This document shows positions 1 to 64,000 of a stretch of DNA of 64,000 nucleotides, piece after piece. A model generated the notes under the pieces. It did no database searches. It had not been told where the DNA came from and worked only from the letters and a program-made list of their open reading frames with translations. A program made the position numbers and the translations under genes. Within the stretch, counting starts at the first letter, position 1. Every line of letters starts with the position of its first letter. Source of the DNA: Candidatus Eiseniibacteriota bacterium (lineage in GTDB: Bacteria; Eisenbacteria; RBG-16-71-46). The stretch spans positions 19,085 to 83,084 of the forward strand of contig JANMQY010000030.1 in the NCBI GenBank assembly GCA_031370785.1, given 5' to 3'.

Positions 1-893
1 CGCTGCGCATCGAGCGCCGGTCCATTCACCGGGCAGCCTTCGATGTGCCAGTTGTCGGCATGCACGACCTGCGGCGTCGACCACGTGCTGCCCTCGCGCC
101 GGACGACCTGGATGTCTCGCACTTCGCCCGGGCTTCGGTCGCGATAGGCGACGAGGATCCCGCGATCGGTCATGACCGCGGCGGTCTGGCAGCAGTCACA
201 CACGCGGGCGTCCAGCTCCGCTTCGTCCCGCAGCTCACCGCGTCTCGTGACCGAGGCGGCGCGAAGCGTCATGTCTGGCATTGGGCCGGGTGCGTCTTCG
301 TCGTGTCCTTCCATCTTGCGTCCGTCGAGCCAGACCGCCAGAGCGTTGCCGGAGTCCGCCACCAGAGAGACGAATCCGTGCTCGCTGGCACTGCGGTCGC
401 GGTGTGGCGTGACCGGCGGGCTCCAGGTGCGTCCGCCGTCCTCCGACTGGCTGATGCGGACGTCGTAGGCATACGTCCCCGCGCCGCTTCGCCACAGCCA
501 GTGCGCGGCCAGCCGATTCCCGCCGAGCGCGCGAACGCTCGGGAAATCCGCCCAGTTCACGAAGAACGAATCGCCGGATGCGATCGTGGCCGGCTTCGAC
601 CACTGCCTTCCATCGTAGGTCGCGCAGCGGAGGGCCATGCGTTCGCGCACGTCGGGCTCGAGCCAGCTCATCACCACGCGCCCATCGGGCAATGCGGCGA
701 GATTCGGCTCGCGGCTTCCGGCCCGCGCCGGGGAGGTGATGGGTCTCGGCGCTGAAAGCCCGGCAGGCTCGCCCGCAGCTTCTGCCACAAAACCGGCCGC
801 GCTCCAAGGAATCAGGGCGAGCAGCGTCACGGCGCCCCAGCGCGAGAATCGATGCGGCATTGTTTGCGTTCGGTTGAACGATTGCGAGGTCAT
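1..893 (-). CDS. Secreted BNR/Asp-box (sialidase-like beta-propeller) protein, truncated by the window edge
   Basis: Not in the ORF track. Manual translation from ATG 893 (GGGAGAG RBS) gives a signal-like N-terminus, FFVNWADFP, Asp-box SEDGGRTW, VCDCCQT and GCPVNGP. The frame stays open to position 1. Confidence 0.8.
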   Translation of the reverse strand, partial: MTSQSFNRTQTMPHRFSRWGAVTLLALIPWSAAGFVAEAAGEPAGLSAPRPITSPARAGSREPNLAALPDGRVVMSWLEPDVRERMALRCATYDGRQWSKPATIASGDSFFVNWADFPSVRALGGNRLAAHWLWRSGAGTYAYDVRISQSEDGGRTWSPPVTPHRDRSASEHGFVSLVADSGNALAVWLDGRKMEGHDEDAPGPMPDMTLRAASVTRRGELRDEAELDARVCDCCQTAAVMTDRGILVAYRDRSPGEVRDIQVVRREGSTWSTPQVVHADNWHIEGCPVNGPALDAQ

Positions 894-963
894 GTGCTCT
901 CCCAGGAAGATGGCCGTCTCATGCACGGCTCGTGCGTCGGCAGATGCCTCACCTCCGCGAGGA

Positions 964-1341
964 TCACTTGACGACCAACTCGCCATGGTACATCCCCATG
1001 CGGCAGGAATAGCTCAAACGACCCGCCGCCTGTGCCGGCAGAGCCACTCGCACGGCCTTGTTCAGCGGCAAGTCCACCACCTTATCGATGGAAGGGAAGA
1101 ACGCCTGGGTCGCGCAGGTCTGATCGGTCTTGCGCGTGACCAGCAGAACGATCGGCACGCCCTGCTTGACCGCGAGGGTGGCGGGTTCGAATCCGGCTTT
1201 CGTAACCGAGATCTTCACCACCTTTGGGCGAGCCGACTTGTGAGCAATTGGATTGCCCTTGCCATGCCCGAACGCGGCGCCAGCTACCAGGAAGCACCCG
1301 AGGCCGACCGCGACTGACAGGGTTCCAATGCTTACTCTCAT
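964..1341 (-). CDS. Exported cupredoxin-domain protein (CupA/Cupredoxin_1-like)
   Basis: Signal peptide, GFEP, TC and a C-terminal YSCRMGMYHG motif; AAGGAG RBS before ATG 1341. Confidence 0.8.
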   Translation of the reverse strand: MRVSIGTLSVAVGLGCFLVAGAAFGHGKGNPIAHKSARPKVVKISVTKAGFEPATLAVKQGVPIVLLVTRKTDQTCATQAFFPSIDKVVDLPLNKAVRVALPAQAAGRLSYSCRMGMYHGELVVK

Positions 1342-1351
1342 GGCACGCTCC

Positions 1352-1762
1352 TTACTTCGCTTTCGCGGGGCTCGCCGCAACGGAATGAATGAGCAACACG
1401 GCGGTACTGGTCTTGCGGTAGACCACGCCCTTCACCTGAACGGGTTTGCCGAGGTGCGGGAGCAGCCCGGCATTCTGGCTGGCGCCATGCGCCTTGGCGA
1501 TCAACGGGTAAACGACGCCGGAGGCATCGTCGAGAAACGACAGCCCCTGCCCTCCCCTCGCGCACATCGAAGCACACGACGCGTGCGCCATGCCGCGGCT
1601 GTCATGCGTGTAGTAGCACTGCGGGTCGATGATCTCGCCGCTCATCGTAACGCTCGCGAAGCGTGGTGCGACCTTGTCCGGCGCGGCTGCTGGAAGAGCC
1701 ATCGCGACGACCGCCAGTACCAGCCCTGCCAATGTGGACAAATAGAGGGTTCCTCGCTTCAT
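1352..1762 (-). CDS. Exported Cys/His-motif hypothetical protein
   Basis: Signal peptide; GEIIDPQCY...HASCASMC motif; in operon with the efflux genes. Confidence 0.75.
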   Translation of the reverse strand: MKRGTLYLSTLAGLVLAVVAMALPAAAPDKVAPRFASVTMSGEIIDPQCYYTHDSRGMAHASCASMCARGGQGLSFLDDASGVVYPLIAKAHGASQNAGLLPHLGKPVQVKGVVYRKTSTAVLLIHSVAASPAKAK

Positions 1763-1817
1763 CTCATTCTCCTATGCAGGGTTCGAAGCAGCATCGGACT
1801 GCGACCTGGCGTGCGTG

Positions 1818-2321
1818 TCACTTTCCACCGGTGAGGCTCTTGATCGCGCCCAGAACCGTCTCGAGCTTCGCGAACTCCGCCTGGGTGCCGCTCAGGTTGC
1901 CCGCATCGCCGAGTTCATCGAGCTTGGTGGCGGATGCCTTTACCTGTCCGACCATGCCATTGAGCTTTGCGGAGCTGGCCGGCGAAGCCGCGTTCGCTTT
2001 GTCCGCCAGCGCAACGACGAGATCGCGGATCCCAAAGGCGAGATGGTGGACGTCCTTGAGCTGACCGCTCTGAATCGCCGCAGACAGTTTGCCTTGTTCC
2101 TCTGCGATCTGCGTCCAGATCCCAGCGACCGTCGCCGCCGGGGCCAGCGTCTGGGCGGACTCGCCGGGTTCGGCCTCACCGCTCGGCGCCGCGGACTCAG
2201 GTCCAGCCTGCGACGACGACGCGGGCGTTTCGGACTGGCCCTTGTTGGACGAACAGCCCGCGAGGACGAGGAATCCGACGAGTGCCGCAAGCAGGCTCCA
2301 CTGACGTGCGTAACGATTCAT
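1818..2321 (-). CDS. Lipoprotein, predicted helical with an HH motif
   Basis: Lipobox LAGC, low-complexity linker, DVHHLAF; AAGGGAG RBS. Confidence 0.75.
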   Translation of the reverse strand: MNRYARQWSLLAALVGFLVLAGCSSNKGQSETPASSSQAGPESAAPSGEAEPGESAQTLAPAATVAGIWTQIAEEQGKLSAAIQSGQLKDVHHLAFGIRDLVVALADKANAASPASSAKLNGMVGQVKASATKLDELGDAGNLSGTQAEFAKLETVLGAIKSLTGGK

Positions 2322-2381
2322 TTTGGGCTCCCTTGTTCTTAGTTTGCGCCACGACGACCGGCTCGCGTTTCGAGCACGGTC

Positions 2382-5300
2382 CTACGATTCCTCCGAGACG
2401 CCAGCCAGGTACCTTTCTGCCGACTTCCGTCCGAAGCGATAGAACACCGCCGGGGTCACGATGGTGTCGAGGAGCGTCGAGCTGATCAGCCCACCGAGGA
2501 TGACCGTCGCCACCGGGTAGAGGATTTCCTTGCCGGGCTCCCCCTTGGACATCACCAGCGGGATCAGCGCCAGCCCCGCGGTCAGCGCGGTCATCAGAAC
2601 GGGGACCAATCGTTCGAGCGAGCCGCGAATGACCATGTGCATGTCGAACTTCTCTCCCTCTTCCTTCATGAGGTGCAGATAGTGCGAGACCATCATGATC
2701 GTGTTCCGCGAGGCGATCCCGGTCAGGGTGATGAAACCGACGAGCGAAGCCACCGAGAACGTGCCTCCCGTCAGGAAGATCGCGACCACGCTTCCGATCA
2801 GCGCCAACGGGATGTTGAGCAGGATCTGGAGAACGATCGGAACCGAGCGGAAGTGCGCGTAGAGCACGAGGAACATCGCGGCAAGCGAGAACAGACTCAG
2901 AATGCCGATCAACCGGGTCGCTGACTGTTGACTCTCGAACTGTCCGCCGTAGGTGATGAAGTAGCCGGTCGGCAACGTGACCTGGGCGCCCACCTTTTTC
3001 TGGATGTCCTCGACGACTCGCCCGAGGTCTCTGCCGCTCACGTTCGCGGAGACGACGATGCGGCGCTGAACATTCTCGTGCTGGATCACGTTGGGGCCGC
3101 GCGACTCCTCGACCGCCGCGATCGCCGCCAGCGGCACCTTCGCCCCGGACGGCGTGTCGATGAGGGCGCCGCGAATGGCCTCGAGGCTGCCCCGCGACGC
3201 ATCGTCGAAGCGAACCACCAGGTCGAATGTCCTCTGACCTTCGAGAACCTGCGAGACCACGCGTCCGTTGAGCGCGGTCTCGAGCGCCTCGTTCAGATCG
3301 CCGACGTTGAGACCGTAACGGGCGAGAGCCACGCGGTCGCCCTCGATGCGGATCTGTGGCACCAGCACCTGCTTCTCGGTCTGAAGATCGACCACGCCCG
3401 GCACGGTCCCCATGGCCGTCTGGATCTCGGCCGCCTTGGCGCGCAGCAGGTCGAGATCGTTGCCGAACAGTTTGACCGCGATCTGCGAGCGGACCCCAGA
3501 GAGCAAGTGGTCGAGCCGGTGAGAGATGGGCTGACCGATATTGACGAAGACCCCGGGAATCTGCGCCATGCGGCTGCGAATATCACCCAGGACCTGTTCG
3601 CGCGATCGCTTCGAACGCCGAAAATCGACGTCGATCTCCGTGTAATGGACACCTTCCGCGTGCTCATCAAGTTCGGCGCGCCCGGTGCGGCGGCCCGTCG
3701 AAATGACTTCGGGAACACCAAGGAGCTGCTGCTCGGCAATTGTGCCGAGGCGATTCGATTCGCTGAGCGAGGTGCCGGGCGCGGCCACGACGTTGATCGT
3801 CGCCGTGCCCTCGTTGAAGGGCGGCAGAAACTCGCGGCCCATGAACGGGACCAGAGCCGCCGCGGCCACAACGAGTACGACGGCCCCGCCGATGACAACT
3901 CCCGGATGCGGCAGCGTGAAGTCGAGAAGTCGGCGGTCCCATGCCTTGAGGTGCCTGACTACGAACGAGTCCTTCTCCTCCGCCATCACCCTGGCCTTCG
4001 GCAGGAGATAGAGGCAGAGCGCCGGCGAAACCGTCAGCGAGACCACGAACGAGGCGAGGATCGAGACGATGTATGCGACGCCCAGCGGAGCGAACAGCCG
4101 GCCCTCGATGCCGCTCAGCGCGAAGAGCGGCATGAACACGAGCACGACCAGGATCGTGGCGTAGACGATGGAGTTTCGAACCTCGGAAGACGCCCGATAG
4201 ACCACTTCCAGGGCGGGGCGGGGCACCTCCGCGTGTCGATTCTCCCGCAGGCGCCGGAAAACGTTTTCGACATTGACGATCGCATCGTCGACCAGCTCGC
4301 CGATGGCGATCGCGAGGCCGCCCAGGGTCATCGTGTTGATGGAAATATTGAACAGATGGAAGACGACCGCGGCGGTCACGAAGGAGAGCGGAATGGCGGT
4401 GAGCGTGATGGCGGTCGTGCGGAAGTTAAGGAGGAAGAGGAACAGCACGATCAGCACGAGAATGGCGCCATCGCGGAGTGCCTCCTCGACGTTGCGGAGC
4501 GCCGCTTCGATGAAGGTGGCCTGCTTGAACAACGGCCGCATCCGCACGTCCTTGGGCAGGGATGGCCGCAGCTCCACCAGTGCGGCTTCGATCCGCCGTG
4601 TCAGATCGATCGTGCTGGCGCCAGGCTGCTTCTGGATCGAGAGGATCACCGCAGGCCTGCCATCCACGCTGCCGTCGCCGCGCTTGACGCGCGTGTTGAC
4701 GCCGACACTCGCCACTTCCTTCAGCAGGACGGGCACGCCGTTTCGCGTCGCGACGACGGTGTTGAGGAGCTGTTCGGGATTTCGCAGGCGACCCAGATTG
4801 CGGATCAGGTATTCCTGCGACTGCGCCTCGAGGTAGCCGCCGGTGGTGTTTTCGTTGCTCGCCCCGACCGCCTGCTCGACCTCCTTGAGAGAGAGCCCGA
4901 GTGCCGCCAGGCGCTGCGGGCTGACGCGCACCTGGTACTGCTTGACGCCACCGCCGATCGGAATCACCTGCGACACGCCGGGGATGGTCAGCAGTCGCTG
5001 GCGTACGACCCAATCCGCGAGGGTCCGCATCTCCATGGGCGTGGTCTGGCCGGTGGAGCTCTCGAGACCGAGCAACATGATCTCGCCCATGATCGAGGAG
5101 ACCGGCCCCATGGCCGGCGCGACGCCCTTGGGCAGGTGCTCGGCCGCGAGCTGGAGCTTCTCGCCCACCAGCTGGCGATCACGGTAGATGTCGGTTCCCC
5201 ACGCGAACTCGACGGTCACGACCGACAGGCCGATACCCGACGTCGAACGGACACGCTCGACGCCCGGCGCGCCATTGAGCGTGGTCTCGATCGGCAGGCT

Positions 5301-5495
5301 GACCAGCGTTTCGACTTCTTCCGGCGCCAGACCCGGCGACTCGCTCAGGACCGTCACGGTTGGGCGGTTGAGGTCCGGGAACACATCCACGGGCAGCCGC
5401 AGGATCACCGCAGTGCCATAGATCAGGAGCAGCACGGCCGCCGCGACGACGAACAGTCGGTTTCTCAGCGCGAACAGGATGATTCGGTCAAACAT
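2382..5495 (-). CDS. Heavy-metal efflux RND permease (CusA/CzcA family)
   Basis: 1037 aa; DVFPDL, GELVDDAIV and RLVPVLMTAL motifs with the two-repeat RND layout. Confidence 0.95.
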   Translation of the reverse strand: MFDRIILFALRNRLFVVAAAVLLLIYGTAVILRLPVDVFPDLNRPTVTVLSESPGLAPEEVETLVSLPIETTLNGAPGVERVRSTSGIGLSVVTVEFAWGTDIYRDRQLVGEKLQLAAEHLPKGVAPAMGPVSSIMGEIMLLGLESSTGQTTPMEMRTLADWVVRQRLLTIPGVSQVIPIGGGVKQYQVRVSPQRLAALGLSLKEVEQAVGASNENTTGGYLEAQSQEYLIRNLGRLRNPEQLLNTVVATRNGVPVLLKEVASVGVNTRVKRGDGSVDGRPAVILSIQKQPGASTIDLTRRIEAALVELRPSLPKDVRMRPLFKQATFIEAALRNVEEALRDGAILVLIVLFLFLLNFRTTAITLTAIPLSFVTAAVVFHLFNISINTMTLGGLAIAIGELVDDAIVNVENVFRRLRENRHAEVPRPALEVVYRASSEVRNSIVYATILVVLVFMPLFALSGIEGRLFAPLGVAYIVSILASFVVSLTVSPALCLYLLPKARVMAEEKDSFVVRHLKAWDRRLLDFTLPHPGVVIGGAVVLVVAAAALVPFMGREFLPPFNEGTATINVVAAPGTSLSESNRLGTIAEQQLLGVPEVISTGRRTGRAELDEHAEGVHYTEIDVDFRRSKRSREQVLGDIRSRMAQIPGVFVNIGQPISHRLDHLLSGVRSQIAVKLFGNDLDLLRAKAAEIQTAMGTVPGVVDLQTEKQVLVPQIRIEGDRVALARYGLNVGDLNEALETALNGRVVSQVLEGQRTFDLVVRFDDASRGSLEAIRGALIDTPSGAKVPLAAIAAVEESRGPNVIQHENVQRRIVVSANVSGRDLGRVVEDIQKKVGAQVTLPTGYFITYGGQFESQQSATRLIGILSLFSLAAMFLVLYAHFRSVPIVLQILLNIPLALIGSVVAIFLTGGTFSVASLVGFITLTGIASRNTIMMVSHYLHLMKEEGEKFDMHMVIRGSLERLVPVLMTALTAGLALIPLVMSKGEPGKEILYPVATVILGGLISSTLLDTIVTPAVFYRFGRKSAERYLAGVSEES

Positions 5496-5507
5496 GATCG
5501 CGCTCCC

Positions 5508-6971
5508 TCACTGGCCGAGACCGACGACTGGAGCCGTCAGCAAGGGATAGCCACCCGAGACGACCACTCGATCACCCGGAGTGAGCTCGCCCGTAACCGT
5601 GACCCGCTCGCCGAGGCTGGTGCCCAGGGTGACCTCGCGCGCCGTGAAGCGCTCGGGGGCGGTGTGAACGAACACGAGCTTGCGCCCGTCCTTCTCGAAC
5701 ACGGCACTGCGGGGGACCACCAGTGCTGATTCGACACCGCCCTGTTCGATACCGACGTCGACGAGCGATCCGACCCGCAGGCGGCCACCCGGGTTGGGGA
5801 CTTCGAACCACGCTTCGATCGCGCCGGGCACCTCGCCCTGCGTCACCCCCAGTGCCACACGCCGCCCGGTCAATGCCAGATCCGGAATGCTCTGCGAGGT
5901 GATGACGGCACGGGTTGAGCGCTGCACGCCGGCGACGTCGGCCTCGTAGACATCCGCGTGCACCCAGACAACGGAGGGATCGAGCAGCGTCATGAGCTTC
6001 TGCCCCGCCTCGACGAGCTGGCCGTTCACGACGAACACTCCGGTCAGTACGCCGGTCTGCGGGGCGCGCAGGATGAGATCGTCGACCACGGTGAGACTCG
6101 CGACCGGCCTGCCCTTGGTGACGTTCTGACCGAGCACGGGCGCCCGGCCATTGGCGAAGAAGATGCGGCCTGACTGCGGCGCCACGATCTCGATCTCGGC
6201 GCCCCCGCGGGGAGCGATGCGCCCGAGCACACTGAGCCGCCTCTGAACCGGCTGACGCTGCAGTGGCTCGGTGCGGATCCCCAGCAGGAACTGGGACGCC
6301 TTCGAGATGAAGACCTGCGCTCCTGGGCCGACGGACGTGCCGGATGAGGCAGGGGCTTCGTCGTGTCCCGCATGCGCCCGCGCGGCCGATGCGAGAAACA
6401 GGGACAGCATGAGAGCCGCTCCGGTCGCCTTCATGCGCCGGCGTGCCACGAGCAGAATGCCGACGAGGAGCACGAGCGCACCAGCCAGCAGCCAGATCCA
6501 GGCGACCCTGCGAGGCGCGAAGCCACTCGTCCGGGAGCGCTCAGTACTTACCTGTAGACCCGAGAGGGCGAATCGTTCCTCCTCCCCGGTTGCGGCAGCA
6601 ATCGTCATCAACACGGTGAACGTACCGGTATCCGCTGGGGCCTGAAACGGCACGAAGAAGATGCCCGCACGATTGGATGCGACGGCGGAACCAGTCCAAA
6701 GTTCCCGTGCATTGGAACGAAGACTCAACCTGATGGTGGCGTTCTTGATCGGGGCGTTCGTCTGGAAGTCGCTGAGATAGAGATCCAAGGTGTCCCTGAG
6801 GCCCGGGCGGAGCTGCTTGCTCTTGAGGACGATCTCGTAGTGATCCGAATGTACCGCAAGAATCTGTTGGCTCGAGATTGCAGCGCCTCCTGCCACGGGA
6901 GCGTCTTTTGCGACGGCGGCACGGGCCGTCACCGACAGCACCAGCATCAGGAGCAAAGTCAGACGTCTCAT
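5508..6971 (-). CDS. RND periplasmic adaptor subunit with an N-terminal extra domain
   Basis: Start MRRLTLLL forms an ATGA overlap with the TolC stop; lipoyl halves APQSG/APQTG; VPRSAV and GDRVVVSG C-terminal motifs. Confidence 0.88.
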   Translation of the reverse strand: MRRLTLLLMLVLSVTARAAVAKDAPVAGGAAISSQQILAVHSDHYEIVLKSKQLRPGLRDTLDLYLSDFQTNAPIKNATIRLSLRSNARELWTGSAVASNRAGIFFVPFQAPADTGTFTVLMTIAAATGEEERFALSGLQVSTERSRTSGFAPRRVAWIWLLAGALVLLVGILLVARRRMKATGAALMLSLFLASAARAHAGHDEAPASSGTSVGPGAQVFISKASQFLLGIRTEPLQRQPVQRRLSVLGRIAPRGGAEIEIVAPQSGRIFFANGRAPVLGQNVTKGRPVASLTVVDDLILRAPQTGVLTGVFVVNGQLVEAGQKLMTLLDPSVVWVHADVYEADVAGVQRSTRAVITSQSIPDLALTGRRVALGVTQGEVPGAIEAWFEVPNPGGRLRVGSLVDVGIEQGGVESALVVPRSAVFEKDGRKLVFVHTAPERFTAREVTLGTSLGERVTVTGELTPGDRVVVSGGYPLLTAPVVGLGQ

Positions 6972-8368
6972 CGAGTCCTCCCCGCGCCGAGATGATCGAG
7001 ATCGAGACCCACGGCCGTTTCCAGCTGGCCGCGTGCGTCCCAATAGGCGTCGCCCGCTTCGAGTTGCTCGAGGAGCGTGTCCACGAGGCGCCCTTTCTGA
7101 GTGAGGTAGGAGTCGAGCGAGATGCGGCCGTCTGCGTAGGCTTCGCGAATCAGCACGAGGTCCTGCCGTACGCGCGTCGATCGCTCGAGGTAGAGACGGT
7201 AGAGCGCGGCCGTGTCCTGAAACCGCCGCGCAGCGCCAAGCACTTCCAGCTGGATTCGCAGCCGATAACGGTCGTACTCCGCCTGACTGCGCACGATCTC
7301 CGCGGAAGCGCGCGCGCGACCGGCCTGGTTCTTCTGCCACAGAGGCAGTGGGGCACTGATGCGTGCGGTCCAGAGGTTGTCGGTGGATCGCGCACCCGCG
7401 ATCCCACCCACGATGGCTGGATCACCGGTGAAGTCGTCGCCCGAGATCGACCGGCGTTCCCGAGTCAGCCCGACTCCCAGCGTGAGGTTGGGGCGAGCCT
7501 CCCGCTCGGCGAGAAGAAGTTCCGCTTGTCGCTCAGCGATCTGGCGACGAAGGACCTCGCCCGTTCCTCGGATTCGGAGAGCACGTGCGACGACCGAATC
7601 TTCCGGAGCCTGAAGCGAGTCCGCCCGGACCTCGCCGCTCAGGCGAGTCGATTCCGGAAGCTCCCGTCCGATCGCCAGTCCAAGGGTGACGAGCGCCTGG
7701 CGGAAGTCGCTGCGCGCACGCCGGCCTTGCGCCTCCAACCGGAGCAGATCGAGTTCCGTCAGTCGGCCAGTCAACGGCGTCATGGATCCATCGCGCACTC
7801 GCGCCTGCGCCGCCAGCACGACCCGACGATCGAGCTCGGCCAACTCGTCCACTGTCTTCACTCGGTCCTGCAGGAAGAGAGCGCGCTCGAATCTCGCGCG
7901 GACATCCGACTCGATCTCCTGCCGCTTCTCGTTCCACTCGGCGGCGCGGGTCTGCGATCGTGCCGTTGCCACAGACTGACGAGCGCCACGCTTGCCCCAT
8001 AGCTCCAACTCCTGGCTGACGCCGACATCCAGAGTGGCCTCGGTGCCCGACCCGAGCGTCTGGCCACCGCGCGCGCTCTGCAACTCGAACTCAGGATTGA
8101 AGGACGGGACCCCCGCGTACGCCGAGTCGGCACGGGCGACGGCGAGATTCGCTCCAGCTACGCGCAGATCAGGATGGGCCTTCATGGCGAGGTCGAGTGC
8201 TGCCGACAGCGTGAGTGGGCCGGAGATCACCGACTGCACCGAGCTCAAGGACGAAGTGCCGACAGCTTCGGCAGACCGTGGCTGCGCCGTGGATCGTTGG
8301 GGAAGCACCGCCCCGAGTTGAACCATGCACGCGATCGCCGCGAGACGATGCGTCAGCCGTGAAGCCAT
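6968..8368 (-). CDS. TolC-family outer membrane efflux protein
   Basis: Signal peptide; LTLSAALDLA, SQELELWGKR, PLPLWQKNQ and AYADGRIS motifs. Confidence 0.92.
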   Translation of the reverse strand: MASRLTHRLAAIACMVQLGAVLPQRSTAQPRSAEAVGTSSLSSVQSVISGPLTLSAALDLAMKAHPDLRVAGANLAVARADSAYAGVPSFNPEFELQSARGGQTLGSGTEATLDVGVSQELELWGKRGARQSVATARSQTRAAEWNEKRQEIESDVRARFERALFLQDRVKTVDELAELDRRVVLAAQARVRDGSMTPLTGRLTELDLLRLEAQGRRARSDFRQALVTLGLAIGRELPESTRLSGEVRADSLQAPEDSVVARALRIRGTGEVLRRQIAERQAELLLAEREARPNLTLGVGLTRERRSISGDDFTGDPAIVGGIAGARSTDNLWTARISAPLPLWQKNQAGRARASAEIVRSQAEYDRYRLRIQLEVLGAARRFQDTAALYRLYLERSTRVRQDLVLIREAYADGRISLDSYLTQKGRLVDTLLEQLEAGDAYWDARGQLETAVGLDLDHLGAGRTR

Positions 8369-8471
8369 TCCATCTCCGCCTTTCCGTCAGGCCGATAAAT
8401 CCCCTGACACGCATTCCCGCGCACCAATGCAATGGCGCTGCCTTGTCCTACGGCAGGACCAGAACGGGAAA

Positions 8472-8894
8472 CTAGGCGGAGTAGGGAGGACCGCGAGGGG
8501 ACTGCGGGAAAGTCGAGGGATCGGGTGGAGAACCCGAATGCGCATCCGGTTCGAGCCGACCGAAGGCGCCCTGCGCATTGACGGGCGCCGCAACCATCGG
8601 CACCAAGGCATGAGGTGCAGGGTCCGACGTCGGAGCATTGACAGAAACCGAAGTGGGCGCGGTCGCAGCCGATAGTGGGACGAATGCGCAACAGCAGGGA
8701 TCCGTCGGAGGAATCGGCTTGGGTGACGGCGCGGACTCGGGGCAGCAGTCGTGATCGCCGTCGTCGTGGTGCTCGGACTCGATCGCGATGGCCGATGCCT
8801 TCAATGGCATCAGGGCACAGTGACCCAGTTCGAGCGGCATCAGCACCGCGAAGAACAGAGTCAGTATCGCGCGCAGCCCGAGCAAGATCTTCAT
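8472..8894 (-). CDS. DUF2946/CutF/CruR-like leader protein with a C-terminal RGPP motif
   Basis: GGAGGGG RBS, hydrophobic N-terminus, HHDDGDHDCC and CCC clusters, ends SPRGPPYSA; first gene of the efflux operon. Confidence 0.7.
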   Translation of the reverse strand: MKILLGLRAILTLFFAVLMPLELGHCALMPLKASAIAIESEHHDDGDHDCCPESAPSPKPIPPTDPCCCAFVPLSAATAPTSVSVNAPTSDPAPHALVPMVAAPVNAQGAFGRLEPDAHSGSPPDPSTFPQSPRGPPYSA

Positions 8895-9249
8895 TCGACC
8901 GACCCCTCCAGGAGACTTGACCGCGGACAGCATCGCTTCGATCACGACCGCCGGTCAAGCAAGTTAACGACTGCTGATGCTCACTCCACAAGGCCTGAGC
9001 GCAAACTCACAAGGGCTTGACGCGGCCCGCCAGCTGTGAAGTCACAGGAAGCAGCTCCAGGGCATCGACTGTCAGCGGTGCGGGAGCCCGCGATCACCAA
9101 ACCTCGCGCGGCTCCGACCTGCGCCACTCGCGCGTTCCCTGTTCACAATCACGGTGCGCCCGCCAGTGTCCTCGGTGAAGCCCTTGAGCGCCCCGCGCGA
9201 TCGCAACAGCAGCTTCGCGCCGCAACCCGGTCAAGACGTTGGCATTATC

Positions 9250-9963
9250 TCAGTGCCCGTACCACCGCTTGCGCCATTGCTCCATCTGCGTGATCTCTTT
9301 CTTCTGGGCGCCGATGATACTCAGAGCCATCTTCCTGATCTCTGGGTGAGTAGCTTTTGACTGAGCATCCTCGGCCATCCTGATCGCTCCTTCGTGATGA
9401 GGGATCATCATGTCGATGAAGCGGTCCTCGTAGTCAGCATCCTTCTGTCCGAGATGCTTTACCATCATGTCATTCATCATCGACATGTGCTTCATCATCT
9501 TATCGGCATTCGCCATCCCATTAGGCGTGTTCGCGCCATACCACGTCGCGCGCCACTCCTTCATCTGGTCGATCTCCTTCTGCTGCCCGGTGATGATGCT
9601 CTCGGCCAGCTTCTTCAGTTCCGGTCGATTCGCCTTCTGTTGCGCGTCCTTCGCCATCATGATGGCCCCTTCGTGATGCGGGATCATCATGTCAATGAAG
9701 CGATGATCGTAGCGGGAATCACCCTTTTGGAGGTCGCGAACCATCATGTCGTTCATCATCGACATGTTCTTGGTCATATCCTCGGACATCATCATGCCCC
9801 CCGACATAGTTGCACTGTCGCCGTGACCCGCCATGTCTCCACCCTGCATGGTCGTGTCGCTGGAGCTCGGGGGCATCGTGTCGGACGCCGGGTGTCCTCT
9901 GTTGTCCTTTGCGCATCCACTCGCAACAATTGCTAGTGCGGCTAGCACAATTATGCTTTTCAT
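9250..9963 (-). CDS. DUF305 (CopM-like) Met-rich lipoprotein
   Basis: Lipobox ASGC; two repeats of RFIDMMIPHHEGAI.MA; GAGGAGG RBS before ATG 9963. Confidence 0.9.
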   Translation of the reverse strand: MKSIIVLAALAIVASGCAKDNRGHPASDTMPPSSSDTTMQGGDMAGHGDSATMSGGMMMSEDMTKNMSMMNDMMVRDLQKGDSRYDHRFIDMMIPHHEGAIMMAKDAQQKANRPELKKLAESIITGQQKEIDQMKEWRATWYGANTPNGMANADKMMKHMSMMNDMMVKHLGQKDADYEDRFIDMMIPHHEGAIRMAEDAQSKATHPEIRKMALSIIGAQKKEITQMEQWRKRWYGH

Positions 9964-10007
9964 TGCATTCCTCCTCATTTGTGATGAGTCTGCAGACTCC
10001 TCCGAAC

Positions 10008-10230
10008 GAGCCTCTTCGTCGGTGAAGAACCACTTTGCGGTCACAGAGTCAACTCCTCCTCCCTCGCTGTGCCGCGTCGCTGCGCCCGCGTCTGAACCAG
10101 GTGTTGTCACTGATCTCATCCGGCAAGCGCGTGGACGCAGGCGACCTTCGCAAGTGAGTCATCTACGAAACGACCAGATAGATCACGAGGCCTCCGAGTG
10201 CCACCCAGCACACCCAGCACATCAGGTTGA
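10008..10230. repeat. Diverged direct duplication, copy 1 (copy 2 at about 15632-15855)
   Basis: Collinear shared blocks gagcctcttcgtcggtgaaga, gacgcaggcgaccttcgcaagtg and tcatctacgaaacgaccagat. Confidence 0.9.
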
Positions 10231-10281
10231 CCTTCCCCCCACTGGCTCAGCTCAAGATGCCAGTCTCTGCGGGTTGATCCG

Positions 10282-10747
10282 CTACCCGACGCTGGAGCAT
10301 TCGGGCTCGCTCAAAGCGAGCTGCTCGGGGACCTCGGCTCTTTCGACTTCGGCACGATACTCGGCCGGAGTCCTCTGCCCCAAACTCCCGTGGGGCCGGC
10401 GGTTGTTGTACTCGTCCCGCCACGCATCGAGCACCACGCGGGCGTCGATGAGCGACGAAAAGTAGTGTTGCGATAGGCACTCACGCCGGACCTGGGCGTT
10501 GAAGCTCTCGATGAACGCGTTGTCCGTCGGCTTGCCCGGCCGACTGAAGTCGAGCTTCACGTGGTTCGCGTATGCCCACTGGTCGAAGAGCCGCGACGTG
10601 AACTCGGTTCCGTTGTCGACGTGGATCGCCGTCGGCAGGCCACGCTCAACGCCAGCGCGCGTCAGCACGCGCGCGCCGTCGGCACCGCGGAACGATCCGC
10701 CGACCTCGAGCGCCACGCACTCGCGCGTGAACGTGTCGAGCACGGTC
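10282..10747 (-). pseudogene. IS3 transposase, integrase-core C-terminal part
   Basis: LDTFTREC, DNGTEF, PGKPTDNAFIESFN and YNNRRPHGSLG motifs. Confidence 0.9.
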
Positions 10748-13075
10748 TGCGGGTTCCGAAAACTCCTGCCGAGATGATTCCGGAAACTCCTGCCGGTTGA
10801 ACGAGCCGGGCTCCGATAGCGTGGCCACCCGAACGCACGCGGATGAACCGCGTCGTCAGGAGGCCAGGGAGGATGATCGGAGCCATGGCAAGACACCGAG
10901 TTCAGGTACTGCGGGCCGCCGGGCTGCCGCAGGTGCGAATCGCGGCGATCGAAGGAATCTCGGAGCGAAGCGTGCGGACGATCTGCGGCGAGGCGCCGAT
11001 CGAGGACCCGCGCGACGTGGCGCAGGCGCGCGAGCGGGGCGTGGGACGACCCAGCGTGTCGGCACCGTTTCGGGATCGCGTGGTGGCCGTGCTCGCGGCT
11101 GAACCGGCACTGCCGACGATGGAGATCCTGCACCGGCTGCGCGGGCAGGGCTACGCCGGCGGCAAGAGCGCGCTCTACGAGCTGGTGTGCGAGCTGCGGC
11201 CGAGGCTCACCACGCCGTTGGTGCGGTTCGAAGGGGTGGCGGGCGAGTTCTCGCAGCACGACTTCGGTCAGGTCGAGGTGCGCTACCTCGACGGCACGCA
11301 CGAGCGGCTCCACTTCTTCGTGTCGCGGTTGAAGTACTCGCGCTGGGTGGACGTGCGCGTGGTCGAGAACGAGGGCGTCGAGTCGCTGGTGCGCAGCCTC
11401 CTCGCGGGTTTCGAGAGCTTCGGCGGCGTGCCGCTGGTGGCGGTGTTCGACAACCCGAAGACGGTGGTGATCAGCCGCAAGGACAGCCGCATCCAGTGGA
11501 ACGACACGTTCGGCCAGACGGCGCTCGACTACCGCTTCGCGCCGGAGCTGTGCACGCCGCGCCGCGGACAGGAGAAGGGCTCGGCGGAGAACCTGGTCGG
11601 GTTCGTGAAGAACGGGTTCTTCAAGGTGCGTCGGTTCCACGACCACGCCGACTCGTGGTGCAGCTGGAGGCCTGGCATCTCGAGGTGAACACCGTGCGGC
11701 CGTGTCGGGCGACGGGCGTGCCGCCGGCGGAGCGGATCGCGGCGGAGCGCGAGCGGATGCGACCGCTGGCGATCCCGGCAGCCGAGTACGCGCTGCGCTT
11801 CTCGGTGTTCGTCGGGCCGACCGGTCTGGTGAGCTTCCAGGGCTACCGTTACTCGATGCCGCCCGAGACGATCGGCATCCCCGGGATGCTGTGGTTGTAC
11901 CCGGAGCGCGTGCGCATCGTCGCCGGCCGCTTCGAACGCGAACACGCCCGCGTGCCCGAGCAGGGCAAGGACAGCTTCCATCCCGAGGATCGTGCCGCGC
12001 GGCTGGCGCAGGTCGCCGGCAAGCGCGGCCGGCTCTACTTCAAGCGCCAGGAGATCCTCGACCTGGGGCCGGCGGCGGAAGCGTTCCTCACCGAGATCGT
12101 CCATCGCCATCGCTTCACCTGGCAGGGTGAAGTCGAGCAACTGCCCGGGGCGCTCAGCCAGCACGGGCCCGCCGCACTCCATCGTGCGCTGACCATCGCC
12201 AACGAACGCGAACTCTACGGCGCGCCGCACGTGCTCCGCTTGCTGGCGAAGGAGGTGGCCTGATGCATGCGCTCGATCTCGACGGTATGCTCAAGCGCCT
12301 GCACCTGCCCACCGTGCGCCGGCTCTATCCTGAGTGCGAGGTGCGCGCCGAGGCCGACGACCAGTCCTACCGCGACTTCCTCGCCACGCTGATCGCCGAG
12401 GAGGTCGCGCATCGCGCCCAGACCCGCATCGAGCGCTCGGTGCGCAAGGCTCGCTTCCCGTTCCTGCGCACCATCGAGGACTTCGACTTCACGTTCCAGA
12501 CTTCGGTGCGTCTGCAGCTGCTCGGCAGCTACCTCGGCCCTGAACTCGTCAGTGAGGGCCGCAGCCTGATCCTGTGCGGGCCCACCGGCACCGGCAAGAC
12601 CCACCTCGGAATCGCCATCGCCTATCGCGCCATCCAGAACGGCTACGAGGCGCTGTTCACCAGCGCCGCCGAGATGATCGAGACGCTCTCGGTCGCCGTG
12701 CGCCGCGGTGAGCTGGCGAGGACGCTCGCGCTCTACACGCACCCGCCCGTTCTCGTGATCGACGAGGTCGGGTATCTCACCGTCGGTGGCGACGCCGCGA
12801 ACCTCATGTTCCAGGTCGTCAACGAGCGCTACCTGCATCGGCGCCCGATGTTGTTCACCACCAACAAGCCGCTCGCCGCGTGGGGGCTTGTCTTGCACGA
12901 CCCCGATCTCGCCGAAGCGATCCTTGATCGCGTGCTCGAGCGAGGCCGGCTGGTCGAGCTACGCGGCGCGTCGTATCGTACCCGCCACCTCAAGCGTGCC
13001 GAAACAGACCGGAGCCACAGCCCGTCACCGGCAGGAATATCCGGAAATCACCGGCAGGACATCCCGGAACCCACA
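10748..13075 (+). mobile_element. IS21-family element
   Basis: TG...CA ends with IRs TGCGGGTTCCG/TGTGGGTTCCG, tandem subterminal repeats, and a 5-bp target duplication CGGTC (10743-10747 and 13076-13080). Confidence 0.93.
10873..12263 (+). pseudogene. istA: IS21 transposase IstA with a frameshift near 11652
   Basis: QHDFG, FDNPKT and QEKGSAEN in one frame; the C-terminal GYRYSMP part is in another frame. May be a sequencing error. Confidence 0.85.
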
Positions 13076-13123
13076 CGGTCAGCACGCGTAGCTTCCTGCC
13101 ATCCGCCAGGGCGTCACTCATGA
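12263..13123 (+). CDS. istB: IS21 helper ATPase IstB
   Basis: Walker A GPTGTGKT, LVIDEVGY, TTN, AILDRV, GASYR; TGATG coupling to istA. Confidence 0.95.
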   Translation: MHALDLDGMLKRLHLPTVRRLYPECEVRAEADDQSYRDFLATLIAEEVAHRAQTRIERSVRKARFPFLRTIEDFDFTFQTSVRLQLLGSYLGPELVSEGRSLILCGPTGTGKTHLGIAIAYRAIQNGYEALFTSAAEMIETLSVAVRRGELARTLALYTHPPVLVIDEVGYLTVGGDAANLMFQVVNERYLHRRPMLFTTNKPLAAWGLVLHDPDLAEAILDRVLERGRLVELRGASYRTRHLKRAETDRSHSPSPAGISGNHRQDIPEPTRSARVASCHPPGRHS

Positions 13124-13271
13124 AGTCCATCGCCCAGAGATGGTTGGTTCCCGTGGCCACGATCGTCTCGGTGATCCCGAGCTCGCGGCAGACTTCGCCG
13201 ACCACCACTCCACCCTCGACGCGCTTGAGCGCGTGGGCGATCTGCTCGACCGCGAACCTGCTCGTCCTCAT
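13076..13271 (-). pseudogene. IS3 OrfA start fused in frame to the OrfB core start
   Basis: MRTSRFAVEQI...VCRELGITET joined directly to NHLWAMDFMSDALADGRKLRVLTV. Confidence 0.85.
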
Positions 13272-13372
13272 CCTGGGTCCTCCTCCTTGGCGTTCAGGAG
13301 GCCCCGAGGCTAGCTCAAAATGACAGCCCTGCTGCTCCAGGAAGCGGGAAGCGGATCAGGCGAACGCCTGCT

Positions 13373-13774
13373 TCATGCCCTGTCGAGCGCCCGCTGAAGG
13401 CGCTCGCGCGCCTCGCGCATCGGGCCCTCGAACTTGGAGGCGTCTCGCATCACCTTGAGCATGGCTTCAGGATCGAGGATCGAGACGACCGCGTTGCCCT
13501 CATCGTCCTGCCTGACCACGACGTTGCAGGGAAGCAGGAGGCCGACGCCCGGATCCGTGCTCAACGCCTGGTGGGCCAGAGTCGGATTGCACGCTCCCAG
13601 GATCACGTAGTTGGGAAAGTCCGCGTTCAGCTTGGCCTTGAGCGTGGCCTTGACGTCGATCTCCGTCAGCACGCCAAAGCCCTCTTCCTTGAGCGCCGCC
13701 TCGATGCGATGTCGTGCGGCTTCATAAGAGACGCCCTTGAATGTGCGCGTGAACCCGTATTCGGTTGCCAACAT
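13373..13774 (-). CDS. DUF302 family protein
   Basis: GFGVLTEIDV, ILGACNP and LLLPCNVVV motifs. Confidence 0.92.
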   Translation of the reverse strand: MLATEYGFTRTFKGVSYEAARHRIEAALKEEGFGVLTEIDVKATLKAKLNADFPNYVILGACNPTLAHQALSTDPGVGLLLPCNVVVRQDDEGNAVVSILDPEAMLKVMRDASKFEGPMREARERLQRALDRA

Positions 13775-13787
13775 CTGTCCGCCTCTC

Positions 13788-13910
13788 CTACTTGTCGCCT
13801 CGCCTTTTCGCGAGGAACCGGACCAGCACGATCAGGAGGCCGGTCCCGCCGATCCACCACAGAACCATCCATCCGCCTCCCCAGCCACCCATGTTGCCCA
13901 TGTTGTTCAT
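13788..13910 (-). CDS. 40-aa Met/Gly-rich single-TM small protein
   Basis: MNNMGNMGGWGGGWMVLWWIGGTGLLIVLVRFLAKRRGDK; GGAGG RBS; fills the gap between co-oriented genes. Confidence 0.7.
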   Translation of the reverse strand: MNNMGNMGGWGGGWMVLWWIGGTGLLIVLVRFLAKRRGDK

Positions 13911-13929
13911 GAGACTTCCTCCCGCCGGC

Positions 13930-15138
13930 TCAGAAGGCCCACATTAGCTCGGCGATCGCGCTCCGGTCTCGGGACAAACCGGTCGATCTCAGGAACTGGG
14001 ATTCAAGCGTGAGTCGCACCTGGGTCTGTGCCCAGAAGGACACACCGATCGTCGGCCCGTCGGTAATCTGATCATCCCCGACAGGGGCTTCGCTGTTTGC
14101 GTAGTCGTAGCGCGCGAATCCGGCCCATCGATCTGCAAGCAGGAACTCCCCGAGCAGGAACCCGCCCGAGGTCGCGAGTGATCCAGCCCCGGCCGGCTTG
14201 TCGCTCCCCCAGAGAAGCCCCAGCACTCCCTTCGCCCTTGGCCCATAGGCATTGGCGAACAGCGCGACCCTCTCGTAGTCGATCGAGGGTTGTCCGGGAG
14301 AGGCTGCGATCTTGCCTTTGTAGCCGAACCCGCTTAGGGCGTTCCCCTTCTCGCCCATGAGGTATTCCGCGCTCGCATAGACATCCGTGTGGCTGTCACC
14401 TGCGAGATCGTCGATCTGGGGCTGGCCCGCGCCTACGTATGCATTCCACCTCGACAGGTCCACCATCCCCACCTCAACTCCACGCAGGCGCGTCACCGGT
14501 GCCCAAGGACTCTCGGCTCTCGTCGGCGTTTTCAGGACTACGGGCCGAGATAGCGGCATCTGGGCGGCACCCCCGTTGAAGAGGATCGCGAAAGGAAGGA
14601 GTTGGCCGAAGCGCAGGGAAGCGAAACGAGGGCTCCAGGAGGTGTTGAACTGGGCATAGGCCTGTTCCACCTCGACGCCTCCGCCCTCGATGTCGAACGC
14701 CAGGGTCGCGAGGCCGGACCAGTGCTGATCGAGTGGCCCGCCGATCCACGCCTCGACCTCGCCCGGATGGAAAGCGGCCTTCTCATGAGCGCGTGCTTCG
14801 TAAGTCTGGTGCCCCATCAGTGTCAGGTAATCGCGCCATTCCATCGGCAGGACCTCGCCCAGTGGACGATCGGTGGCGGCGACCGGAGGCGTTTTGGCCT
14901 CTCGCGTCCCCATGACCATGCCCGTCTGCGTCGCCATCCCTCCGCGTTCCTCGCGAAGGCCGCGGCGGACGTAGGCGTGCCCATCCTCGTTGAGCTCGGG
15001 CAGCCGGAAGTGGCACATCTGGCACTTGGCCGACTCGCGCCGCGCGAAGGCGGGCACCGCTCGAGAACTCTGGACTAGCGCAAGGGACAAGCCGGCTACG
15101 AGGAGCAGCAGGCACAGAACAGCGGTCGCCAGCTTCAT
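13930..15138 (-). CDS. Cyc2/ExtI-like monoheme cytochrome fused to a porin-like beta-barrel
   Basis: Signal peptide, then VPAFARR...CQMCH...PELN; amphipathic strands; terminal Phe (WAF). Confidence 0.75.
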   Translation of the reverse strand: MKLATAVLCLLLLVAGLSLALVQSSRAVPAFARRESAKCQMCHFRLPELNEDGHAYVRRGLREERGGMATQTGMVMGTREAKTPPVAATDRPLGEVLPMEWRDYLTLMGHQTYEARAHEKAAFHPGEVEAWIGGPLDQHWSGLATLAFDIEGGGVEVEQAYAQFNTSWSPRFASLRFGQLLPFAILFNGGAAQMPLSRPVVLKTPTRAESPWAPVTRLRGVEVGMVDLSRWNAYVGAGQPQIDDLAGDSHTDVYASAEYLMGEKGNALSGFGYKGKIAASPGQPSIDYERVALFANAYGPRAKGVLGLLWGSDKPAGAGSLATSGGFLLGEFLLADRWAGFARYDYANSEAPVGDDQITDGPTIGVSFWAQTQVRLTLESQFLRSTGLSRDRSAIAELMWAF

Positions 15139-15264
15139 CGGTCTACCTCCGCGCGGGGCTTGCAGAGCACGCGATTGGTCACACGCCCATGGTCCACATG
15201 GCGCGCGCCACTAGTTGCTTGTTCTGAGGAGTGCTCTAGGCACTCGTCACCACGCGAGTGCAGG

Positions 15265-15279
15265 GCCAGATTCATGCCA
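15265..15279 (-). promoter_or_regulatory. Possible sigma54 -24/-12 promoter
   Basis: TGGCATGAATCTGGC has the GG-N10-GC spacing and lies about 125 bp upstream of the cytochrome-porin gene; the -12 match is imperfect. Confidence 0.3.
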
Positions 15280-15529
15280 CCACGCTGCCGCCGCAGGCAA
15301 CCCGCACAAACCCGAGTGAACGCAGGTGATGGGAGTCGGAAGCTCTCAATCCGACGGGGCGACGCTCTCCGGAACTGGCGGAGTCCACGGAGAAAGGTGC
15401 ACGCGCAACGGTAGGATCTTCAAAGTCAGGAGCGGCCGGTGAGCACCACGAGCCAGCGGGCGGCCCCAGCATCGGGACGCCCACGCCGGTCGTCGCAGGC
15501 CATACTGTGGCCGATTGGTCGCCGGTTCA

Positions 15530-15669
15530 AAGTCCTCATGAGCCCCGTGTTCGAGCTCGACTTCGAGTCCGCGGCGGAACTGGCCGAGATCCACCACTGC
15601 CCAGTCGATGCCGAGAGTTTCGCCGATCTCGCGAGCCTCTTCGTCGGTGAAGAGCCGCTTTGGGGCCAT
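15530..15669 (-). pseudogene. Truncated DUF5661-like protein
   Basis: FTDEEAREIGETLGIDW...QFRRGLEVELEHG, after which recognisable similarity is lost; AGGAGG RBS. Confidence 0.65.
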
Positions 15670-15855
15670 GCGTCAACTCCTCCTTTCACGCTGTACCGCG
15701 TCGCTGCGCCCTCGTCTGCACCACGTGTTCTTACTGATCTCATGCGGCAAGCGCGTAGACGCAGGCGACCTTCGCAAGTGTGTCATCTACGAAACGACCA
15801 GATGGATCACGAGGCCTCCAAGTGCCACCCAGCACACCCAGTACATCAAGGTTCA
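15632..15855. repeat. Diverged direct duplication, copy 2
   Basis: Matches 10008-10230. Confidence 0.9.
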
Positions 15856-16075
15856 CCCACCAGACTTTGTGGGCTGCTCCCGAAAGTTCAAGACGGTGCT
15901 TGTCGAGCATTCCCCAGCCGTGCAATAGCCCTCCCGTCACCAGAACAACCACCGCGCTCTGCCTGAATGTGGAGGCGAAGAGGGCGCCAAGGCCGACTCC
16001 CAAGACGAACGCCCCCACACCAGAGGTGAGTTCGGCGAGTTTCAGGCGGTTCCGCGCGCTGCTGTTGCCAACCAT
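15787..16075 (-). pseudogene. Small membrane protein with an apparent +1 frameshift near 15849
   Basis: TGATG coupling to ackA. Removing one T (as in duplicate copy 1) restores the ending WWVNLMYWVCWVALGGLVIHLVVS-stop. Confidence 0.7.
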
Positions 16076-17214
16076 CAGGCATCTGCCCTGGATGCTGGGA
16101 CCCTGGCATGGATAGTTTCCGCGCACCGAAGCATTTCTCGAAGAATGATCAGGTCCTCCCGCGCACGAACGACGAGGATTCGCACGTCTGAGTCACGCCG
16201 CGCGATGTCTGCGTCAGGAGCCGCAGACCGGTTTTTCTCATCGTCCAAGTGCGCGCCGGCGAACGAAAGCGCAGAGACCACATCGCGACGAACTCGGCTG
16301 CTGTTTTCTCCGATGCCACCGGTGAAGACCAGAACGTCGCATCCGGCGAGGACGCTCGTCATGGCGCCGACGGCGCGTTTTGCACTCAGGACAAAGCGGT
16401 CATACGCGACGGCCGCACGGGACGATCCGGACTCCGCGGCGCTGAGCACCTCCCGGAGATCCGCCGAAACACCCGAGACACCGAGCAAGCCTGAGCGTGT
16501 GCTGAGCGTTTCGAAGATTTCAGCGGGAGTCACCCCGTGCTGGAGCTGGAGATAGAGGAGCAGGCCCGGATCGACAGAGCCGGAACGGGTCCCCATCATG
16601 AGTCCCTCGAGCGGGCTGAATCCCATCGTCGTATCGACGGAGCGCCCTTCGGCCACGGCCGAGACCGAGCATCCGCTCCCCAAGTGGCAGACGACAAGGC
16701 GCGGCACCACGCCTCCGGTCAGCTCACGCGCTCGCTGTGAGGAGTAGGCGACACTCAGGCCATGAAAGCCAAACCGCCGGAGATCCCACCTCTCAGTCCA
16801 TTCGAAGGGCAGGGCGTAGCCGGCGGCCGCCGCGGGGAGAGTAGCGTGAAATGCCGTGTCGAACGCCACGAACTGCGGGACGGCGGGAACCTGCGCCTGG
16901 ACGGCGTCGATGCCCTCCAGCGCCGACCGCATATGAGCTGGATCCCGCTCGACCAACGATTCAAGGTCCGCTCGAACACGCGCATCTAGGACCTTCGTCT
17001 CGCGATGACGTGTCCCGCCATGAACGATGCGATGGCCAACTGCGTCGAACTCAGGAACGCCATGCAAAACGGCCTGGATCTGGTCGATGCGTCGCACCTC
17101 CCCCACACCGGTCCATGACACGGTACCTCCCGCCAACGTGGCCTCGTCCGTCGCATCGAGCACCCCCCACTTGAGCGTGCTCGAGCCGCTGTTGAGAACA
17201 AGGACCCGCCTCAC
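16075..17214 (-). CDS. ackA: Acetate/propionate kinase
   Basis: [34 protein letters not shown] and [13 protein letters not shown] overlap with xfp. Confidence 0.93.
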
Positions 17215-19562
17215 CGCGACCATCTCCAGTGCTTTACCTCCGGCATGTCGTCGCCGTGCGTTCTGATGTATGCATTGTGCTCGGCGAGCTTCTCATGCAT
17301 CGCTTCCCGAATGTGCGCGGCACGTGTAGCGAGGCAAGGTACGCGTTCGGCGATGTCGATCACTCGATGGAATCGGTCGAGATCGTTGAGCACGGTCATG
17401 TCGAAGGGAGTCGTCGTCGTTCCCTCTTCCTTGTACCCGCGCACGTGCAGGTTCTTGTGATTCGTGCGCCGGTAGGTCAGGCGATGGATGAGCCAGGGGT
17501 AGCCATGGAAGGCAAAGATGATCGGCTTGTCCGGTGTGAAGAGCGCGTCGAAATCTTCGTCGCTGAGCCCGTGCGGATGTTCACTCGCCGGCTGGAGCCG
17601 CATGAGATCTACGACGTTGACGACGCGCATCTTGAGATCGGGAGCGAGCGAGCGGAGAAGGTCGACGGCCGCGAGCGTCTCGAGGGTGGGGACGTCGCCG
17701 CAGCACGCCAGCACGACATCGGGCTCGGAGCCCTTGTCGTTGCTCGCCCACTCCCAGATCCCGATACCCAGGGCGCAGTGCCTGATCGCCTCGTCCATCG
17801 TCAGCCACTGGAGCTCTGGCTGCTTGCCCGCGACGATTACGTTCACGTAGTTGAGGCTACGCAGGCAGTGATCGGTCACAGAGAGAAGTGTGTTGGCATC
17901 GGGTGGCAGGTAGACTCGAATGACCTCCGCCTTCTTGTTCATAACGTGGTCGATGAATCCCGGATCCTGATGGCTGAAGCCGTTGTGGTCCTGGCGCCAG
18001 ACATGCGAGGTCAGCAGGTAGTTGAGCGAACCGATCGGTCGCCGCCAGGGGATGTGGCGGGTGACTTTCAACCACTTGGCGTGTTGATTGAACATCGAGT
18101 CGACGATGTGAATGAATGCCTCGTAGCATGAGAAGAACCCGTGGCGGCCCGTAAGCAGGTAGCCCTCCAGCCATCCCTGGCACTGATGCTCACTCAGCAT
18201 TTCCATCACCCGGCCATCCTGCGCCACGTGCTCGTCGCCCTCAAGGATCTCGGCCATGGACGCGCGGTCGGTGACTTCGAAGACGGCCGCCCAGCGATTG
18301 GATGTGGTCTCGTCTGGGCTGAAGATCCTGAAGTTTGTTGGGTTGCGCTTGATAACGTCGCGGATAAGCTCGCCCTGTACCCGCGTGGCCTCGCCTAGGA
18401 TCGAGCCAGGACTTGGCACTTCGAGCGCATAGCGACGGAAGTCCGGAACCTCGAGATCGCGTAGCAGAACGCCGCCATTTGCATGGGGGTTTGCGCTCAT
18501 GCGGCGCGCCCCCTTCGGCGCGAACTCTCGGAGTTCGGGATTCGGTCGTCCTTGTACGTTGAACAGCTCTTCCGGCCGATAGCTCTTCATCCAAGCCTCG
18601 AGCAGGTGGATGTGCTCAGGACGATCCATATCGCCCATCGGGACCTGGTGCGCCCGGAACGTCCCCTCAACCGCACGCCCGTCGACTACTCTTGGGCCCG
18701 TCCAGCCTTTCGGGCTGCGAAGGACGATCATCGGCCAGCGCGGGCGAGTGAGCACACCGCGGACGCGCGCGTCCAGCTGGATATTCTTCAATGCATCGAC
18801 AACACCATCCAGGGTCGTAGCCATCTGCTGGTGCATCGCGGCTGGTTCGGCTCCCTCCACGAAATGGGGTTCAAATCCATAACCCCGGAGCAGCTGTTCA
18901 AGCTCACGTTGCGAGATGCGGGCGAGAACCGTTGGCCCAGCAATCTTGTAGCCGTTCAGGTGCAGGATCGGCAGCACGGCACCGTCGCGTGCGGGATTCA
19001 AGAACTTGTTCGAGTGCCAGCTCGTCGCAAGAGCACCGGTCTCCGCCTCGCCGTCACCGATGACACATGAGATGACGAGGTCGGGATTGTCGAACGCCGC
19101 ACCATAGGCGTGCGACAGCGCATAGCCAAGCTCGCCGCCCTCGTGGATGGAACCGGGGGTCTCCGGCGCGACGTGGCTGGGGACGCCTCCCGGAAAGGAG
19201 AACTGTTCGAACAGACGCTTCATCCCAGGTTCGTCCAGGGACACGTCCGGATACACTTCGCTATAGGTCCCCTCGAGGTAAGCGTTGGCGATCGCTGCAG
19301 GCCCGCCGTGGCCCGGCCCGAACAGGCAGATCATATTCAGATCATGCTGCCGAATGACCCGGTTCAGGTGTGCGCAGATGAAGTTCAGGCCCGGGGTCGT
19401 TCCCCAATGCCCGAGCAGCCGTGGCTTGAGATGCTGGTGCTGGAGCGGCTCGCGAAGCAGTGGGTTGCCGCGAAGATAGATCTGGCCCACCGACAGGTAG
19501 TTCGCGGCGCGCCAGTAGGCGTCGAGTAGGTCGAGTTCCTCTCGCGATGGTGCAGCATTCAT
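17211..19562 (-). CDS. xfp: Phosphoketolase (XFP)
   Basis: [24 protein letters not shown] and [11 protein letters not shown] motifs. Confidence 0.97.
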
Positions 19563-19596
19563 GGGTAATCGATCTCCTCGCGCTCTGCTGCCCCGA

Positions 19597-20913
19597 CTAA
19601 TGCCACAGTCCCTTCCTTCTCGTGTCGACGAACTGCCGAGCCTCAGACGCCTGAGGCTCGGCGCCGATCGGGCGCGCGGCCAAGACGCGCGGAAGCTTCA
19701 AGCTCAGAATGAAGCCGATCGTTGCGAGACCGGTGGTAAGGAGAAATGACGCGCCGGGCAACCAGGCGACATCGAAGAGCAGTCCGCTGGCCACCGAGCC
19801 GACGGCGACGCCGAGGCTGGCGGCCGCCGTCTGTTTGCCGAGTTCTGCCCCCTGGGCGTTGCCGGCCATACTCGAGATCCAGTACGTGAGGATCGGTGAC
19901 AGGATGCCTGCGCTGGCGGCGATCGTGCCGACCACGATCAGCATCGAAGCAAAATCAAAGGCCCGCGGCACGAGGAACAAGCCGGCCGCGAGTACCGCGA
20001 GACCTGGTGGAATCAGCCAACGGGTCGATTGCGGCTTGACCAAGGGTGAGAACACGATTGCTTGCGCCACGAACATGACCAGACTGCATTCGCTGAACAT
20101 CATCGCGATCTGATAAGGCGTCAGGCCGAGCTCCTGTTTGCCGCGCAGAGCAAGCCCGACCTCGAAGACACCGACACCTGCGGACACGATGAACGCCAGA
20201 ACCAGAAGCACCGGAATCACCCATGCTCGCGCTTTCACCAAAGATATGGCGCCATTGCGTGTCACGTTCCTGCCATGTGGGGCGCCGGGAACAGCGAATC
20301 CGACAGCAAGTGCCGCCGCCAGGGCGAGAGCCGCGGTAGTAGCCAGCGGAATGGACAGCGATCCCACCGGCTGGGCGGTCGAGAAGAGCTTCGCGGCGAA
20401 GCGGGCAACGAAGACGCCGAGCATGGGCCCGAGCAGGAAACCTGAAACGCCCGCGAGGCTGACGAACGTGAGGCGCCGGGCCCGCTCCTCTTCGGTCGCG
20501 GCAAGATCACCGATGGCCGCCGAGGCCACCGGTGTGACCGCAGCGGCAAACATTCCGCTGAGGAAGCGTTCCGCGTAAACGGCCCACAGAGTTTCGACCG
20601 ACGAGAGGATCAGCATCACGGCCCCGAACCCGATGAGTCCGGCAAGCAAAACGCGGCGCCGGCCCCGGCGATCGGAGGTGCGACCCCAGACAGGCGCGAA
20701 CAGGAACATCGCGAGCGTGTAGATCCCGGTCACAAGCCCGACATTCCGGGACACTTGAGCTGCCTCGCTTCCCGCTCCAATGAGTCGCTCGATCCGATAG
20801 GGCAGAAGAGGCAGCACGACTCCGTAGCCGACCGATACCGTGAACACGGCGAACATCAGCGCCGCCATGGTCCGAGGCGGGACGCCGGCCGAGCGATGGC
20901 TGCCGGTCGTCAC
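19597..20913 (-). CDS. MFS transporter (TetA/DHA1-like)
   Basis: Motif [11 protein letters not shown] and many TM segments; GTGA overlap with the ATPase stop. Confidence 0.88.
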
Positions 20914-23363
20914 GTCGGCGCTCCCACCGGCACCGCAGAGGGCGTTTTGATGTTCGTGCTTCGGCGAATGCCGGTGAGCTTCGTGCGCTTCAGCATCAAC
21001 GCGTTGATCGCGACCAGCGCCGAGCTGCCGGACATGGCCAGCGCGGCGATGCTGGGCCCCAGCAACACCGGATACAGGGCGCCGGCCGCGAGCGGGAAGG
21101 CGATGACGTTGTAGCCGACGGCCCACCACAGATTCTGGTGCATCTTTCGCAACGTCGCCCGCGAGAGCTCGATGGCACCGACGACATCAAAGGGGTCGCT
21201 CTTCATCAGGACGACGTCGGCGCTTTCCATCGCGACGTCAGTGCCGGCGCCAATCGCAAAGCCGACATCGGCCTGGGTCAACGCGGGGGCGTCGTTCACG
21301 CCATCGCCGACCATACCGACTTTTTTCCCTTGCGCCTGGAGCTCCTTGACCTTGCTCGCCTTGTCGCCGGGGAGCACATCGGCGAACACAAGATCAATGC
21401 CGAGCTCGCCCGCGATGCGCTCGGCCGTGCCCCGATTGTCGCCGGTCAGCATGGCGACCTCCACGCCGCGGTCGCGCAGCGCCTTCACCGCCAGTGCGGC
21501 AGTTGGCCGAGGGGCGTCGGCGATGGCGAAGAGCCCCAGGATCTGACCGGCCTGAGCCACATGAACGACGGTGCGGCCGGCACCCTGCAATTCGGCAGAC
21601 TTGGAAGCAAGTCCCCCGAGGTCGATCCTTTGCGCGCTCATGAGCCGCCCATTGCCCAGAAAGACGGTCTTGCCGCCAACCTCGGCCTGCGCTCCCATGC
21701 CCTCGAGATTGACGAAGCCGGTCGCCCTGGGTGCGGTCACGTTCGAGGCCCGGCGCAGGATCGCCTGTGCCAGAGGATGATCCGATCCCGCCTCGACCGC
21801 TGCGGCGGCAGACAGAAGCTGTTCCTCTGTGACACCGGGGACGGTCATGAGGTCCACGACCTCGGGCTGGCCCATGGTCAGCGTTCCCGTCTTGTCGAAG
21901 ATGATGACGTCGAGCTTGGTGGCGTCCTCGAGGGCGGAGGCGTTCTTGAAGAGGATGCCGTTCATGGCGCCAAGACCCGTTCCGACCATGACCGCCATCG
22001 GGGTCGCGAGCCCGAGCGCATCAGGGCATGCGATCACGAAGACGGTGATGGTCAGGCTCAGTGCGAACAGCAGGGTCTGACCGATCACCCAATACCAGAC
22101 GACAAATGTGAGCACCCCGATCAGCACCGCCGCCAATACCAGCCATTGCGATGCGCGATCTGCGAGAAGCTGCGCAGGCGCTTTCGAGTTCTGGGCTTCC
22201 TGGACCAGCTTGACGATCTGAGCGAGGGCGGTGTCCGCCCCGACCCTGGTGGCGCGATAACGAAAGATGCCACTCTTGTTGATGGTTGCGCCGATGACCG
22301 TGTCACCGACCTTCTTGGCCACGGGCATCGACTCGCCGGTCAGCATCGACTCGTCGACCAGGGACTCTCCCTCGGTCAACGTTCCATCCACCGGGATCTT
22401 GTTCCCGGGACGGATCACCACGATGTCATCGGCGACGACTCCGGCGGTTGGTACCTCGATCTCCCGACCGTCGCGCAGCACCATGGCTTTCGGCGGTGCC
22501 AGATCCATGAGCGCACGAATCGCGGCCGAGGCACCGGCGCGAGCTCGCATCTCCAGCCAGTGCCCGAGCAGGATGAAAACAAGGAGTACGGCCGATGCCT
22601 CGTAGAACTGGGGTCCGCCGAACCAGAAGGTAGCGCCGACGCTGAATAGATATCCCGTGCCGACGCTCAGAACGACCAGCACCGCCATGTTCGCGACTCC
22701 GTTCCTGAGCGCGCGATAGGCCGCGATGACGAATGGCCAGACCGGATAGAGGATGGCCGCGCTCGCCAGCCCGAACAGGAAGACGTCGAGCCTCATACCG
22801 AAGGGTGGGGTCAGACGGATGAGATCCATTCCCATTGGCGAGTAGGCAAAGATCGGTAAACTGAAAACGAGCGCAATCAGGAAGCGGTTACGCATGTCGC
22901 GGGCCATGGCCTGCATGTCCATGCCAGCACCGTGACCCATCTCATGCGCCATCGCATCCGGTTGCGCGGCGTGCGAACCGTGGGAAGTTCCGGGCGCCTC
23001 TTCGCGCGTAGCGGCTGGTGCCGCGGGTCGCACGGCACCATGTGGAGTCTGGTGATCAATGTGGGCCGCCATCGTGCCCGCCCCCGGCGGGAGCGCCTCC
23101 CGGCGCTGTGTTGGAGGCCGCACGTCGCACAGGTGGCGCGGAAGAATTTCTCCGGCGCAGTGATGGCCGCACGCCTCGATCGTCGACATGATCTCCGGGG
23201 GACCCGTTCGCGCCGGATCGTAGGTGATAGTCGCCGTGCCGGAAGCCGGGTTCGCCGATGCGCCCGTGACACCTGTCAGCCGCATGAGCTGTTTCTCGAT
23301 TCCCTGCGAGCTCAGGACCGAGAACAGGTCCCGAACCTCCAATGTGATCGTGCGAGAACTCAT
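20910..23363 (-). CDS. copA: Copper-translocating P1B-type ATPase (CPD variant)
   Basis: [29 protein letters not shown] and MxxSS; His/Met-rich N-terminus. Confidence 0.9.
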
Positions 23364-24139
23364 GGCAAGTGATCTCCAAGGGTGCCCGAGACCTTTAGTC
23401 GTGACGAAGGCGTTGAGCCAGCGACGACACCGGCGTGCGAGGCTGCGGACGCCGACGTGGACCATGTGAAGTGCTCGTAGACGGCCGACCAATAGCCGCC
23501 GAACGCCGCTGCGAAGAGCAGCTCCTCGACCGGCAGACCGGCAATCATGAGTTCTGAGAGCGCGGGAAGGTTCCATACTCGTCCGATGTAGCCCGGCACG
23601 GTTATCTCGAGGCCGAGCAGGAGGACGGTATAGAAGGTGAAGAAAAGGACTGCGCCTACCCAGGTTCTGGCTTTCAGGTCGGGCCGACAGGCCATCGCCG
23701 CAAGCGCACCGGTTCCCATCGCTACGATCGCAGGGTAGATCGGATTCCAATGGAAGAGGAGAAGAGGCGGGAATACGAGCACGGGTGCCGCCAGTGCCAG
23801 TCTGTGGAGGCGATGCCGCATGTGACGCTGCTCCGTCGCCGGAAGTCGTACCGTCACGCGGCGGGTGAGCACATCGTAGAGAACCAGCCCCACGCCCCCG
23901 ATCGCGAAGCTGAAGATCAGGCTCTCAACATCGAAGCCAGTGCGCAAGGCGAGGTCGAACAGGCTCGGTGGGGACCAGTAGGCGGGTACGAACAATGGCT
24001 CGGTGAGCCCGAACGGCAGGGTGACCAAGCTCGCACGCAGCATGATCCGGCGCTTGGCGGGAACCCCGAGATAGAGCAGCAGCCAGGGAATCAGGAACGC
24101 GCTCGACCAGATGAGCCACACGTAACGCTCGGAGATCAT
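23360..24139 (-). CDS. Polytopic membrane protein, lycopene-cyclase-domain-like
   Basis: Two hydrophobic repeats with FDVESLIF and [12 protein letters not shown] overlap with the ATPase. Confidence 0.7.
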
Positions 24140-24338
24140 GACTGGACCCGTCTTTCTCCCGGGCCGAAAGGAGCTCGGCGCGCACCTGGTTGAAGCGGAA
24201 AGCCCCGCTCACCGCGCATCGTCTTCTCCTGTGGGACTGGATATCGTCCTGCTAGTAACGTACCGCGTAGACGGGCTCGGCCCCCGTTCAACGGCAAGCT
24301 TCGACGAATTACCAAACGGCCCTACCATGGGGCGGATC

Positions 24339-26261
24339 ATGGAACGCACTTCAGAAAAAAGTTCTCGACCAAGCGCCTCGCGAGCTCTGCGCTTGCAGAG
24401 TCACCTCTCGATGGCTGGCATTTGGCGGCGCAGGACCACCGTCATCGCGGCCCTTTCGGTCGCGGCCATCCTCGTGCATCTGATCCTTCGATTCGGCTTC
24501 CGCACGAGTCGGGGCGCACTTGAAGCCCCGTTGTTGTCCGCGTTGATTCTCGGAGGCCTGCCACTTGTCTATGACCTTCTGAGGAAACTCTCAAGACGGG
24601 AGTTTGGTTCCGATCTGCTGGCCGGCATTTCGATAGTCACATCGGTGTGGCTTGGCGAGTACCTGGCGGGCACGATCGTCGTCTTGATGCTGTCGGGAGG
24701 CGAGGCGCTGGAGAATTACGCGTTGAGGAGCGCCTCCTCTGTGCTGGCCGCACTGGCCAAACGCATGCCCTCGGTCGCACACCGCAAGCGAGGTGCTGAG
24801 ATTCTCGATGTGGCACTGGCGGAGATTGCCGTTGGCGATGCGCTTGTGGTCTATCCCCACGACATCTGCCCGGTGGATGGCGTGGTCGTTGAAGGCCACG
24901 GTGTGATGGATGAATCCTACCTCACCGGCGAGCCGTTTCAGATTACGAAGACTTCCGGCTCGACCGTGATGTCAGGCGCAATCAATGGTGAATCTGCGCT
25001 GACCATTCAAGCCACCAAGGTCGCCGGGGATTCGCGCTACGCGAAGATCATGGAAGTCATGCGCGAGTCCGAGGCAAAGCGTCCGCAGCTTCGGCGACTG
25101 GGCGACCAATTGGGTGCGATCTACACCCCGCTGGCTGTCGCGGTCGCCATCCTGGCGTGGGCAATGAGCGGTGACGCCATTCGTTTCCTCGCAGTGTTGG
25201 TGATCGCGACACCCTGCCCTTTGCTGATTGCAATCCCTGTCGCAATCATCGGCTCGATATCCCTCTGCGCTCGCCGGGCGATCATCGTAAAGAGTCCCGT
25301 CGTGCTGGAGCAGATCGTCGGATGCCGGACTGCGATCTTCGACAAGACCGGTACGCTCACGTATGGAGAGCCGAAGTTGACCGAGAGGAACATGGCCGCG
25401 GGCTTCGAGCAGAAAGAAGTGCTGACGCTCGTAGCCGGCCTGGAGCGCTACTCGAAGCATCCGCTGGCGCGGGCCATTCTCGTCGCGGCGGATGAGGAGG
25501 GCATTCAGCTTCCGGAGGCCACCGAAGTTGGCGAGCAACCAGGCCGCGGGTTGCGCGGAACTGTCCTGGGCCACCAGCTGCAGATCACGAGCCGCAACAA
25601 ACTCGGCACGCAAGGTACGACCGGCACGGATCAACTGCCCCCGGTCACCGGCGGGCTTGAATGCGTGGTGGTGATCGACAATCGCTATGCAGCGGCGTTT
25701 CGCTTTCGCGATGCGCCGCGAACCGAGAGTCGTTCCTTCGTGAAGCACCTGGGACCGAAGCACCACTTTGCGCGTGTGATGATCGTGTCGGGAGATCGTG
25801 GGGCTGAGGTTCGTTATCTGGCCGAGCAAGTGGGCATCAGCGAAATCCACGCCGAGCAAAGCCCCGAGGAAAAACTTGCGATCGTGCGCAAGGAGACCTC
25901 TGTGGCCAAGACGCTCTACGTTGGCGACGGCATCAACGACGCACCCGCCATGATGGCCGCAACCGTCGGCATGGCGATCGGGCAGAACAGCGACGTGACC
26001 ACGGAGGCCGCGGGAGTTGTCGTGATGGACAGCTCGCTGGAGAAGGTCGACGAGTTCATGCACATCAGCCGGCGGATGCGCTCCATCGCTCTTCAGAGCG
26101 CAGTGGGTGGCATGGCGCTCAGCGTCATCGGCATGGTCTTCGCAGCCGCCGGGACTCTGAGTCCGGTTAACGGCGCGATCAGCCAGGAAGTCATCGATGT
26201 GCTGGCAGTTCTCAATGCTCTGCGCGCGGCGTTTCCTCCGAAGGTGATTTCCGACCTGTGA
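24339..26261 (+). CDS. P1B-5-type heavy-metal ATPase (start uncertain, 24327-24411)
   Basis: TPCP, DKTGT, QX4GX3SX3M ([14 protein letters not shown]) and PX6QEX2DX5N ([18 protein letters not shown]). Confidence 0.9.
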
Positions 26262-26453
26262 CCGCCGTGGGAAAGCTGACGCGGCCCGCCATCTCGACGA
26301 CCTCGTCGGCTAGTGCCCGTGCGCTCGTCGCCTCGTCCGGATACGCGTCCGAGGCGGCGTTACGCACCGTATTCAAGAAGTGGCTCGGCGATTCGCCGCG
26401 AAGCTATCGAGCGCGCGCGCGATCTGCGTGAGGCCGCAAGTGCCGCGGCCCTG

Positions 26454-27119
26454 CTACTCGGGCTTCCGGTACGGGAAGTTGCCCGCCACCTTCTTCAGCA
26501 GCGACTTCGTCATGCCCTCGACGGAATTCGTTAGCCCGCCCTTGTCGGTGTGGTCGTAGCTCCAGAGCAGCGTACCGTCCGCGCCATTGTGAACCGCCAT
26601 GTTGATATCCACGCGCTGCGTCGAGCCGCTGAATCCAACGAGAAGGGTCTGTGCCATGGCGACCCCGGTGGACGTCGGCTGCGCTTGGTGCACCGTTCCC
26701 GAGACCAGCGCGTCCACGCCCAGGGCCTTTGCGATCTCGTCTTTGGTGCGCATCGAGAGGCCGTCGAGCGGCATGCCGGCTCGCGCCAAGAGGGCGTTGG
26801 TCTGATCGACATCCTGGAAGCCGACGGTATAGTCGCCTTCCTGCGCGCGCTGCAGAAACCGGGCGTGGAGCTGCCTCTGAAACTCGAGCGCCTCTTCGTT
26901 CTCCGAGCTCTTGACCATCTCGAGCGTGGTGTTCTTCGAGAGATTCTTGGAGCTAATCACGACCTTGAACGGAAGGATCGCGATCGTCTTATGATCCTTC
27001 GCGAGCTGCGCGAACTGCGGATGCGTGTACTTCTGCGCGGCGGCGAAGCACGGTGCGGCGAACACGACCGGGAGCGAAACAAGGGTGAGAACGAGAGCGA
27101 TTCTGTGCGCGACGATTAT
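26454..27119 (-). CDS. Exported hypothetical protein (alpha/beta, IAILPF motif); probable ATA start
   Basis: Frame open from ATA 27119, which follows GGAGG and completes a signal peptide. Confidence 0.7.
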   Translation of the reverse strand: MIVAHRIALVLTLVSLPVVFAAPCFAAAQKYTHPQFAQLAKDHKTIAILPFKVVISSKNLSKNTTLEMVKSSENEEALEFQRQLHARFLQRAQEGDYTVGFQDVDQTNALLARAGMPLDGLSMRTKDEIAKALGVDALVSGTVHQAQPTSTGVAMAQTLLVGFSGSTQRVDINMAVHNGADGTLLWSYDHTDKGGLTNSVEGMTKSLLKKVAGNFPYRKPE

Positions 27120-27252
27120 GGAATCCTCCAGCGGGCGGCACGACGCGATGAGCCTGAGGCGGCCTTCGACCCACGAGCTCCCGCGCCGCGGAGCAGACTG
27201 ACACCAGCGCTTGCCATTCTCAAGCCGGCTCGGAAACCGCCATTGGGCCGTT

Positions 27253-28365
27253 TCACACCACCGCGACCTTCACGCAATGAATCGCCGGCAGGGAATCGAA
27301 GAGACAGCTCCATTCCTCGCCGCCGTCTCGCCCGATCCAGAGCTGACCGGTCGTGGTCCCGAAGTAGAGCGCCGGCGACTTGAGCGTATCGACATCCATC
27401 GCGTCGCGCTGGACCGTGAAGTAGCTCGACTTCTTGGGCAGCCCGCGCACGAGCTTCCTCCAGGAATCGCCGCCATCTTCGCTGCGCCAGACCGCGGGCG
27501 CACCACCGGGACAGGTGCGAGTCATCGGCTCGAGCGGCATGACATAGACGGTGTCGGCGTCATCAGGGTGCACGACGATCGGGAAGCCGAAGTCGGACGG
27601 CAGCCCCTTCGCGATCGAGCGCCACGTGTGGCCGTGGTCGTCGCTCCGCAGCACTCCGATGTCCGGCCGCGGGCCGCCGGGCCCGGTCCAGTCGGCCCAT
27701 CCACCGGGGTTCTGCATGTAGAGCCGCCCCGGCGCGTCCTCGTGGCGCGCGATCTTGTGAACGCACTGGCCAAACTCGGGGTAGGGATCCGGCGCGTATC
27801 CGGCGCCCACGCCCTTGTTGGACGCGGTGAAAGTCTCTCCGCCGTCTTCGCTCAGGTAGTGGCCACCGGTCGAGATGCCGAGGTGCACTCGATTCCCATC
27901 GCGAATGATGGTGTGCATGCACAGCCCACCGGCTCCAGGCTGCCACTTGCGAGCGTGCTCGTGGTTGCTGATGCCGGGAACCATCTCCCACGAGTCACCG
28001 GCGTCGCTGCTCCTGAAGAGCGATGCCGGCTCGACGCCGCACCAGAGATCCTTCTTGCCCCGGCCCGGCTCGATCGACCAGATATTCGCGAGCGCACGTC
28101 CGTCGTCTTTCGGGAAGGCGGGACCCGCTTTCGTCTCCTTGAAACTCTTTCCGAGATCGGTCGAGCGCAGAACCTTCATGCCGAAGAAGGGATTGCAGCT
28201 CGAGGCGTACATTCGAGGAGCGCCGCGCGTGTCGATCAGCGTCGAGTACACCGGGACCCCGGGTCCGAATGGTCCGCGCAGCGCGAAACTGCCGCGGGAC
28301 TTCCCGGCCTCGGCGACGAACAGGCCCTTCCTGGTTCCAATGCTGAGGATGACGCGCTTCCCCAT
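27253..28365 (-). CDS. BNR/Asp-box beta-propeller protein without a signal peptide
   Basis: GTRKGLF, repeated SxDxGxxW/F boxes, GQCVHK and SDFGFP. Confidence 0.88.
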   Translation of the reverse strand: MGKRVILSIGTRKGLFVAEAGKSRGSFALRGPFGPGVPVYSTLIDTRGAPRMYASSCNPFFGMKVLRSTDLGKSFKETKAGPAFPKDDGRALANIWSIEPGRGKKDLWCGVEPASLFRSSDAGDSWEMVPGISNHEHARKWQPGAGGLCMHTIIRDGNRVHLGISTGGHYLSEDGGETFTASNKGVGAGYAPDPYPEFGQCVHKIARHEDAPGRLYMQNPGGWADWTGPGGPRPDIGVLRSDDHGHTWRSIAKGLPSDFGFPIVVHPDDADTVYVMPLEPMTRTCPGGAPAVWRSEDGGDSWRKLVRGLPKKSSYFTVQRDAMDVDTLKSPALYFGTTTGQLWIGRDGGEEWSCLFDSLPAIHCVKVAVV

Positions 28366-28367
28366 TT

Positions 28368-28673
28368 TCAACCTCCTGAGACTGCAGGAAGGATCGTGAC
28401 GACGTCCCCTGCCGCCAGTGCCGTGTCGACCCCATCGAGGTCGCGCATGTGGTCCGAGTTCACGAAAATGTTGAGGTGGCGACGCACCTTGCCCGTCTCG
28501 TCGCAGACGTTGCGATACAGAGATGCATGGCGCTGCTCGAGCTGCTCGAGTGCAACGCGCACGGTGGAAGCCGACAACGAGAGCTGGGACGCGCCTTCGC
28601 AGTAGGCACGAAGCGGGCCCGGGACATGGATTGTGATGGTCGGGGCTCGGTCCATGATGGAAGAAGGTGCCAT
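28368..28673 (-). CDS. MoaD/ThiS-family ubiquitin-like protein
   Basis: RRHLNIFVN; C-terminus ILPAVSGG. Confidence 0.9.
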   Translation of the reverse strand: MAPSSIMDRAPTITIHVPGPLRAYCEGASQLSLSASTVRVALEQLEQRHASLYRNVCDETGKVRRHLNIFVNSDHMRDLDGVDTALAAGDVVTILPAVSGG

Positions 28674-28675
28674 TC

Positions 28676-29137
28676 CTACGATCGAGCGCCTTCGAGCCTG
28701 CCCTCCTCTACCATCTGGCGGCAGTAGGCGTAGAGCGCATCGTATACGATCCACTCGGCGGCGTTGATCTCGTGATCGTCCTTGAACCCGAGGCCGCGAA
28801 AACCCTTCGCGACCGCCTTGAGCCCGTCGGACTCAGGCTGGTTCCAGAGCGAGTTGTCCGTATCCGCCCCATTCACGATCCTGGCGAGGAGCACGAGTGC
28901 GGGGTCGGACGTCAGTCCGTGCTTCCTGAGAATCGCATCGAAGGAGCATTCCTTGCCATGATGGCCGAGCTCGACCCCCTTCACGTCATAGGGCGTCGCG
29001 CCCTCACGCTCCGCCACCTTCATCACCTGGTCTGCGGGCACGAACAGGAATTCAGCCTTGGGGTCCACGAACTTCCGGATCAGCCACGGGCAGGCTACGC
29101 GATCGACCTGCACGTTCTCTCTCGTCACCCATTTCAT
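28676..29137 (-). CDS. Chromate-resistance ChrB C-terminal-domain protein (ChrF-like)
   Basis: WVTR, DRVACPWLIRKFVD, CSFDA, GADT and YDALY motifs. Confidence 0.88.
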   Translation of the reverse strand: MKWVTRENVQVDRVACPWLIRKFVDPKAEFLFVPADQVMKVAEREGATPYDVKGVELGHHGKECSFDAILRKHGLTSDPALVLLARIVNGADTDNSLWNQPESDGLKAVAKGFRGLGFKDDHEINAAEWIVYDALYAYCRQMVEEGRLEGARS

Positions 29138-29368
29138 CGCGACTCCCTTCCATGCAACGACGCGCGGCGGCACCGACTCGAGGGAGCCCGCCAGCGTGCT
29201 CAGATCGAGTAGTGGAAGCTACACGATTCCGGTGGCGAGAATCACCTGAGGCGTTCGGCCTGGGGCCGGCAGTGCGTCAGGAGGCGACGACATTGGCATG
29301 CAAGCGAGTTGAATTCGCCGGGTCGCTGCTGCTTGATCTCGGCGGCGCCAGCGAACGGCACAAATTCA

Positions 29369-29401
29369 CGAGGGGTCGACGGATCCCTCGTCGACCCCTC
29401 G
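29369..29401 (-). terminator. Hairpin downstream of the S8 protease gene
   Basis: 13-bp perfect stem cgaggggtcgacg/cgtcgacccctcg; weak U-tract. Confidence 0.6.
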
Positions 29402-29421
29402 CTTGCGCCGAGGCCAGGGCC

Positions 29422-32400
29422 TCAGTTCATGACTACCATCTTGCGTGTGGCGTGCTGGTTCCCGAGCTGGAGCCGGTAGAAATACACGCCGCTCGGCACC
29501 TGTCGGCCGGAGTCGTCGCGGCGATCCCAGAGGATCGCCCTCCGCCCCGCCGGCTGAAACTCCGAAGTGACGGTCCGGATCCTCTCGCCCCGAACTCCGA
29601 ATACCGTGAGCTCCACGCGTCCCGACCGCGGCAGCGCGTAGCGGATCAGGGTTCCGGCCCCGGCCACCGGGTTCGGCGCGTTCTGCTCGAGCGCGAACCG
29701 CACCGGCACGTCGCCATCGACGCTCACGTTCGGATTGCCGTTCACATCGAACGTCCGCGGCGAGGCTGGACCCCAGTTTCCAGCCTCGTCCCTCCCGCGG
29801 ACCCAGAGGGTGATCGCGCCGGCGGGCAGAATCCGGACACGGATCACGCCCGAGACCTCGACATCGCCGTCCTCGAATGTGCCGTCCATCCACATTCCCC
29901 GTCCGGCGGGCGCCGGCTGGACGCCCTGCGACCACTCCGCGCCATTGACGCGGGAGCCTCCGGTCGCGAGATCCGACACACGTGCGAACAGGGTGGACAC
30001 GGTCTCGTTGTTCATCGGGTTGGGATTCGTGCGCACCGACCCGGCCACGACCACCGGCCCGGCGATGTCGCCACCCGCGCGCTGGATGGCGAAGTCGCCG
30101 TCCGAGGCATCGCGCCCGTTCAGCGACGGACTGCCGTTGTCCGCCACATCCACGCGAGCGCGGTAGGTGCCGCCGTTGGTGAGACCGCTCACGTCCCATG
30201 CGTAGGGCGATGCACCAGCGTTCGCGGTCACGAGCTGCCACGAGCGGCCGCCGTCCGCCGAGTAGCGAATCGAGCGCGCGGCGATCGTCGCGCTTCCGTG
30301 AGGCGCCTCGGTCCACGAGACCGGGATCGTGCTGTCCGCGATCACCTCGCCACCGTTCGGGCTCGCTACCGTCACGTCCGGATGGTCGTTGCCGATCAGC
30401 CATACCAGCGAGCGATCCAGGATGTCGACGCGATCCGCAACGTTCACCAGCTGCGCCCATTCGAAGGCGTTGTAGAGCAGCTTGCTGGGCGTGCCGCCCC
30501 ACACCGCGTCGGAGGCGTTCCCGTTGGGAGTCGCGCTCTCCCAGCGCAGCGCGATGTTGTCGGGCGTGGCGTCGGTGTTGCGCCAGACGTAGGCGCCCGT
30601 GCCCGAGCCCGGGACCAGCTCGATCTCATCGCCGCTTGCGCCCTGACGGTGCCCGACGTAAGGAACGCCGGCGACGTAGGGATCGCTGATCGGGTCGGTC
30701 GCGACGCCCTGGTTCACGACCCATGCCGCGGGGTCTTCGAGGAAGCGCGCGTGGAGCGTGTTCTGGAGCCAGGCCTTTCGCGCCGGCGTGTACTGGCCGG
30801 AAGCCGGATCGGTGAACGCCCAGGCGATGTCGTGACCGTTCATCGCCAGGCGCGCTCCACCGGCCATGAGCCGGTCGAGCGAATCGCGCGCCGCGTCCGG
30901 GACCGGCGGATACTGCTCCTGCCCCACCTGCCACCACACCGCGGTGAACGATCTCAATCCCGCGTTGCGGTTACCGACAAGCGGATTGGTGATCGTGCCT
31001 CCCTCCAGCACCGCCGGGTTCCAGCCGCGCTCGAGCAGAGCGTCTACGTACGTGTTGGTGGCGGGGAAGCTTCCATCGCCGATCACGACCAGGATGTCGC
31101 CGCGACGGCCGCTCACGAAGCGGTAGTGACTGCCACCGTTGTCGTCACGCGTGAGATTGCCGCCCTGGTCCTTCGATTCGACGTCGTAGAAATATTCGGT
31201 CTCCGGCTGGAGCCCGCTGAGCAGCACCGCGTGCGAGAGCACCAGCTCCGGATACGCCTGCGTTGCCTGCCCGAGCGCCTGCGTCGTGCCGTAGTACACG
31301 CGGCTCGACGCCTGCACGTTGGTCGCCCAACCCACGAGCTGGGTCTCGCCCCGCTCGGTCGCGCCCACTCCTGTGATCACCGGCCCGTCGAAGTCGACCG
31401 ACGCGGTCGCGCTGACGACTCCTGCCGGGGCGGCGTCCGAGTAGCTGACTGTCACGGCGTCGCCGTGTGAGACCGAGACCTTGCCGTCGCCCGAGGGCTG
31501 CAACCACGTCGTGGCGATCGAGCCGGTGAAGACACCGCCGCCGCCTGAAAGCGTGAGCGCCTCGGGTGTCGACTCGGTGCTCGACGACACGCTCACCGTG
31601 ACCGGACCCACCGCGTCCGCGTCGTCGACGCGCACCTGGATCTGATCGTCGCGTCCGTAGACGTGACGATCGAGGCTGAGCAGCCCGCTCACGTTGCCGA
31701 CCCCGCCGGTGGCGGCGATCGCGAACGGCTGCGGACCGAAGGGCACGTTGGTGCCGCCCACCCGGATCGTCCACCGCCCGGCGAACGGAACGTTCAGGCG
31801 CACGCCTTCTTCGACATTGAGGATGTCCGCGGTTCCGCCCGGCACCGACTGGCTATTGGTGAGCACGTTGCCGAGGTAGCTCACGCCGTTGGGATCGGTC
31901 ACCGTGAGGTCCAAGTCGTTGACCAATTGGGTGAGCGAGGCCGGGTTGCCCTCGCGGTCCGTCCAGCACAGTGTGATCTTGAGCGGCACCGAAGTGTTCG
32001 TGACGTAGAGCTGGTACTCGGCGTACTGGCCGGTGGTGAGCCCCGCGTTGTCGTCCACCAGCGCGGTGCGGATCGCATCGCCCGGGAAGAACAGCGCGTT
32101 GTCGAGCTTCATCCGCCCCCAGCCCACCGCGTTGTCGGGCAGCGCGTGCCCCGGCATGTCGTCGTCGGTCGAGCTGATCGACATCGCCTTGATCAGCGCC
32201 GCGCTCGGGATGAAACCATTCGCCGGGTTCGGCGCTCCGGTCGGATACCAGCCGTCGGTCAGGTACTGCCGGATCAGCGTCGCGGCGCCGGCGGCCGTCG
32301 GCGAAGCCATGCTGGTGCCCGCGAGTCCCTTGTAGCCGGTGTCGTTCGCGCCATTGGCCGAGCTGATTCCGCTCAATGGCGTGACGCCATCGCCCGGCGC

Positions 32401-33963
32401 GCAGATCGTCGGCTTCCTGCGCCCGTCCTCGGCCGGGCCTTCGCTGCTGAACGACGCCTTCACACCCGAGGCGGCGCCGTTCTGCGTCGCGCCCACGCTG
32501 ACGCAGTTCTTCGCGACCGCCGGTGAGCCGACCTGCGCCGCGGTGAAGGTGTTGCCGTTGGAGAAGAAGATCGTGAAGTCCTTGTGGTCCCACATGAACT
32601 GATCGACCGTCATCGCGTTGACGTCGTAATTGTTCGAGGCCGCGCCCCAGGAGTTGGACGACACGCGCGCCGCGCCGCCGGGATTGCCGAGGTAGGGCGG
32701 TTCGAACAGCAGATTCAGATCGCCCGGGGCGGTGATCGAGTTGGTGTCGTTGCCGGCGTCGGTGAAGAAGATCTTGGCCTTCATCGCCTGCCCGTCGCGC
32801 AGATCGGCAGCGAACGGAGAGTCGTCGCCGCAGATCGTGCCCGCGGTGTGCGTGCCGTGGAACGACGCGCCCGACACGTCGCCGAACCGGATTCCCGGAA
32901 GCGCGGCGCGGTAGGCGATGATCTTGCGGTGCGTCGGGAAGTCGCCGAAGGTCGTGATCGGCACCGCATTGTCGCGGAACTGGTTGTGCGAGGTCCGGAT
33001 TCCGCTGTCCGAAGTGTGCACCACCTGCCCTTCTCCGTGCAGACCCATGTCCCAGACACGGCGGCTGTTGGTGACGTTGGTCTGTACCACCCACTGCGCG
33101 GTTGAATTGTTGAGCACCGGCTGGTGATAGGGCTCGACCCACGCCACGTCGCTGCGCGACGCGATCGCCGGCGCCAGCGCGGCATCGATCGTGACCCGCA
33201 CGATCTTGTTCCGACCCGAGTCGGTGGCTTCGACGATCGATCCGCCCAACGCTTCGATGGCGCCGCGTTCGGCGGCGAGATCGGCGTCCGGGAACAGCAG
33301 GACCACCAGCGTGGTCGCGCCAATCAGCGAGTTCGACTCCGAGCTGAGTTTGTAGGCCGGCTGATAGGCGCCGACCCAGCGCACGAACGAGAGGCCCTCG
33401 AACCGGGCGCGAGCCGCATCGCTCATGCGCACGAGGAACGTATAGCGCGGAAGGTAGGAGACGACAGTGGCGCCCGCCGCCTCGAGCTGCTCGCGCTGAC
33501 CCGTCTGGATCGGCCCCGCGAACTGAACGAGATAGCTGCTCCTCTCGCCGACGGATGACTCCGTGGAGGTGAGACTCGAAACCGCCGCCGGCTCGCCGTC
33601 GCGAAGTGGATCGAAGCGGATCCCGTTGCCGAGCTGAATCTCGCCAGCGTCCGGGTACGCCGCGACCTGCTGCGTTCCGCGGCCGGCGCTGACGATCATG
33701 TCTCTCGCGGAGGTGCGGCCGGTCGAGACCACCGCGGGCGCAGCGCCCGATGGCCGAGCGGTGGCGTCGCGTGCCGCGGATGCCGGGCTTGCGGACGCCT
33801 GTGTGTCGCGACCGCCGTCCGGTTGCGGAGCCGGACGTGCGCCATAGGCGAGCGTGGCTGCGAGTGCCAGGCACGCGATGGTGGCGGCCGGTGGGATGAG
33901 CCGGCGTGCCCGAAGGGGCACAGAATGGAGTTGGGTCCTATGGGTGGGAACGCGCGGCTTCAT
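29422..33963 (-). CDS. Secreted multidomain S8 subtilase with a C-terminal FlgD-Ig/T9SS-like domain
   Basis: Catalytic DSG, HGTH and GTSMASP; GRRKP and NDLDL as in KP-43-like subtilases; QNAPNP...SGVYFYRL tail; AAGGAGG RBS. Confidence 0.92.
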   Translation of the reverse strand: MKPRVPTHRTQLHSVPLRARRLIPPAATIACLALAATLAYGARPAPQPDGGRDTQASASPASAARDATARPSGAAPAVVSTGRTSARDMIVSAGRGTQQVAAYPDAGEIQLGNGIRFDPLRDGEPAAVSSLTSTESSVGERSSYLVQFAGPIQTGQREQLEAAGATVVSYLPRYTFLVRMSDAARARFEGLSFVRWVGAYQPAYKLSSESNSLIGATTLVVLLFPDADLAAERGAIEALGGSIVEATDSGRNKIVRVTIDAALAPAIASRSDVAWVEPYHQPVLNNSTAQWVVQTNVTNSRRVWDMGLHGEGQVVHTSDSGIRTSHNQFRDNAVPITTFGDFPTHRKIIAYRAALPGIRFGDVSGASFHGTHTAGTICGDDSPFAADLRDGQAMKAKIFFTDAGNDTNSITAPGDLNLLFEPPYLGNPGGAARVSSNSWGAASNNYDVNAMTVDQFMWDHKDFTIFFSNGNTFTAAQVGSPAVAKNCVSVGATQNGAASGVKASFSSEGPAEDGRRKPTICAPGDGVTPLSGISSANGANDTGYKGLAGTSMASPTAAGAATLIRQYLTDGWYPTGAPNPANGFIPSAALIKAMSISSTDDDMPGHALPDNAVGWGRMKLDNALFFPGDAIRTALVDDNAGLTTGQYAEYQLYVTNTSVPLKITLCWTDREGNPASLTQLVNDLDLTVTDPNGVSYLGNVLTNSQSVPGGTADILNVEEGVRLNVPFAGRWTIRVGGTNVPFGPQPFAIAATGGVGNVSGLLSLDRHVYGRDDQIQVRVDDADAVGPVTVSVSSSTESTPEALTLSGGGGVFTGSIATTWLQPSGDGKVSVSHGDAVTVSYSDAAPAGVVSATASVDFDGPVITGVGATERGETQLVGWATNVQASSRVYYGTTQALGQATQAYPELVLSHAVLLSGLQPETEYFYDVESKDQGGNLTRDDNGGSHYRFVSGRRGDILVVIGDGSFPATNTYVDALLERGWNPAVLEGGTITNPLVGNRNAGLRSFTAVWWQVGQEQYPPVPDAARDSLDRLMAGGARLAMNGHDIAWAFTDPASGQYTPARKAWLQNTLHARFLEDPAAWVVNQGVATDPISDPYVAGVPYVGHRQGASGDEIELVPGSGTGAYVWRNTDATPDNIALRWESATPNGNASDAVWGGTPSKLLYNAFEWAQLVNVADRVDILDRSLVWLIGNDHPDVTVASPNGGEVIADSTIPVSWTEAPHGSATIAARSIRYSADGGRSWQLVTANAGASPYAWDVSGLTNGGTYRARVDVADNGSPSLNGRDASDGDFAIQRAGGDIAGPVVVAGSVRTNPNPMNNETVSTLFARVSDLATGGSRVNGAEWSQGVQPAPAGRGMWMDGTFEDGDVEVSGVIRVRILPAGAITLWVRGRDEAGNWGPASPRTFDVNGNPNVSVDGDVPVRFALEQNAPNPVAGAGTLIRYALPRSGRVELTVFGVRGERIRTVTSEFQPAGRRAILWDRRDDSGRQVPSGVYFYRLQLGNQHATRKMVVMN

Positions 33964-34212
33964 GACGACCTCCTTGGGCCTGGAAGCAGAAGCTGGTCGG
34001 CATGGCGTCCGACGCCACGGGCGAAAGCTCGCGACGCCGAGAACCCAGCCATGTGCTCCGAAGCATCGAGGAGTCGGCTTGAGAACGGCTTGAGTGGCGG
34101 AGGTCGAGTGAGGGGGCCGGGCGCAACACACCGGACCTAGCCTGCTCCAGCACCGCGAGTTGGCGCGGGCGCGAGCTTCAGCCAGTCGAGGTCGGCGACA
34201 TCACGCCAACCT

Positions 34213-34500
34213 CTAACGCGCGCGGTCGTCGCCTTCGAACATGAAGCCGGCCCAGTAGTAGGGATGGACCGTTCGGCCCTCGGCGCGGCGCGCGAGCAGC
34301 ATCGTCTGCGACGCGCGCCGGGCCGCGGCGGCGCCGTCGAGCCCGAGCCGGAAACGCGCGTCGTACAGTTCGCGCATCCACGCTGCGGTCGCTGTCCGCG
34401 GGATCCTTCGCGGTGGCTCGCAGATTGGCGCCGGCGAGCGCGAGGCCCGCGCGCAGCAGCGGCTGGCGCGCCGCGAGGGCGACCGCCTCCTCGCTGCGTG
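34213..34500 (-). pseudogene. CHAT-domain C-terminal remnant
   Basis: PLLRAGLALAGAN in one frame; ATAAWMRELY...HPYYWAGF in another. Confidence 0.65.
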
Positions 34501-34720
34501 CACTTCGGAGGGCCCGCGCGAAGAGTTCTTCGACGCGGCGACCTGCCTTGCCGGCATTCTGATCCCCGCCGATGTGCTGACACCCGGAGACTACCGACTC
34601 GAAGTCCGTCCGAGCACCGCTGCGCCACCGGCCTTCACGAGCTGGTTCCGCGTGTTGCCTGCCCGCGCCGGACCGTGAGGTCGGTGGCCGCGGCAACGGG
34701 GCTCCCCGCGCGCGCTCCCA

Positions 34721-34758
34721 AGAGAAAGGGCGGCGTCCGAAAGGACGCCGCCCCTCTC
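34721..34758 (-). terminator. Intrinsic terminator
   Basis: 11-bp stem gggcggcgtcc/ggacgccgccc followed by TTTCTCTT on the minus strand. Confidence 0.8.
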
Positions 34759-34793
34759 CGCGCGAGGCCCGCGCGGTGCTTCGACTGCCTCGA

Positions 34794-36773
34794 TCAGCGC
34801 ATGAACGCCACGCGCTGCGTGGTCACACCTTCCGACGTCCCGAGCGAGATGAAGTACACGCCTGCCGGCACGCCGATCATGCGATCGGTCTTGCCATCCC
34901 AATTGCGCGTGTACTCGCCGGGGAGCATCATCCCCTCGTGGATCGTGCGGATCCGGCGTCCGGTCGCGTCCGCGACCGTGAGCCGCACGAACTCGGGGCG
35001 GCCGATGCGGAACACCACCGACGTGCCATTCGAGGCCGGATTCGGAGAAGGCGCGCTCAGCATCGCGCGTCCCGTGAACAGCGCGAGGCGGCTCGCCGAG
35101 GCCAGCCCCATGTAGGACGTGTCTCCGGCGCGGTCCGTCACCCGCAGGCGGTAGAAGTAGTTCGTGCCCGGCTGAGCCCCGGTGTCGAGCGCGAGAGTGG
35201 CCTGGCCCTCGGAGCTCAATTCGGTCTGGATCGGGCCCCACGGTCCTGGCTCCGCGATCGCGCGCTCCACGGTGATCCCGATCACGTCGGACGGATCGCC
35301 GAACTGCCAGCGCAGCAGGACGCCATCGCTCCGGCCTTCGGCGACGAACTGCGCGAGCGTCGTCGCCGTCGCGAAGTCGAACCACCCGATGTCCTCGAAG
35401 TGGTAGCGCGTGAGATCCACGCTGTCGTGGAGGTCGTTGTTGATGGCCGGTTCCATCAGCGCGTTCGGCAACATCGAGACGTCCCAGTGGGACACCGACG
35501 AGCCGCTCGCGAATGGATTCGGGGCGTACATCAGCGGATGACCGGCGTTGTCGGCACCCGCCTTGTTCACCGGATCGAGATTGAGCGTCACGTTCACGCC
35601 CGAGCCGAGATTCGCCTTGATGGCATTGCCATCGGCCTGCGAGATGCCGACGGACGGGATCGTGATGGTGGGATCCGAGCCGCCCATGCCCGGCAGGCCG
35701 GCCGCGACGTTGTTCGCGATGATCACGCCGATCGCGCCCGCGTTCTGCGCGGCCTTCACCTTGATCACGAACGTGCACGTGCCGCGGTCGATGAGCGCGA
35801 TGTTGCCGCTGATCGCCGCTGCGTTGGCGGCCGGCTCGCACCCGTCGTTGATGTTCGGGGCGACGCCGTCGTCATAGAGCACGACGTTGCCGGTGAGACC
35901 GCTCGCCGTGATCGCCGGCCCGAAGGACGCCGCCTGCACGGCATAACTGCCGGCGATGACGCCGGGTGAATTGATGAGCATGCGCGGACGCTGCGTCAGG
36001 TAGGAGCCCGCGGCCGTAACCGCCGCCGCACCGTCCCACACCAGTCCATTCACGCTGATCGCCGACGCCACCCGCTGCGCCGGGGTCTCCTGGTCCCAGT
36101 GAAGGCCCGTGGCGTTGTCCAGAAGGTACTTGTCGAAGATGCTCGGGAACGAGCTGTTGTAGTTGCCGCTCGACCCGCTGGTGGTGGTGCTGAAGCCGAG
36201 GCCGTGCCCGATTTCGTGGAGCACGACCGGGAGGAGCTCGATGTTGGCGCCCTCGAGGCCGTCGTAGCCGTAGTACCAGTAGATCGGAGGAGAGCCGAAG
36301 CATCCGGTATCGATGCTCAAGTTGAACGTGGCGTTGATGTCGGGATTGGTGGGGCTTAGATCCGCGAAAAAGAGCCGGTTCGCGAGCGACTGGTGGTACC
36401 AGTGGCCTGCAACCAGCGCGCCCGCGAAGTCGCGATGGATCGTGGTCGGCCCGGCGCTGCCCAGCACCGCGCTGGTGGGAGTACAGGTCTGTGCCGCGAA
36501 CTGCGCCCGCACCAGGATCGGGACCGTGCTGGGCAATATTCCGCCCCAGATGTTCGCCGCGTACTGGAACACGTTCAGTCGTTGTTGCCCGAGCGTGGTG
36601 CCCGGGTTGCCGCCGACCGGCGCGACCGGGGTGGGATCGTTGAAGCCCACGCCCGGGAGGTTGTTATTGACGATGGTAATCGTCGCGGCGCCAGCCGATC
36701 CGAATACGAGCGCGAGCGACGATGCGAATAGCAGCGGCAGGACGCCGAGCGAGATGCCTTTCGTGGTCGCCAT
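34794..36773 (-). CDS. Secreted zinc metalloprotease with a PA domain and a FlgD-Ig/T9SS-like tail
   Basis: HEIGHGLGF, PA motif IALIDRGTCTFVIKVKAAQNAGA, SSVSHWD, PNP...AGVYF. Confidence 0.88.
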   Translation of the reverse strand: MATTKGISLGVLPLLFASSLALVFGSAGAATITIVNNNLPGVGFNDPTPVAPVGGNPGTTLGQQRLNVFQYAANIWGGILPSTVPILVRAQFAAQTCTPTSAVLGSAGPTTIHRDFAGALVAGHWYHQSLANRLFFADLSPTNPDINATFNLSIDTGCFGSPPIYWYYGYDGLEGANIELLPVVLHEIGHGLGFSTTTSGSSGNYNSSFPSIFDKYLLDNATGLHWDQETPAQRVASAISVNGLVWDGAAAVTAAGSYLTQRPRMLINSPGVIAGSYAVQAASFGPAITASGLTGNVVLYDDGVAPNINDGCEPAANAAAISGNIALIDRGTCTFVIKVKAAQNAGAIGVIIANNVAAGLPGMGGSDPTITIPSVGISQADGNAIKANLGSGVNVTLNLDPVNKAGADNAGHPLMYAPNPFASGSSVSHWDVSMLPNALMEPAINNDLHDSVDLTRYHFEDIGWFDFATATTLAQFVAEGRSDGVLLRWQFGDPSDVIGITVERAIAEPGPWGPIQTELSSEGQATLALDTGAQPGTNYFYRLRVTDRAGDTSYMGLASASRLALFTGRAMLSAPSPNPASNGTSVVFRIGRPEFVRLTVADATGRRIRTIHEGMMLPGEYTRNWDGKTDRMIGVPAGVYFISLGTSEGVTTQRVAFMR

Positions 36774-36776
36774 GGC

Positions 36777-37316
36777 CTAACGCTCCTCCGGCTGGGGGAC
36801 GACGGCGTTGGTGGCCGGGACCTGCGTGGGATTCTGCACGCACTTCACGACGCGCTTGCCCGAGGGAGTCATCTGGACGACGTAGTACTCCTGGAAGCGG
36901 CCCTGGAGGTCCACCATGTAGGAGCCATCCGCAAGCCGGACCTGGACCAGACCTTCGTCCGAGTCGTTGAGCAGATTGATGCCGCCGACCGGTTCCGCGC
37001 CGGCGGGTGGGGGACCGATCGTGCCGGTCTCGGGATCCTGATAGATGCGCAAGCCGGCGTCGGCCGGAGCGGAAGCAACCTCTGGCGTGCTGGTCGGCTT
37101 CGTGCGTGTCGCCTGCGTGGCCGCGGCGCGGGCCGGTGACTGGGCCACGGTTGCGAGCTGCGGCGTCGAAATCGGTGCCGGCGTCGTGGCGATCGCGTCG
37201 GCCGGACGGGGCGTCGCTCCTGCATCGGCGCGGTGTCCTGCGCCGCGTACGAACGTCGCAGCCACGGCGAGCACGAACAGCAGCAACAGCAAACGGATCG
37301 TAGCAATTCGTTTCAT
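36777..37316 (-). CDS. Exported protein, post-PEP-CTERM-1-domain-like
   Basis: Signal peptide, Pro/Thr/Ala linker, DPETG...EGL...VDLQGRF; stops 3 nt before the protease start. Confidence 0.7.
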   Translation of the reverse strand: MKRIATIRLLLLLFVLAVAATFVRGAGHRADAGATPRPADAIATTPAPISTPQLATVAQSPARAAATQATRTKPTSTPEVASAPADAGLRIYQDPETGTIGPPPAGAEPVGGINLLNDSDEGLVQVRLADGSYMVDLQGRFQEYYVVQMTPSGKRVVKCVQNPTQVPATNAVVPQPEER

Positions 37317-37599
37317 GGGGCGGCTCCTCGCTGAGGTAGAGGCAACTGCGCGGGCGAGAGACGAAATAGTAGTCCGTCCCCACGGCGGATTACACGCAAG
37401 AAACGAAGACCGTTCGTTCGAAATGCGGCCGGCATGAATTTCCGCACCATGGTTCGGCCGGGACCGTTTACCGCGGTCGAACGGGCGCGGGGCCCAATCC
37501 GGCGGCCGCAATGGGCGCCGGGGCCAACCCAGCGGCCGCGCCGGGCCGATCGGCTGCGGGGTGGGGTGGTGACGCGGCTATTCGAGTCGTCGGCATACC

Positions 37600-37799
37600 G
37601 CGGTCCGAGCGACATGGTCGTGAATTCCCAGGGCCGGCTGGTGACGACGCCGGTCAACGGTTTCGAGAGCGGCGGCACGCACACGCTCACCTGGAGCGGC
37701 AGAGACGCATCGGGCGCGCGCCTCGCGCACGGCATCTACTTCGCGAGCCTCGAGGTCGACGGGCGCCGCGAGACGCGCCGCATCGTGCTGACGAACTGA
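37600..37799 (+). pseudogene. Orphan FlgD-Ig/T9SS-like C-terminal domain fragment
   Basis: QGRLVTT...LTWSGRDASG...GIYFASL with no credible upstream body. Confidence 0.6.
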
Positions 37800-37847
37800 A
37801 GGCGGGGCGGGGCGCAGGCCGCGCGCCCCGCTGAACTGCGGCCGAGG

Positions 37848-38588
37848 CTAGAGCCGCACGAGAATCGCGGCGCGCAGCGTCCGCGCCTGGAACACCACAC
37901 CGGAGTTTCGGACCTTGTGGCTGTCACCGTAGCCGCGGGATCCGGGGAAGTCCCTCGTGAAGGTCAGCCGTTCGGACCGGTAGAGCAGTGCCTGCTCGAA
38001 CTCCGCGATCGCATCGATCTTCGATGTGAGTGGCCACCGGACACCCACCGCGCCGGCGAGGCCGGCACGAAGCGTCGATGCGATCTGATCCAGAGTTCCG
38101 GTGTAGCTGAGCGTCATCGAGTCCGCGACATACTCCGCGTGCGTGACGACCTGCCGATTATGGCGGCGCGACCATCCGACCAGCGGTCCGATACCCCACG
38201 TGAATCGAACCTCATGCGAATCATCGTGCTGGCTCAATCGGAGCGCGGTGACCGCATAGTCCGAGAGATTCGTGAGCGACTCGCCCCCCTCGGTGATGAC
38301 GTAAGGTCCCGGAAAGAAGTAATCCCGATAGGTATTGGTTCCGCTCTCGGCGTTCTGATAAAGACCGAAACCGAACCGCCATGCCCGTCGGCCATCCACG
38401 CTCTCGTGCTGGAGCGTGAGGTCGGGGCCGCGCATACCCTCGAGTGCATCGCCTTGAGACCAACCGAAACCCATGGACCAGAGGTGCGAGGCAGCCGGCG
38501 TCTCAGCCTCGTCCGCTCGCACGGTCGGGCCCGATATGGTGAGCAGGCAGGTGAGCAAAATCAGACGAGAGCGCAGGCGGCAGGACAT
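37848..38588 (-). CDS. Putative outer-membrane beta-barrel protein
   Basis: Signal peptide and alternating Gly/aromatic strands; starts 2 nt after the stop of the large gene. Confidence 0.55.
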   Translation of the reverse strand: MSCRLRSRLILLTCLLTISGPTVRADEAETPAASHLWSMGFGWSQGDALEGMRGPDLTLQHESVDGRRAWRFGFGLYQNAESGTNTYRDYFFPGPYVITEGGESLTNLSDYAVTALRLSQHDDSHEVRFTWGIGPLVGWSRRHNRQVVTHAEYVADSMTLSYTGTLDQIASTLRAGLAGAVGVRWPLTSKIDAIAEFEQALLYRSERLTFTRDFPGSRGYGDSHKVRNSGVVFQARTLRAAILVRL

Positions 38589-38590
38589 GG

Positions 38591-41500
38591 CTACTCCCCG
38601 GCCATCTGCACCAGCGGCGGCGGCACCACGCCCGCCTGCTGCGCGGCCTTCGCGACCTTGAGCGGGACCAGCTTCGCGAACGCTTCGGAGAAGTGCCAGC
38701 GCTTCCACACACCTTCGAGGCGTAACGTGAGGTGCTCGCCCTCGATGCGCAGCGGAATGCCGCGGCGCCTGGCTTCGCGCGAGAGCAGCGGCGCGACGTC
38801 ACGGGTCCACTCCTCGGGCGAGGTCGCGGTCAGTACGTTGCCGCGATATTGCGCCGGATCGAGCTTCACCTCGGGGTCGAACACGAACACGCGCCCGGCG
38901 GCCGCGCCCGACATGAAGAACTTGGCGGAGTAGGGCCGGGGCCTGAGCGAGAGCTCGCCCTTCGCATCGGGCTTCCGCAGGCCCATCACGATGTGCAGCG
39001 AGTTGTCGCCGCCCGACATCAGGTACTCGAATGCGTACTCGTTGGGCGAGCCGAAGTGAACGGTCTTGAGCCCGGGCGCCGGGGTCTTGCCGTCGGCGAG
39101 GAACACCTTGTTCTGTCCGGCCACCGCGAAGCGCGAGCCCGAGTCCCACAGGCTGATCGTGCCGCCGTGCGCCGAGTACATGCTGGTGTTGAGTACGTCC
39201 TGCAGCACGAACAGGTAACCGGAGTCCGCCTTCATGCCCTGGTGGCTCTGCCCCTGTCCGTACAGCCAGATCTCGGCGCCCTCGAGCAGCGCGCCGATGA
39301 AGTCGCCGAACTCGCGCCCGTAGAGCTCGATCGTGACGCCCTTCGCCGGGCTGCTGTCCGGATTCGCCAGGTTCGTTCCCACGTAGCGCGGGCCACCGAT
39401 GAAGTCGTAGCCGATCAGGTTCTTCCACCCGAGGCGCACCGCTTCGCTCACGATCCGCGAAGCGGAGTTGAGCCCGAACGACTCGCTCGCGAACCCGGCG
39501 AAGTCGATGACGAGCACATCGCGCACCGGATCGTTGGGCGACGCCAGATCGTCGCGCGTGTCGAGCGTGAGCCGGCCGTAGCGCCCGACGCCGCGAGTCG
39601 GATGCGACAGCACATCGAACAGCAACGGCAACTGGTCGAGGATGCGGTAGAGCCCGCCCTCAGCCTCTCCCATCCCGCCACCCTCTGGCGCCGCTTTGCG
39701 TCCGCCGTCCGTCAGGTACTCGACGCTCGAGAGCGCCTTGCCGCCCAGATCGCAGAAGGCGAGTCGCTTGCGCAGCTCGGTGAGAATGCGGATCGCCGCC
39801 GGGCGGCGCGGATCGCTGTCGTGCGCAAAGGCGGGCAGCGCGACTTCGGCCAGCCAGCGCAGGCTCTCGAAGCTGAGCGCCTTTGCACCTCCGAGCACGG
39901 AATCGATCAGCTCGTTGGCCGGTGGTGGCAGCAGGTCGTCGGGCCCGAACATGCGCTTCGCGCTCATCGCGCCTGCGCCTTCCAGCGTTCGCGCGAGTTG
40001 TGAGAGGCGCTCCTCGACCATCGCGCGCCACGCGCCATCGGCGCGCTCGGCTACCTCTTCGAGCGGAGCGAAGAGATCCACCTTGGCGCCCGCGCGCTCG
40101 ACCAGCACCGGTTCGCCGAAGCGGTTGCGCAGATCGATCGTGCCGCTGCCGGGCTCAGTGAATGCTTCGAACACTCCGCCATGTTCGCGGCGTTGCGGGT
40201 TTCCTCCCGGGCGCATGCTGAAGCGCAGGTCGGCGGCCGCATCGCCGAGGATCCCTTGCTGGTGCAGCACGCGCAGCATGCTGTCCGCGATCTTGGCCTC
40301 GCTCCCGTTCGCCACGGCGCGCACGCCGCCGGCCGCGGAGTCGTGAGTCACGATGATCTCGTGCGGCCTCAGGAACTTGATGTCCATGTTCTCGCGGAAG
40401 CCGACCACGCGCGTCTCCGCGCCGCCGCCGGTGGGCACGCGCCGCGACTCGACGATCGTGAACTTGTACGGGCCGGTCGGAGTGAGCTGCACGTAGTTGG
40501 TCATGAGCAGGCGCAGCTTCGCCCTTCGATCCTCGTCCATGCCGGCGAGATCGAAGCCGGTGATCGGCGAGATGATCTGGGAAGCTTCCTCGGTGGTCAG
40601 CCCGAGCACGCGCCGCGTGAAGTCCACGAGGTACGCCGCATACTCGGTGTCGGTCAGCGCCTTTCGCGCGTAGACCGAATCGCCGTGGAATAGCTCGGCG
40701 CGTTCGCCCATGCTCGGATCGACGTGCACGTAGCCGAACTCGTTCAGGAACGGCGAGGTCGAATCGACCGCGACCTGCTCGCCGTTGTGCATGAGCAGCA
40801 CGTTGTACGCCTTGAACGGATGCGCGCCCGCGGGATTGCCGCGGCCTTCGGGGTCGATCGCCGGTGAATTGGTCGGATAGCGATGGTGCATGCCCCACAC
40901 GTGCGCGTAGAGCGCGGGCGTGGCGAACGTGTTTCCCTTCACCGTGACCTCGACGCCACCCTTCTCGGCCGCGCCCGGGTAGCCGGCCCAGAATCGATCG
41001 AAGTCGAAGTACTCGGGGATGGTGTGCGTCCAGCCCGAGATCTTGATCGCACCGAGATCCTCGCCCATCGAGACGACGAAGCCGCGGCGCTTGTCCGCAT
41101 ACATCCCTTCGGGCGCATCGACCGGCCTGTGCGTGCGGTAGTAGCGCGAGTCCAGGATGTGGGCGAGCGCGGTGAAGTACTCCTCGCGCACATCGGCGAT
41201 GAAGTCGCGCAGGCGGCGCCCGGTATCTCCACCGTCGGACCGATCGCCAGCGCGGGATCCGGCCTCCGCGTCGTCGAGCGCCGCCATCAGCGTCTCATCG
41301 CTCAGGTCGCCGTACTTGGTGCGGCGCTGCAGCCAGTGCGTGCTCGCGACCAGCGCCCGCCCATAGCGGCGCTGCACCTCGCGCTTGAGCTCCACGAAGA
41401 AGGTGTAGAAGTCGCCCGGGTTCTCACGCAGGTCCGCCAGTCTCCAGCCGTCCTCGCCGGCGTAGCGTTCGCGCACCGGCAGGCGGAACTCGAAGAGCCG

Positions 41501-44500
41501 GTCCTGCGCTTCGACCAGCGACATCTCGCTGCCCGCAGCGTCGAAGAACCGGCAGCCGTCGAGATGCATGAGCATCTCCCGCATCGAATCCTCGCGATCC
41601 GGTCCGATGGTGTTGAAGATCAGGCAGGTCTTCTCGCGCAGCGCGGCGGGCGCAAAGCCCGCGAAGTCGATTCCGCCGCCGCGGTTGTTTCCGCCGTTGA
41701 ACGAGCGGCACGCCGACTCCCAGATCGCGTGCACCGTGACCGGCTCGGTGACCGCGAGCGAGCCGACGCGGCACGAGTCGTGGTCGGCTTGGGCGCGCAC
41801 TGGCGCCTTGGCCGGCTCGTGCCGCGGCATCACCAGCAGATCGGTGCGCCCGCGCAGCTCGCGGATGTCGCGGATCATCAGCTCGGGCCGGGCTTCGAGC
41901 GCGTTGGCATCGAGCGCTCCGCTCTCGCGGTTCAGCGCGTCGATGAGCACCGCGAGCTTGACCATGTTGAGCGCGGTCCAGTTGCGGAATCGCGAGCGCA
42001 TCAGCGCGCGGTCGTTCTGCAGCGTCAGTTCGGGCTTGGTGGTGATGCCGCCGCGCGGGCAGTCGAGGTGGCAGTTGCCGCACTGGTTGCAGCCGAACGC
42101 CACCGCCTTGCCGATGCTCGCCTCCATCAGCGCGTCGGCGCCGGCGATCAGCACCTTGAGCATGTCCATCTCGCCGCGGATGCCGCCCGAGGCGAACAGC
42201 CGCGTGCCGCCGCCCGCGCCGAACGGCGCGCCGTTCAGGTCTCGGATGCTCCTGAGCTCGCCGCTCCGGTCGAGATCCACCTTCTCGTGCACCAGCGCGT
42301 GATGGGTGTGCAGGATGCTGCGGAAGATGTCGGGCCAGCCAACGTGCGAGGAATCCGCGTGGTAGTTGCCCGAGCCGCCGAGTCCCGCGTCGATGAGCAG
42401 GTAGTCGACCACGAAGTTCGACCACATGCCCGCCGCCACGTAGCGCGTGTAGTTGGAACCGGTGATCTTGATGCCGCAGTGGTTGTGATACAGCAGCCAC
42501 AGCCACACTTCGGAGGGCATGTCCTCGATCGAATAGATGTCGTGCTTGGGATCCGGCGAGAGCGCATCGGTGCCGACCGGAATGCTGCGCGCGCGGCTCA
42601 CTGTCGGAGTCACCTTCGCGCCCGAGAGCCGCCCGCCCTTGCCGGGCTTCGCACCCTGATTGATCTTGATCTCGACATCGAGCACGCGGCGCAGGTCGGC
42701 GGCGTGGATGCCGAAGTGTCCGCTCGCCGCCTGCATGCTCTCCCACTTCATGTCCTCGTCGCTCGCGAGCCGGATCGGACCGCCTTCGCCCGACGAGGTC
42801 ATCGCGAGGCCCGCGTTGCCCTCGACGCGCGCGGTGAGGAAGTCTTCGGATGCGGCCCCGAGCGAGATGCTCGAGTGGTTGACCGGTCCATGCCACACCG
42901 GCTCGCGGAATCCGAACCCGGATAGCACGAGGCCGCCCCTTGGATCGCGGCGCACCGTGATCGTGCCGTTCACCGAAGCGCGGAGCAGGGAGAGGCCGTG
43001 CCCGCCGTGCCCGGCCGCAGTGAGCTCGACGGTGCTATCCCCGCCCTCGGGATCGCGCGCGACCAGCCACAATGGCTTCTCTCCGGCAAGCACCGCTTCG
43101 AGCGCGTTCCCTTTTTCGAGCTTCATTTCGAATCCGCCTCGCGCATCCGCGGTGAACGAGATCAGCGGGGTTCCGAGCTCTCCCGCCGCGATCGTGACTT
43201 CGGCGCGCGGCGCGACCGCACCCGGGCGATTGAAGCCACGCGGCACCGCGAGCGAGATGTAGTCGAGCAGCGAAGGATCGTGTTTCAGGCGGTCGAGCGA
43301 CCAGGCCAGCGATTCGCGAGAGAGTCTGACCCCGATCGCATCGAGCGAGAACGCGCCCATGTCGCTCTCCATGAAGAAGTCATCCACCGTCGGTATCTCG
43401 CCCGCCGCCATGCGGTAGATCACCTCGAGGAAGTCGGCGTTCAGGTTCCGGTTGGAATTCTCGAGATGATAGTTCGCATTGCGATGCGCGAGGATCCTGG
43501 CGGCGTGCACCAGCGGCAGATCCGCGCGGATCTCGCGCAGCAGGGCCGAGACGCGGAAGCGCTCGCGAATCCCGCGCGGAACCGGCTCCGCGGCGAGGCG
43601 CCGCGCGTTGAGCGCCACGTTGGTGGCCGCGAACTCGGGCGTGGCCAGCGCGTCGACCTCGCGCACCCAGTCCTCGGTGAGCGTGATCGCCATGGTGTTG
43701 CCCGAAGTCTTCTGGATGTCATCGATGCCCATGCACGACAGGAAGTCGAGAATGCTGTGCTGCCAGCAGGTGAGCGTATGCAGCGCCTCGTCGCGCAGCT
43801 CTTCGGGATCGAAGCCGCGCAGCTTGGCCACGATCGGCGCGGGATCGGCGCCGTCGTACACGTCCACCAGCTCGGGCAAGAGCGCCAGGCCGGCGAGGTG
43901 CGTCATGGCGCCGCCGTTCGCGCCGAGCAGCACCGATTCGTAGACCGTCGCGGCCGAGGACTGCGTGTCGTGATCCCCGCCCGCGGAGACCAGCTGCACA
44001 CGCGCGCGCAGGAACCGGGTCTTGAGGAAGTTGTCGATCAAGGGCGTGAGCCGCCAGCTCTTCTCGGCGGCGGTGTGGTAGTGGATCATCGCGACGCCGT
44101 CGGTGCGGGCCGCGTTCTCCAGCGCTTCCCAGAATCCTTCGCCGAGCCGCAGGTAGACCGAAACCAGCACTTCCGGATTCACTGCGCGGAGCGCGGCGAC
44201 GTGCGCGGCCAGATCCGCGCTCCACACCGCCTCGACCAGTCGCGCCGAGGCCAGCGCCTCGGTGAGCGTGACCGCATGGGCGGTCGGCGCGGCCAGATCC
44301 GCGACGTGCCTTGGCTCGAGGCGCAGCATCAGGTTCTCGACGTGCGGGCGCAGCGCGGCGTTGTGCTCGAGGTAGCGGTCGGCCTCGACCACCACCAGCG
44401 AGCGGGTGTGCAGGTCGTTCGCGTCGTCAGCCGCCGCAATCGCCTCGAGGTAGGCGCGCTCGATCGTCTCGCCGTCGCCGTAGGGAATCGGACCCACGAT

Positions 44501-45064
44501 CATTGGCATGTCGAGCCGCACCGAACGCAGCGGCAGCCGGGTCTGGCCCTCGGCGGTGCGGAACAGCACCGCCGGATGCTTGCGCACGATGTCCCACGCG
44601 GTCGAGAACTCCTCGCGCAGTCCGTCGTTGGCCGGATGCGTGATCGCGGCGTGCGAGAAGTAGGCGCGCCAGTAGCCGTAGTGCCACGCCGCGCCCAGGG
44701 TGAGCGGCTCGCTGCGGAAGCGCTCCTTGATCACCTTCTCGAGATCGAACGAGGTGATGCCGAGCTGCGGGATCTCGCGCGACACGCGCGAATACCTGGC
44801 GAGAAACGCGCGCCCGCGCTGCCCGCGCGACATCTTCCAGAACGCGTCTTCGGAAATGTCGTGGCGTTCGAGCAGATACGACAGCAGCGCGCGCTTGGGC
44901 TTGCGGTCTTCGACCTGCGGGCTCTCGGGATCGACGATCAGTGTGAGCAGATCCTCCCACACCGCGAGCTCCTCGCGGAATGCCGCGCCTTTGCGCCTTC
45001 CGTTCCCCGCGCCGTCGCCGTTGCCGCGAAGCTCCTCCGCGATCCGCTCGATGCCGATGCTCAC
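38591..45064 (-). CDS. Domain-permuted glutamate synthase large-subunit-like protein (2157 aa)
   Basis: GEGG, QAASGHFG, EIKINQGAKPG, HDIYSIED and a Cys cluster; then HDSC, HHRYPT, AHPF, HNGE and TDTE; then a GltB3-like region. GTGA overlap with the upstream gene. Confidence 0.88.
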   Translation of the reverse strand: MSIGIERIAEELRGNGDGAGNGRRKGAAFREELAVWEDLLTLIVDPESPQVEDRKPKRALLSYLLERHDISEDAFWKMSRGQRGRAFLARYSRVSREIPQLGITSFDLEKVIKERFRSEPLTLGAAWHYGYWRAYFSHAAITHPANDGLREEFSTAWDIVRKHPAVLFRTAEGQTRLPLRSVRLDMPMIVGPIPYGDGETIERAYLEAIAAADDANDLHTRSLVVVEADRYLEHNAALRPHVENLMLRLEPRHVADLAAPTAHAVTLTEALASARLVEAVWSADLAAHVAALRAVNPEVLVSVYLRLGEGFWEALENAARTDGVAMIHYHTAAEKSWRLTPLIDNFLKTRFLRARVQLVSAGGDHDTQSSAATVYESVLLGANGGAMTHLAGLALLPELVDVYDGADPAPIVAKLRGFDPEELRDEALHTLTCWQHSILDFLSCMGIDDIQKTSGNTMAITLTEDWVREVDALATPEFAATNVALNARRLAAEPVPRGIRERFRVSALLREIRADLPLVHAARILAHRNANYHLENSNRNLNADFLEVIYRMAAGEIPTVDDFFMESDMGAFSLDAIGVRLSRESLAWSLDRLKHDPSLLDYISLAVPRGFNRPGAVAPRAEVTIAAGELGTPLISFTADARGGFEMKLEKGNALEAVLAGEKPLWLVARDPEGGDSTVELTAAGHGGHGLSLLRASVNGTITVRRDPRGGLVLSGFGFREPVWHGPVNHSSISLGAASEDFLTARVEGNAGLAMTSSGEGGPIRLASDEDMKWESMQAASGHFGIHAADLRRVLDVEIKINQGAKPGKGGRLSGAKVTPTVSRARSIPVGTDALSPDPKHDIYSIEDMPSEVWLWLLYHNHCGIKITGSNYTRYVAAGMWSNFVVDYLLIDAGLGGSGNYHADSSHVGWPDIFRSILHTHHALVHEKVDLDRSGELRSIRDLNGAPFGAGGGTRLFASGGIRGEMDMLKVLIAGADALMEASIGKAVAFGCNQCGNCHLDCPRGGITTKPELTLQNDRALMRSRFRNWTALNMVKLAVLIDALNRESGALDANALEARPELMIRDIRELRGRTDLLVMPRHEPAKAPVRAQADHDSCRVGSLAVTEPVTVHAIWESACRSFNGGNNRGGGIDFAGFAPAALREKTCLIFNTIGPDREDSMREMLMHLDGCRFFDAAGSEMSLVEAQDRLFEFRLPVRERYAGEDGWRLADLRENPGDFYTFFVELKREVQRRYGRALVASTHWLQRRTKYGDLSDETLMAALDDAEAGSRAGDRSDGGDTGRRLRDFIADVREEYFTALAHILDSRYYRTHRPVDAPEGMYADKRRGFVVSMGEDLGAIKISGWTHTIPEYFDFDRFWAGYPGAAEKGGVEVTVKGNTFATPALYAHVWGMHHRYPTNSPAIDPEGRGNPAGAHPFKAYNVLLMHNGEQVAVDSTSPFLNEFGYVHVDPSMGERAELFHGDSVYARKALTDTEYAAYLVDFTRRVLGLTTEEASQIISPITGFDLAGMDEDRRAKLRLLMTNYVQLTPTGPYKFTIVESRRVPTGGGAETRVVGFRENMDIKFLRPHEIIVTHDSAAGGVRAVANGSEAKIADSMLRVLHQQGILGDAAADLRFSMRPGGNPQRREHGGVFEAFTEPGSGTIDLRNRFGEPVLVERAGAKVDLFAPLEEVAERADGAWRAMVEERLSQLARTLEGAGAMSAKRMFGPDDLLPPPANELIDSVLGGAKALSFESLRWLAEVALPAFAHDSDPRRPAAIRILTELRKRLAFCDLGGKALSSVEYLTDGGRKAAPEGGGMGEAEGGLYRILDQLPLLFDVLSHPTRGVGRYGRLTLDTRDDLASPNDPVRDVLVIDFAGFASESFGLNSASRIVSEAVRLGWKNLIGYDFIGGPRYVGTNLANPDSSPAKGVTIELYGREFGDFIGALLEGAEIWLYGQGQSHQGMKADSGYLFVLQDVLNTSMYSAHGGTISLWDSGSRFAVAGQNKVFLADGKTPAPGLKTVHFGSPNEYAFEYLMSGGDNSLHIVMGLRKPDAKGELSLRPRPYSAKFFMSGAAAGRVFVFDPEVKLDPAQYRGNVLTATSPEEWTRDVAPLLSREARRRGIPLRIEGEHLTLRLEGVWKRWHFSEAFAKLVPLKVAKAAQQAGVVPPPLVQMAGE

Positions 45065-47721
45065 CGGGGCACCTGCTTCCGGAAATCTTCGAGCGCCATG
45101 AACCACTCGCGGGTCGGCGCCTCCATCACGCGCAGCGTCTGCCCGCCGTTCAGGTGATTGGCCGGGCACACTTCGACGCAGGTGCCGCAGCCGATGCACA
45201 GCTCCTGCTCGGTGGTGATCCAGCGCGGGTCCAAGCCCTCGTACTCCTTGTTGGCCGCGGTCGGACACACCGCGACGCACGCCGCACAGTGAATGCACGT
45301 CGCCGCGGGGCCGGCGTCCGCCTCGGCGCGCAACAGCACGTAGCGCGTGGTGCCGGCGAGCGCGGCCGGCGTGCGCTTCTGGTAGCCGCCCGGGCGGACG
45401 TTCAGGAAGTCGCGCGTGTAGCGGGTCGAGCCGCGCAGCGTGGTGAGGATCGCTTCGTGACGCTCGCGGCGCCTCGGGCGTGCGGCATCCGATGCCTGCT
45501 GCATGGCCTGGTAGAGCGGCAGGTGCGGGATGCCGGCCTGGCAAACCTCTTCGCAGTTGCCGCAGCGCATGCAAAGGTCGAGCAGCGTGCTGCCGACTTC
45601 GCTCACGCCTTCGCCGGCGTGCATCGCCTCGCCCAGATGCGTGAGCATCTGCGGGAGGCGGATCTTCGATTCGTGGAAGATCGGACATACGCTGTTGCAC
45701 TCGCCGCAATTGACGCAGTTGAGCGCGCGCGCCGATGCTGCCTGCGCGCCGTCGATCGCGGAGGCGGGCATGTCTGCATCAGCATCGACCGGCGGCACCG
45801 CGAACCGGGCGCCGACCAGCGCCGGCTCGCCCCGACCCCGCGCCGGACCGGGAAGTGCGCGCAGTACTGCGCGCGCCGCGCGCACCAGCCATGCGACCGC
45901 CGGCGCTTCGCTCGCGCCGCGCATTACTGATACTCCGGGAACGAAGCTGCCCGCGACCAGCGCACCGAGCACACCGTGCAGGCGCAGGCCGAGACGCACG
46001 CCGCGGTTGAGCAGCGCGCGCGGATCGAGACCGCGCTTGATGCCGGCGAAGCGCTTCGCCTCCGCCTTTCCCACCTGCCGCGAGAGCCACGCCGCCTGCC
46101 AGCGCCCGAGCACGTAAGGCCGGCCCTGATGGCGCGCCATCGCGAGGTCGACCAGCGCCGGGGCGAGCAGCAGGTCGACCGCGAATGCGCCGCTGCGATG
46201 GTCGGTGAGATAGCCGCCGATCACGAGCGCGGTCCCCTCGGCGAGGAAGTACACCTCGGCGTCCAGCTCGTTGCCAGTGTTGTGCGCGAGCCGCGTGGCG
46301 CGCGGAAGAAATCCCGCGACTTCCGAAGCAGGCATCAGGATCTCGGCGGCCAGAAGCCCGGGCCCAAGCCGCTTGGTCTGCTGCGGCTTGAAGCGCTCGG
46401 CCGCAAAGCGCGCGCTGTCCGCATCGAGCACGCGCGGACGCCACGGACAGCTCCTCAGCAGCACCGCGAATGCGCGCGCCTCTTCGATGCTCAGGAAATC
46501 GACGAACAGGTAGGCCGCGCCCACGCTGTCGGGCGCGATCGTGGCGCCGAGCTTGCCCGGCGCGACGATGCGGGTCCACGGCAGGTGCGTGTCCGTGGAG
46601 AGCGCGCTCGGCGCGGTGCGCCACGTGCGCGAATCCTCGTCCTGCCACACCCGGCGCGTGTGGTGCATGTGCGAGGCGGAGAGCAGCTTCACGTTCGCCG
46701 GGCGCGCCGCCTGGTTGGCGCCGATCCAGCCCACCGCTTCGAGCGCATCGCTCTGCGAATCGAAGGCCAGCAGGAACGCGCCGATCTCGGGACGCTTTTC
46801 GACCGCGACCGTCAACTGCAGCACCAGCCCGAGCACACCCTCGCTGCCCGCGAGATCCGCGAGCGTCATCGGCTGGAGTGCGCGCTCGGCAAACCAGGCG
46901 GCGCTCTCGCCGGCCGCGACCGTCCGGCGCTTCAAGCCCTCGTCCGGCACGTCGAGCCGCCCGTCATCATGGAATCTCACGTGCTCGCCGTCCGGCAGCA
47001 CGACATCGGCGGCGCGCACGTTGTCCAGCGCGCGGCCGCGGCCGAACGCGTTCATGCCGATCCCACCGGTCACGAACCAGCCGGCGAGCGTGCCGCCGAG
47101 ATTCGACGGATAGACGCGGAGCGCGAGCCCCCGCTCGGCGAGCTTCGCATGAACGGTGCGCAGCCGCGCACCGGCGCCGACCACCACCACGCCCGAGCCG
47201 GGCTCGATGTCGATCGTGTCGAGGCGCGACAGGTCGAGCGTCAACCCCGCGTCGTTCGGCACCGCGCCACCCATCGCGGTCGAAGCCGCGCCGCGTAGCG
47301 TGACCGGCACGTTCGACTCGCGCGCCCAGCGCAATGCGCGGGTGCACTCGGCGAGGTTGACCGGCTGGAAGATCACGTCCGGAACCGCGCTCGTCAGCGT
47401 GCGGGTGAACATCCTGCCCAGATAGACGTTCTGATCGCGATCCGCCTCGGTGCGCAGGAACGCGTCCGTGACGATCCGCTCGCTCAGCGAGGCCGAGACG
47501 CCATCCTTCTCGGCATCGGTGCTGAGCGCGGTGTGCAGGGCCTGCGCCAGCAGGAGCGTGCGCTCAGGAGCGCGGCGCTGATCGAGAGCGACGCCCTCGT
47601 CGAAGAAGAAATTGAGGTCGGAGATGCGTTCGCGCTTCGCGGCCGCGCGCGGGTCGGAGGTTGGCCCCGGTGCTGCGTCGGGCGGCCGGCCGAGGGTCTT
47701 CTCGAGAGTGGAGTCGGTCAT
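45061..47721 (-). CDS. FAD-linked (VAO/PCMH) oxidoreductase with four CxxCxxCxxxC Fe-S motifs
   Basis: PDVIFQP, RGAAS, GSEGVLG, LDPRALLN; CVNCGECNSVC, CMRCGNCEEVC, CIHCAACVAVC and CIGCGTCVEVC. Confidence 0.9.
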   Translation of the reverse strand: MTDSTLEKTLGRPPDAAPGPTSDPRAAAKRERISDLNFFFDEGVALDQRRAPERTLLLAQALHTALSTDAEKDGVSASLSERIVTDAFLRTEADRDQNVYLGRMFTRTLTSAVPDVIFQPVNLAECTRALRWARESNVPVTLRGAASTAMGGAVPNDAGLTLDLSRLDTIDIEPGSGVVVVGAGARLRTVHAKLAERGLALRVYPSNLGGTLAGWFVTGGIGMNAFGRGRALDNVRAADVVLPDGEHVRFHDDGRLDVPDEGLKRRTVAAGESAAWFAERALQPMTLADLAGSEGVLGLVLQLTVAVEKRPEIGAFLLAFDSQSDALEAVGWIGANQAARPANVKLLSASHMHHTRRVWQDEDSRTWRTAPSALSTDTHLPWTRIVAPGKLGATIAPDSVGAAYLFVDFLSIEEARAFAVLLRSCPWRPRVLDADSARFAAERFKPQQTKRLGPGLLAAEILMPASEVAGFLPRATRLAHNTGNELDAEVYFLAEGTALVIGGYLTDHRSGAFAVDLLLAPALVDLAMARHQGRPYVLGRWQAAWLSRQVGKAEAKRFAGIKRGLDPRALLNRGVRLGLRLHGVLGALVAGSFVPGVSVMRGASEAPAVAWLVRAARAVLRALPGPARGRGEPALVGARFAVPPVDADADMPASAIDGAQAASARALNCVNCGECNSVCPIFHESKIRLPQMLTHLGEAMHAGEGVSEVGSTLLDLCMRCGNCEEVCQAGIPHLPLYQAMQQASDAARPRRRERHEAILTTLRGSTRYTRDFLNVRPGGYQKRTPAALAGTTRYVLLRAEADAGPAATCIHCAACVAVCPTAANKEYEGLDPRWITTEQELCIGCGTCVEVCPANHLNGGQTLRVMEAPTREWFMALEDFRKQVPR

Positions 47722-47890
47722 CCCGGTGGGTTCGGGGAAGGCGCGAGCCGCCGAAGGGCCTCACGGGGCCGTTCCGTGCGACGAACACGCAGGAAATGCG
47801 CCTGATCGGGCGCATGTGGCTGCGTGAACCGGGGGACTATAACAGAGGGGGTGCGGCGGGTCACACCCGGCGGCGTGCGCCGGATGCGCG

Positions 47891-48724
47891 CTACTTCCCC
47901 ATCAGAATCGCGGTCACGTTGATGAACGACAGCACGAAGCCCGCCGCGGTGACGAGCAGCAGGCCCAGCGCTAGCAGTTGCACGCCCAGGCTCTCGCGCT
48001 TGTCGTCGTTGAAGCGCATCGCTTCGGCGATCACCCAGCCGCCGGCGAAGCCGCCGGCGTGCGCCCAGATGTTCACGTTGCTCATCGTGAAGCCGAGCAC
48101 GAAATTGATGATGACCCAGGGCCATAGCTGGCGCGTAAGCATGGTGTGGCCGACCCGCCGCCCGTACACGATGAGCGCGGCGAACAGGCCAAAGATGCTG
48201 CCCGAGGCGCCGACCGTCGCCGAGCCGCTCACCAGGTTCGAAAGCACGAAGCCCGCCGCACCGCTCAGGCTGAAGATCACGAACGCTCGCGCCGGGCCAT
48301 AGACCTGATTCACGCCGGGGGCAAGATTTCGCACGATCATCAGGTTGAAGAAGATGTGGAGCAGGCTGCCGTGCAGGTAGATCGCGGTGAAGACGGTCCA
48401 CCACCAGCCCTGCCGCCACGCGATGCCGCCGGTCATGCCGAGCTGATACAGCGCCTGGTTGCCGGGCGCGAGGATGTTGAAGAGTCCTCCGCCGCCCGAG
48501 AGGATCGCGTCGGGCTGGAGCAGGAGCGAAGCCACGTAGAGCGTGACGCACGCAACCATGATCAGCCGGATCACGTCGAACTGGCGTCCGAAGAAGCGCT
48601 GAACCACGGGCGCCCATCCGTAGAGTCCCGGGCGCCACGCGCCACAGAACGGACAGCGCTCTTCGCTGACGCTGATGAGTTTCCCGCACGAGGGGCACAG
48701 CATGGAACCCTGGTTCTTGCGCAT
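47891..48724 (-). CDS. Rhomboid intramembrane protease with an N-terminal zinc ribbon
   Basis: CPSC/CPFC, HxxxxHxxxN, GASG and AHAGG. Confidence 0.92.
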   Translation of the reverse strand: MRKNQGSMLCPSCGKLISVSEERCPFCGAWRPGLYGWAPVVQRFFGRQFDVIRLIMVACVTLYVASLLLQPDAILSGGGGLFNILAPGNQALYQLGMTGGIAWRQGWWWTVFTAIYLHGSLLHIFFNLMIVRNLAPGVNQVYGPARAFVIFSLSGAAGFVLSNLVSGSATVGASGSIFGLFAALIVYGRRVGHTMLTRQLWPWVIINFVLGFTMSNVNIWAHAGGFAGGWVIAEAMRFNDDKRESLGVQLLALGLLLVTAAGFVLSFINVTAILMGK

Positions 48725-48746
48725 GGCTCTCCTTAGTGCGATCTCA

Positions 48747-49982
48747 TCATCCTCGCGTTGCATCTGCTGCGGGGCGTGCAGTGGACTTCGCCATCTCTTC
48801 GGGCGCTTTGCGCCCCTTGAAGGCGCGGTAGAGCAGCACGTCGTAGGTGAGCTTTAGCCCCGCGCCGATGAACAGCGGCGCCGTCATCGAGGTGCCGCGC
48901 ATGAACAGCCCGGCGAACGAAGGCGCCACCGCCCACGCGCCGAGGCGCACCAGCGCGGTGAGGGTCGAGGCCACGGTGCGCTCTTCCGGCTTCACGACCG
49001 CCATCACGTACGACTGCCGCGTCGGCACGTCCATCTCGACCAGCCCCTCACGCAGCAGGAAGAGTGCAGCCGCGATCGGAAACGTAGGCGCGAACGGCAC
49101 GGTGAGGAGCAGCAGGCTCGAGGGCACGTGCGTGAACACCATGGTCTTCACGAGACCGATGCGCCTGGCGAGCCACGCCGCCGCCATGTGCGAGCCCGCG
49201 TTCATCACTCGCGCGCCGAAGAACAGCAGGCCGATCACCTCTTCGTTGGTGCCGAAGCGCTTGAAGAAGAAGAACGACAGCAATGCGGTGGTGAGAAATC
49301 CTCCGCCCAGCCCATCGATCGAGAACAGCGCACAGATGCGCCACAGCACTCCCCGGCTCTCGGGGCTGAGCACCACACGCGTGCGGCGGGCTGAGGATTC
49401 GACGGCGGGCGAAAGCCTGAGGTAGAGAATTCCAGTCGCGAGCATCATTGCCGCATAGAGCACGAGTACGGCGCGCAGCGAGTCGGGGTTGCTCATGTGC
49501 GCGGCGCGGCGCAGCAGCACGGGCAGCCCGGCGAGCAGGCTGCCCAGCGCATGGCCCGCGTCCAGCAGCACGTTGTATACGGCCAGTACGCGTGTGCGCT
49601 CGGCGTCGGTAGCGGTCGCGGGCAGCACCGCCTGTTCGAGCGCGAGCGCCGCGCCACGGTCGCGGCCCATGCCGTTGAGCATTCCGAAGCATGCCGCGAG
49701 CGCGAGCGCCCAGGCGTTGGTCGCGATCGACGCGGCCACTGCGCCAAGGGCGCCGAGCAGCGCGAGCGCGATCAGGAAGCGCTTGCGCCCGATGCGATCG
49801 CCCGAGAACATCGCGACCGCGGTGGCAAGCCCGGCGCCGGCGAGCCCCGCGCCGATCACGAGCCCGATCTGCGTGGTGTCGAGCCCGCACGCGGCGAGGT
49901 AGATACCGAGCACGACGCCCACCATTCCGGTGGCGAGGGCGCGCACGAACGCGGCGGTGTAGAAGATGCGGCGGTCGTTCAT
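48747..49982 (-). CDS. MFS transporter
   Basis: GDRIGRK, MDVPTRQSY and many TM segments. Confidence 0.9.
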   Translation of the reverse strand: MNDRRIFYTAAFVRALATGMVGVVLGIYLAACGLDTTQIGLVIGAGLAGAGLATAVAMFSGDRIGRKRFLIALALLGALGAVAASIATNAWALALAACFGMLNGMGRDRGAALALEQAVLPATATDAERTRVLAVYNVLLDAGHALGSLLAGLPVLLRRAAHMSNPDSLRAVLVLYAAMMLATGILYLRLSPAVESSARRTRVVLSPESRGVLWRICALFSIDGLGGGFLTTALLSFFFFKRFGTNEEVIGLLFFGARVMNAGSHMAAAWLARRIGLVKTMVFTHVPSSLLLLTVPFAPTFPIAAALFLLREGLVEMDVPTRQSYVMAVVKPEERTVASTLTALVRLGAWAVAPSFAGLFMRGTSMTAPLFIGAGLKLTYDVLLYRAFKGRKAPEEMAKSTARPAADATRG

Positions 49983-50034
49983 GAGCGGGGCAGCTTAGCG
50001 CATGCCCGCCTCGTGTGCGCTACCCTGCCAACGC

Positions 50035-50262
50035 ATGAGCTTCCTGCTTCCTCAGGAGAGGACCGGCGTGGTGCGACAATCGCGGCCCGTGGACATTCAC
50101 GGCGACCGCTATGTAGACGTGGCCATCGAGCTGGAGGGCGCGCCGGGCGAGTCGAAGAGCGGCCGCGTCGCAGCCTCCGAGTGCCCGCCCGATCTCGCGC
50201 CCGGCGATCGAGTCAGCGTGCGGTTCGTGATGGGAGTGATGGTGAAGGTGACACGTGCCTGA
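50035..50262 (+). CDS. Small hypothetical protein (possible OB-like fold)
   Basis: Coding-like sequence with LAPGDRVSV; overlaps the next start codon. Confidence 0.6.
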   Translation: MSFLLPQERTGVVRQSRPVDIHGDRYVDVAIELEGAPGESKSGRVAASECPPDLAPGDRVSVRFVMGVMVKVTRA

Positions 50263-51709
50263 GCCCGAGAGCCTCTTCGATCGCTCGCCGAACCTTTCGC
50301 GCGGCCTGCTGTTCGGCATTCTGGCGCTCGCCATCGTGCTGCGCCTCTACGATGCGACCCGCGTCCCGCTCTGGTTCGACGAAACCTACACGCTGTTGAT
50401 CGCCCGTCTCGGCCTGCCGGGCATGCTCCCGGCACTCGCGGCCGACATCCATCCGCCGCTGCACTTCGTGCTGGTCTGGTTGTGGCGCGGTCTCGGCGGC
50501 GAACGCGAAGTCTGGCTGCGTACGCTCTCGGTCCTGTTCGGGGTGGCGACCGTTGCGGTGACCTGGAGCCTGACCCGCGACACCTTCGGCCGCGGCGCGG
50601 CCCTGGTCGCGGCACTGCTGCTGGCCCTCCACCGCACGCACATCCACATGTCACAGGAAGTGCGGATGTACGCGCTGCTCTGGCTGCTGTACTCGATCGC
50701 GTTGTGGGCCGCGTGGCGCTGGATCGAGCGCGGTCGAACTCGAGACGCGGTGCTCTACGTGCTGGCCGGCGTCGCTGCGTTCTACACGCACTATCAGTCC
50801 ATCCTGGTGCTCGGGACCATCGGCGCGTGGGGCGTCGTCGCGCTCGCGCGCCAGCCGGCGCGACTGCTCCGATGGGTCGGGCTCAATGCCGCGATCCTGG
50901 TGCTGTTCGCGCCAATGCTGCCAACCTTCGTCCATCAGCTCGCCCGGAATCGCGACGCGCACTGGATCAAGCCGCCCCACCCGAGCGACTTGAACTCGCT
51001 GCTGCGCGGCATGTCGTTCGGCGCTCCCTACCTGATCGTACCGATGATCGTGCTCGCCATGCTGCCCCTGGTCGGCACGCGCCGTCGCGCCGCATCGCTT
51101 CTGTGGACATTCATTGCGGTCCCGGTCCTGGTGTCGTATGCCGTCACCATGCGGGGCGGGCATCTGTTCACCGTCCGCTACATGTTCTACACGCTCCCGG
51201 CCTGGTGCGCGCTGGTGGCCACCGGCGTGATGGGGCTGCCGTGGAAGTGGGCGCGCGCAGTGCTCGCGGTGGGGATCATCGCGATCGGCGTGCGCTCGTT
51301 CGCGATCACCGACGCGTACGAGGAGCCTCGCGAACTCAAGCGCGCCGAGGCGATCCTGCGGCCGAGCGTCGCGCCCGGCGACTACATCTTCTATGCGGAC
51401 GCGCACAGCCTGCTGTATTTCGTGCAATACATGCCGGATCTCGGCCGGCACCGGCTGCTGCTCAGGGATCCGAACCTGCCCTACTACGAGGGCGCGGTGG
51501 TCATCCCCGATTCGATCCGGGCTCTCCCCGCCGACTTCGAGCGGCTGTCCGCGCACGGCGCGCACTGGTGGGGCGTCTACTCGCAGCACGCCGGCATCGA
51601 CGCCGGGCCGACGGTCGCGCTGTTGCGTGCGCATGCTTCGAGCATCAGGCACGTCGGGCGGATGGTCACTCTGTTCGAAGGACCGGCGCGCCTGACCGCC
51701 GCGCCCTGA
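50255..51709 (+). CDS. GT39/ArnT-PMT-like membrane glycosyltransferase
   Basis: LWFDE, HPPL, SQEVRMY and YTHY motifs; multiple TM segments. Confidence 0.88.
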   Translation: MPEPESLFDRSPNLSRGLLFGILALAIVLRLYDATRVPLWFDETYTLLIARLGLPGMLPALAADIHPPLHFVLVWLWRGLGGEREVWLRTLSVLFGVATVAVTWSLTRDTFGRGAALVAALLLALHRTHIHMSQEVRMYALLWLLYSIALWAAWRWIERGRTRDAVLYVLAGVAAFYTHYQSILVLGTIGAWGVVALARQPARLLRWVGLNAAILVLFAPMLPTFVHQLARNRDAHWIKPPHPSDLNSLLRGMSFGAPYLIVPMIVLAMLPLVGTRRRAASLLWTFIAVPVLVSYAVTMRGGHLFTVRYMFYTLPAWCALVATGVMGLPWKWARAVLAVGIIAIGVRSFAITDAYEEPRELKRAEAILRPSVAPGDYIFYADAHSLLYFVQYMPDLGRHRLLLRDPNLPYYEGAVVIPDSIRALPADFERLSAHGAHWWGVYSQHAGIDAGPTVALLRAHASSIRHVGRMVTLFEGPARLTAAP

Positions 51710-51756
51710 GCCGCACGACTCGTCGCGTCGGCTCCCAGGGCGCAGCGGGGGCGGGC

Positions 51757-52062
51757 TTAGTAGCCGAACCAGTTCGCCGGCGGGCGGTTGTGCCCTAACG
51801 AGGTCAGGAACGTCGCCACGAATCCGCTGATGAATACCGCGACGATCCGGGCGATCACGGTTCCGCGCGAGGGACGACCGACCCACATGAGCGGCGTGAG
51901 ACACACGGTCATGAACACGACCAGTCCCCAGTCTCCGCTCAGGCGCGCCCAGAACGCGGCGCTCAATCCGTTGCACAGCGTCACCAGGCCGAACTGTGCG
52001 GAAGTCAGATGGTTATTCCGATTTCTGGCGAACTCACGCAGCAGGCCCAGCGTCGTGCCCAT
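51757..52062 (-). CDS. Small membrane protein (candidate immunity protein)
   Basis: 101 aa with about 3 hydrophobic segments; TGATG coupling to the upstream gene. Confidence 0.55.
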   Translation of the reverse strand: MGTTLGLLREFARNRNNHLTSAQFGLVTLCNGLSAAFWARLSGDWGLVVFMTVCLTPLMWVGRPSRGTVIARIVAVFISGFVATFLTSLGHNRPPANWFGY

Positions 52063-52850
52063 CAGTTTTGCCCGCGGTGGCCGAGGACATCGTACAGACA
52101 CAACAGGTTTGCACTCAGACATCCGATTCCAACTCCTGCCGCCCACACGGCCCAGCCCACCGGAGTCGTCGGCAGGATTGCCGGTAGTGCAATCAGCGCA
52201 GCGCCTTCGACCGCGAACACACGTCCCGCGGCGCATGCCAGAAACTCCATGAGCGGATCCCAGCAGTGCGGGTCTTCCCAGCATGGCTTGCGCGGAGCCA
52301 GGTTCGCGCGCCGCAGCTTCGGGTTGGTGTCGTTCGTCCCGCCTGCGCCCTCCTCCACGACCTCGAACCACGGATCGCTGGCCCGGTACTCGGCAAGGCT
52401 GTCGCCCACGAACGCGAGGTGCTGCACGCTGTCGTAGATCAGCACGCGACCGGTGCAGTTGGTGCTCGGCTCGCCGGTTGGGCTGAGCGCGGTGACCACC
52501 AGAATGTGCGGCGCGGCCCAGTGCACATCCGACGCCATCTGGCCGGGCTTCTCGAACGCGAGCGCGACCGTGGTCATCGGTGGATTGGAGAACTGGCGCG
52601 CGTCGTCGCCTTCGCGGCGAGGGATGTACCCGCGACGCGCGAACTCCTCCATCGCGACCACCACCTTGGGCAGCCGGCGCGCCCATTCGATCAATTGCGG
52701 CTTCGACATGTGCGCGCCGACCGGCAGGTTGTTTTCATCCCCGGCGAAGTAATCGGGTCGATATTCGTCGCTGGGCAGCTGGTAGGGGTCGGCGTAGGAA
52801 GGTGAGGCTAAGGCGAGGAACAGCAGAACGGCGATCGCGGACACACGCAT
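52062..52850 (-). CDS. Secreted protein with a Cys-containing hydrophobic C-terminal domain
   Basis: Signal peptide MRVSAIAVLLFLALASPSYA; GGGGG RBS-like run. Confidence 0.65.
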   Translation of the reverse strand: MRVSAIAVLLFLALASPSYADPYQLPSDEYRPDYFAGDENNLPVGAHMSKPQLIEWARRLPKVVVAMEEFARRGYIPRREGDDARQFSNPPMTTVALAFEKPGQMASDVHWAAPHILVVTALSPTGEPSTNCTGRVLIYDSVQHLAFVGDSLAEYRASDPWFEVVEEGAGGTNDTNPKLRRANLAPRKPCWEDPHCWDPLMEFLACAAGRVFAVEGAALIALPAILPTTPVGWAVWAAGVGIGCLSANLLCLYDVLGHRGQN

Positions 52851-53145
52851 GGATCCCCCCGGTCGCTCGCGGAGCCACGCCCTCGTGACCCGGAATCGCG
52901 TCGACGTGGATCGCCGACTCGTGCGAGCGCACGCGGACGAATCGCACACGGCGTGCCGGGTCCGGATCGAGGCGGCAGCGGCCTCTTCCTTGCGACTTGG
53001 GGCGATCCGCCACACGGTACCGGCATTCTCTTGCGTCACCGGCGTTGCCACGACTGTCCACGACGGGAGCCGCGTACGCTTCCTTCCCGCTTGCGCCTGC
53101 GCCCTCGCGCGGGGCATGATCCGCCGGTCCGTCTCAACCGCGGAT

Positions 53146-53235
53146 GCGTCGTTAGGGGTGGTCGGCAGCGCAACGCCGATCTGAGAGCAAACCCTTCGAA
53201 CCTGAACTGGCTAGGACCAGCGTAGGGAAACGGCG
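53146..53235 (+). ncRNA. TPP riboswitch
   Basis: AGGGG...CTGAGA...ACCC...GAACCTGA...GCGTAGGGA core; P1 pairing cgtcgtt/aacggcg. Confidence 0.93.
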
Positions 53236-53263
53236 AAGACAAGCGAGCTCTCCGGTTGCCTTC

Positions 53264-53295
53264 ATGCCGTCCCTTCGCGGGCGGCATTTCCGTTG
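53264..53295 (+). terminator. Riboswitch expression-platform hairpin
   Basis: Stem atgccgtcc/gggcggcat followed by ttccgtt. Confidence 0.6.
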
Positions 53296-53364
53296 TGGTA
53301 CGCGCGGCCGGACCCAGGCGCGCCGACTCCCCAGCGGCATGCGCGTCCCGAATGGGATCGCTCG

Positions 53365-54759
53365 ATGTTCAGTTCCAGTCCCCTCGACTGGGGATTGATC
53401 GTTCTCTATTTCGGCTTTCTCGCCGCGGTCTGGCTGCGCCTTCTCGGCCGATCCGTGACGCCGGTGGACTATCTGGTCGCCGGCCGCCGCGTCACCCTGC
53501 CGGCCTTCGTCGCGACGCTGGTCGCGACGTTCTACGGCGGCATCCTCGGCGTGGGCGAGTACTCGTGGCGCTACGGCATCTCGAACTGGCTGGTGTTCGG
53601 CGTGCCCTACTACATCGGCGCGCTGCTGTTCGCCCTGTTCTTCGCGAAGCGCGCGCGGCGCGAGGCGCTCTACACGCTCCCCGACCTGCTCGATCGCCAC
53701 TACGGGCGGGGCCCCGCGCTGATCGGCGCGGTGACGGTATTCGTGGGCACCGCGCCTGCGGCGTACGTGCTCATGCTCGGCACGTTGTTCGCCTCGATGT
53801 TCAGCCTTCCGCTGGTGCCGTGCGTGCTCGGCGCCGCGCTGTTCTCGGTGTTCTACATCTATAACGGCGGGCTGCGCAGCGTCGTGTTCACCGACCAGGT
53901 GCAGTTCCTACTCATGTACGCCGGCTTCATCGTGATCTTCGTCTTCCTGGTCGCGCAGCACGGCTGGCTCGGCTTCCTTCACGCGCACGTGCCGGCGACG
54001 CACTTCACCTGGCACGGGGGCAACCCCGCCTCCGCGATCATCGTCTGGTACTTCATCGCGCTCTCGACGCTGGTGGACCCCGGCTTCTGGCAGCGCGCCT
54101 ACGCGGCGCGCGACCCGAAAGTCGCGAAGCGCGGCGTGCTGATCTCGATCCTGTTCTGGATCCTGTTCGACTTCCTGACCACGTTCACCGGCCTGTATGC
54201 GCGGGCGCTGCTTCCTGCCCTCAAGGATCCGGTGTTCGCGTTCCCGGAGCTGGCGCGCATCACGCTGCCGCCGGTCGCGCTCGGCCTGTTCTACCTCGCC
54301 ATGATCGCGACGGTGATGAGCACGATCGATTCCTACGGCTTCATCGCCGCGACCACGGTCGGGCGCGACTTCGTGTGGCGGTTTCGCCGCGAGACCAGCG
54401 AGGCGCATCTCACGCGCTACTCGCAGATCGGCCTGTGGGTCGCGGGCACGTTCGCCGCGGTGCTCGCGCTCCTCGTGCGCAGCGTGATCGACCTGTGGCA
54501 CGACCTCGGCTCGATCACGACGCCGACCATGCTGCTCCCGGTTGCGACCGCGCTGCTCGGCCGCGGGCGCCTGACCAGCACGCGGACGACCGTCGCCATG
54601 CTCTCGGCGTTCACGATCTCGCTGGGCTCGGTGCTCGCCAAGCGCCTTGGGGCTTCTGGAGCTGGATATCCATTCGGCATCGAACCGATCTACGCAGGAC
54701 TCGCCACCTCACTCCTGCTCTACACGGCAGGCTGGCTACCGAAACCGGAGCGATCATGA
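53365..54759 (+). CDS. Sodium:solute symporter, probably for thiamine or a precursor
   Basis: YLVAGR, GGLRSVVFTD, WQRAYAA and ATVMSTIDS motifs; directly downstream of the TPP riboswitch. Confidence 0.9.
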   Translation: MFSSSPLDWGLIVLYFGFLAAVWLRLLGRSVTPVDYLVAGRRVTLPAFVATLVATFYGGILGVGEYSWRYGISNWLVFGVPYYIGALLFALFFAKRARREALYTLPDLLDRHYGRGPALIGAVTVFVGTAPAAYVLMLGTLFASMFSLPLVPCVLGAALFSVFYIYNGGLRSVVFTDQVQFLLMYAGFIVIFVFLVAQHGWLGFLHAHVPATHFTWHGGNPASAIIVWYFIALSTLVDPGFWQRAYAARDPKVAKRGVLISILFWILFDFLTTFTGLYARALLPALKDPVFAFPELARITLPPVALGLFYLAMIATVMSTIDSYGFIAATTVGRDFVWRFRRETSEAHLTRYSQIGLWVAGTFAAVLALLVRSVIDLWHDLGSITTPTMLLPVATALLGRGRLTSTRTTVAMLSAFTISLGSVLAKRLGASGAGYPFGIEPIYAGLATSLLLYTAGWLPKPERS

Positions 54760-57173
54760 ACTCGCTGACTCGAATCGCGCTGATCCCGTTCGCCGCACTC
54801 CTCCTCCTCGCGCCCGCGCGAGCCGCCTTCGCGCAGCCGGCAGCCGCAGCGTCAGACAGCGCCGATTGGAGCGGCTCGGACAGCGGCCGCCCGGGCGCCA
54901 CGGAAGACACGCTGCGCCGCATCGTGCGGTTGCCCGAGGTGGTGGTGTCGACCGCCCGCGCCTCCGAGCGTGCGCCGATCGCGCGCTCGGTGCTCTCGCG
55001 CGAGGAGATCCAGTCCGCGAACTTCGGGCAGGACACTCCGATGGTCTTGGCGACGCTGCCCGGCGCGTACGCGTACAGCGACGCGGGCAACGGCATCGGC
55101 TATTCGTATCTTTCGATCCGCGGCTTTCCTCAGCGCAGGATCAGCGTGACCATCAACGGGGTGCCGCTCAACGACCCCGAGTCGCACGAGGTCTACTGGA
55201 TCGACCATCCGGACCTGCTCGCATCGACCAGCGAAGCGCAGGTGCAGCGCGGCGTCGGTTCGGCGCTGTACGGCGCGGCGTCGGTCGGCGGCAGCGTGAA
55301 CCTCGAGACCGGGCCGATGAGCGAGAACCGCCAGAGCACTGCGCTCGTCGGATACGGCTCCTACGACACCAGGCGCCTGATGCTCGAGATGGGCTCGGGC
55401 GCGCTTCCCGGCGGGTGGAACCTCTATGGCCGCTATTCGCGCATCGAGACCCAGGGCTATCGCGACCAGTCGTTCACACAGCTCTGGTCCTACGCGCTCT
55501 CGGCGCGGCGCGTGCTCGATCGCCAGTCCTTTCGCGTCAACTTGTATGGCGGGCCCGAGGAGACGCATCTCGCCTACCTCGGCGTACCGGCGGCGTATCT
55601 CGCCGGCGCGGTGAGCGGCGATGCGGATCGCGATCGTCGCTTCAATCCGCTCACCTACCCCAACGAGCGCGATCACTTCTTCGAGCCGCACTACGAGCTG
55701 ATCCACGCGTGGTCGGCGAGCGACGCATTCTCGTTCGCGCAGACGCTGTTCTGGTTCGACGGCAAGGGCTACTACGATGAGCAGCGTGCGGGTAGGAATC
55801 TTTCCGACTACCGGCTCTCCCCGTGGCTCACTACGGACTCGACGCTGGCGTCACGTGACTACTACCAGCAGGACGGCAGCGGCAACCTTGTGCAGGACGG
55901 CTCGGGCCGCTTCACACTCGAGCGGTTCGATCTGGTGCGCAGGCGCACGGTCGTCAATCGCCACTACGGCTGGGTGCCGCGCGTGCGCATGAAGCACGCG
56001 GGCGGATGGCTCACGCTGGGCGGCGAGCTGCGCGCCCACGACGGCCGTCACTTCGGCGAAGTGATCGGCGGCACGCCGCTCCCGCCCGGCACCGAGCCCG
56101 ACCACAAGTACTACGACTACCACCCGCGCACGCTCGCCGCCGGGTTGTTCGCGCGCGAGGAGTTCGCGATCAGCCCAGCGCTGCTCGCGACCGCGGACCT
56201 GGGATGGCGCCACGAGGGCTACGCGATGCGTGACGACCATTTCGATGGCATTCGATTCGATCAGCCCTACGACTTCGCGATTCCTCGCCTCGGCCTCACC
56301 TGGACGCCGCGCGCGAACGCGAGCGCGTTCGCATCGTGGGCGCGGTCAGCGCGCGAGCCCGCATTCCGAGACCTCTACGACGCCGAGGGCGCGGGAAGCG
56401 TGCCGCTCTACCGGACGGTCGACGTCGCGAACAACGTGTATCGCGATCCGCTCATCCGCCCCGAGCACGTGAACGACTTCGAGCTGGGCGCCACATGGAG
56501 TACGGGGCTGCCCGCGTCGGGCAAACTCCCCGGCGCATCCCGCGCAGTGCAGGAGGCATCGCTCTCGCTCAACCTCTTCCGCATGGATTTCCGCGACGAG
56601 CTGGTGTACGCGGGGCAGTTCAACACCGACCTCGGCTACCCGATCCTCGGCAACGCGGCCAGGTCGGTGCATCAGGGGGTCGAGCTTGCGACGAAGACCG
56701 CGCGGCGTCTCGCGCGCAGCTTGACGCTACGGCTCGACGCAAACGCCACGCTCAGCGACAACCATTTCGTGCGCTACCGCGAGGTGTACGGCACCGCGCC
56801 AGGCGACACGGTCAGCTACGACGGCAAGGCGCTCGGGTTCTTCCCCGCCGTGCTGGGCAATCTCTCGACGCGGCTTGCATGGCGCGACTGGACGGTTGGC
56901 GCGGACCTGCGTCACGCCGGGCGGATCTATCTCGACAACACCGAGAGTGTCTCCGCCAGCATCGCGCCGCGCACCGTGCTCGACCTGATCGGAGGCGTGC
57001 GGGTCTCGCCCGGCGCAACCAGCCTGTCGTTCACGCTGCGGGTCATGAACGCGCTCGACACGCGCTACGCGACCGGCGGCTATATGGACTACGACGCGGG
57101 CGGAAGCCTCGTGCCGCAATTCGTGCCGGCCGCGACCCGCAATGTGCTCGGAGAGCTGCGGGTGACGTTCTAG
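54756..57173 (+). CDS. TonB-dependent receptor, probably for thiamine
   Basis: EVVVS TonB box, SIRGF, INGVPLND, QVQRG..SALYG and terminal Phe; ATGA overlap with the symporter. Confidence 0.93.
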   Translation: MNSLTRIALIPFAALLLLAPARAAFAQPAAAASDSADWSGSDSGRPGATEDTLRRIVRLPEVVVSTARASERAPIARSVLSREEIQSANFGQDTPMVLATLPGAYAYSDAGNGIGYSYLSIRGFPQRRISVTINGVPLNDPESHEVYWIDHPDLLASTSEAQVQRGVGSALYGAASVGGSVNLETGPMSENRQSTALVGYGSYDTRRLMLEMGSGALPGGWNLYGRYSRIETQGYRDQSFTQLWSYALSARRVLDRQSFRVNLYGGPEETHLAYLGVPAAYLAGAVSGDADRDRRFNPLTYPNERDHFFEPHYELIHAWSASDAFSFAQTLFWFDGKGYYDEQRAGRNLSDYRLSPWLTTDSTLASRDYYQQDGSGNLVQDGSGRFTLERFDLVRRRTVVNRHYGWVPRVRMKHAGGWLTLGGELRAHDGRHFGEVIGGTPLPPGTEPDHKYYDYHPRTLAAGLFAREEFAISPALLATADLGWRHEGYAMRDDHFDGIRFDQPYDFAIPRLGLTWTPRANASAFASWARSAREPAFRDLYDAEGAGSVPLYRTVDVANNVYRDPLIRPEHVNDFELGATWSTGLPASGKLPGASRAVQEASLSLNLFRMDFRDELVYAGQFNTDLGYPILGNAARSVHQGVELATKTARRLARSLTLRLDANATLSDNHFVRYREVYGTAPGDTVSYDGKALGFFPAVLGNLSTRLAWRDWTVGADLRHAGRIYLDNTESVSASIAPRTVLDLIGGVRVSPGATSLSFTLRVMNALDTRYATGGYMDYDAGGSLVPQFVPAATRNVLGELRVTF

Positions 57174-57211
57174 CCGCACCCGGCGCGGGGAGCACGTGCC
57201 CCTCCCGGGCA

Positions 57212-57239
57212 TTGACGGCGGGTTCGGCAGCGGTAGACT
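57212..57239 (+). promoter_or_regulatory. Sigma70-like promoter
   Basis: TTGACG-N16-TAGACT, 43 nt upstream of ATG 57283. Confidence 0.5.
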
Positions 57240-57282
57240 CGTCTTCCGCTCGCAGCTGAAACCGAAGGTCTGGAGGCCCACC

Positions 57283-57756
57283 ATGACCCGCTCGCCCCGC
57301 GTCCCGCTCCTGGTGGCAATCTTCGCGATCGCCATCGTCCTGCGGCCGATCGACTCGCATGCCTGCTCGTGTACGTTCGATCACACCGTGATGGAGGAAT
57401 TCGATATTGCCGTTGCGGTGTTCGCCGGAACGGTCACGAACATTCAGCCCTCGGCAGACGGCTACAACCTGGTCGTGACGATCACCCCGACGATTCGCTG
57501 GAAAGGCGGATTCGACGATCCGGTGCAGGTGCTCACCCCGCTGAACGGAGCCGTCTGCGGCTATGAATTCGTGGTGGGCGAGTCCTACCTCGTGTTCGCC
57601 TTCAACTCGGGAGGTCAGCCTCCCTTCTTCACGCACCTGTGCTCGAGGACCGGGCTGCTCGCGAACAACTCGACCGTGCCGCAGCTGCCTCCTCCCCAGC
57701 ATCCGGTGCCGACGCGCATGAAGACCTGGGGCGCGCTCAAGACCTTCTACCGTTAG
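57283..57756 (+). CDS. TIMP/NTR-like secreted protein with a TWGxLKxxYR tail
   Basis: GGAGG RBS; signal peptide ending SHA, then CSC; VFAGTV, CGYEF..GESYLVFA and CSRT. Confidence 0.78.
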   Translation: MTRSPRVPLLVAIFAIAIVLRPIDSHACSCTFDHTVMEEFDIAVAVFAGTVTNIQPSADGYNLVVTITPTIRWKGGFDDPVQVLTPLNGAVCGYEFVVGESYLVFAFNSGGQPPFFTHLCSRTGLLANNSTVPQLPPPQHPVPTRMKTWGALKTFYR

Positions 57757-58273
57757 GCCGCGTTCGCCCTGCTAGCGGGTTTTCTTCCTTCGGCCTGGGT
57801 GCGGGCTTCGAGCGTCGCTTGGTTGCGGGCTTCGAGGCCCGTTTCGTCGCCGGCTTCGCGCCACGTTTCGGCGCGCGCTTCGGCTTCGTCTCCGCCGTGG
57901 CGCGTGCGTCGATCGAGCGACGCGCCCAACGCGCGAACTCGGGCGCGTCCTCGACCACATCGAGCGGGACTTCCCAGTAGCGGTCCATGACGTGTCCGGG
58001 CCACGGTGTGAACGGTCCCATGCCGTGTGCGGTGTGTGCAGGACGCGTGCTCTCATCCGCCCAGAAGTACACGCGGTCCTCGTCCACCACCGCGAAGAAC
58101 GCGTCACCCAGGTAGAGCCCGTGCCCGCCGAACATCGCGCGGCTACTGACCGTGCCGAGGCCGCCGAGTTGCTCGACCAGGAACAGGATGAAGGAGTCGT
58201 CCTTCTTCTTCTTTGCGGTTCCGGGGGCGTTCCGGCTGAGCGTGGTCGGTCTGGGCTTCGGTCTGGTCGCCAT
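57737..58273 (-). CDS. TfoX N-terminal-domain protein
   Basis: RAMFGGHGLY, FAVV, YWEVP and WARRS motifs. Confidence 0.85.
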   Translation of the reverse strand: MATRPKPRPTTLSRNAPGTAKKKKDDSFILFLVEQLGGLGTVSSRAMFGGHGLYLGDAFFAVVDEDRVYFWADESTRPAHTAHGMGPFTPWPGHVMDRYWEVPLDVVEDAPEFARWARRSIDARATAETKPKRAPKRGAKPATKRASKPATKRRSKPAPRPKEENPLAGRTRPNGRRS

Positions 58274-58284
58274 GCTGATCGCGC

Positions 58285-59547
58285 TCAGCGCGCGGCGAGT
58301 CGCACGAAACGGCGCACGCGCCGACCGTCTTCGCTGCTCAGCACCGCCCAGTACAGTCCGGAGGAGAGTGATGCGGGGGACCAGCGGCGCACTTCGCGCG
58401 CGCCGCTCCCGACGCCGCGCACCGGATCGGTGACGCGCCGCCCAGCCGGATCGAAGATCTCGATGCGCCAGTGTTCGCCCGCGCGCGGCGTGAACGCGAA
58501 CTCGACCGTACCACTCGAAGGATTGGGCGCGACCGTAAATGCCAGATCGGGGAGCGGCGGCGAAACCGAAACCGTCTGCGCCAGGTACCAGGGCTGCGTG
58601 GTCGCGTCGCGGTGGATGAACGCGAGCAGGCTGTCGGCGACTTTGTTGCGACCGCTGGCCGATGGATGCGTGCCGTCGGTGGTCACGAAATCGGAACACG
58701 CCCAGGTGAGACCATCGCTGCGCGCGTTAAGTCCATCCGCCCACAGGTAGGGTCCCCACGCCAGCCACGGCGCCTGCGGAGCACCAGTGCTAGGGCTATA
58801 CGCGAGGCTCTCAGCGCCCGCGATCTGCGCGGCGATCAGATTCTTGAATGCGAAGCCCGATTCGTACGCGTACGGTTCGGGATTGAGCGCGGTGCTGGCG
58901 TAGCCCGCGTAGATCCGGCTGGTGAGATACATCAGCTTCACGTTGGGTAGCTTCGCCCTTACGTTGCGAACCACCGAACCCATGTACCAGGTCAGCGTGT
59001 CGGCGGAGGCGGGAAATCCACCGGTCGGCTGCCGGTTGGCCTCCTTGCTCCACACCACCTGTGCCTGCAGCGGCGAAGAGCCGTGGCCGCGCAGCCGTGT
59101 GGCGACGCTGTCCCAGTAGGCGGCGTCGGGATTTCGGATGCGGTCCGCCGACTGTCCGCCCAACGCGCAGTCGATCACCAGCACCCTGGGATTGCGCGCC
59201 GGATCGGCAATGGCCTTGGGTACGAACGAGCTGAACTCCTGCGTGCAGTTGCTCATTCCGATCGAGATCAGCACGATGCGTCCGTTCGCTGGATCGGGGT
59301 TGCCGAGCGTGTCGAGCGGCACGATGGACTGCGCGATCGAGACGCCGGCCGCATTGTGCGCTGGCGGACGCACGTTTGCGCCGCCGGCATAGAGCCCCCC
59401 CTGCGCGCCCTGGTAGAACCTGACGCCGAGATCGGTCAGCGGAACGAAACCCTTCGAGGTGCTGTCGCACAGCGAAGCACCGCCAACGGGGCGCGGAGCG
59501 ACGAGGGCGAACGCAAGAAGCACGGTCCAGGCGTGGCGTGAAGGCAT
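58285..59547 (-). CDS. Secreted SGNH-hydrolase-like protein with a FlgD/T9SS-like tail
   Basis: SIGMSN, GGQS, DGTHPS; PNP...FDPAGRRV...SGLYW. Confidence 0.65.
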   Translation of the reverse strand: MPSRHAWTVLLAFALVAPRPVGGASLCDSTSKGFVPLTDLGVRFYQGAQGGLYAGGANVRPPAHNAAGVSIAQSIVPLDTLGNPDPANGRIVLISIGMSNCTQEFSSFVPKAIADPARNPRVLVIDCALGGQSADRIRNPDAAYWDSVATRLRGHGSSPLQAQVVWSKEANRQPTGGFPASADTLTWYMGSVVRNVRAKLPNVKLMYLTSRIYAGYASTALNPEPYAYESGFAFKNLIAAQIAGAESLAYSPSTGAPQAPWLAWGPYLWADGLNARSDGLTWACSDFVTTDGTHPSASGRNKVADSLLAFIHRDATTQPWYLAQTVSVSPPLPDLAFTVAPNPSSGTVEFAFTPRAGEHWRIEIFDPAGRRVTDPVRGVGSGAREVRRWSPASLSSGLYWAVLSSEDGRRVRRFVRLAAR

Positions 59548-59668
59548 GTCGGATTCCAGATGGAAGGTGGTCGGTGCCGGGCGGAAAAATGATAAGGCCC
59601 GCAGGGCGCGGGCCACAGGGCAAAATTCCTTTCACTGGTGGGCGAGCTTGCCAGCCGGATTCGACGCC

Positions 59669-60430
59669 CTACGCGGCCCAGACGCTCGTAACGATGAACC
59701 CGGTCTTCCAGCGATGGTAGCGCTCGACATGCTCCGGCGCGATCGTGCACCTGAGCTTCCTTCCATTGACCGAGATCGTGGCCCACTGCGATCGCCCGAC
59801 CCACATGCCGCCGGCGACCGTGATTTCAACTTCGTCGCGTGACGCGACCCGCGTCTCGCCTCCCGAGGCCAGGAACACCGCGCCATCGCCGGTGAGATGC
59901 GCTTTCCACAACTCGGGCCGCCAGCCGTACGAGGCGAATTCGATCATGTCGGTCGACTCGCTGACGCGTGTGCTGCGGATGCCGCGCACGATTTCCTCGA
60001 GCTGCTGCAACTCCGCGTCACCGGCCGGTTCGTGGAACTCCTCGCGAAACCGAGCATAGCGCAGGAAGTTCACGGTGCCCCACGCGGCCTGGCAGATGCC
60101 GAGCTTGAGCCAGAACGCCGAGTCGAGCACACCCAGCCCCGAGTGCATCCAGAGCCCGATGCCGAGAATGTTGTAGGCGCCGACCATGAGCAGCGAGAAG
60201 CCGTCGAGCACGACGCCGGCGGGCCTGGGCGAGCGGATGCTCCATGTCCCGGTGCCGAGCAGAACCGCACCGACGAACAACCGGACCCAATCCCCGGGCG
60301 GCACCAGGCCGAGCGCGATGCCGACCGCGCCGAAAAAGATGCTTCCCCAGCCGGTCGCGCGAAGCGTTCTGCGCGCGAACCGGTAGCGGGCGACCTTCTC
60401 CAGCCTGGACCAGTGGTTTCCGGATTCCAT
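59669..60430 (-). CDS. Hypothetical membrane protein
   Basis: About four N-terminal TM segments and a soluble C-terminus; GGGAG RBS. Confidence 0.65.
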   Translation of the reverse strand: MESGNHWSRLEKVARYRFARRTLRATGWGSIFFGAVGIALGLVPPGDWVRLFVGAVLLGTGTWSIRSPRPAGVVLDGFSLLMVGAYNILGIGLWMHSGLGVLDSAFWLKLGICQAAWGTVNFLRYARFREEFHEPAGDAELQQLEEIVRGIRSTRVSESTDMIEFASYGWRPELWKAHLTGDGAVFLASGGETRVASRDEVEITVAGGMWVGRSQWATISVNGRKLRCTIAPEHVERYHRWKTGFIVTSVWAA

Positions 60431-60563
60431 GCGGCACTCCCTGGAAGCGAGGCGGCGGGACCGGACGACATGGAGGCAGCGGGGCGGGCCCCGAGGGGGT
60501 TCGAAACAAATCGGTCCGGTCAGAAGGAAATCGGCAGGTAGCGGCGAAAGTTGAGGGCCGAGT

Positions 60564-61634
60564 TCAGCGCGCTCCGGAGGTCAACTTGCGCGCCAACGCG
60601 GTGAGGGCGACGGCGGGCGACGCCGGATCAACGTAGCGTAGGGCGGCTCGCGATACCACGGCCGCTTCGAGGCACCCGCGCCACACTTCGACCTCGATAC
60701 GTCGGTGGGTGATCGTGTGCCGGACCGACTTGCCGGTGGGCTCGAGCGTGGCGCGCACACCGAGGCGACGCAGCTCGGTTGCCAGCGCCGCCTTCGCGCC
60801 ATTGCCGTTGGTCAGCTCCACCCCCGGCGGCTCCCACAGCCCGTCGAGCAGTGCCCCCTCCCGCCTCGCCATCAGCGTTCGTCCGCCGCGCTCGATGAGC
60901 GCGACCGCGCGCCTTACGCGTTCCGTCGCGCGGCGTTTCGCGACCGGAGGGTACGCCTCTTCCTTCCCCAGGGCGTGCGCGCGGCAGAGCGTGCTGACCG
61001 GGCATTCGTGGCAGCGCGGCGCGCGCGGGGTGCAGATCGTGGCGCCCAGCTCCATCATCGCCTGGTTCCATCCGCCAGGGTCGCGCATCGGAACCAGTGC
61101 GCTGGCGTGGCTCCAGAGTTTTCTGGCATCGCGCGGCTCGCGAACGGCGAGCGGTTGTGCGAGCCAGCGCGCGAGCACGCGGGCCACGTTGCCGTCGAGC
61201 ACGGGGAGCGGGCGCTCGAACGCGATCGAAAGCACGGCGCCGGTGGTGTAGCGCCCGACGCCGGGCAAGCGGCCGAAGGCGTCCGGATCGTCCGGGACGC
61301 GTCCGCGGTGGTCGCGCACGACTTCACGCGCGGCGGCGTGCAGGTGCCGGGCACGCCGGTAGTAGCCCAATCCGGCCCAGTGTTTCAGCACCTCGGATTC
61401 GGCAGCCGAGGCGAGGTCATCAACTGAAGGGAACCGGCCGATAAACGCCCTGTAATAGGGTATGGCGGTCGCCACCTGGGTCTGCTGGAGCATCACCTCC
61501 GAAACCCAGATGTGATACGGATCGCGCGTCTCGCGCCACGGCAGGTCGCGGCGCCGCGCGCGATACCACGCGAGCAGCCGGCGATGAAGCGCCGCGCGAG
61601 TGCGCGGCGGAAACGAGGAGCGATCAGCACACAT
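60564..61634 (-). CDS. mutY: A/G-specific adenine glycosylase MutY
   Basis: RDLPWR, SEVMLQQT, WAGLGYY, LPGVGRYT, DGNV and CX6CX2CX5C. Confidence 0.95.
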   Translation of the reverse strand: MCADRSSFPPRTRAALHRRLLAWYRARRRDLPWRETRDPYHIWVSEVMLQQTQVATAIPYYRAFIGRFPSVDDLASAAESEVLKHWAGLGYYRRARHLHAAAREVVRDHRGRVPDDPDAFGRLPGVGRYTTGAVLSIAFERPLPVLDGNVARVLARWLAQPLAVREPRDARKLWSHASALVPMRDPGGWNQAMMELGATICTPRAPRCHECPVSTLCRAHALGKEEAYPPVAKRRATERVRRAVALIERGGRTLMARREGALLDGLWEPPGVELTNGNGAKAALATELRRLGVRATLEPTGKSVRHTITHRRIEVEVWRGCLEAAVVSRAALRYVDPASPAVALTALARKLTSGAR

Positions 61635-62472
61635 GTCGGGATCCGATTCCATCCGCGCCGACTTCGAGACTCTGGTGCGCCGCCCCGAGCCCATGCTCGA
61701 CCTGGCGCGCGCCGCGCTGCTGGTCGCCGCCGAGAGCGACCCGAACATGGACGTGGACGCCCACCTCTCGCGGTTCGACCAGTGGGCCGAAGAGCTGCGC
61801 TCCCGCCTCCAGCCCGACTGGAACAACCTGCAGAAGCTGGCGCGCCTTCGCACCTTCGTGTTCGAGGATCTGGGATTCCGCGGCGACCGCAAGGACTACT
61901 TCAGCCCGAGCAACTCGCTGCTCCACGAAGTCCTCGAGCGCCGGCGCGGCATCCCACTCACGCTCGCGATCGTGATGATGGAGCTGGGCTGGCGCGTCGG
62001 AATCCCGTTCGAAGGCGTCGGCTTCCCCGGGCATTTCCTGGTGCGCTTGGCCGGCGAGCCGGGCGATCTGCTGCTCGATCCCTACACGCGCGGCATGTCG
62101 GTGCACGAAGACGACTGCCGGCGCATGCTGCAGGAGACCACCGGCGGACGGGTCGAGTACGACGCGCGCCTGCTCGCCTCGGTCGGCAAGCGCCAGATGC
62201 TGGTGCGCCTGCTCCACAACCTCAAGGCTGCCTACCTGAGAGCGGGCGACGACGAGCAGGCGCTGGCGGCGGTCGACCGCATCCTCATCATCGAGCCCGA
62301 CGATCTGGATCAGGTGCGGGATCGCGGGCTGCTCCTGTTCCGCATGCGCCAGTACAACCGCGCGCTCGAGTGCCTGAACCGGTACCTCGAGGGCACACCC
62401 GCGGCCCCCGACCGCACGAGCATCGAGCAGCACGCGCGAGCGCTGCGCCAGCTTCTCTCCAGCCTCAACTAG
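61633..62472 (+). CDS. SirB1/transglutaminase-like protein with a TPR
   Basis: NSLLHEVLERRRGIPLTL, GVGFPGHFL, NLKAAY and RDRG. Confidence 0.9.
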   Translation: MSGSDSIRADFETLVRRPEPMLDLARAALLVAAESDPNMDVDAHLSRFDQWAEELRSRLQPDWNNLQKLARLRTFVFEDLGFRGDRKDYFSPSNSLLHEVLERRRGIPLTLAIVMMELGWRVGIPFEGVGFPGHFLVRLAGEPGDLLLDPYTRGMSVHEDDCRRMLQETTGGRVEYDARLLASVGKRQMLVRLLHNLKAAYLRAGDDEQALAAVDRILIIEPDDLDQVRDRGLLLFRMRQYNRALECLNRYLEGTPAAPDRTSIEQHARALRQLLSSLN

Positions 62473-62573
62473 TCCCGGCGCCGAGGTGTCGCTCCTCGCT
62501 CGCTTCACGTTCCCTCCCACAGGCATTATCGTGCGTGGGATTCTCGCACACGCTCACCCCGGGGAACGAGCCT

Positions 62574-64000
62574 TTGGTCACCACTCTGCTGAACAAGCGT
62601 TACCGCCTCGACTCCGAGCTGGGCCGCGGCGCAAGCGGCACCGTGTATCGGGCGCACGACACGGTGCTGGATCGCGCGGTCGCGGTGAAGATGCTCGAGG
62701 GCGGCCTGGACGAGCACGCCCGCGAGCGGCTGGGGCGCGAGGCGCGCGCCGCAGCGGCGCTCAACCATCCCAACATCGTCGCGATGTACGACTCGGGAGA
62801 GGACAACGGCCGCGCCTTTCTGGTGATGGAGCTGGTCGAGGGCGCGAACCTGCGCGACGCGGGCGCGCTCGATCTGGCGCAGGTGGTCGCCATCGCGCGC
62901 CAGCTATGCGCGGCGCTCGGCCATGCGCACGCGCACGGGATCGTGCACCGCGATCTCAAGCCCGCGAACGTGCTGGTGATCCGCGAGCGCAGCGGGCTCA
63001 CCGCCAAGCTCGCGGACCTGGGGATCGCACTCTCGCGCCGCGCGACGCGAATCACCAGCGAGGGGACGCTGCTCGGCACTGCGCTCTACCTCGCGCCCGA
63101 GCAGGCGTTGGGCCCCGAGGTGGATGGACGTGCGGATCTCTATGCGCTCGGCGCGGTGATGTACGAACAGCTCGCCGGGCGTCCGCCGTTCACCGGGGAT
63201 GATCCGCTCGCGGTGATCTCGCAGCACCTGCACGCGCCGGTCGTGCCGCCCCGTACCTTCCGCCCCGATCTGCCGCCCGGGCTGGAATCGGTGATCGTGC
63301 GGCTGCTCGCCAAGGCGCCCTCCGACCGTTTTGCTTCGGCGAAGGAGGTCGATGAGGCCCTCGCCTCGGCGCCGCTCGAGTCGGCGGGCGAGACTCCGGT
63401 GCCCTCGGGCAACGATCGCATGGCGCTGCTCGACCAGCTCGCGCGCGGGCGACTCGTCGGCCGGCGCGGCGAGCTGCAGCAGCTGCGCGAGCTGTGGCTG
63501 CGCGCGCGCAAGGGCCAAGGCCACCTCGCGCTGGTCTCGGGCGAACCGGGCGTGGGCAAGACCCGGCTCGCGCACGAGCTGATCGTGTTCTCACAGCTCA
63601 ATGGCGGGACCGTGCTGCGCGGCGGCAGCTACGAATACGAAGCCGCGACGCCCTACCTGCCGTTCGTCGAAGCGGTGCGTGGCTGGGCGCGCTCGGTGGA
63701 TCTGGCCACGCTGCGCGATCGGCTCGGCGACACCGCGCGCGAGCTGGCGCGCTTTGCGCCCGAGATCGAGACCCGGTTGGGGCCGATCGAGCCCAATCCG
63801 CCGCTGCCGCCGCACGAGGAGCGCCTGCGCCTGTTCGATCAGGTGGCGCGCTTCTTCCGCGCGCTCGCCGCGGACGATGGCCTGCTGCTGTTCATCGACG
63901 ATCTGCACTGGGCCGATCACGGCTCGCTGGCGCTATTGCACTACCTGCTGCGCAACCTGCGCGATGCGCGCTGGCTGGTGGTCGCCACCTATCGCGAGGT
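62574..64000 (+). CDS. Ser/Thr kinase fused to a STAND-like AAA ATPase, truncated (start TTG 62574 or GTG 62535)
   Basis: Manual translation gives LGRGASGTVY, VAVK, HRDLKPAN, YLAPEQ, then LVGR, GEPGVGKT and IDDLHWAD. Confidence 0.92.
   Translation, partial: MVTTLLNKRYRLDSELGRGASGTVYRAHDTVLDRAVAVKMLEGGLDEHARERLGREARAAAALNHPNIVAMYDSGEDNGRAFLVMELVEGANLRDAGALDLAQVVAIARQLCAALGHAHAHGIVHRDLKPANVLVIRERSGLTAKLADLGIALSRRATRITSEGTLLGTALYLAPEQALGPEVDGRADLYALGAVMYEQLAGRPPFTGDDPLAVISQHLHAPVVPPRTFRPDLPPGLESVIVRLLAKAPSDRFASAKEVDEALASAPLESAGETPVPSGNDRMALLDQLARGRLVGRRGELQQLRELWLRARKGQGHLALVSGEPGVGKTRLAHELIVFSQLNGGTVLRGGSYEYEAATPYLPFVEAVRGWARSVDLATLRDRLGDTARELARFAPEIETRLGPIEPNPPLPPHEERLRLFDQVARFFRALAADDGLLLFIDDLHWADHGSLALLHYLLRNLRDARWLVVATYRE

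Follow-up and report, generated by a model that had tools for sequence, protein, structure and literature searches.

In glutamate synthase (GltS), a textbook amidotransferase, the catalytic cysteine is obligatorily residue 1 of the chain. How could a relative of this enzyme work when roughly 1,100 residues of working domains precede the cysteine? The question is raised by a large open reading frame (ORF; 38591..45064, minus strand) within a 64,000-nucleotide stretch, here called the window, of a contig from an uncultured sediment bacterium (Candidatus Eiseniibacteriota). The permuted order of its domains buries a cysteine that is normally required as the first residue; to function, the enzyme therefore probably needs to cleave itself into two chains. 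We favor the view that the ORF specifies the fused large subunit of an uncharacterized glutamate synthase relative that cuts itself at Cys1098 and is fed by a partner protein, an explanation we regard as probable.

An uninterrupted reading frame with permuted domains

The large subunit of this glutamate-synthase-like iron-sulfur flavoenzyme is encoded in one uninterrupted frame of 2157 amino acids (236 kDa). The frame begins with a GTG at 45064; in the sequence GTGA, this start codon shares bases with the TGA that ends the upstream ORF (45061-47721). The stop codon of the frame is at 38591-38593. Upstream of the GTG, the frame is open as far as a TTG at 45709; this extension falls within the upstream gene. 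Relatives of the large protein (~1,830–2,340 amino acids) occur in Eisenbacteria, Thermoleophilia, and Planctomycetota, and the best 120 homologues are 1827–2341 amino acids in length with identities of 56–100%. The earlier note had considered that stops or frameshifts might split the ORF, and an assembly error or frameshift that joins two genes could mimic a fusion. This artefact is refuted and carries virtually no probability: homologues of equal length come from many independent assemblies, in 42 of 63 related loci, a single ORF includes the FMN-domain end as well as the cysteine, contigs from four public runs contain zero insertions or deletions against 40800-42800, and sequence from a second sample matches the window perfectly across the Cys1098 codon. 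A contig from an RNA library (run X10) also spans the 40800-42800 region; it was unusable as a sign of transcription.

In the predicted structure, an N-terminal region containing an alpha/beta barrel comes first and the FMN synthase barrel with its four-Cys motif second. A variable linker then leads to a class-II Ntn glutaminase, behind which lie a helical insert and a beta-helix of the GXGXG type (all on the minus strand). The N-terminal helical region comprises residues 1-160 (44585..45064); residues ~119-157 (...YFSHAAITHPANDGLREEFSTAW) are invariant, yet they are modeled with low confidence. An alpha/beta barrel-like domain, a helical region, and a small beta domain (residues ~161-730; 42875..44584) were assigned by a fold match that extends into the GltS central domain; sequence similarity is absent. 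The model of this N-terminal half is mediocre (pLDDT 69, pTM 0.60) and is worst in the most conserved stretches. Its fold alignment spans GltS residues 450-1189 at an RMSD of 7.4 Å. Searches of Pfam (E<=10) matched no family in the N-terminal 700 residues and did not yield PF04898, and hhalign comparison of the N-terminal half with the canonical GltB central domain was not significant (E = 0.59). Of the domains proposed in the earlier note, the FMN domain is borne out by PF01645 and the glutaminase and beta-helix by predicted structure; the "degenerate barrel" corresponds to a weaker fold match, to the central plus synthase region of GltS, and finds no support in sequence.

The FMN synthase (beta/alpha)8 barrel occupies residues ~731-1077 (41834..42874), with QGAKPGKGG at residues 803-811; the GAKPG that the earlier note placed near 42650 lies at residues 804-808 (about 42641-42655). 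This is the only domain seen by profile HMMs (PF01645, residues 727-943, E = 9.6e-47), and other Pfam matches of the FMN-domain piece (E<=10) are weak ferredoxin and FMN-barrel matches only. The NCBIfam model PRK11750 scores 81 bits against an equivalog cut-off of 1047 bits and covers only residues 731-850. A profile of 26 full-length homologues searched against PDB sequences recovered the FMN domain and a non-significant beta-helix stretch. The synthase site (QGAKPG.GG and ..R.R...SP.P.HDIYSIED) aligns to PDB GltS chains with an E of 6e-24. The motif that contains the FMN-site lysine reads GAKPGKGGR in the window protein and GAKPGEGGQ in the aligned GltS chain; thus, the substrate could differ. 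Within the synthase domain lies an invariant four-Cys cluster motif, Cys992-x2-Cys995-x2-Cys998-x3-Cys1002-Pro (42059..42091); its four Cys contrast with the [3Fe-4S] center described on alpha-GltS (PMC8097209).

The window protein shares a GAKPG FMN barrel, an Ntn glutaminase, and a synthase-domain Fe-S site with GltB/GltD and ferredoxin-GltS (1EA0, 6S6S, 7MFM, 1OFD/1OFE/1LLW). The canonical GltS order, as given in section 6.1 of PMC8097209, is glutaminase (1-422), central domain (423-780), synthase domain (781-1202), and beta-helix (1203-1472). In contrast, the predicted structure of the window protein places the glutaminase, which starts at residue 1098, behind the synthase domain, and adds the N-terminal region and the helical insert. 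The permutation relative to canonical GltB proposed in the earlier note is therefore upheld, and a literature search for the architecture, whose prior characterization the note had allowed for, found no description of it.

The glutaminase domain and its catalytic residues

The glutaminase begins in mid-protein at DHDSCRVG (residues 1094-1101), as previously noted, with Cys1098 at 41771-41773. Residues 1098-~1650 (40115..41773) are modeled as a class-II (Ntn) glutamine amidotransferase fold into which a helical segment is inserted. It is followed by a second modeled helical insert (residues ~1665-1819; 39608..40072), for which only weak MIF4G/ENTH-like matches were obtained, and by a right-handed beta-helix (residues ~1820-2145; 38630..39607), the equivalent of the C-terminal (GXGXG) domain of GltS. 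Profile searches miss these domains: Pfam (E<=10) yielded no family for two pieces covering residues 1094-2157, the amidotransferase models GATase_2/4/6/7 gave no match at E<=10 in residues 1094-1700, and the glutaminase and GXGXG models of Pfam and NCBIfam all failed to match the window protein. Comparison of the C-terminal half with the canonical GltB glutaminase by hhalign was likewise not significant (E = 0.36).

The predicted structure of the C-terminal half (pLDDT 79, pTM 0.85) matches GltS (1ofe_A) with a Z-score of 20.2 and an RMSD of 3.6 Å over 570 residues. The alignment runs from 13 to 1056 in the model and from 1 to 1506 in the chain, which therefore places the glutaminase and beta-helix as in GltS; as in that enzyme, the modeled beta-helix packs against the glutaminase. 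Foldseek also ranked GltS first (E = 4e-7), and PurF, GlmS/GFAT, and EgtC match the model at Z-scores of 13–16. All 36 top structural matches are class-II amidotransferases whose aligned range starts at model residue 13 (Cys1098); on the chain side, the alignment starts at residue 1 or 2 except for plant PurF (6lbp), where it starts at 87. Cys1098 superposes on Cys1 of GltS, PurF, and GlmS (Z 16–20).

Each of 32 aligned sequences, whose overall identity is 58–80%, retains Cys1098, Arg1128-Gly, His-Arg1395-Tyr-Pro-Thr, Asn1427-Gly1428, and Asp1472 without variation. We take R1395, N1427-G1428 (oxyanion hole), and D1472 to be the glutamine-site residues conserved in class-II amidotransferases. 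The motifs align by hhalign to HQRY..HNGD of a split relative and, through it, map to A. brasilense GltS (1EA0) at R210 and N231-G232, in a stretch whose alignment is not significant by itself. The CR that replaces the usual CG after the nucleophile is specific to the family of the window protein; split and mega-fused relatives keep CGV, and these do match GATase_6. The earlier note had raised the possibility that glutaminase activity was lost, which the invariance of the motifs makes unlikely.

Gene fusion, linker, and predicted self-cleavage

The origin of the permuted protein is evident from the split relative, genome G039, in which three genes follow one another: FAD/Fer4 (604 amino acids), Fer4 plus FMN (982 amino acids), and glutaminase plus GXGXG (870 amino acids). 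The FMN domain of the N-terminal half of the window protein aligns to the extreme end of the 982-residue protein (E = 1e-24), and LRGRTDLL, where the FMN barrel ends, is the C-terminus of that separate FMN protein. The C-terminal half aligns to the 870-residue protein (hhalign E = 4.5e-34) with Cys1098 opposite Cys34. The G039 glutaminase gene opens with a propeptide of ~33 amino acids, and in split-type representatives the cysteine lies at residues 9-46, preceded by ...EGG. The window protein is indeed a fusion, as the earlier note had supposed, since in G039 two neighboring genes encode the halves, in the order seen here, and the junction falls exactly on the linker. Archaea have ORFs for individual GltS domains (PMC8097209), and G039 resembles this archaeal type in that one gene encodes the FMN domain and another the glutaminase together with the beta-helix. 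The window protein departs from the archaeal type by being fused; in G039, the glutaminase and beta-helix form one protein and the GlcD-like FAD gene stands first in the operon. The family is widespread rather than a single case, and other lineages have separate fusions, in which burial of the cysteine behind other domains arose independently.

The linker (residues 1078-1097; 41774..41833) is disordered in the model (pLDDT <50) and varies in length from 18 to 91 residues across the family, counting from just behind RGRTDLLx up to the cysteine. Its sequence is also variable, save for (E/D)(H/R/L)DS directly before the cysteine. We read the linker as the propeptide of the split form, trapped by gene fusion. 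One gene contributed the barrel region, FMN synthase, and Fe-S site, and its neighbor the propeptide, class-II Ntn glutaminase, helical insert, and GXGXG beta-helix; the former propeptide turned into an internal linker, and the catalytic cysteine therefore came to lie at residue 1098.

Class-II amidotransferases need the free alpha-amino group of the catalytic cysteine, and cleavage at Ser1097|Cys1098 (Cys1098 codon, 41771..41773) is predicted because of this requirement. Part of the basis for the deduction is what was reported for C1A in B. subtilis GltA (10.1101/2021.04.12.439528). In our best reading, the precursor would cut itself at this bond into chains of ~120 and 116 kDa (about 1097 and 1060 amino acids) that would remain associated, like those of two-chain Ntn hydrolases. 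Penicillin acylase, gamma-glutamyltranspeptidase, and the proteasome beta subunit are Ntn hydrolases that mature into two associated chains, and the GltS large subunit and B. subtilis PurF are class-II amidotransferases with short propeptides. As in both groups, the bond before the nucleophile must be cut, and an internal nucleophile behind a flexible linker of variable length fits the anatomy of the two-chain enzymes. The start of a canonical GltB (L072; MTSPFDREHAA|CGVGF) resembles ...AEHDS|CRVGS of the window protein. In contrast to the short-propeptide enzymes, the "propeptide" of the window protein consists of 1097 residues of functional domains, and we know of no class-II amidotransferase with one of such size and kind, nor did literature searches turn one up. 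If self-cutting is true, the protein would be, as far as is known, the first class-II amidotransferase to mature like penicillin acylase or gamma-glutamyltranspeptidase, and would offer a clean system for studying the trigger of self-cleavage.

Two alternatives bear on this prediction. The chain might stay uncut; the glutaminase-like domain would then be a leftover with a structural or regulatory role, and the synthase site would take free ammonia or another amine. The blindness of the amidotransferase HMMs to the domain, the Arg after the cysteine, and a genome that has two glutamate dehydrogenases and no glutamine synthetase (see below) would fit such a protein. However, the conservation of the cysteine and of the Arg, Asn-Gly, and Asp motifs in all 32 sequences is unexpected for a dead site, and split relatives with ordinary short propeptides have the same motifs; we consider an uncut chain improbable. 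Still more improbable is that the C-terminal half is translated separately from Met1079 in the linker and then sheds a short propeptide like a split-type subunit. Met1079 is kept in at least 90% of sequences and lies 19 residues ahead of the cysteine, resembling the lengths of split-form propeptides. Nevertheless, no Shine-Dalgarno-like purine run lies ahead of its ATG, the linker frame is kept open in 42 of the 63 loci, although nothing in a mere leftover of an operon would call for this, and removal of the propeptide would still be required.

The FAD/Fe-S partner, the proposed reaction, and the genomic setting

The partner gene (45061..47721, minus strand), which the earlier note did not mention, encodes a GlcD-like protein of 886 amino acids (95 kDa) with FAD_binding_4, FAD-oxidase_C, and four CxxCxxCxxxC motifs, predicted to hold 4x[4Fe-4S]. 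All 41 loci that include the N-terminus of the large gene have the partner gene upstream in the same orientation, no more than 250 nt away in 37 of them, and in other lineages partner and synthase are fused in one chain (P0169, P0216, P0225, and P0258). Apparent fusions with the FAD gene in L010, L022, L033, and L046 (stop-to-stop frames of 2621–3198 amino acids) were rejected as out-of-frame read-through of the overlapping gene. The coupled neighbor is a FAD_binding_4/Fer4 protein and not the GltD of GltB/GltD. Its FAD domains and ferredoxin-type clusters are like those of the GlcD/GlcF- and YdiJ-type FAD plus Fe-S 2-hydroxy-acid dehydrogenases and LctD (7QH2). It differs from the GlcD/GlcF and YdiJ types in scores that fall well short of all equivalog cut-offs (62 bits versus 568 for glcD) and in the CCG domains, which were sought in the partner and not found. 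Comparison of flanking ORFs revealed other recurrent neighbors (ABC ATPase, rhomboid, DNA glycosylases, DUF218, and Rce1-like) with no evident link to the enzyme.

We infer a glutamate-synthase-like reaction with a GlcD-like electron donor. After cleavage, glutamine would be hydrolyzed at Cys1098, and the ammonia would move to the FMN site, where it would be added to a 2-oxo acid, of which 2-oxoglutarate is the likeliest; the resulting imine would then be reduced. Electrons would be supplied by the co-translated GlcD-like FAD protein, not GltD or ferredoxin, and would pass from its four ferredoxin-type clusters to the four-Cys cluster of the synthase domain. Such a partner would give glutamate synthases a fourth kind of electron input in addition to NADPH, NADH, and ferredoxin, and may link the assimilation of nitrogen to the oxidation of 2-hydroxy acids in soil and sediment bacteria that are abundant though uncultured. 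A precedent for a glutamate-synthase core with an unusual electron-input subunit is offered by the putative F420-dependent glutamate synthases (FGltS) of methanogens, likewise proposed from genome context (PMC3448663). In FGltS, the input subunit is FrhB/FpoF-like rather than a VAO/GlcD-type FAD domain, and the glutaminase is not permuted (PMC3448663).

A self-cleaving enzyme that is not a glutamate synthase, using another 2-oxo acid or another amide donor while the GlcD-like subunit oxidizes a 2-hydroxy acid in a coupled reaction, seems to us unlikely, albeit the strongest competitor of those considered. The altered GAKPGKGGR motif, a partner that resembles no known GltS electron donor, the patchy distribution of the gene, and the low PRK11750 score all point in its direction. 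On the other hand, the catalytic Lys has its counterpart in the GltS alignment, as does the Arg-rich 2-oxo-acid stretch, and glnN (type III glutamine synthetase) lies inside the operon, between the partner and the large gene, in 4 of 63 loci, pointing to glutamine and glutamate.

Two genomic observations count against the favored explanation. The large gene is carried by only 17 of 41 relatives and is therefore dispensable. Glutamine synthetase was not found in the window genome, which is 100% complete by marker genes and encodes two glutamate dehydrogenases; thus, a GS-GOGAT cycle cannot run there. Among the 41 relatives, glutamine synthetase is present in 2 of 17 carriers versus 23 of 24 non-carriers (the 23 include unpublished G026). 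This complementarity is the reason to consider that, in carrier Eisenbacteria, the enzyme replaces glutamine synthetase by running backwards as an ATP-independent route to glutamine, a notion we hold to be a long shot. A high-potential acceptor would act through the FAD/Fe-S partner, glutamate would be oxidized at the FMN site, and ammonia loaded into a sealed tunnel would drive amide formation at Cys1098. Absence of glutamine synthetase was rejected as a general trait of carriers, given its presence in all three carriers from other phyla. Replacement of canonical GOGAT (PF00310) by the large gene was also rejected: none of 26 high-quality relatives matches PF00310, with or without the large gene, and G041 has both.

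A single open frame with an internal cysteine

The large gene occupies a single open frame on the minus strand, with its stop at 38591–38593, and encodes 2157 amino acids when translated from a GTG at 45064. This GTG shares two bases with the stop codon TGA of the upstream ORF (45061–47721, minus strand) in the sequence GTGA, an arrangement consistent with translational coupling. The frame remains open 5′ as far as a TTG at 45709; because this stretch falls within the upstream gene, whose product has clear Pfam domains, 45064 is a sensible start. Translation places GAKPG at residues 804–808 and DHDSCRVG at residues 1094–1101, and confirms exactly the position that the earlier note had assigned to DHDSCRVG and to the codon of Cys1098 (41771–41773, minus strand).

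A word-indexed search in which 8000 candidates were scored returned 756 homologues at E ≤ 0.001. The best 120 of these are 1827–2341 amino acids long, share 56–100% identity and are covered almost over their full length; where these 120 carry a name at all, it is only "glutamate synthase-related protein" or "glutamate synthase domain-containing protein 2/3/ferredoxin". Scanning one genome per species identified 63 related loci in MAGs whose labels include Candidatus Eisenbacteria, Thermoleophilia, Actinomycetota, Planctomycetota and Krumholzibacteriia. RGRTDL, which marks the end of the FMN domain, and DSCRV lie within one ORF in 42 of the 63 loci; the remainder are fragments or fall outside the strict motif patterns through sequence variants or a frame break. 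Contigs from four runs, three of DNA and one of an RNA library, were aligned to window positions 40800–42800 and contained no insertions or deletions in that interval. Pieces from a second sample match the window identically across the Cys codon, and a relative's 19-kb contig (run X10, a metatranscriptome library) spans the interval at about 94.5% identity with 110 substitutions and no gap. Thus, the possibility raised in the earlier note that stops or frameshifts split the ORF does not hold. RNA and carried-over DNA are indistinguishable in the X10 contig.

Fusion origin of the large protein

Profile HMMs detect a single domain in the protein, the FMN synthase domain PF01645 at residues 727–943 (E 1e-46). 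Residues 1–700 and two pieces covering residues 1094–2157 gave no Pfam match at E ≤ 10, and the protein scores 81 bits against NCBIfam PRK11750, which has a cut-off of 1047. The parts of the enzyme are separate in G039, a genome of the same class but a different family, in which three consecutive same-strand genes encode a FAD_binding_4/Fer4 protein of 604 amino acids, a Fer4 and Glu_synthase protein of 982 amino acids (P0123), and a protein of 870 amino acids with GATase_6 and GXGXG hits (P0122). In hhalign comparisons, the window's C-half family aligns with P0122 over 788 columns (E 4.5e-34), pairing Cys1098 with Cys34, and the FMN domain of the N-half aligns with P0123 (E 1e-24) as far as LRGRTDLL at residue 975 of 982. 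The two halves of the window protein are adjacent genes in G039, which bears out the fusion proposed in the earlier note. Given these two alignment boundaries, the stretch between LRGRTDLL (residues 1070–1077 of the window protein) and Cys1098 corresponds to the former intergenic junction plus a propeptide. Across loci, this stretch measures 18–91 residues (median 33) and varies in sequence save for (E/D)(H/R/L)DS directly ahead of the Cys.

Searched exhaustively with a profile, 1.84 billion representatives yielded only 264 proteins at E ≤ 0.001, and the Cys context was present in 26 of the 150 that were scanned. Fifteen of the 26 are giant proteins fused as in the window, with DS or DA preceding CRVGS; eight are of the split type, from separate glutaminase genes, and carry the Cys at residues 31–46 following ...EGG; two are mega-fusions that also include the FAD module, in which the Cys is residue 1896 in one and 1991 in the other; and one, P0196, has the Cys at residue 79. 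Pfam assigns FAD_binding_4, Fer4, Glu_synthase, amidotransferase and GXGXG to one chain in P0169, P0216 and P0225, and the same set without a GXGXG hit to P0258, whereas P0196 has the order glutaminase, β-helix, FAD, FMN. These five representatives, in which the GlcD-like FAD/Fe-S module is fused to synthase, glutaminase and β-helix, are 2,500–3,150 amino acids long. Together, the mega-fusions and the divergent order of P0196 indicate that the nucleophile became buried more than once in evolution.

Glutaminase site and predicted structure

In an alignment of 32 C-half sequences with 58–80% identity to the window protein, five motifs are invariant: H1095DSC1098RVGS, NNR1128GGG, HHR1395YPTNS, H1426N1427G1428EQ, and TD1472TE. 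We take these motifs to supply the Arg that binds glutamine, the Asn-Gly of the oxyanion hole and the Asp that fixes the amino group of the substrate, as in PurF, GlmS, and GltS. The glutaminase motifs align with HQRYPT and HNGD in the split relative, which align onward with HQR210YSTN and HN231G232EI of A. brasilense GltS, although that stretch alone is not significant. Judged by these sequences, the full set of motifs would not survive in an inactive remnant, and the invariant motifs disfavor the loss of glutaminase activity that the earlier note had entertained. Its concern about CR in place of CG also finds an answer, as CR is a trait of the giant family and CGV occurs in the split and mega-fused relatives.

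Because profile HMMs detect the FMN synthase domain alone, the two halves were folded separately, each from an alignment of 32 sequences. The C-half model (residues 1086–2157) has a pLDDT of 79.3 and a pTM of 0.85; the 12 residues ahead of Cys1098 fall below pLDDT 50. Foldseek ranks GltS at the top (1ofd_A, E 4e-7), followed by GlmS, PurF, GFAT, and EgtC. VIA-align superimposes model residues 13..1056 on residues 1..1506 of GltS 1ofe_A (Z 20.2, RMSD 3.6 Å, 570 residues), ahead of PurF 6ott_A (Z 16.2), GlmS 1xff_A (Z 15.8), and EgtC (Z 13.8). The top 36 VIA-align rows are all class-II amidotransferases, and every aligned range begins at model residue 13, which is Cys1098; on the target side, the first aligned residue is 1 or 2 of the chain, except in plant PurF, where it is 87. 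Since a single rigid-body fit onto GltS takes in both the glutaminase and the β-helix, the two domains are predicted to be arranged as in GltS. The helical insert between them (about residues 1665–1819) has weak fold matches only (Z 6–7).

The N-half model (residues 31–1097) is weaker (pLDDT 69.4, pTM 0.60), and its quality is lowest precisely in the best-conserved stretches. It matches GltS chain residues 450–1189, the central and synthase domains, with Z 19–20 but an RMSD of 7.4 Å, and single-domain FMN barrels score nearly as well as GltS. hhalign found no sequence similarity between the first ~690 residues and the canonical central domain. Equivalence of the "degenerate barrel" of the earlier note to the central domain is thus plausible but not established. 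An invariant stretch at about residues 119–157 (window 44594–44710, minus strand; ...YFSHAAITHPANDGLREEFSTAW) has pLDDT below 50 and is without a GltS counterpart; it may serve as a contact surface for the other half or for the partner.

The FAD/Fe-S partner and the proposed reaction

The upstream ORF encodes a partner of 886 amino acids (95 kDa) with FAD_binding_4, a weak match to FAD-oxidase_C, and four CxxCxxCxxxC motifs carried by two dicluster ferredoxin regions. Among named proteins, it is closest to GlcD, D-lactate dehydrogenases, and LctD, in each case well under family cut-offs. The partner is obligate: each of the 41 loci that hold the N-terminus of the large gene has it upstream on the same strand, and this N-terminus is missing from the longest frame in the other 22 of the 63. 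Given this constancy and the one-chain fusions, the two proteins very probably form a physical complex. The large protein itself has one invariant CxxCxxCxxxCP motif in the synthase domain (residues 992–1003); canonical α-GltS carries a [3Fe-4S] centre, according to a review (PMC8097209). One ferredoxin domain is C-terminal in the window's FAD protein (45061–47721) but N-terminal in the FMN protein of the split relative (L071:11699–13513 and 8674–11622); it has moved across a gene border inside one operon.

Partner and large gene are no more than 250 nt apart in 37 of the 41 loci. In the four loci with a wider gap, a ClpP-like protease gene intervenes in L038 and glnN, which encodes type III glutamine synthetase, in L008 (7570–9900; 776 amino acids), L013 (2310–4556), and L047 (1180–3423). 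Counting L015 (6467–8767), 4 of 63 loci have a same-strand glnN between the two genes; it is absent from the window. The FMN-site stretch, QGAKPG.GG....KV......R.R and SP.P.HDIYSIED, aligns with GltS. The occurrence of glnN in the operon and this alignment favor a glutamine:2-oxoglutarate reaction. No match to PF00120 (glutamine synthetase), canonical GATase_2 or GXGXG turned up in the window's own genome (100% complete, 0.9% contamination), whose only strong PF01645 match is the large gene and which encodes two glutamate dehydrogenases; this evidence counts against a simple GS-GOGAT role. Among this genome and 40 relatives, 17 of 41 carry the large gene. Glutamine synthetase is found in 2 of these 17 carriers versus 23 of 24 non-carriers (22 of 23 when G026, an unpublished genome, is left out); carriers and non-carriers alike are related genomes and not independent. 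Each of three carriers from other phyla has the synthetase, one together with canonical GltB. The near-complementary pattern is real but lineage-bound.

We envisage that the precursor would fold first and that Cys1098 would itself cut the Ser1097-Cys1098 bond, by analogy with other Ntn enzymes, to give chains with computed masses of 119.9 and 116.4 kDa. The freed amino group of Cys1098 would then serve glutamine hydrolysis, ammonia would move on to the FMN site, and the FAD subunit would supply electrons via five clusters; from its fold, our guess for the electron source is a D-2-hydroxy acid. Rival explanations are that the chain stays uncleaved, that the enzyme acts on a substrate other than the one proposed, or that the C-half arises by internal initiation at the conserved Met1079, ahead of which, however, a ribosome-binding purine run is absent.

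GltS forms in the 2021 review (PMC8097209) include α-β NADPH-GltS, ferredoxin-GltS, a fused NADH form and, in Archaea, domains encoded by separate ORFs, and putative F420-dependent glutamate synthases have been proposed on genome context (PMC3448663). A full-text literature search found no GltS relative whose glutaminase is internal or whose partner is GlcD-like; a buried nucleophile combined with a new electron-input module would surprise specialists.

Upstream of the partner, a 326-amino-acid ORF (47718–48698, minus strand) has no Pfam hit; its homologue in L001 (6296–7117) is a rhomboid-family protein, and it recurs 5′ of the operon in 11 loci. Two further minus-strand genes encode an S8 subtilase of 1569 amino acids with fn3 and purple-acid-phosphatase-N domains (29422–34131) and a PA-domain protein of 659 amino acids (34794–36773). 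Both end in a FlgD_ig-like domain and are probably secreted proteases.

Follow-up and report, generated by a model that had tools for sequence, protein, structure and literature searches.

Which protein supplies the electrons of a glutamate synthase when the gene for the NADPH-binding subunit, GltD, does not lie beside it? In two published accounts, the electron donors of the characterised enzymes are NADPH, NADH and ferredoxin (PMC8097209, PMC3448663). In a 64,000-nucleotide stretch of Eisenbacteria DNA (the window, by which we mean the whole stretch analysed), a gene for a very long synthase-like protein (gene 2, or the giant) is preceded by a gene for a flavoprotein rich in iron-sulfur motifs (gene 1). 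A sequence-only reading of this locus had proposed that the flavoprotein replaces GltD and draws electrons from a 2-hydroxyacid, for example 2-hydroxyglutarate. One part of this proposal stood: gene 1 is the dedicated partner of a synthase-like gene. The 2-hydroxyacid donor did not, nor did the assumption that the synthase is an ordinary GltB, since the giant is predicted to be permuted, with an internal catalytic cysteine. We give a probability of about 0.6 to the view that the two gene products form a single complex of the glutamate-synthase type. By its inferred function, the pair would be an unstudied, rearranged relative of glutamate synthase, with an iron-sulfur flavoprotein in place of the NADPH-binding subunit. 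A full-text search, with subscription journals outside its coverage, returned no literature on VAO/Fe-S-linked or permuted glutamate synthases.

Domains of the flavoprotein and of its giant neighbour

The features of both genes are collected in Table 1. Pfam searches and an alignment of 31 homologues confirmed that gene 1 (P0001) is a VAO/PCMH flavoprotein with four CxxCxxCxxxC motifs (C669/672/675/679, C717/720/723/727, C809/812/815/819 and C842/845/848/852), and the overlap of its stop codon with the start of the synthase gene, reported earlier, was found as described. All 16 motif cysteines are kept in every one of the 31 homologues (48–72% identity), as are the FAD-binding motifs and many charged residues of the cap, the invariant cap positions being R443, K450, R451, E460, E489, Y491, Y536, R540 and W541. 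Secreted peptidases are abundant in the window.

Table 1. Positions of gene 1, gene 2 and their parts in the window
Feature	Position	Strand	Basis
Gene 1 (P0001), 886 aa, VAO-type FAD/iron-sulfur flavoprotein, proposed electron-transfer subunit	45061..47721	(-)	ORF, Pfam, 31-homologue alignment, AF2 model
FAD_binding_4 (PCMH-type) domain, residues 114-250	46972..47382	(-)	Pfam E 3.9e-28 (PF01565)
Cap/substrate domain, residues ~251-577, D-lactate-dehydrogenase-like fold without His/His/Glu-His site	45991..46971	(-)	VIA 8jdp; profile alignment
Fer4_8 dicluster domain, residues 666-731, motifs 1 and 2	45529..45726	(-)	Pfam E 3.3e-16; Cys invariant
C-terminal 2x[4Fe-4S] ferredoxin module, residues 807-855, motifs 3 and 4	45157..45303	(-)	Pfam Fer4_10/Fer4_9, E about 1e-14
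GTGA stop/start overlap, gene 1 / gene 2	45061..45064	(-)	gene 1 TGA 45063-45061; gene 2 GTG 45064-45062
Gene 2, 2157 aa, predicted permuted fused glutamate-synthase-like protein	38591..45064	(-)	Pfam, phmmer, alignments
N-terminal degenerate Glu_synthase-like (TIM-barrel-like) domain, residues ~130-455	43700..44677	(-)	BLASTP E 2e-10 to L070 split-operon protein
FMN/synthase domain, residues ~727-1010	42035..42886	(-)	Pfam Glu_synthase (PF01645) E 9.6e-47; phmmer 6s6s_A
Four-Cys cluster motif C992-x2-C995-x2-C998-x3-C1002-P, in FMN domain	42059..42091	(-)	alignment
Cys1098 codon, predicted glutaminase nucleophile and predicted self-cleavage site Ser1097/Cys1098	41771..41773	(-)	structure superposition, conservation
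Predicted class-II (Ntn-type) glutamine amidotransferase domain, residues ~1098-1650, with large insertions	40115..41773	(-)	Foldseek, VIA, invariant motifs
Predicted C-terminal GXGXG-type beta-helix, residues ~1881-2138	38651..39424	(-)	VIA alignments of model

The AF2 model of gene 1 (pLDDT 80.7, pTM 0.84; the ferredoxin tail has low pLDDT if folded alone) shares the VAO fold of D-lactate dehydrogenase, LctD, D-2-hydroxyglutarate dehydrogenase and GlcD over residues 54-577. The best match was the D-lactate dehydrogenase 8jdp (VIA Z 26.9, rmsd 2.6, 435 of 455 residues aligned), followed by 7qh2_C (Z 25.6), 6lpn_A (Z 24.8) and other VAO-family enzymes (Z 22–23). However, as opposed to the D-2-hydroxyacid dehydrogenases, gene 1 lacks the His/His/Glu-His residues of the GDGNLH and EHG motifs and carries an extra ferredoxin module. 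In a profile alignment that scores low in this stretch, GHAGDGNLH of LctD (7qh2_C) falls opposite YYLADGEAL and SGEHGIG opposite PYV-LGRW, a segment (PYVLGRW) that is invariant in the 31-sequence alignment. The missing EHG motif had thus been noticed correctly, and the replacement of both metal and catalytic residues leaves the proposed 2-hydroxyacid or 2-hydroxyglutarate donor unsupported in spite of the fold; gene 1 may oxidise no 2-hydroxyacid at all. FAD-oxidase_C gives a sub-threshold tail only (residues 539-574) and the NCBIfam GlcD score is far under the cut-off (61.8 vs 567.9 bits). The Fer4_8 dicluster domain recalls GlcF and HdrC-like proteins, but, as opposed to GlcF/HdrD-type proteins, no CCG domain follows it among the Pfam matches. 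Neither of the GltD signatures, PF14691 (Fer4_20) and PF07992, is present in gene 1.

Sequence models (Pfam, NCBIfam and a profile of 25 giants searched against the PDB) recognised the FMN domain of gene 2 alone, the GXGXG stretch being non-significant; the sole NCBIfam match was gltB PRK11750, below its cut-off, and Pfam detected neither GATase_2, GXGXG (PF01493) nor the central domain PF04898. The FMN domain aligns with residues 894-1116 of the GltB chain 6s6s_A (phmmer E 1.1e-20). Its family invariants include SGEGG, QGAKPGKGG and SPDPKHDIYSIED, with S758-G-E-G-G762, Q803-G-A-K-P-G808 and C992/995/998/1002 invariant in 25–40 homologues, and all four cluster cysteines together with P1003 are invariant in 25 sequences. 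For the N-terminal domain, the ESM Atlas, queried with a 720-aa part of gene 2, returned Glu_synthase/Glu_syn_central clusters as neighbours (score 0.84), which we treat as a lead.

Because the 25-giant profile found only the FMN domain, we assigned the glutaminase and the beta-helix from the AF2 model. The C-terminal half superimposes on ferredoxin-dependent glutamate synthase 1ofe_A (VIA Z 22.7, rmsd 3.6, 590 residues aligned). Class-II glutaminase is thus seen at the level of the fold, with Foldseek matching this part to GOGAT (E 1.4e-7) and VIA to GlmS/PurF/GFAT (Z about 16). The alignments begin at Cys1098 (model residue 19), which pairs with residue 1 of 1ofe_A, 3ooj_E and 1ecb_D; the model residues before this Cys have pLDDT below 50. 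The alignment to 1ofe_A extends through the predicted beta-helix to chain residue 1507, and model residues 802-1059 also match FwdC (5t61_C, Z 7.5). C1098, R1395-x-x-T1398, H1426-N-G-E1429 and T1471-D-T-E1474 are invariant in 25–40 homologues, as are the glutaminase-domain strings HHRYPT, HNGE and TDTE within the family and D1096-S1097-C1098-R1099-V1100-G1101 around the putative nucleophile. We take these motifs to be the counterparts of the GlmS/PurF/GltB active-site motifs, the position of Cys1 being set by the start of the alignment.

On this model, gene 2 appears to be a permuted, fused relative of glutamate synthase with an internal glutaminase cysteine, its modules running degenerate barrel, FMN domain, glutaminase and beta-helix, and not glutaminase, central domain, FMN domain and beta-helix as in GltB. 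We know of no class-II amidotransferase whose nucleophile is encoded so deep within the chain, here after 1097 residues. Cleavage at Ser1097/Cys1098 is predicted to expose Cys1098 at a new N-terminus; the architecture thus predicts self-cleavage of the 2157-residue protein into two functional halves.

Linkage, split operons and fusions

The co-occurrence of the two genes across genomes, on which the proposed partnership hinged, was found wherever it could be seen. In all 47 informative loci, which come from several phyla, the giant has a gene 1 homologue upstream of it and on its own strand; a locus counts as informative when the N-terminus of the giant and at least 300 nt upstream of it are present (the remaining 16 of 63 loci could not show a partner). 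The extrapolated gap between the two genes is 204 nt or less in 41 of these 47 loci. Searches with gene 2 gave 756 database matches at E ≤ 0.001, a number that includes more distant Glu_synthase relatives.

The same modules also occur as separate genes and as one polypeptide. Two split operons (L070 and L072) encode, in four genes, a VAO/FeS protein, a ferredoxin module with the degenerate barrel, a ferredoxin module with the FMN domain, and GATase with GXGXG; the first gene is orthologous to gene 1 (BLASTP E 2e-42). Both Glu_synthase-like proteins of the split relatives are headed by a 2x[4Fe-4S] module, which bears out the earlier remark that the last two motifs of gene 1 resemble the ferredoxin head of archaeal-type GltB2. 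Single-polypeptide fusions of about 2500–2870 aa follow the module order of the two-gene and split forms. Six such longer proteins were found; three were scanned, and two of these, P0244 (2525 aa) and P0247 (2866 aa), contain FAD_binding_4, Fer4_8, ferredoxin, Glu_synthase, GATase_6 and GXGXG in this order. Pfam GXGXG, which escaped detection in gene 2, is detected in both split and fused relatives, and the VAO module is present in split, two-gene and fused forms alike. ORF clustering merged gene 1 and gene 2 into one family. Some loci showed ORFs of 2700–3200 aa. The long ORF of L026 was rejected as a fusion: it is a high-GC run-on in the frame of the giant, since the match to gene 1 is in another frame.

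Linkage in all 47 informative loci, the split operons and the fusions together make it well supported by context that gene 1 stands in for GltD, and canonical GltB is missing from the genome. A predicted complex of giant residues 140-1015 with the gene 1 tail (795-886) and three 4Fe-4S clusters scored 0.00, which is evidence neither way. Two metatranscriptome runs, with 12% of sampled words shared, were matched solely by snippets of 18–25 nt within long unrelated contigs and gave no transcript of the pair.

Glutamine synthetase in genomes that carry the giant

The giant is the sole GOGAT-like enzyme of its own genome, where searches for GATase_2, GXGXG and other strong Glu_synthase matches found no canonical GltB. 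Two GDH genes are present, and glutamate is therefore obtainable without the giant. In this genome (100% complete by markers), neither PF00120 nor a GSIII query matched a glutamine synthetase (GS). Among 151 genomes of the phylum, 24 lack PF00120; of these, 19 carry the giant and three more (G043, G107 and G137) a split relative, 22 in all. GS is missing from at least 19 of the 26 giant-bearing genomes of this sample, which covers the phylum of the window only, and present in 7 of 26; it is absent from 2 of the 117 genomes with no match to a profile of the C-terminal half of the giant. The GS-less carriers spread over five families (f1, f2, f12, f16 and f17). Since there is no GS in these genomes, a GS-GOGAT cycle cannot be the role of the giant there. 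Anti-correlation of the giant with canonical GltB is uninformative, because PF04898 is nearly absent phylum-wide (3 of 151, two of them weak).

That the giant always replaces GS can be ruled out as a universal rule, since GS is present in all five carriers of the giant that were tested from other phyla (four of the five are without GATase_2). A GSIII gene lies between gene 1 and the giant in 5 of the 47 loci and adjoins the system in G038, G122, G149 and G123 as well. This tie is unusual, GS being either inside the operon or absent from the genome.

Proposed mechanism, alternatives and relatives

We propose that the class-II glutaminase domain of gene 2, its Cys1098 exposed by self-cleavage at Ser1097/Cys1098, would release ammonia from glutamine, and that the ammonia would pass to the FMN/[4Fe-4S] synthase domain for reductive amination of 2-oxoglutarate. 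The beta-helix and the degenerate second barrel would serve as scaffold. The FAD of gene 1 would exchange two electrons with a substrate, and its four [4Fe-4S] clusters would connect this FAD with the FMN and the cluster of gene 2, electrons probably flowing towards the synthase.

It is unlikely, in our view, that the giant is something other than a glutamate synthase and transfers nitrogen from a different amide or amine to a 2-oxoacid. N-methylglutamate synthase, MgsABC, offers a precedent: its GltB1-, GltB3- and GltB2-like parts serve other chemistry and are encoded beside a GS-family ligase, the small GmaS, with no VAO/Fe-S partner described (PMC6237917). The GATase and beta-helix parts of the giant are moreover too divergent for Pfam, and its glutaminase domain carries large insertions. 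However, the FMN-site signature is that of GltB, the 2-oxoglutarate-site motifs are invariant, and a path of five clusters implies net redox chemistry. The ligase that adjoins the system, where present, is a true GSIII with its GSIII_N domain and not of the 430-aa GmaS type, and the scanned neighbours included neither a GmaS-size ligase nor mgd-like genes. The same complex could also run oxidatively, glutamate being oxidised at the FMN site and electrons leaving through the clusters and the gene 1 FAD to an acceptor; in its boldest form, the Ntn site would turn the ammonia into the amide of glutamine and GS would become dispensable. The concentration of GS-less genomes among carriers of the giant or a split relative, in five families, speaks for this, as does the general habit of VAO-family flavoproteins to hand electrons to oxygen or other oxidants. 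Conversion of two glutamates into glutamine and 2-oxoglutarate with release of two electrons is favourable, by our own estimate from standard potentials, with an acceptor above about -70 mV. Nevertheless, we consider oxidative operation improbable: GS is kept by all tested carriers of other phyla and by some of this one, GSIII within the operon suits the ordinary GS-to-GOGAT direction, and amide formation from free glutamate at an Ntn site lacks an activation step. Moreover, the GS-less genomes are not independent by kinship, and few losses could explain the association; glutamine uptake is possible in GS-less carriers, the window being rich in secreted peptidases; and no adjacent VAO partner was seen for G137. 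The full scheme for GS-less Eisenbacteria is a long shot: glutamate would be oxidised at the FMN, the ammonia would go back along the tunnel to the Ntn site, freed by self-cleavage, and amidate another glutamate there, and the electrons would leave by way of five [4Fe-4S] clusters, reaching the VAO-type FAD and finally an oxidant.

Two further alternatives concern the source of electrons. Gene 1 could be a mere conduit or scaffold with a catalytically dead VAO-like site, electrons entering from free ferredoxin or another protein at exposed clusters. Loss of the canonical catalytic residues and flexibility of the ferredoxin tail when folded alone agree with this, and split relatives without VAO exist (locus L071 of G017; G012, G016 and G017 showed no adjacent partner). 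We nevertheless find it rather improbable, given that the FAD-binding motifs and many charged cap residues are invariant in 31 sequences and that the VAO module is retained in all three gene arrangements. It is very improbable that a GltD-like protein encoded elsewhere serves the giant and that gene 1 is unrelated in function. The window indeed contains no gltD, as had been stated, and the 16 neighbouring ORFs scanned include no GltD-like ORF. The only Fer4_20 match of the whole assembly, a Fer4_20 + Pyr_redox_2 protein, is encoded on a contig of 5 kb (C66) next to an amidohydrolase, a context we take to be typical of pyrimidine breakdown, whereas gene 1 is linked to the giant at every informative locus and fused to it in some organisms.

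The preferred reading, a glutamate-synthase-type complex, resembles GltB/GltD (1ea0, 2vdc and 6s6s from Azospirillum brasilense; 7mfm from B. subtilis) in the signature motifs of its FMN synthase domain, in a predicted class-II glutaminase fold with an equivalent Cys, and in a predicted C-terminal beta-helix. As opposed to GltB, the giant places its glutaminase after the FMN domain with the Cys internal at 1098, has an extra N-terminal degenerate barrel and no Pfam central domain, and uses four Cys in its cluster motif; GltB has three Cys ligands for its [3Fe-4S] cluster. GltD is adrenodoxin-reductase-like, whereas gene 1 combines a VAO-type FAD domain with four [4Fe-4S] clusters and has no NAD(P)H site. 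A chain of clusters leads from the FAD subunit to the FMN in GltB/GltD (PMC8097209), and probably in the pair as well. The ferredoxin-dependent enzyme of Synechocystis (1ofd, 1ofe and 1llw) is the best structural match of the C-terminal half of the giant, and neither has GltD; it is fed by free ferredoxin, whereas the ferredoxin module here is inside a flavoprotein that is either coupled to the synthase in translation or joined with it in one chain. Archaeal-type split enzymes (GltB1/GltB2/GltB3) share the ferredoxin-headed FMN subunit, also present in the split relatives of this phylum, and the four-Cys motif, but three or four subunits are fused here in one 2157-aa chain. A swapped input module has been suggested from gene context alone for the putative F420-dependent FGltS(I/II) of methanogens (PMC3448663); it is an FrhB/FpoF-type F420 module there and a VAO/PCMH flavoprotein here.

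If the preferred reading is true, a VAO-type flavoprotein hard-wired through four clusters would be a fourth electron input for glutamate synthases, and the giant would bring a permuted architecture with the N-terminal-nucleophile cysteine in mid-chain. The full oxidative scheme, if true, would mean that glutamine can be made by redox chemistry, without ATP, in place of the glutamine synthetase reaction. With two cloned genes, the question of nitrogen metabolism in these phyla becomes testable. Members of the giant family occur commonly in uncultured lineages of soil and sediment (Eisenbacteria, Thermoleophilia, Planctomycetota).

Linkage of the flavoprotein and the giant

The VAO-type flavoprotein (gene 1) and the glutamate-synthase-like protein that follows it (the giant) are joined by the GTGA overlap described in the sequence-only reading, which contains the stop codon of gene 1 and the GTG start of the giant. 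Searches with the giant gave 756 database matches at E ≤ 0.001, the best 120 of which are all about 1830–2340 aa long, 56–79% identical and from uncultured bacteria. From one representative genome per species we obtained 63 giant loci, labelled Eisenbacteria, Thermoleophilia and other Actinomycetota, Planctomycetota or Krumholzibacteriia. Loci were scored when the N-terminus of the giant and at least 300 nt upstream were present (47 loci); the remaining 16 of the 63 are incomplete and were left out. Co-occurrence of the two genes, raised in the same reading, was found throughout: a gene 1 homologue lies upstream of the giant on the same strand in 47/47 scored loci, with an extrapolated gap of at most 204 nt in 41. 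A type III glutamine synthetase (GSIII) gene is located between the two in five of the 47 (L009, L012, L018, L024, L027), and an unrelated 1.4-kb insert separates them in L048. One ORF within the insert, about 330 aa long, by eye resembles a ClpP/SppA-type serine peptidase.

In more distant relatives from the same phylum, the system is divided over four genes (see the table). The split-operon flavoprotein is homologous to gene 1 residues 46–770 (E 2e-42) and likewise lacks the EHG motif. The C-terminal ferredoxin of gene 1, containing the last two cysteine motifs, corresponds to the module that the following protein of the split operon carries at its head, as had been anticipated. Six matches were found among longer proteins and three of them were domain-scanned: P0244 (2525 aa) and P0247 (2866 aa) carry every module in one chain in unchanged order, and P0242 (1931 aa) has FAD and Glu_synthase domains only. 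At the gene level, gene 1 and the giant form one unit.

Features of the pair, its split relatives and other genes
Feature	Location	Strand	Description
Gene 1 ORF	window 45061-47721	minus	886 residues
FAD_binding_4 (VAO/PCMH)	gene 1 residues 114-250		Pfam E 3.9e-28
Fer4_8 dicluster domain	gene 1 residues 666-731		Pfam
2x[4Fe-4S] ferredoxin	gene 1 residues 807-855		Pfam
Giant ORF	window 38591-45064	minus	2157 residues; GTG start
Split gene 1			VAO/Fe-S flavoprotein, 661-712 aa, without ferredoxin tail
Split gene 2			ferredoxin + degenerate barrel
Split gene 3			ferredoxin + FMN domain
Split gene 4			GATase_6 + GXGXG; cysteine after short leader (..EGG|CGVLGF)
Rhomboid protease (family F4)	window 47891-48763	minus	upstream of pair
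MFS transporter	window 48747-49982	minus	upstream of pair
S8 subtilase	window 29422-34131	minus	1569 aa, downstream of pair
PA-domain protein	window 34794-36773	minus	659 aa, downstream of pair
GltD-like gene	C66 (L004/L074), about 2895-4760		Fer4_20 + Pyr_redox_2; 5.2-kb contig
Multidomain protein	L045 13581-17234	minus	1217 aa
Insert between the pair	L048 4608-6001
Partnerless split relative	L071 (G017:C2) 8597-13318		822-aa central+FMN gene, 1085-aa GATase+GXGXG gene

A permuted relative of glutamate synthase

The FMN/synthase domain (residues 727–943) is the one part of the giant that Pfam and NCBIfam detect; it aligns with its counterpart in solved GltB chains (E 1e-20), with which it shares SGEGG, QGAKPG.GG and SP.P.HDIYSIED. 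The FMN domain also bears an invariant C992-x2-C-x2-C-x3-C-P motif. A profile of 25 full-length homologues matched nothing in the PDB beyond this domain. Because profile searches saw the FMN domain only, the C-terminal half (residues 1080–2157) was folded from a 40-sequence alignment (pLDDT 78.6, pTM 0.84). The best Foldseek matches were glutamate synthases (E 1.4e-7), ahead of GlmS, GFAT and PurF. VIA-align superposed model residues 19–1069 on residues 1–1507 of 1ofe_A (Z 22.7, rmsd 3.6 Å, 590 residues aligned), and residue 1 of GlmS and of PurF likewise pairs with model residue 19. FwdC (5t61_C) matched model residues 802–1059 with a Z of 7.5. In the full-length giant, model residue 19 corresponds to Cys1098, which lies within an invariant D-S-C-R-V-G stretch. 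R-x-x-T (1395–1398), H-N-G-E (1426–1429) and T-D-T-E (1471–1474) are also invariant and would correspond to class-II amidotransferase active-site motifs. Upstream of the FMN domain, residues 130–455 are homologous to the 'ferredoxin + partial Glu_synthase' protein of the split relatives (BLASTP E 2e-10), and the first 720 residues fall near Glu_synthase/central-domain clusters in the ESM Atlas (score 0.84), which we treat as a lead only.

An FMN domain, a glutaminase fold and a probable beta-helix place the giant among enzymes of the glutamate-synthase type. It differs from glutamate synthases in domain order and in its partner, and no central domain is recognisable. Its modules run from a degenerate barrel through an FMN/[4Fe-4S] domain and a glutaminase to the probable beta-helix, so that it is a permuted form of GltB whose predicted nucleophile cysteine is internal to the chain. 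Since Ntn amidotransferases work through the free amino group of Cys1, the giant is predicted to cleave itself between Ser1097 and Cys1098; the residues preceding Cys1098 are invariant and of low model confidence. Databases label the proteins automatically as 'glutamate synthase-related protein', 'FAD-binding protein' or 'glycolate oxidase', and full-text searches outside subscription journals found no description of a VAO/Fe-S-linked or permuted glutamate synthase.

The flavoprotein and its possible electron donor

Pfam upholds the VAO/PCMH assignment of gene 1, with the FAD-oxidase_C cap appearing as a sub-threshold tail only. Its four CxxCxxCxxxC motifs are real, all 16 cysteines being invariant among 31 homologues (48–72% identity). 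Residues 54–577 of the AF2 model (pLDDT 80.7, pTM 0.84; ferredoxin tail 776–886 poorly defined) superpose best on D-lactate dehydrogenase from mouse (8jdp; Z 26.9, rmsd 2.6 Å, 435/455 residues), then on LctD (Z 25.6) and D-2-hydroxyglutarate dehydrogenase (Z 24.8); AGPS, cytokinin oxidases and eugenol oxidases score below this group (Z 22–23).

The sequence-only reading had cast gene 1 as a replacement for GltD fed by an organic substrate such as a 2-hydroxyacid, while remarking that the EHG motif was not visible. All the features it described are confirmed, the missing motif among them. The replacement is well supported by context; the 2-hydroxyacid donor is unsupported. Gene 1 shares the fold of VAO-family 2-hydroxyacid dehydrogenases but lacks the catalytic residues of that subfamily: in a profile alignment with LctD, ADGEAL occupies the GDGNLH site and PYV-LGRW the SGEHGIG site, in a stretch that aligns weakly. 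Since both motifs are replaced and PYVLGRW is invariant across the family, the metal-dependent 2-hydroxyacid mechanism is not conserved. Many invariant charged cap residues (R443, K450, R451, E460, E489, Y491, R540, W541) argue for a live active site, and comparison of the loci revealed no conserved neighbour gene pointing to a substrate. Gene 1 is neither a GltD nor, without CCG domains, a GlcF/HdrD-type protein.

For a putative gene 1/giant complex we propose that a substrate would react with the FAD of gene 1, and that electrons would pass through the two Fer4_8 clusters, the two ferredoxin clusters and the [4Fe-4S] cluster of the giant to FMN and 2-iminoglutarate. The latter would be made from 2-oxoglutarate and ammonia freed from glutamine at Cys1098. 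By an estimate from standard potentials, a donor at about −190 mV might suffice for this. The proposed chain mirrors that of NADPH-GltS, FAD to 2x[4Fe-4S] to [3Fe-4S] to FMN (PMC8097209). An exchanged input module has a precedent, inferred from context only, in methanogens, whose putative glutamate synthases of the F420-dependent kind are described in PMC3448663.

Glutamine supply and gene neighbourhood

As the sequence-only reading had stated, the window contains no GltD-like gene. The single Fer4_20 match in the assembly (3.44 Mb, 147 contigs, 100% complete by markers) is on contig C66, where it immediately follows an Amidohydro_1 gene; this setting resembles a dihydropyrimidine-dehydrogenase-type context rather than a GOGAT one. 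Whole-assembly searches found no second GOGAT-like gene and, using PF00120 and a GSIII protein query, no glutamine synthetase (GS); two GDH-type genes are present (C133 and C32).

Among 151 genomes of the phylum, each at least 80% complete, canonical GltB is nearly absent (3/151) and the giant is present in 26. PF00120 is absent from at least 19 of these 26 and present in seven, three of which (G038, G122, G149) have GSIII beside the giant. The giant or a split relative is carried by 22 of the 24 GS-less genomes, G043, G107 and G137 being counted as split-relative carriers by deduction from family tallies; a flavoprotein partner adjoins the split relative in G043 and G107, and no adjacent one was seen for G137. 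Of the 117 genomes that a profile of the giant's C-terminal half did not match, only two are GS-less. Related genomes are not independent, so this pattern may reflect few events. GS-less carriers, as peptide-degrading organisms, could import glutamine. An oxidative role would be compatible with the pattern as well, in the extreme even a redox-driven formation of glutamine, which we consider very improbable. Outside the phylum, GS is present in 5/5 giant-bearing genomes and GATase_2 absent from 4/5; there the giant looks like the sole glutamate synthase, working beside GS.

The S8 subtilase and the PA-domain protein downstream of the pair, each with a C-terminal FlgD_ig-like domain, fit a protein-degrading lifestyle. 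At least six other loci likewise have a rhomboid protease gene upstream of the pair, and in others ABC ATPases lie downstream. A divergent P-type (E1-E2) ATPase (family F1) adjoins the pair in 12 Thermoleophilia/Actinomycetes loci (L034, L040, L042, L045, L046, L052, L055, L061-L063, L066, L067). In L045, from the same groups, a protein encoded on the opposite strand a few kb downstream combines Fer2_4, Fer4_20, Pyr_redox_2 (GltD-like core), 4Fe-4S ferredoxin and TPP_enzyme_C; its family also occurs in L034, L041, L055, L057 and L066. The split relative in L071 has no flavoprotein partner. Genes for a GAF histidine kinase and for an ANTAR response regulator stand directly upstream of it, suggesting control by antitermination at the RNA level.
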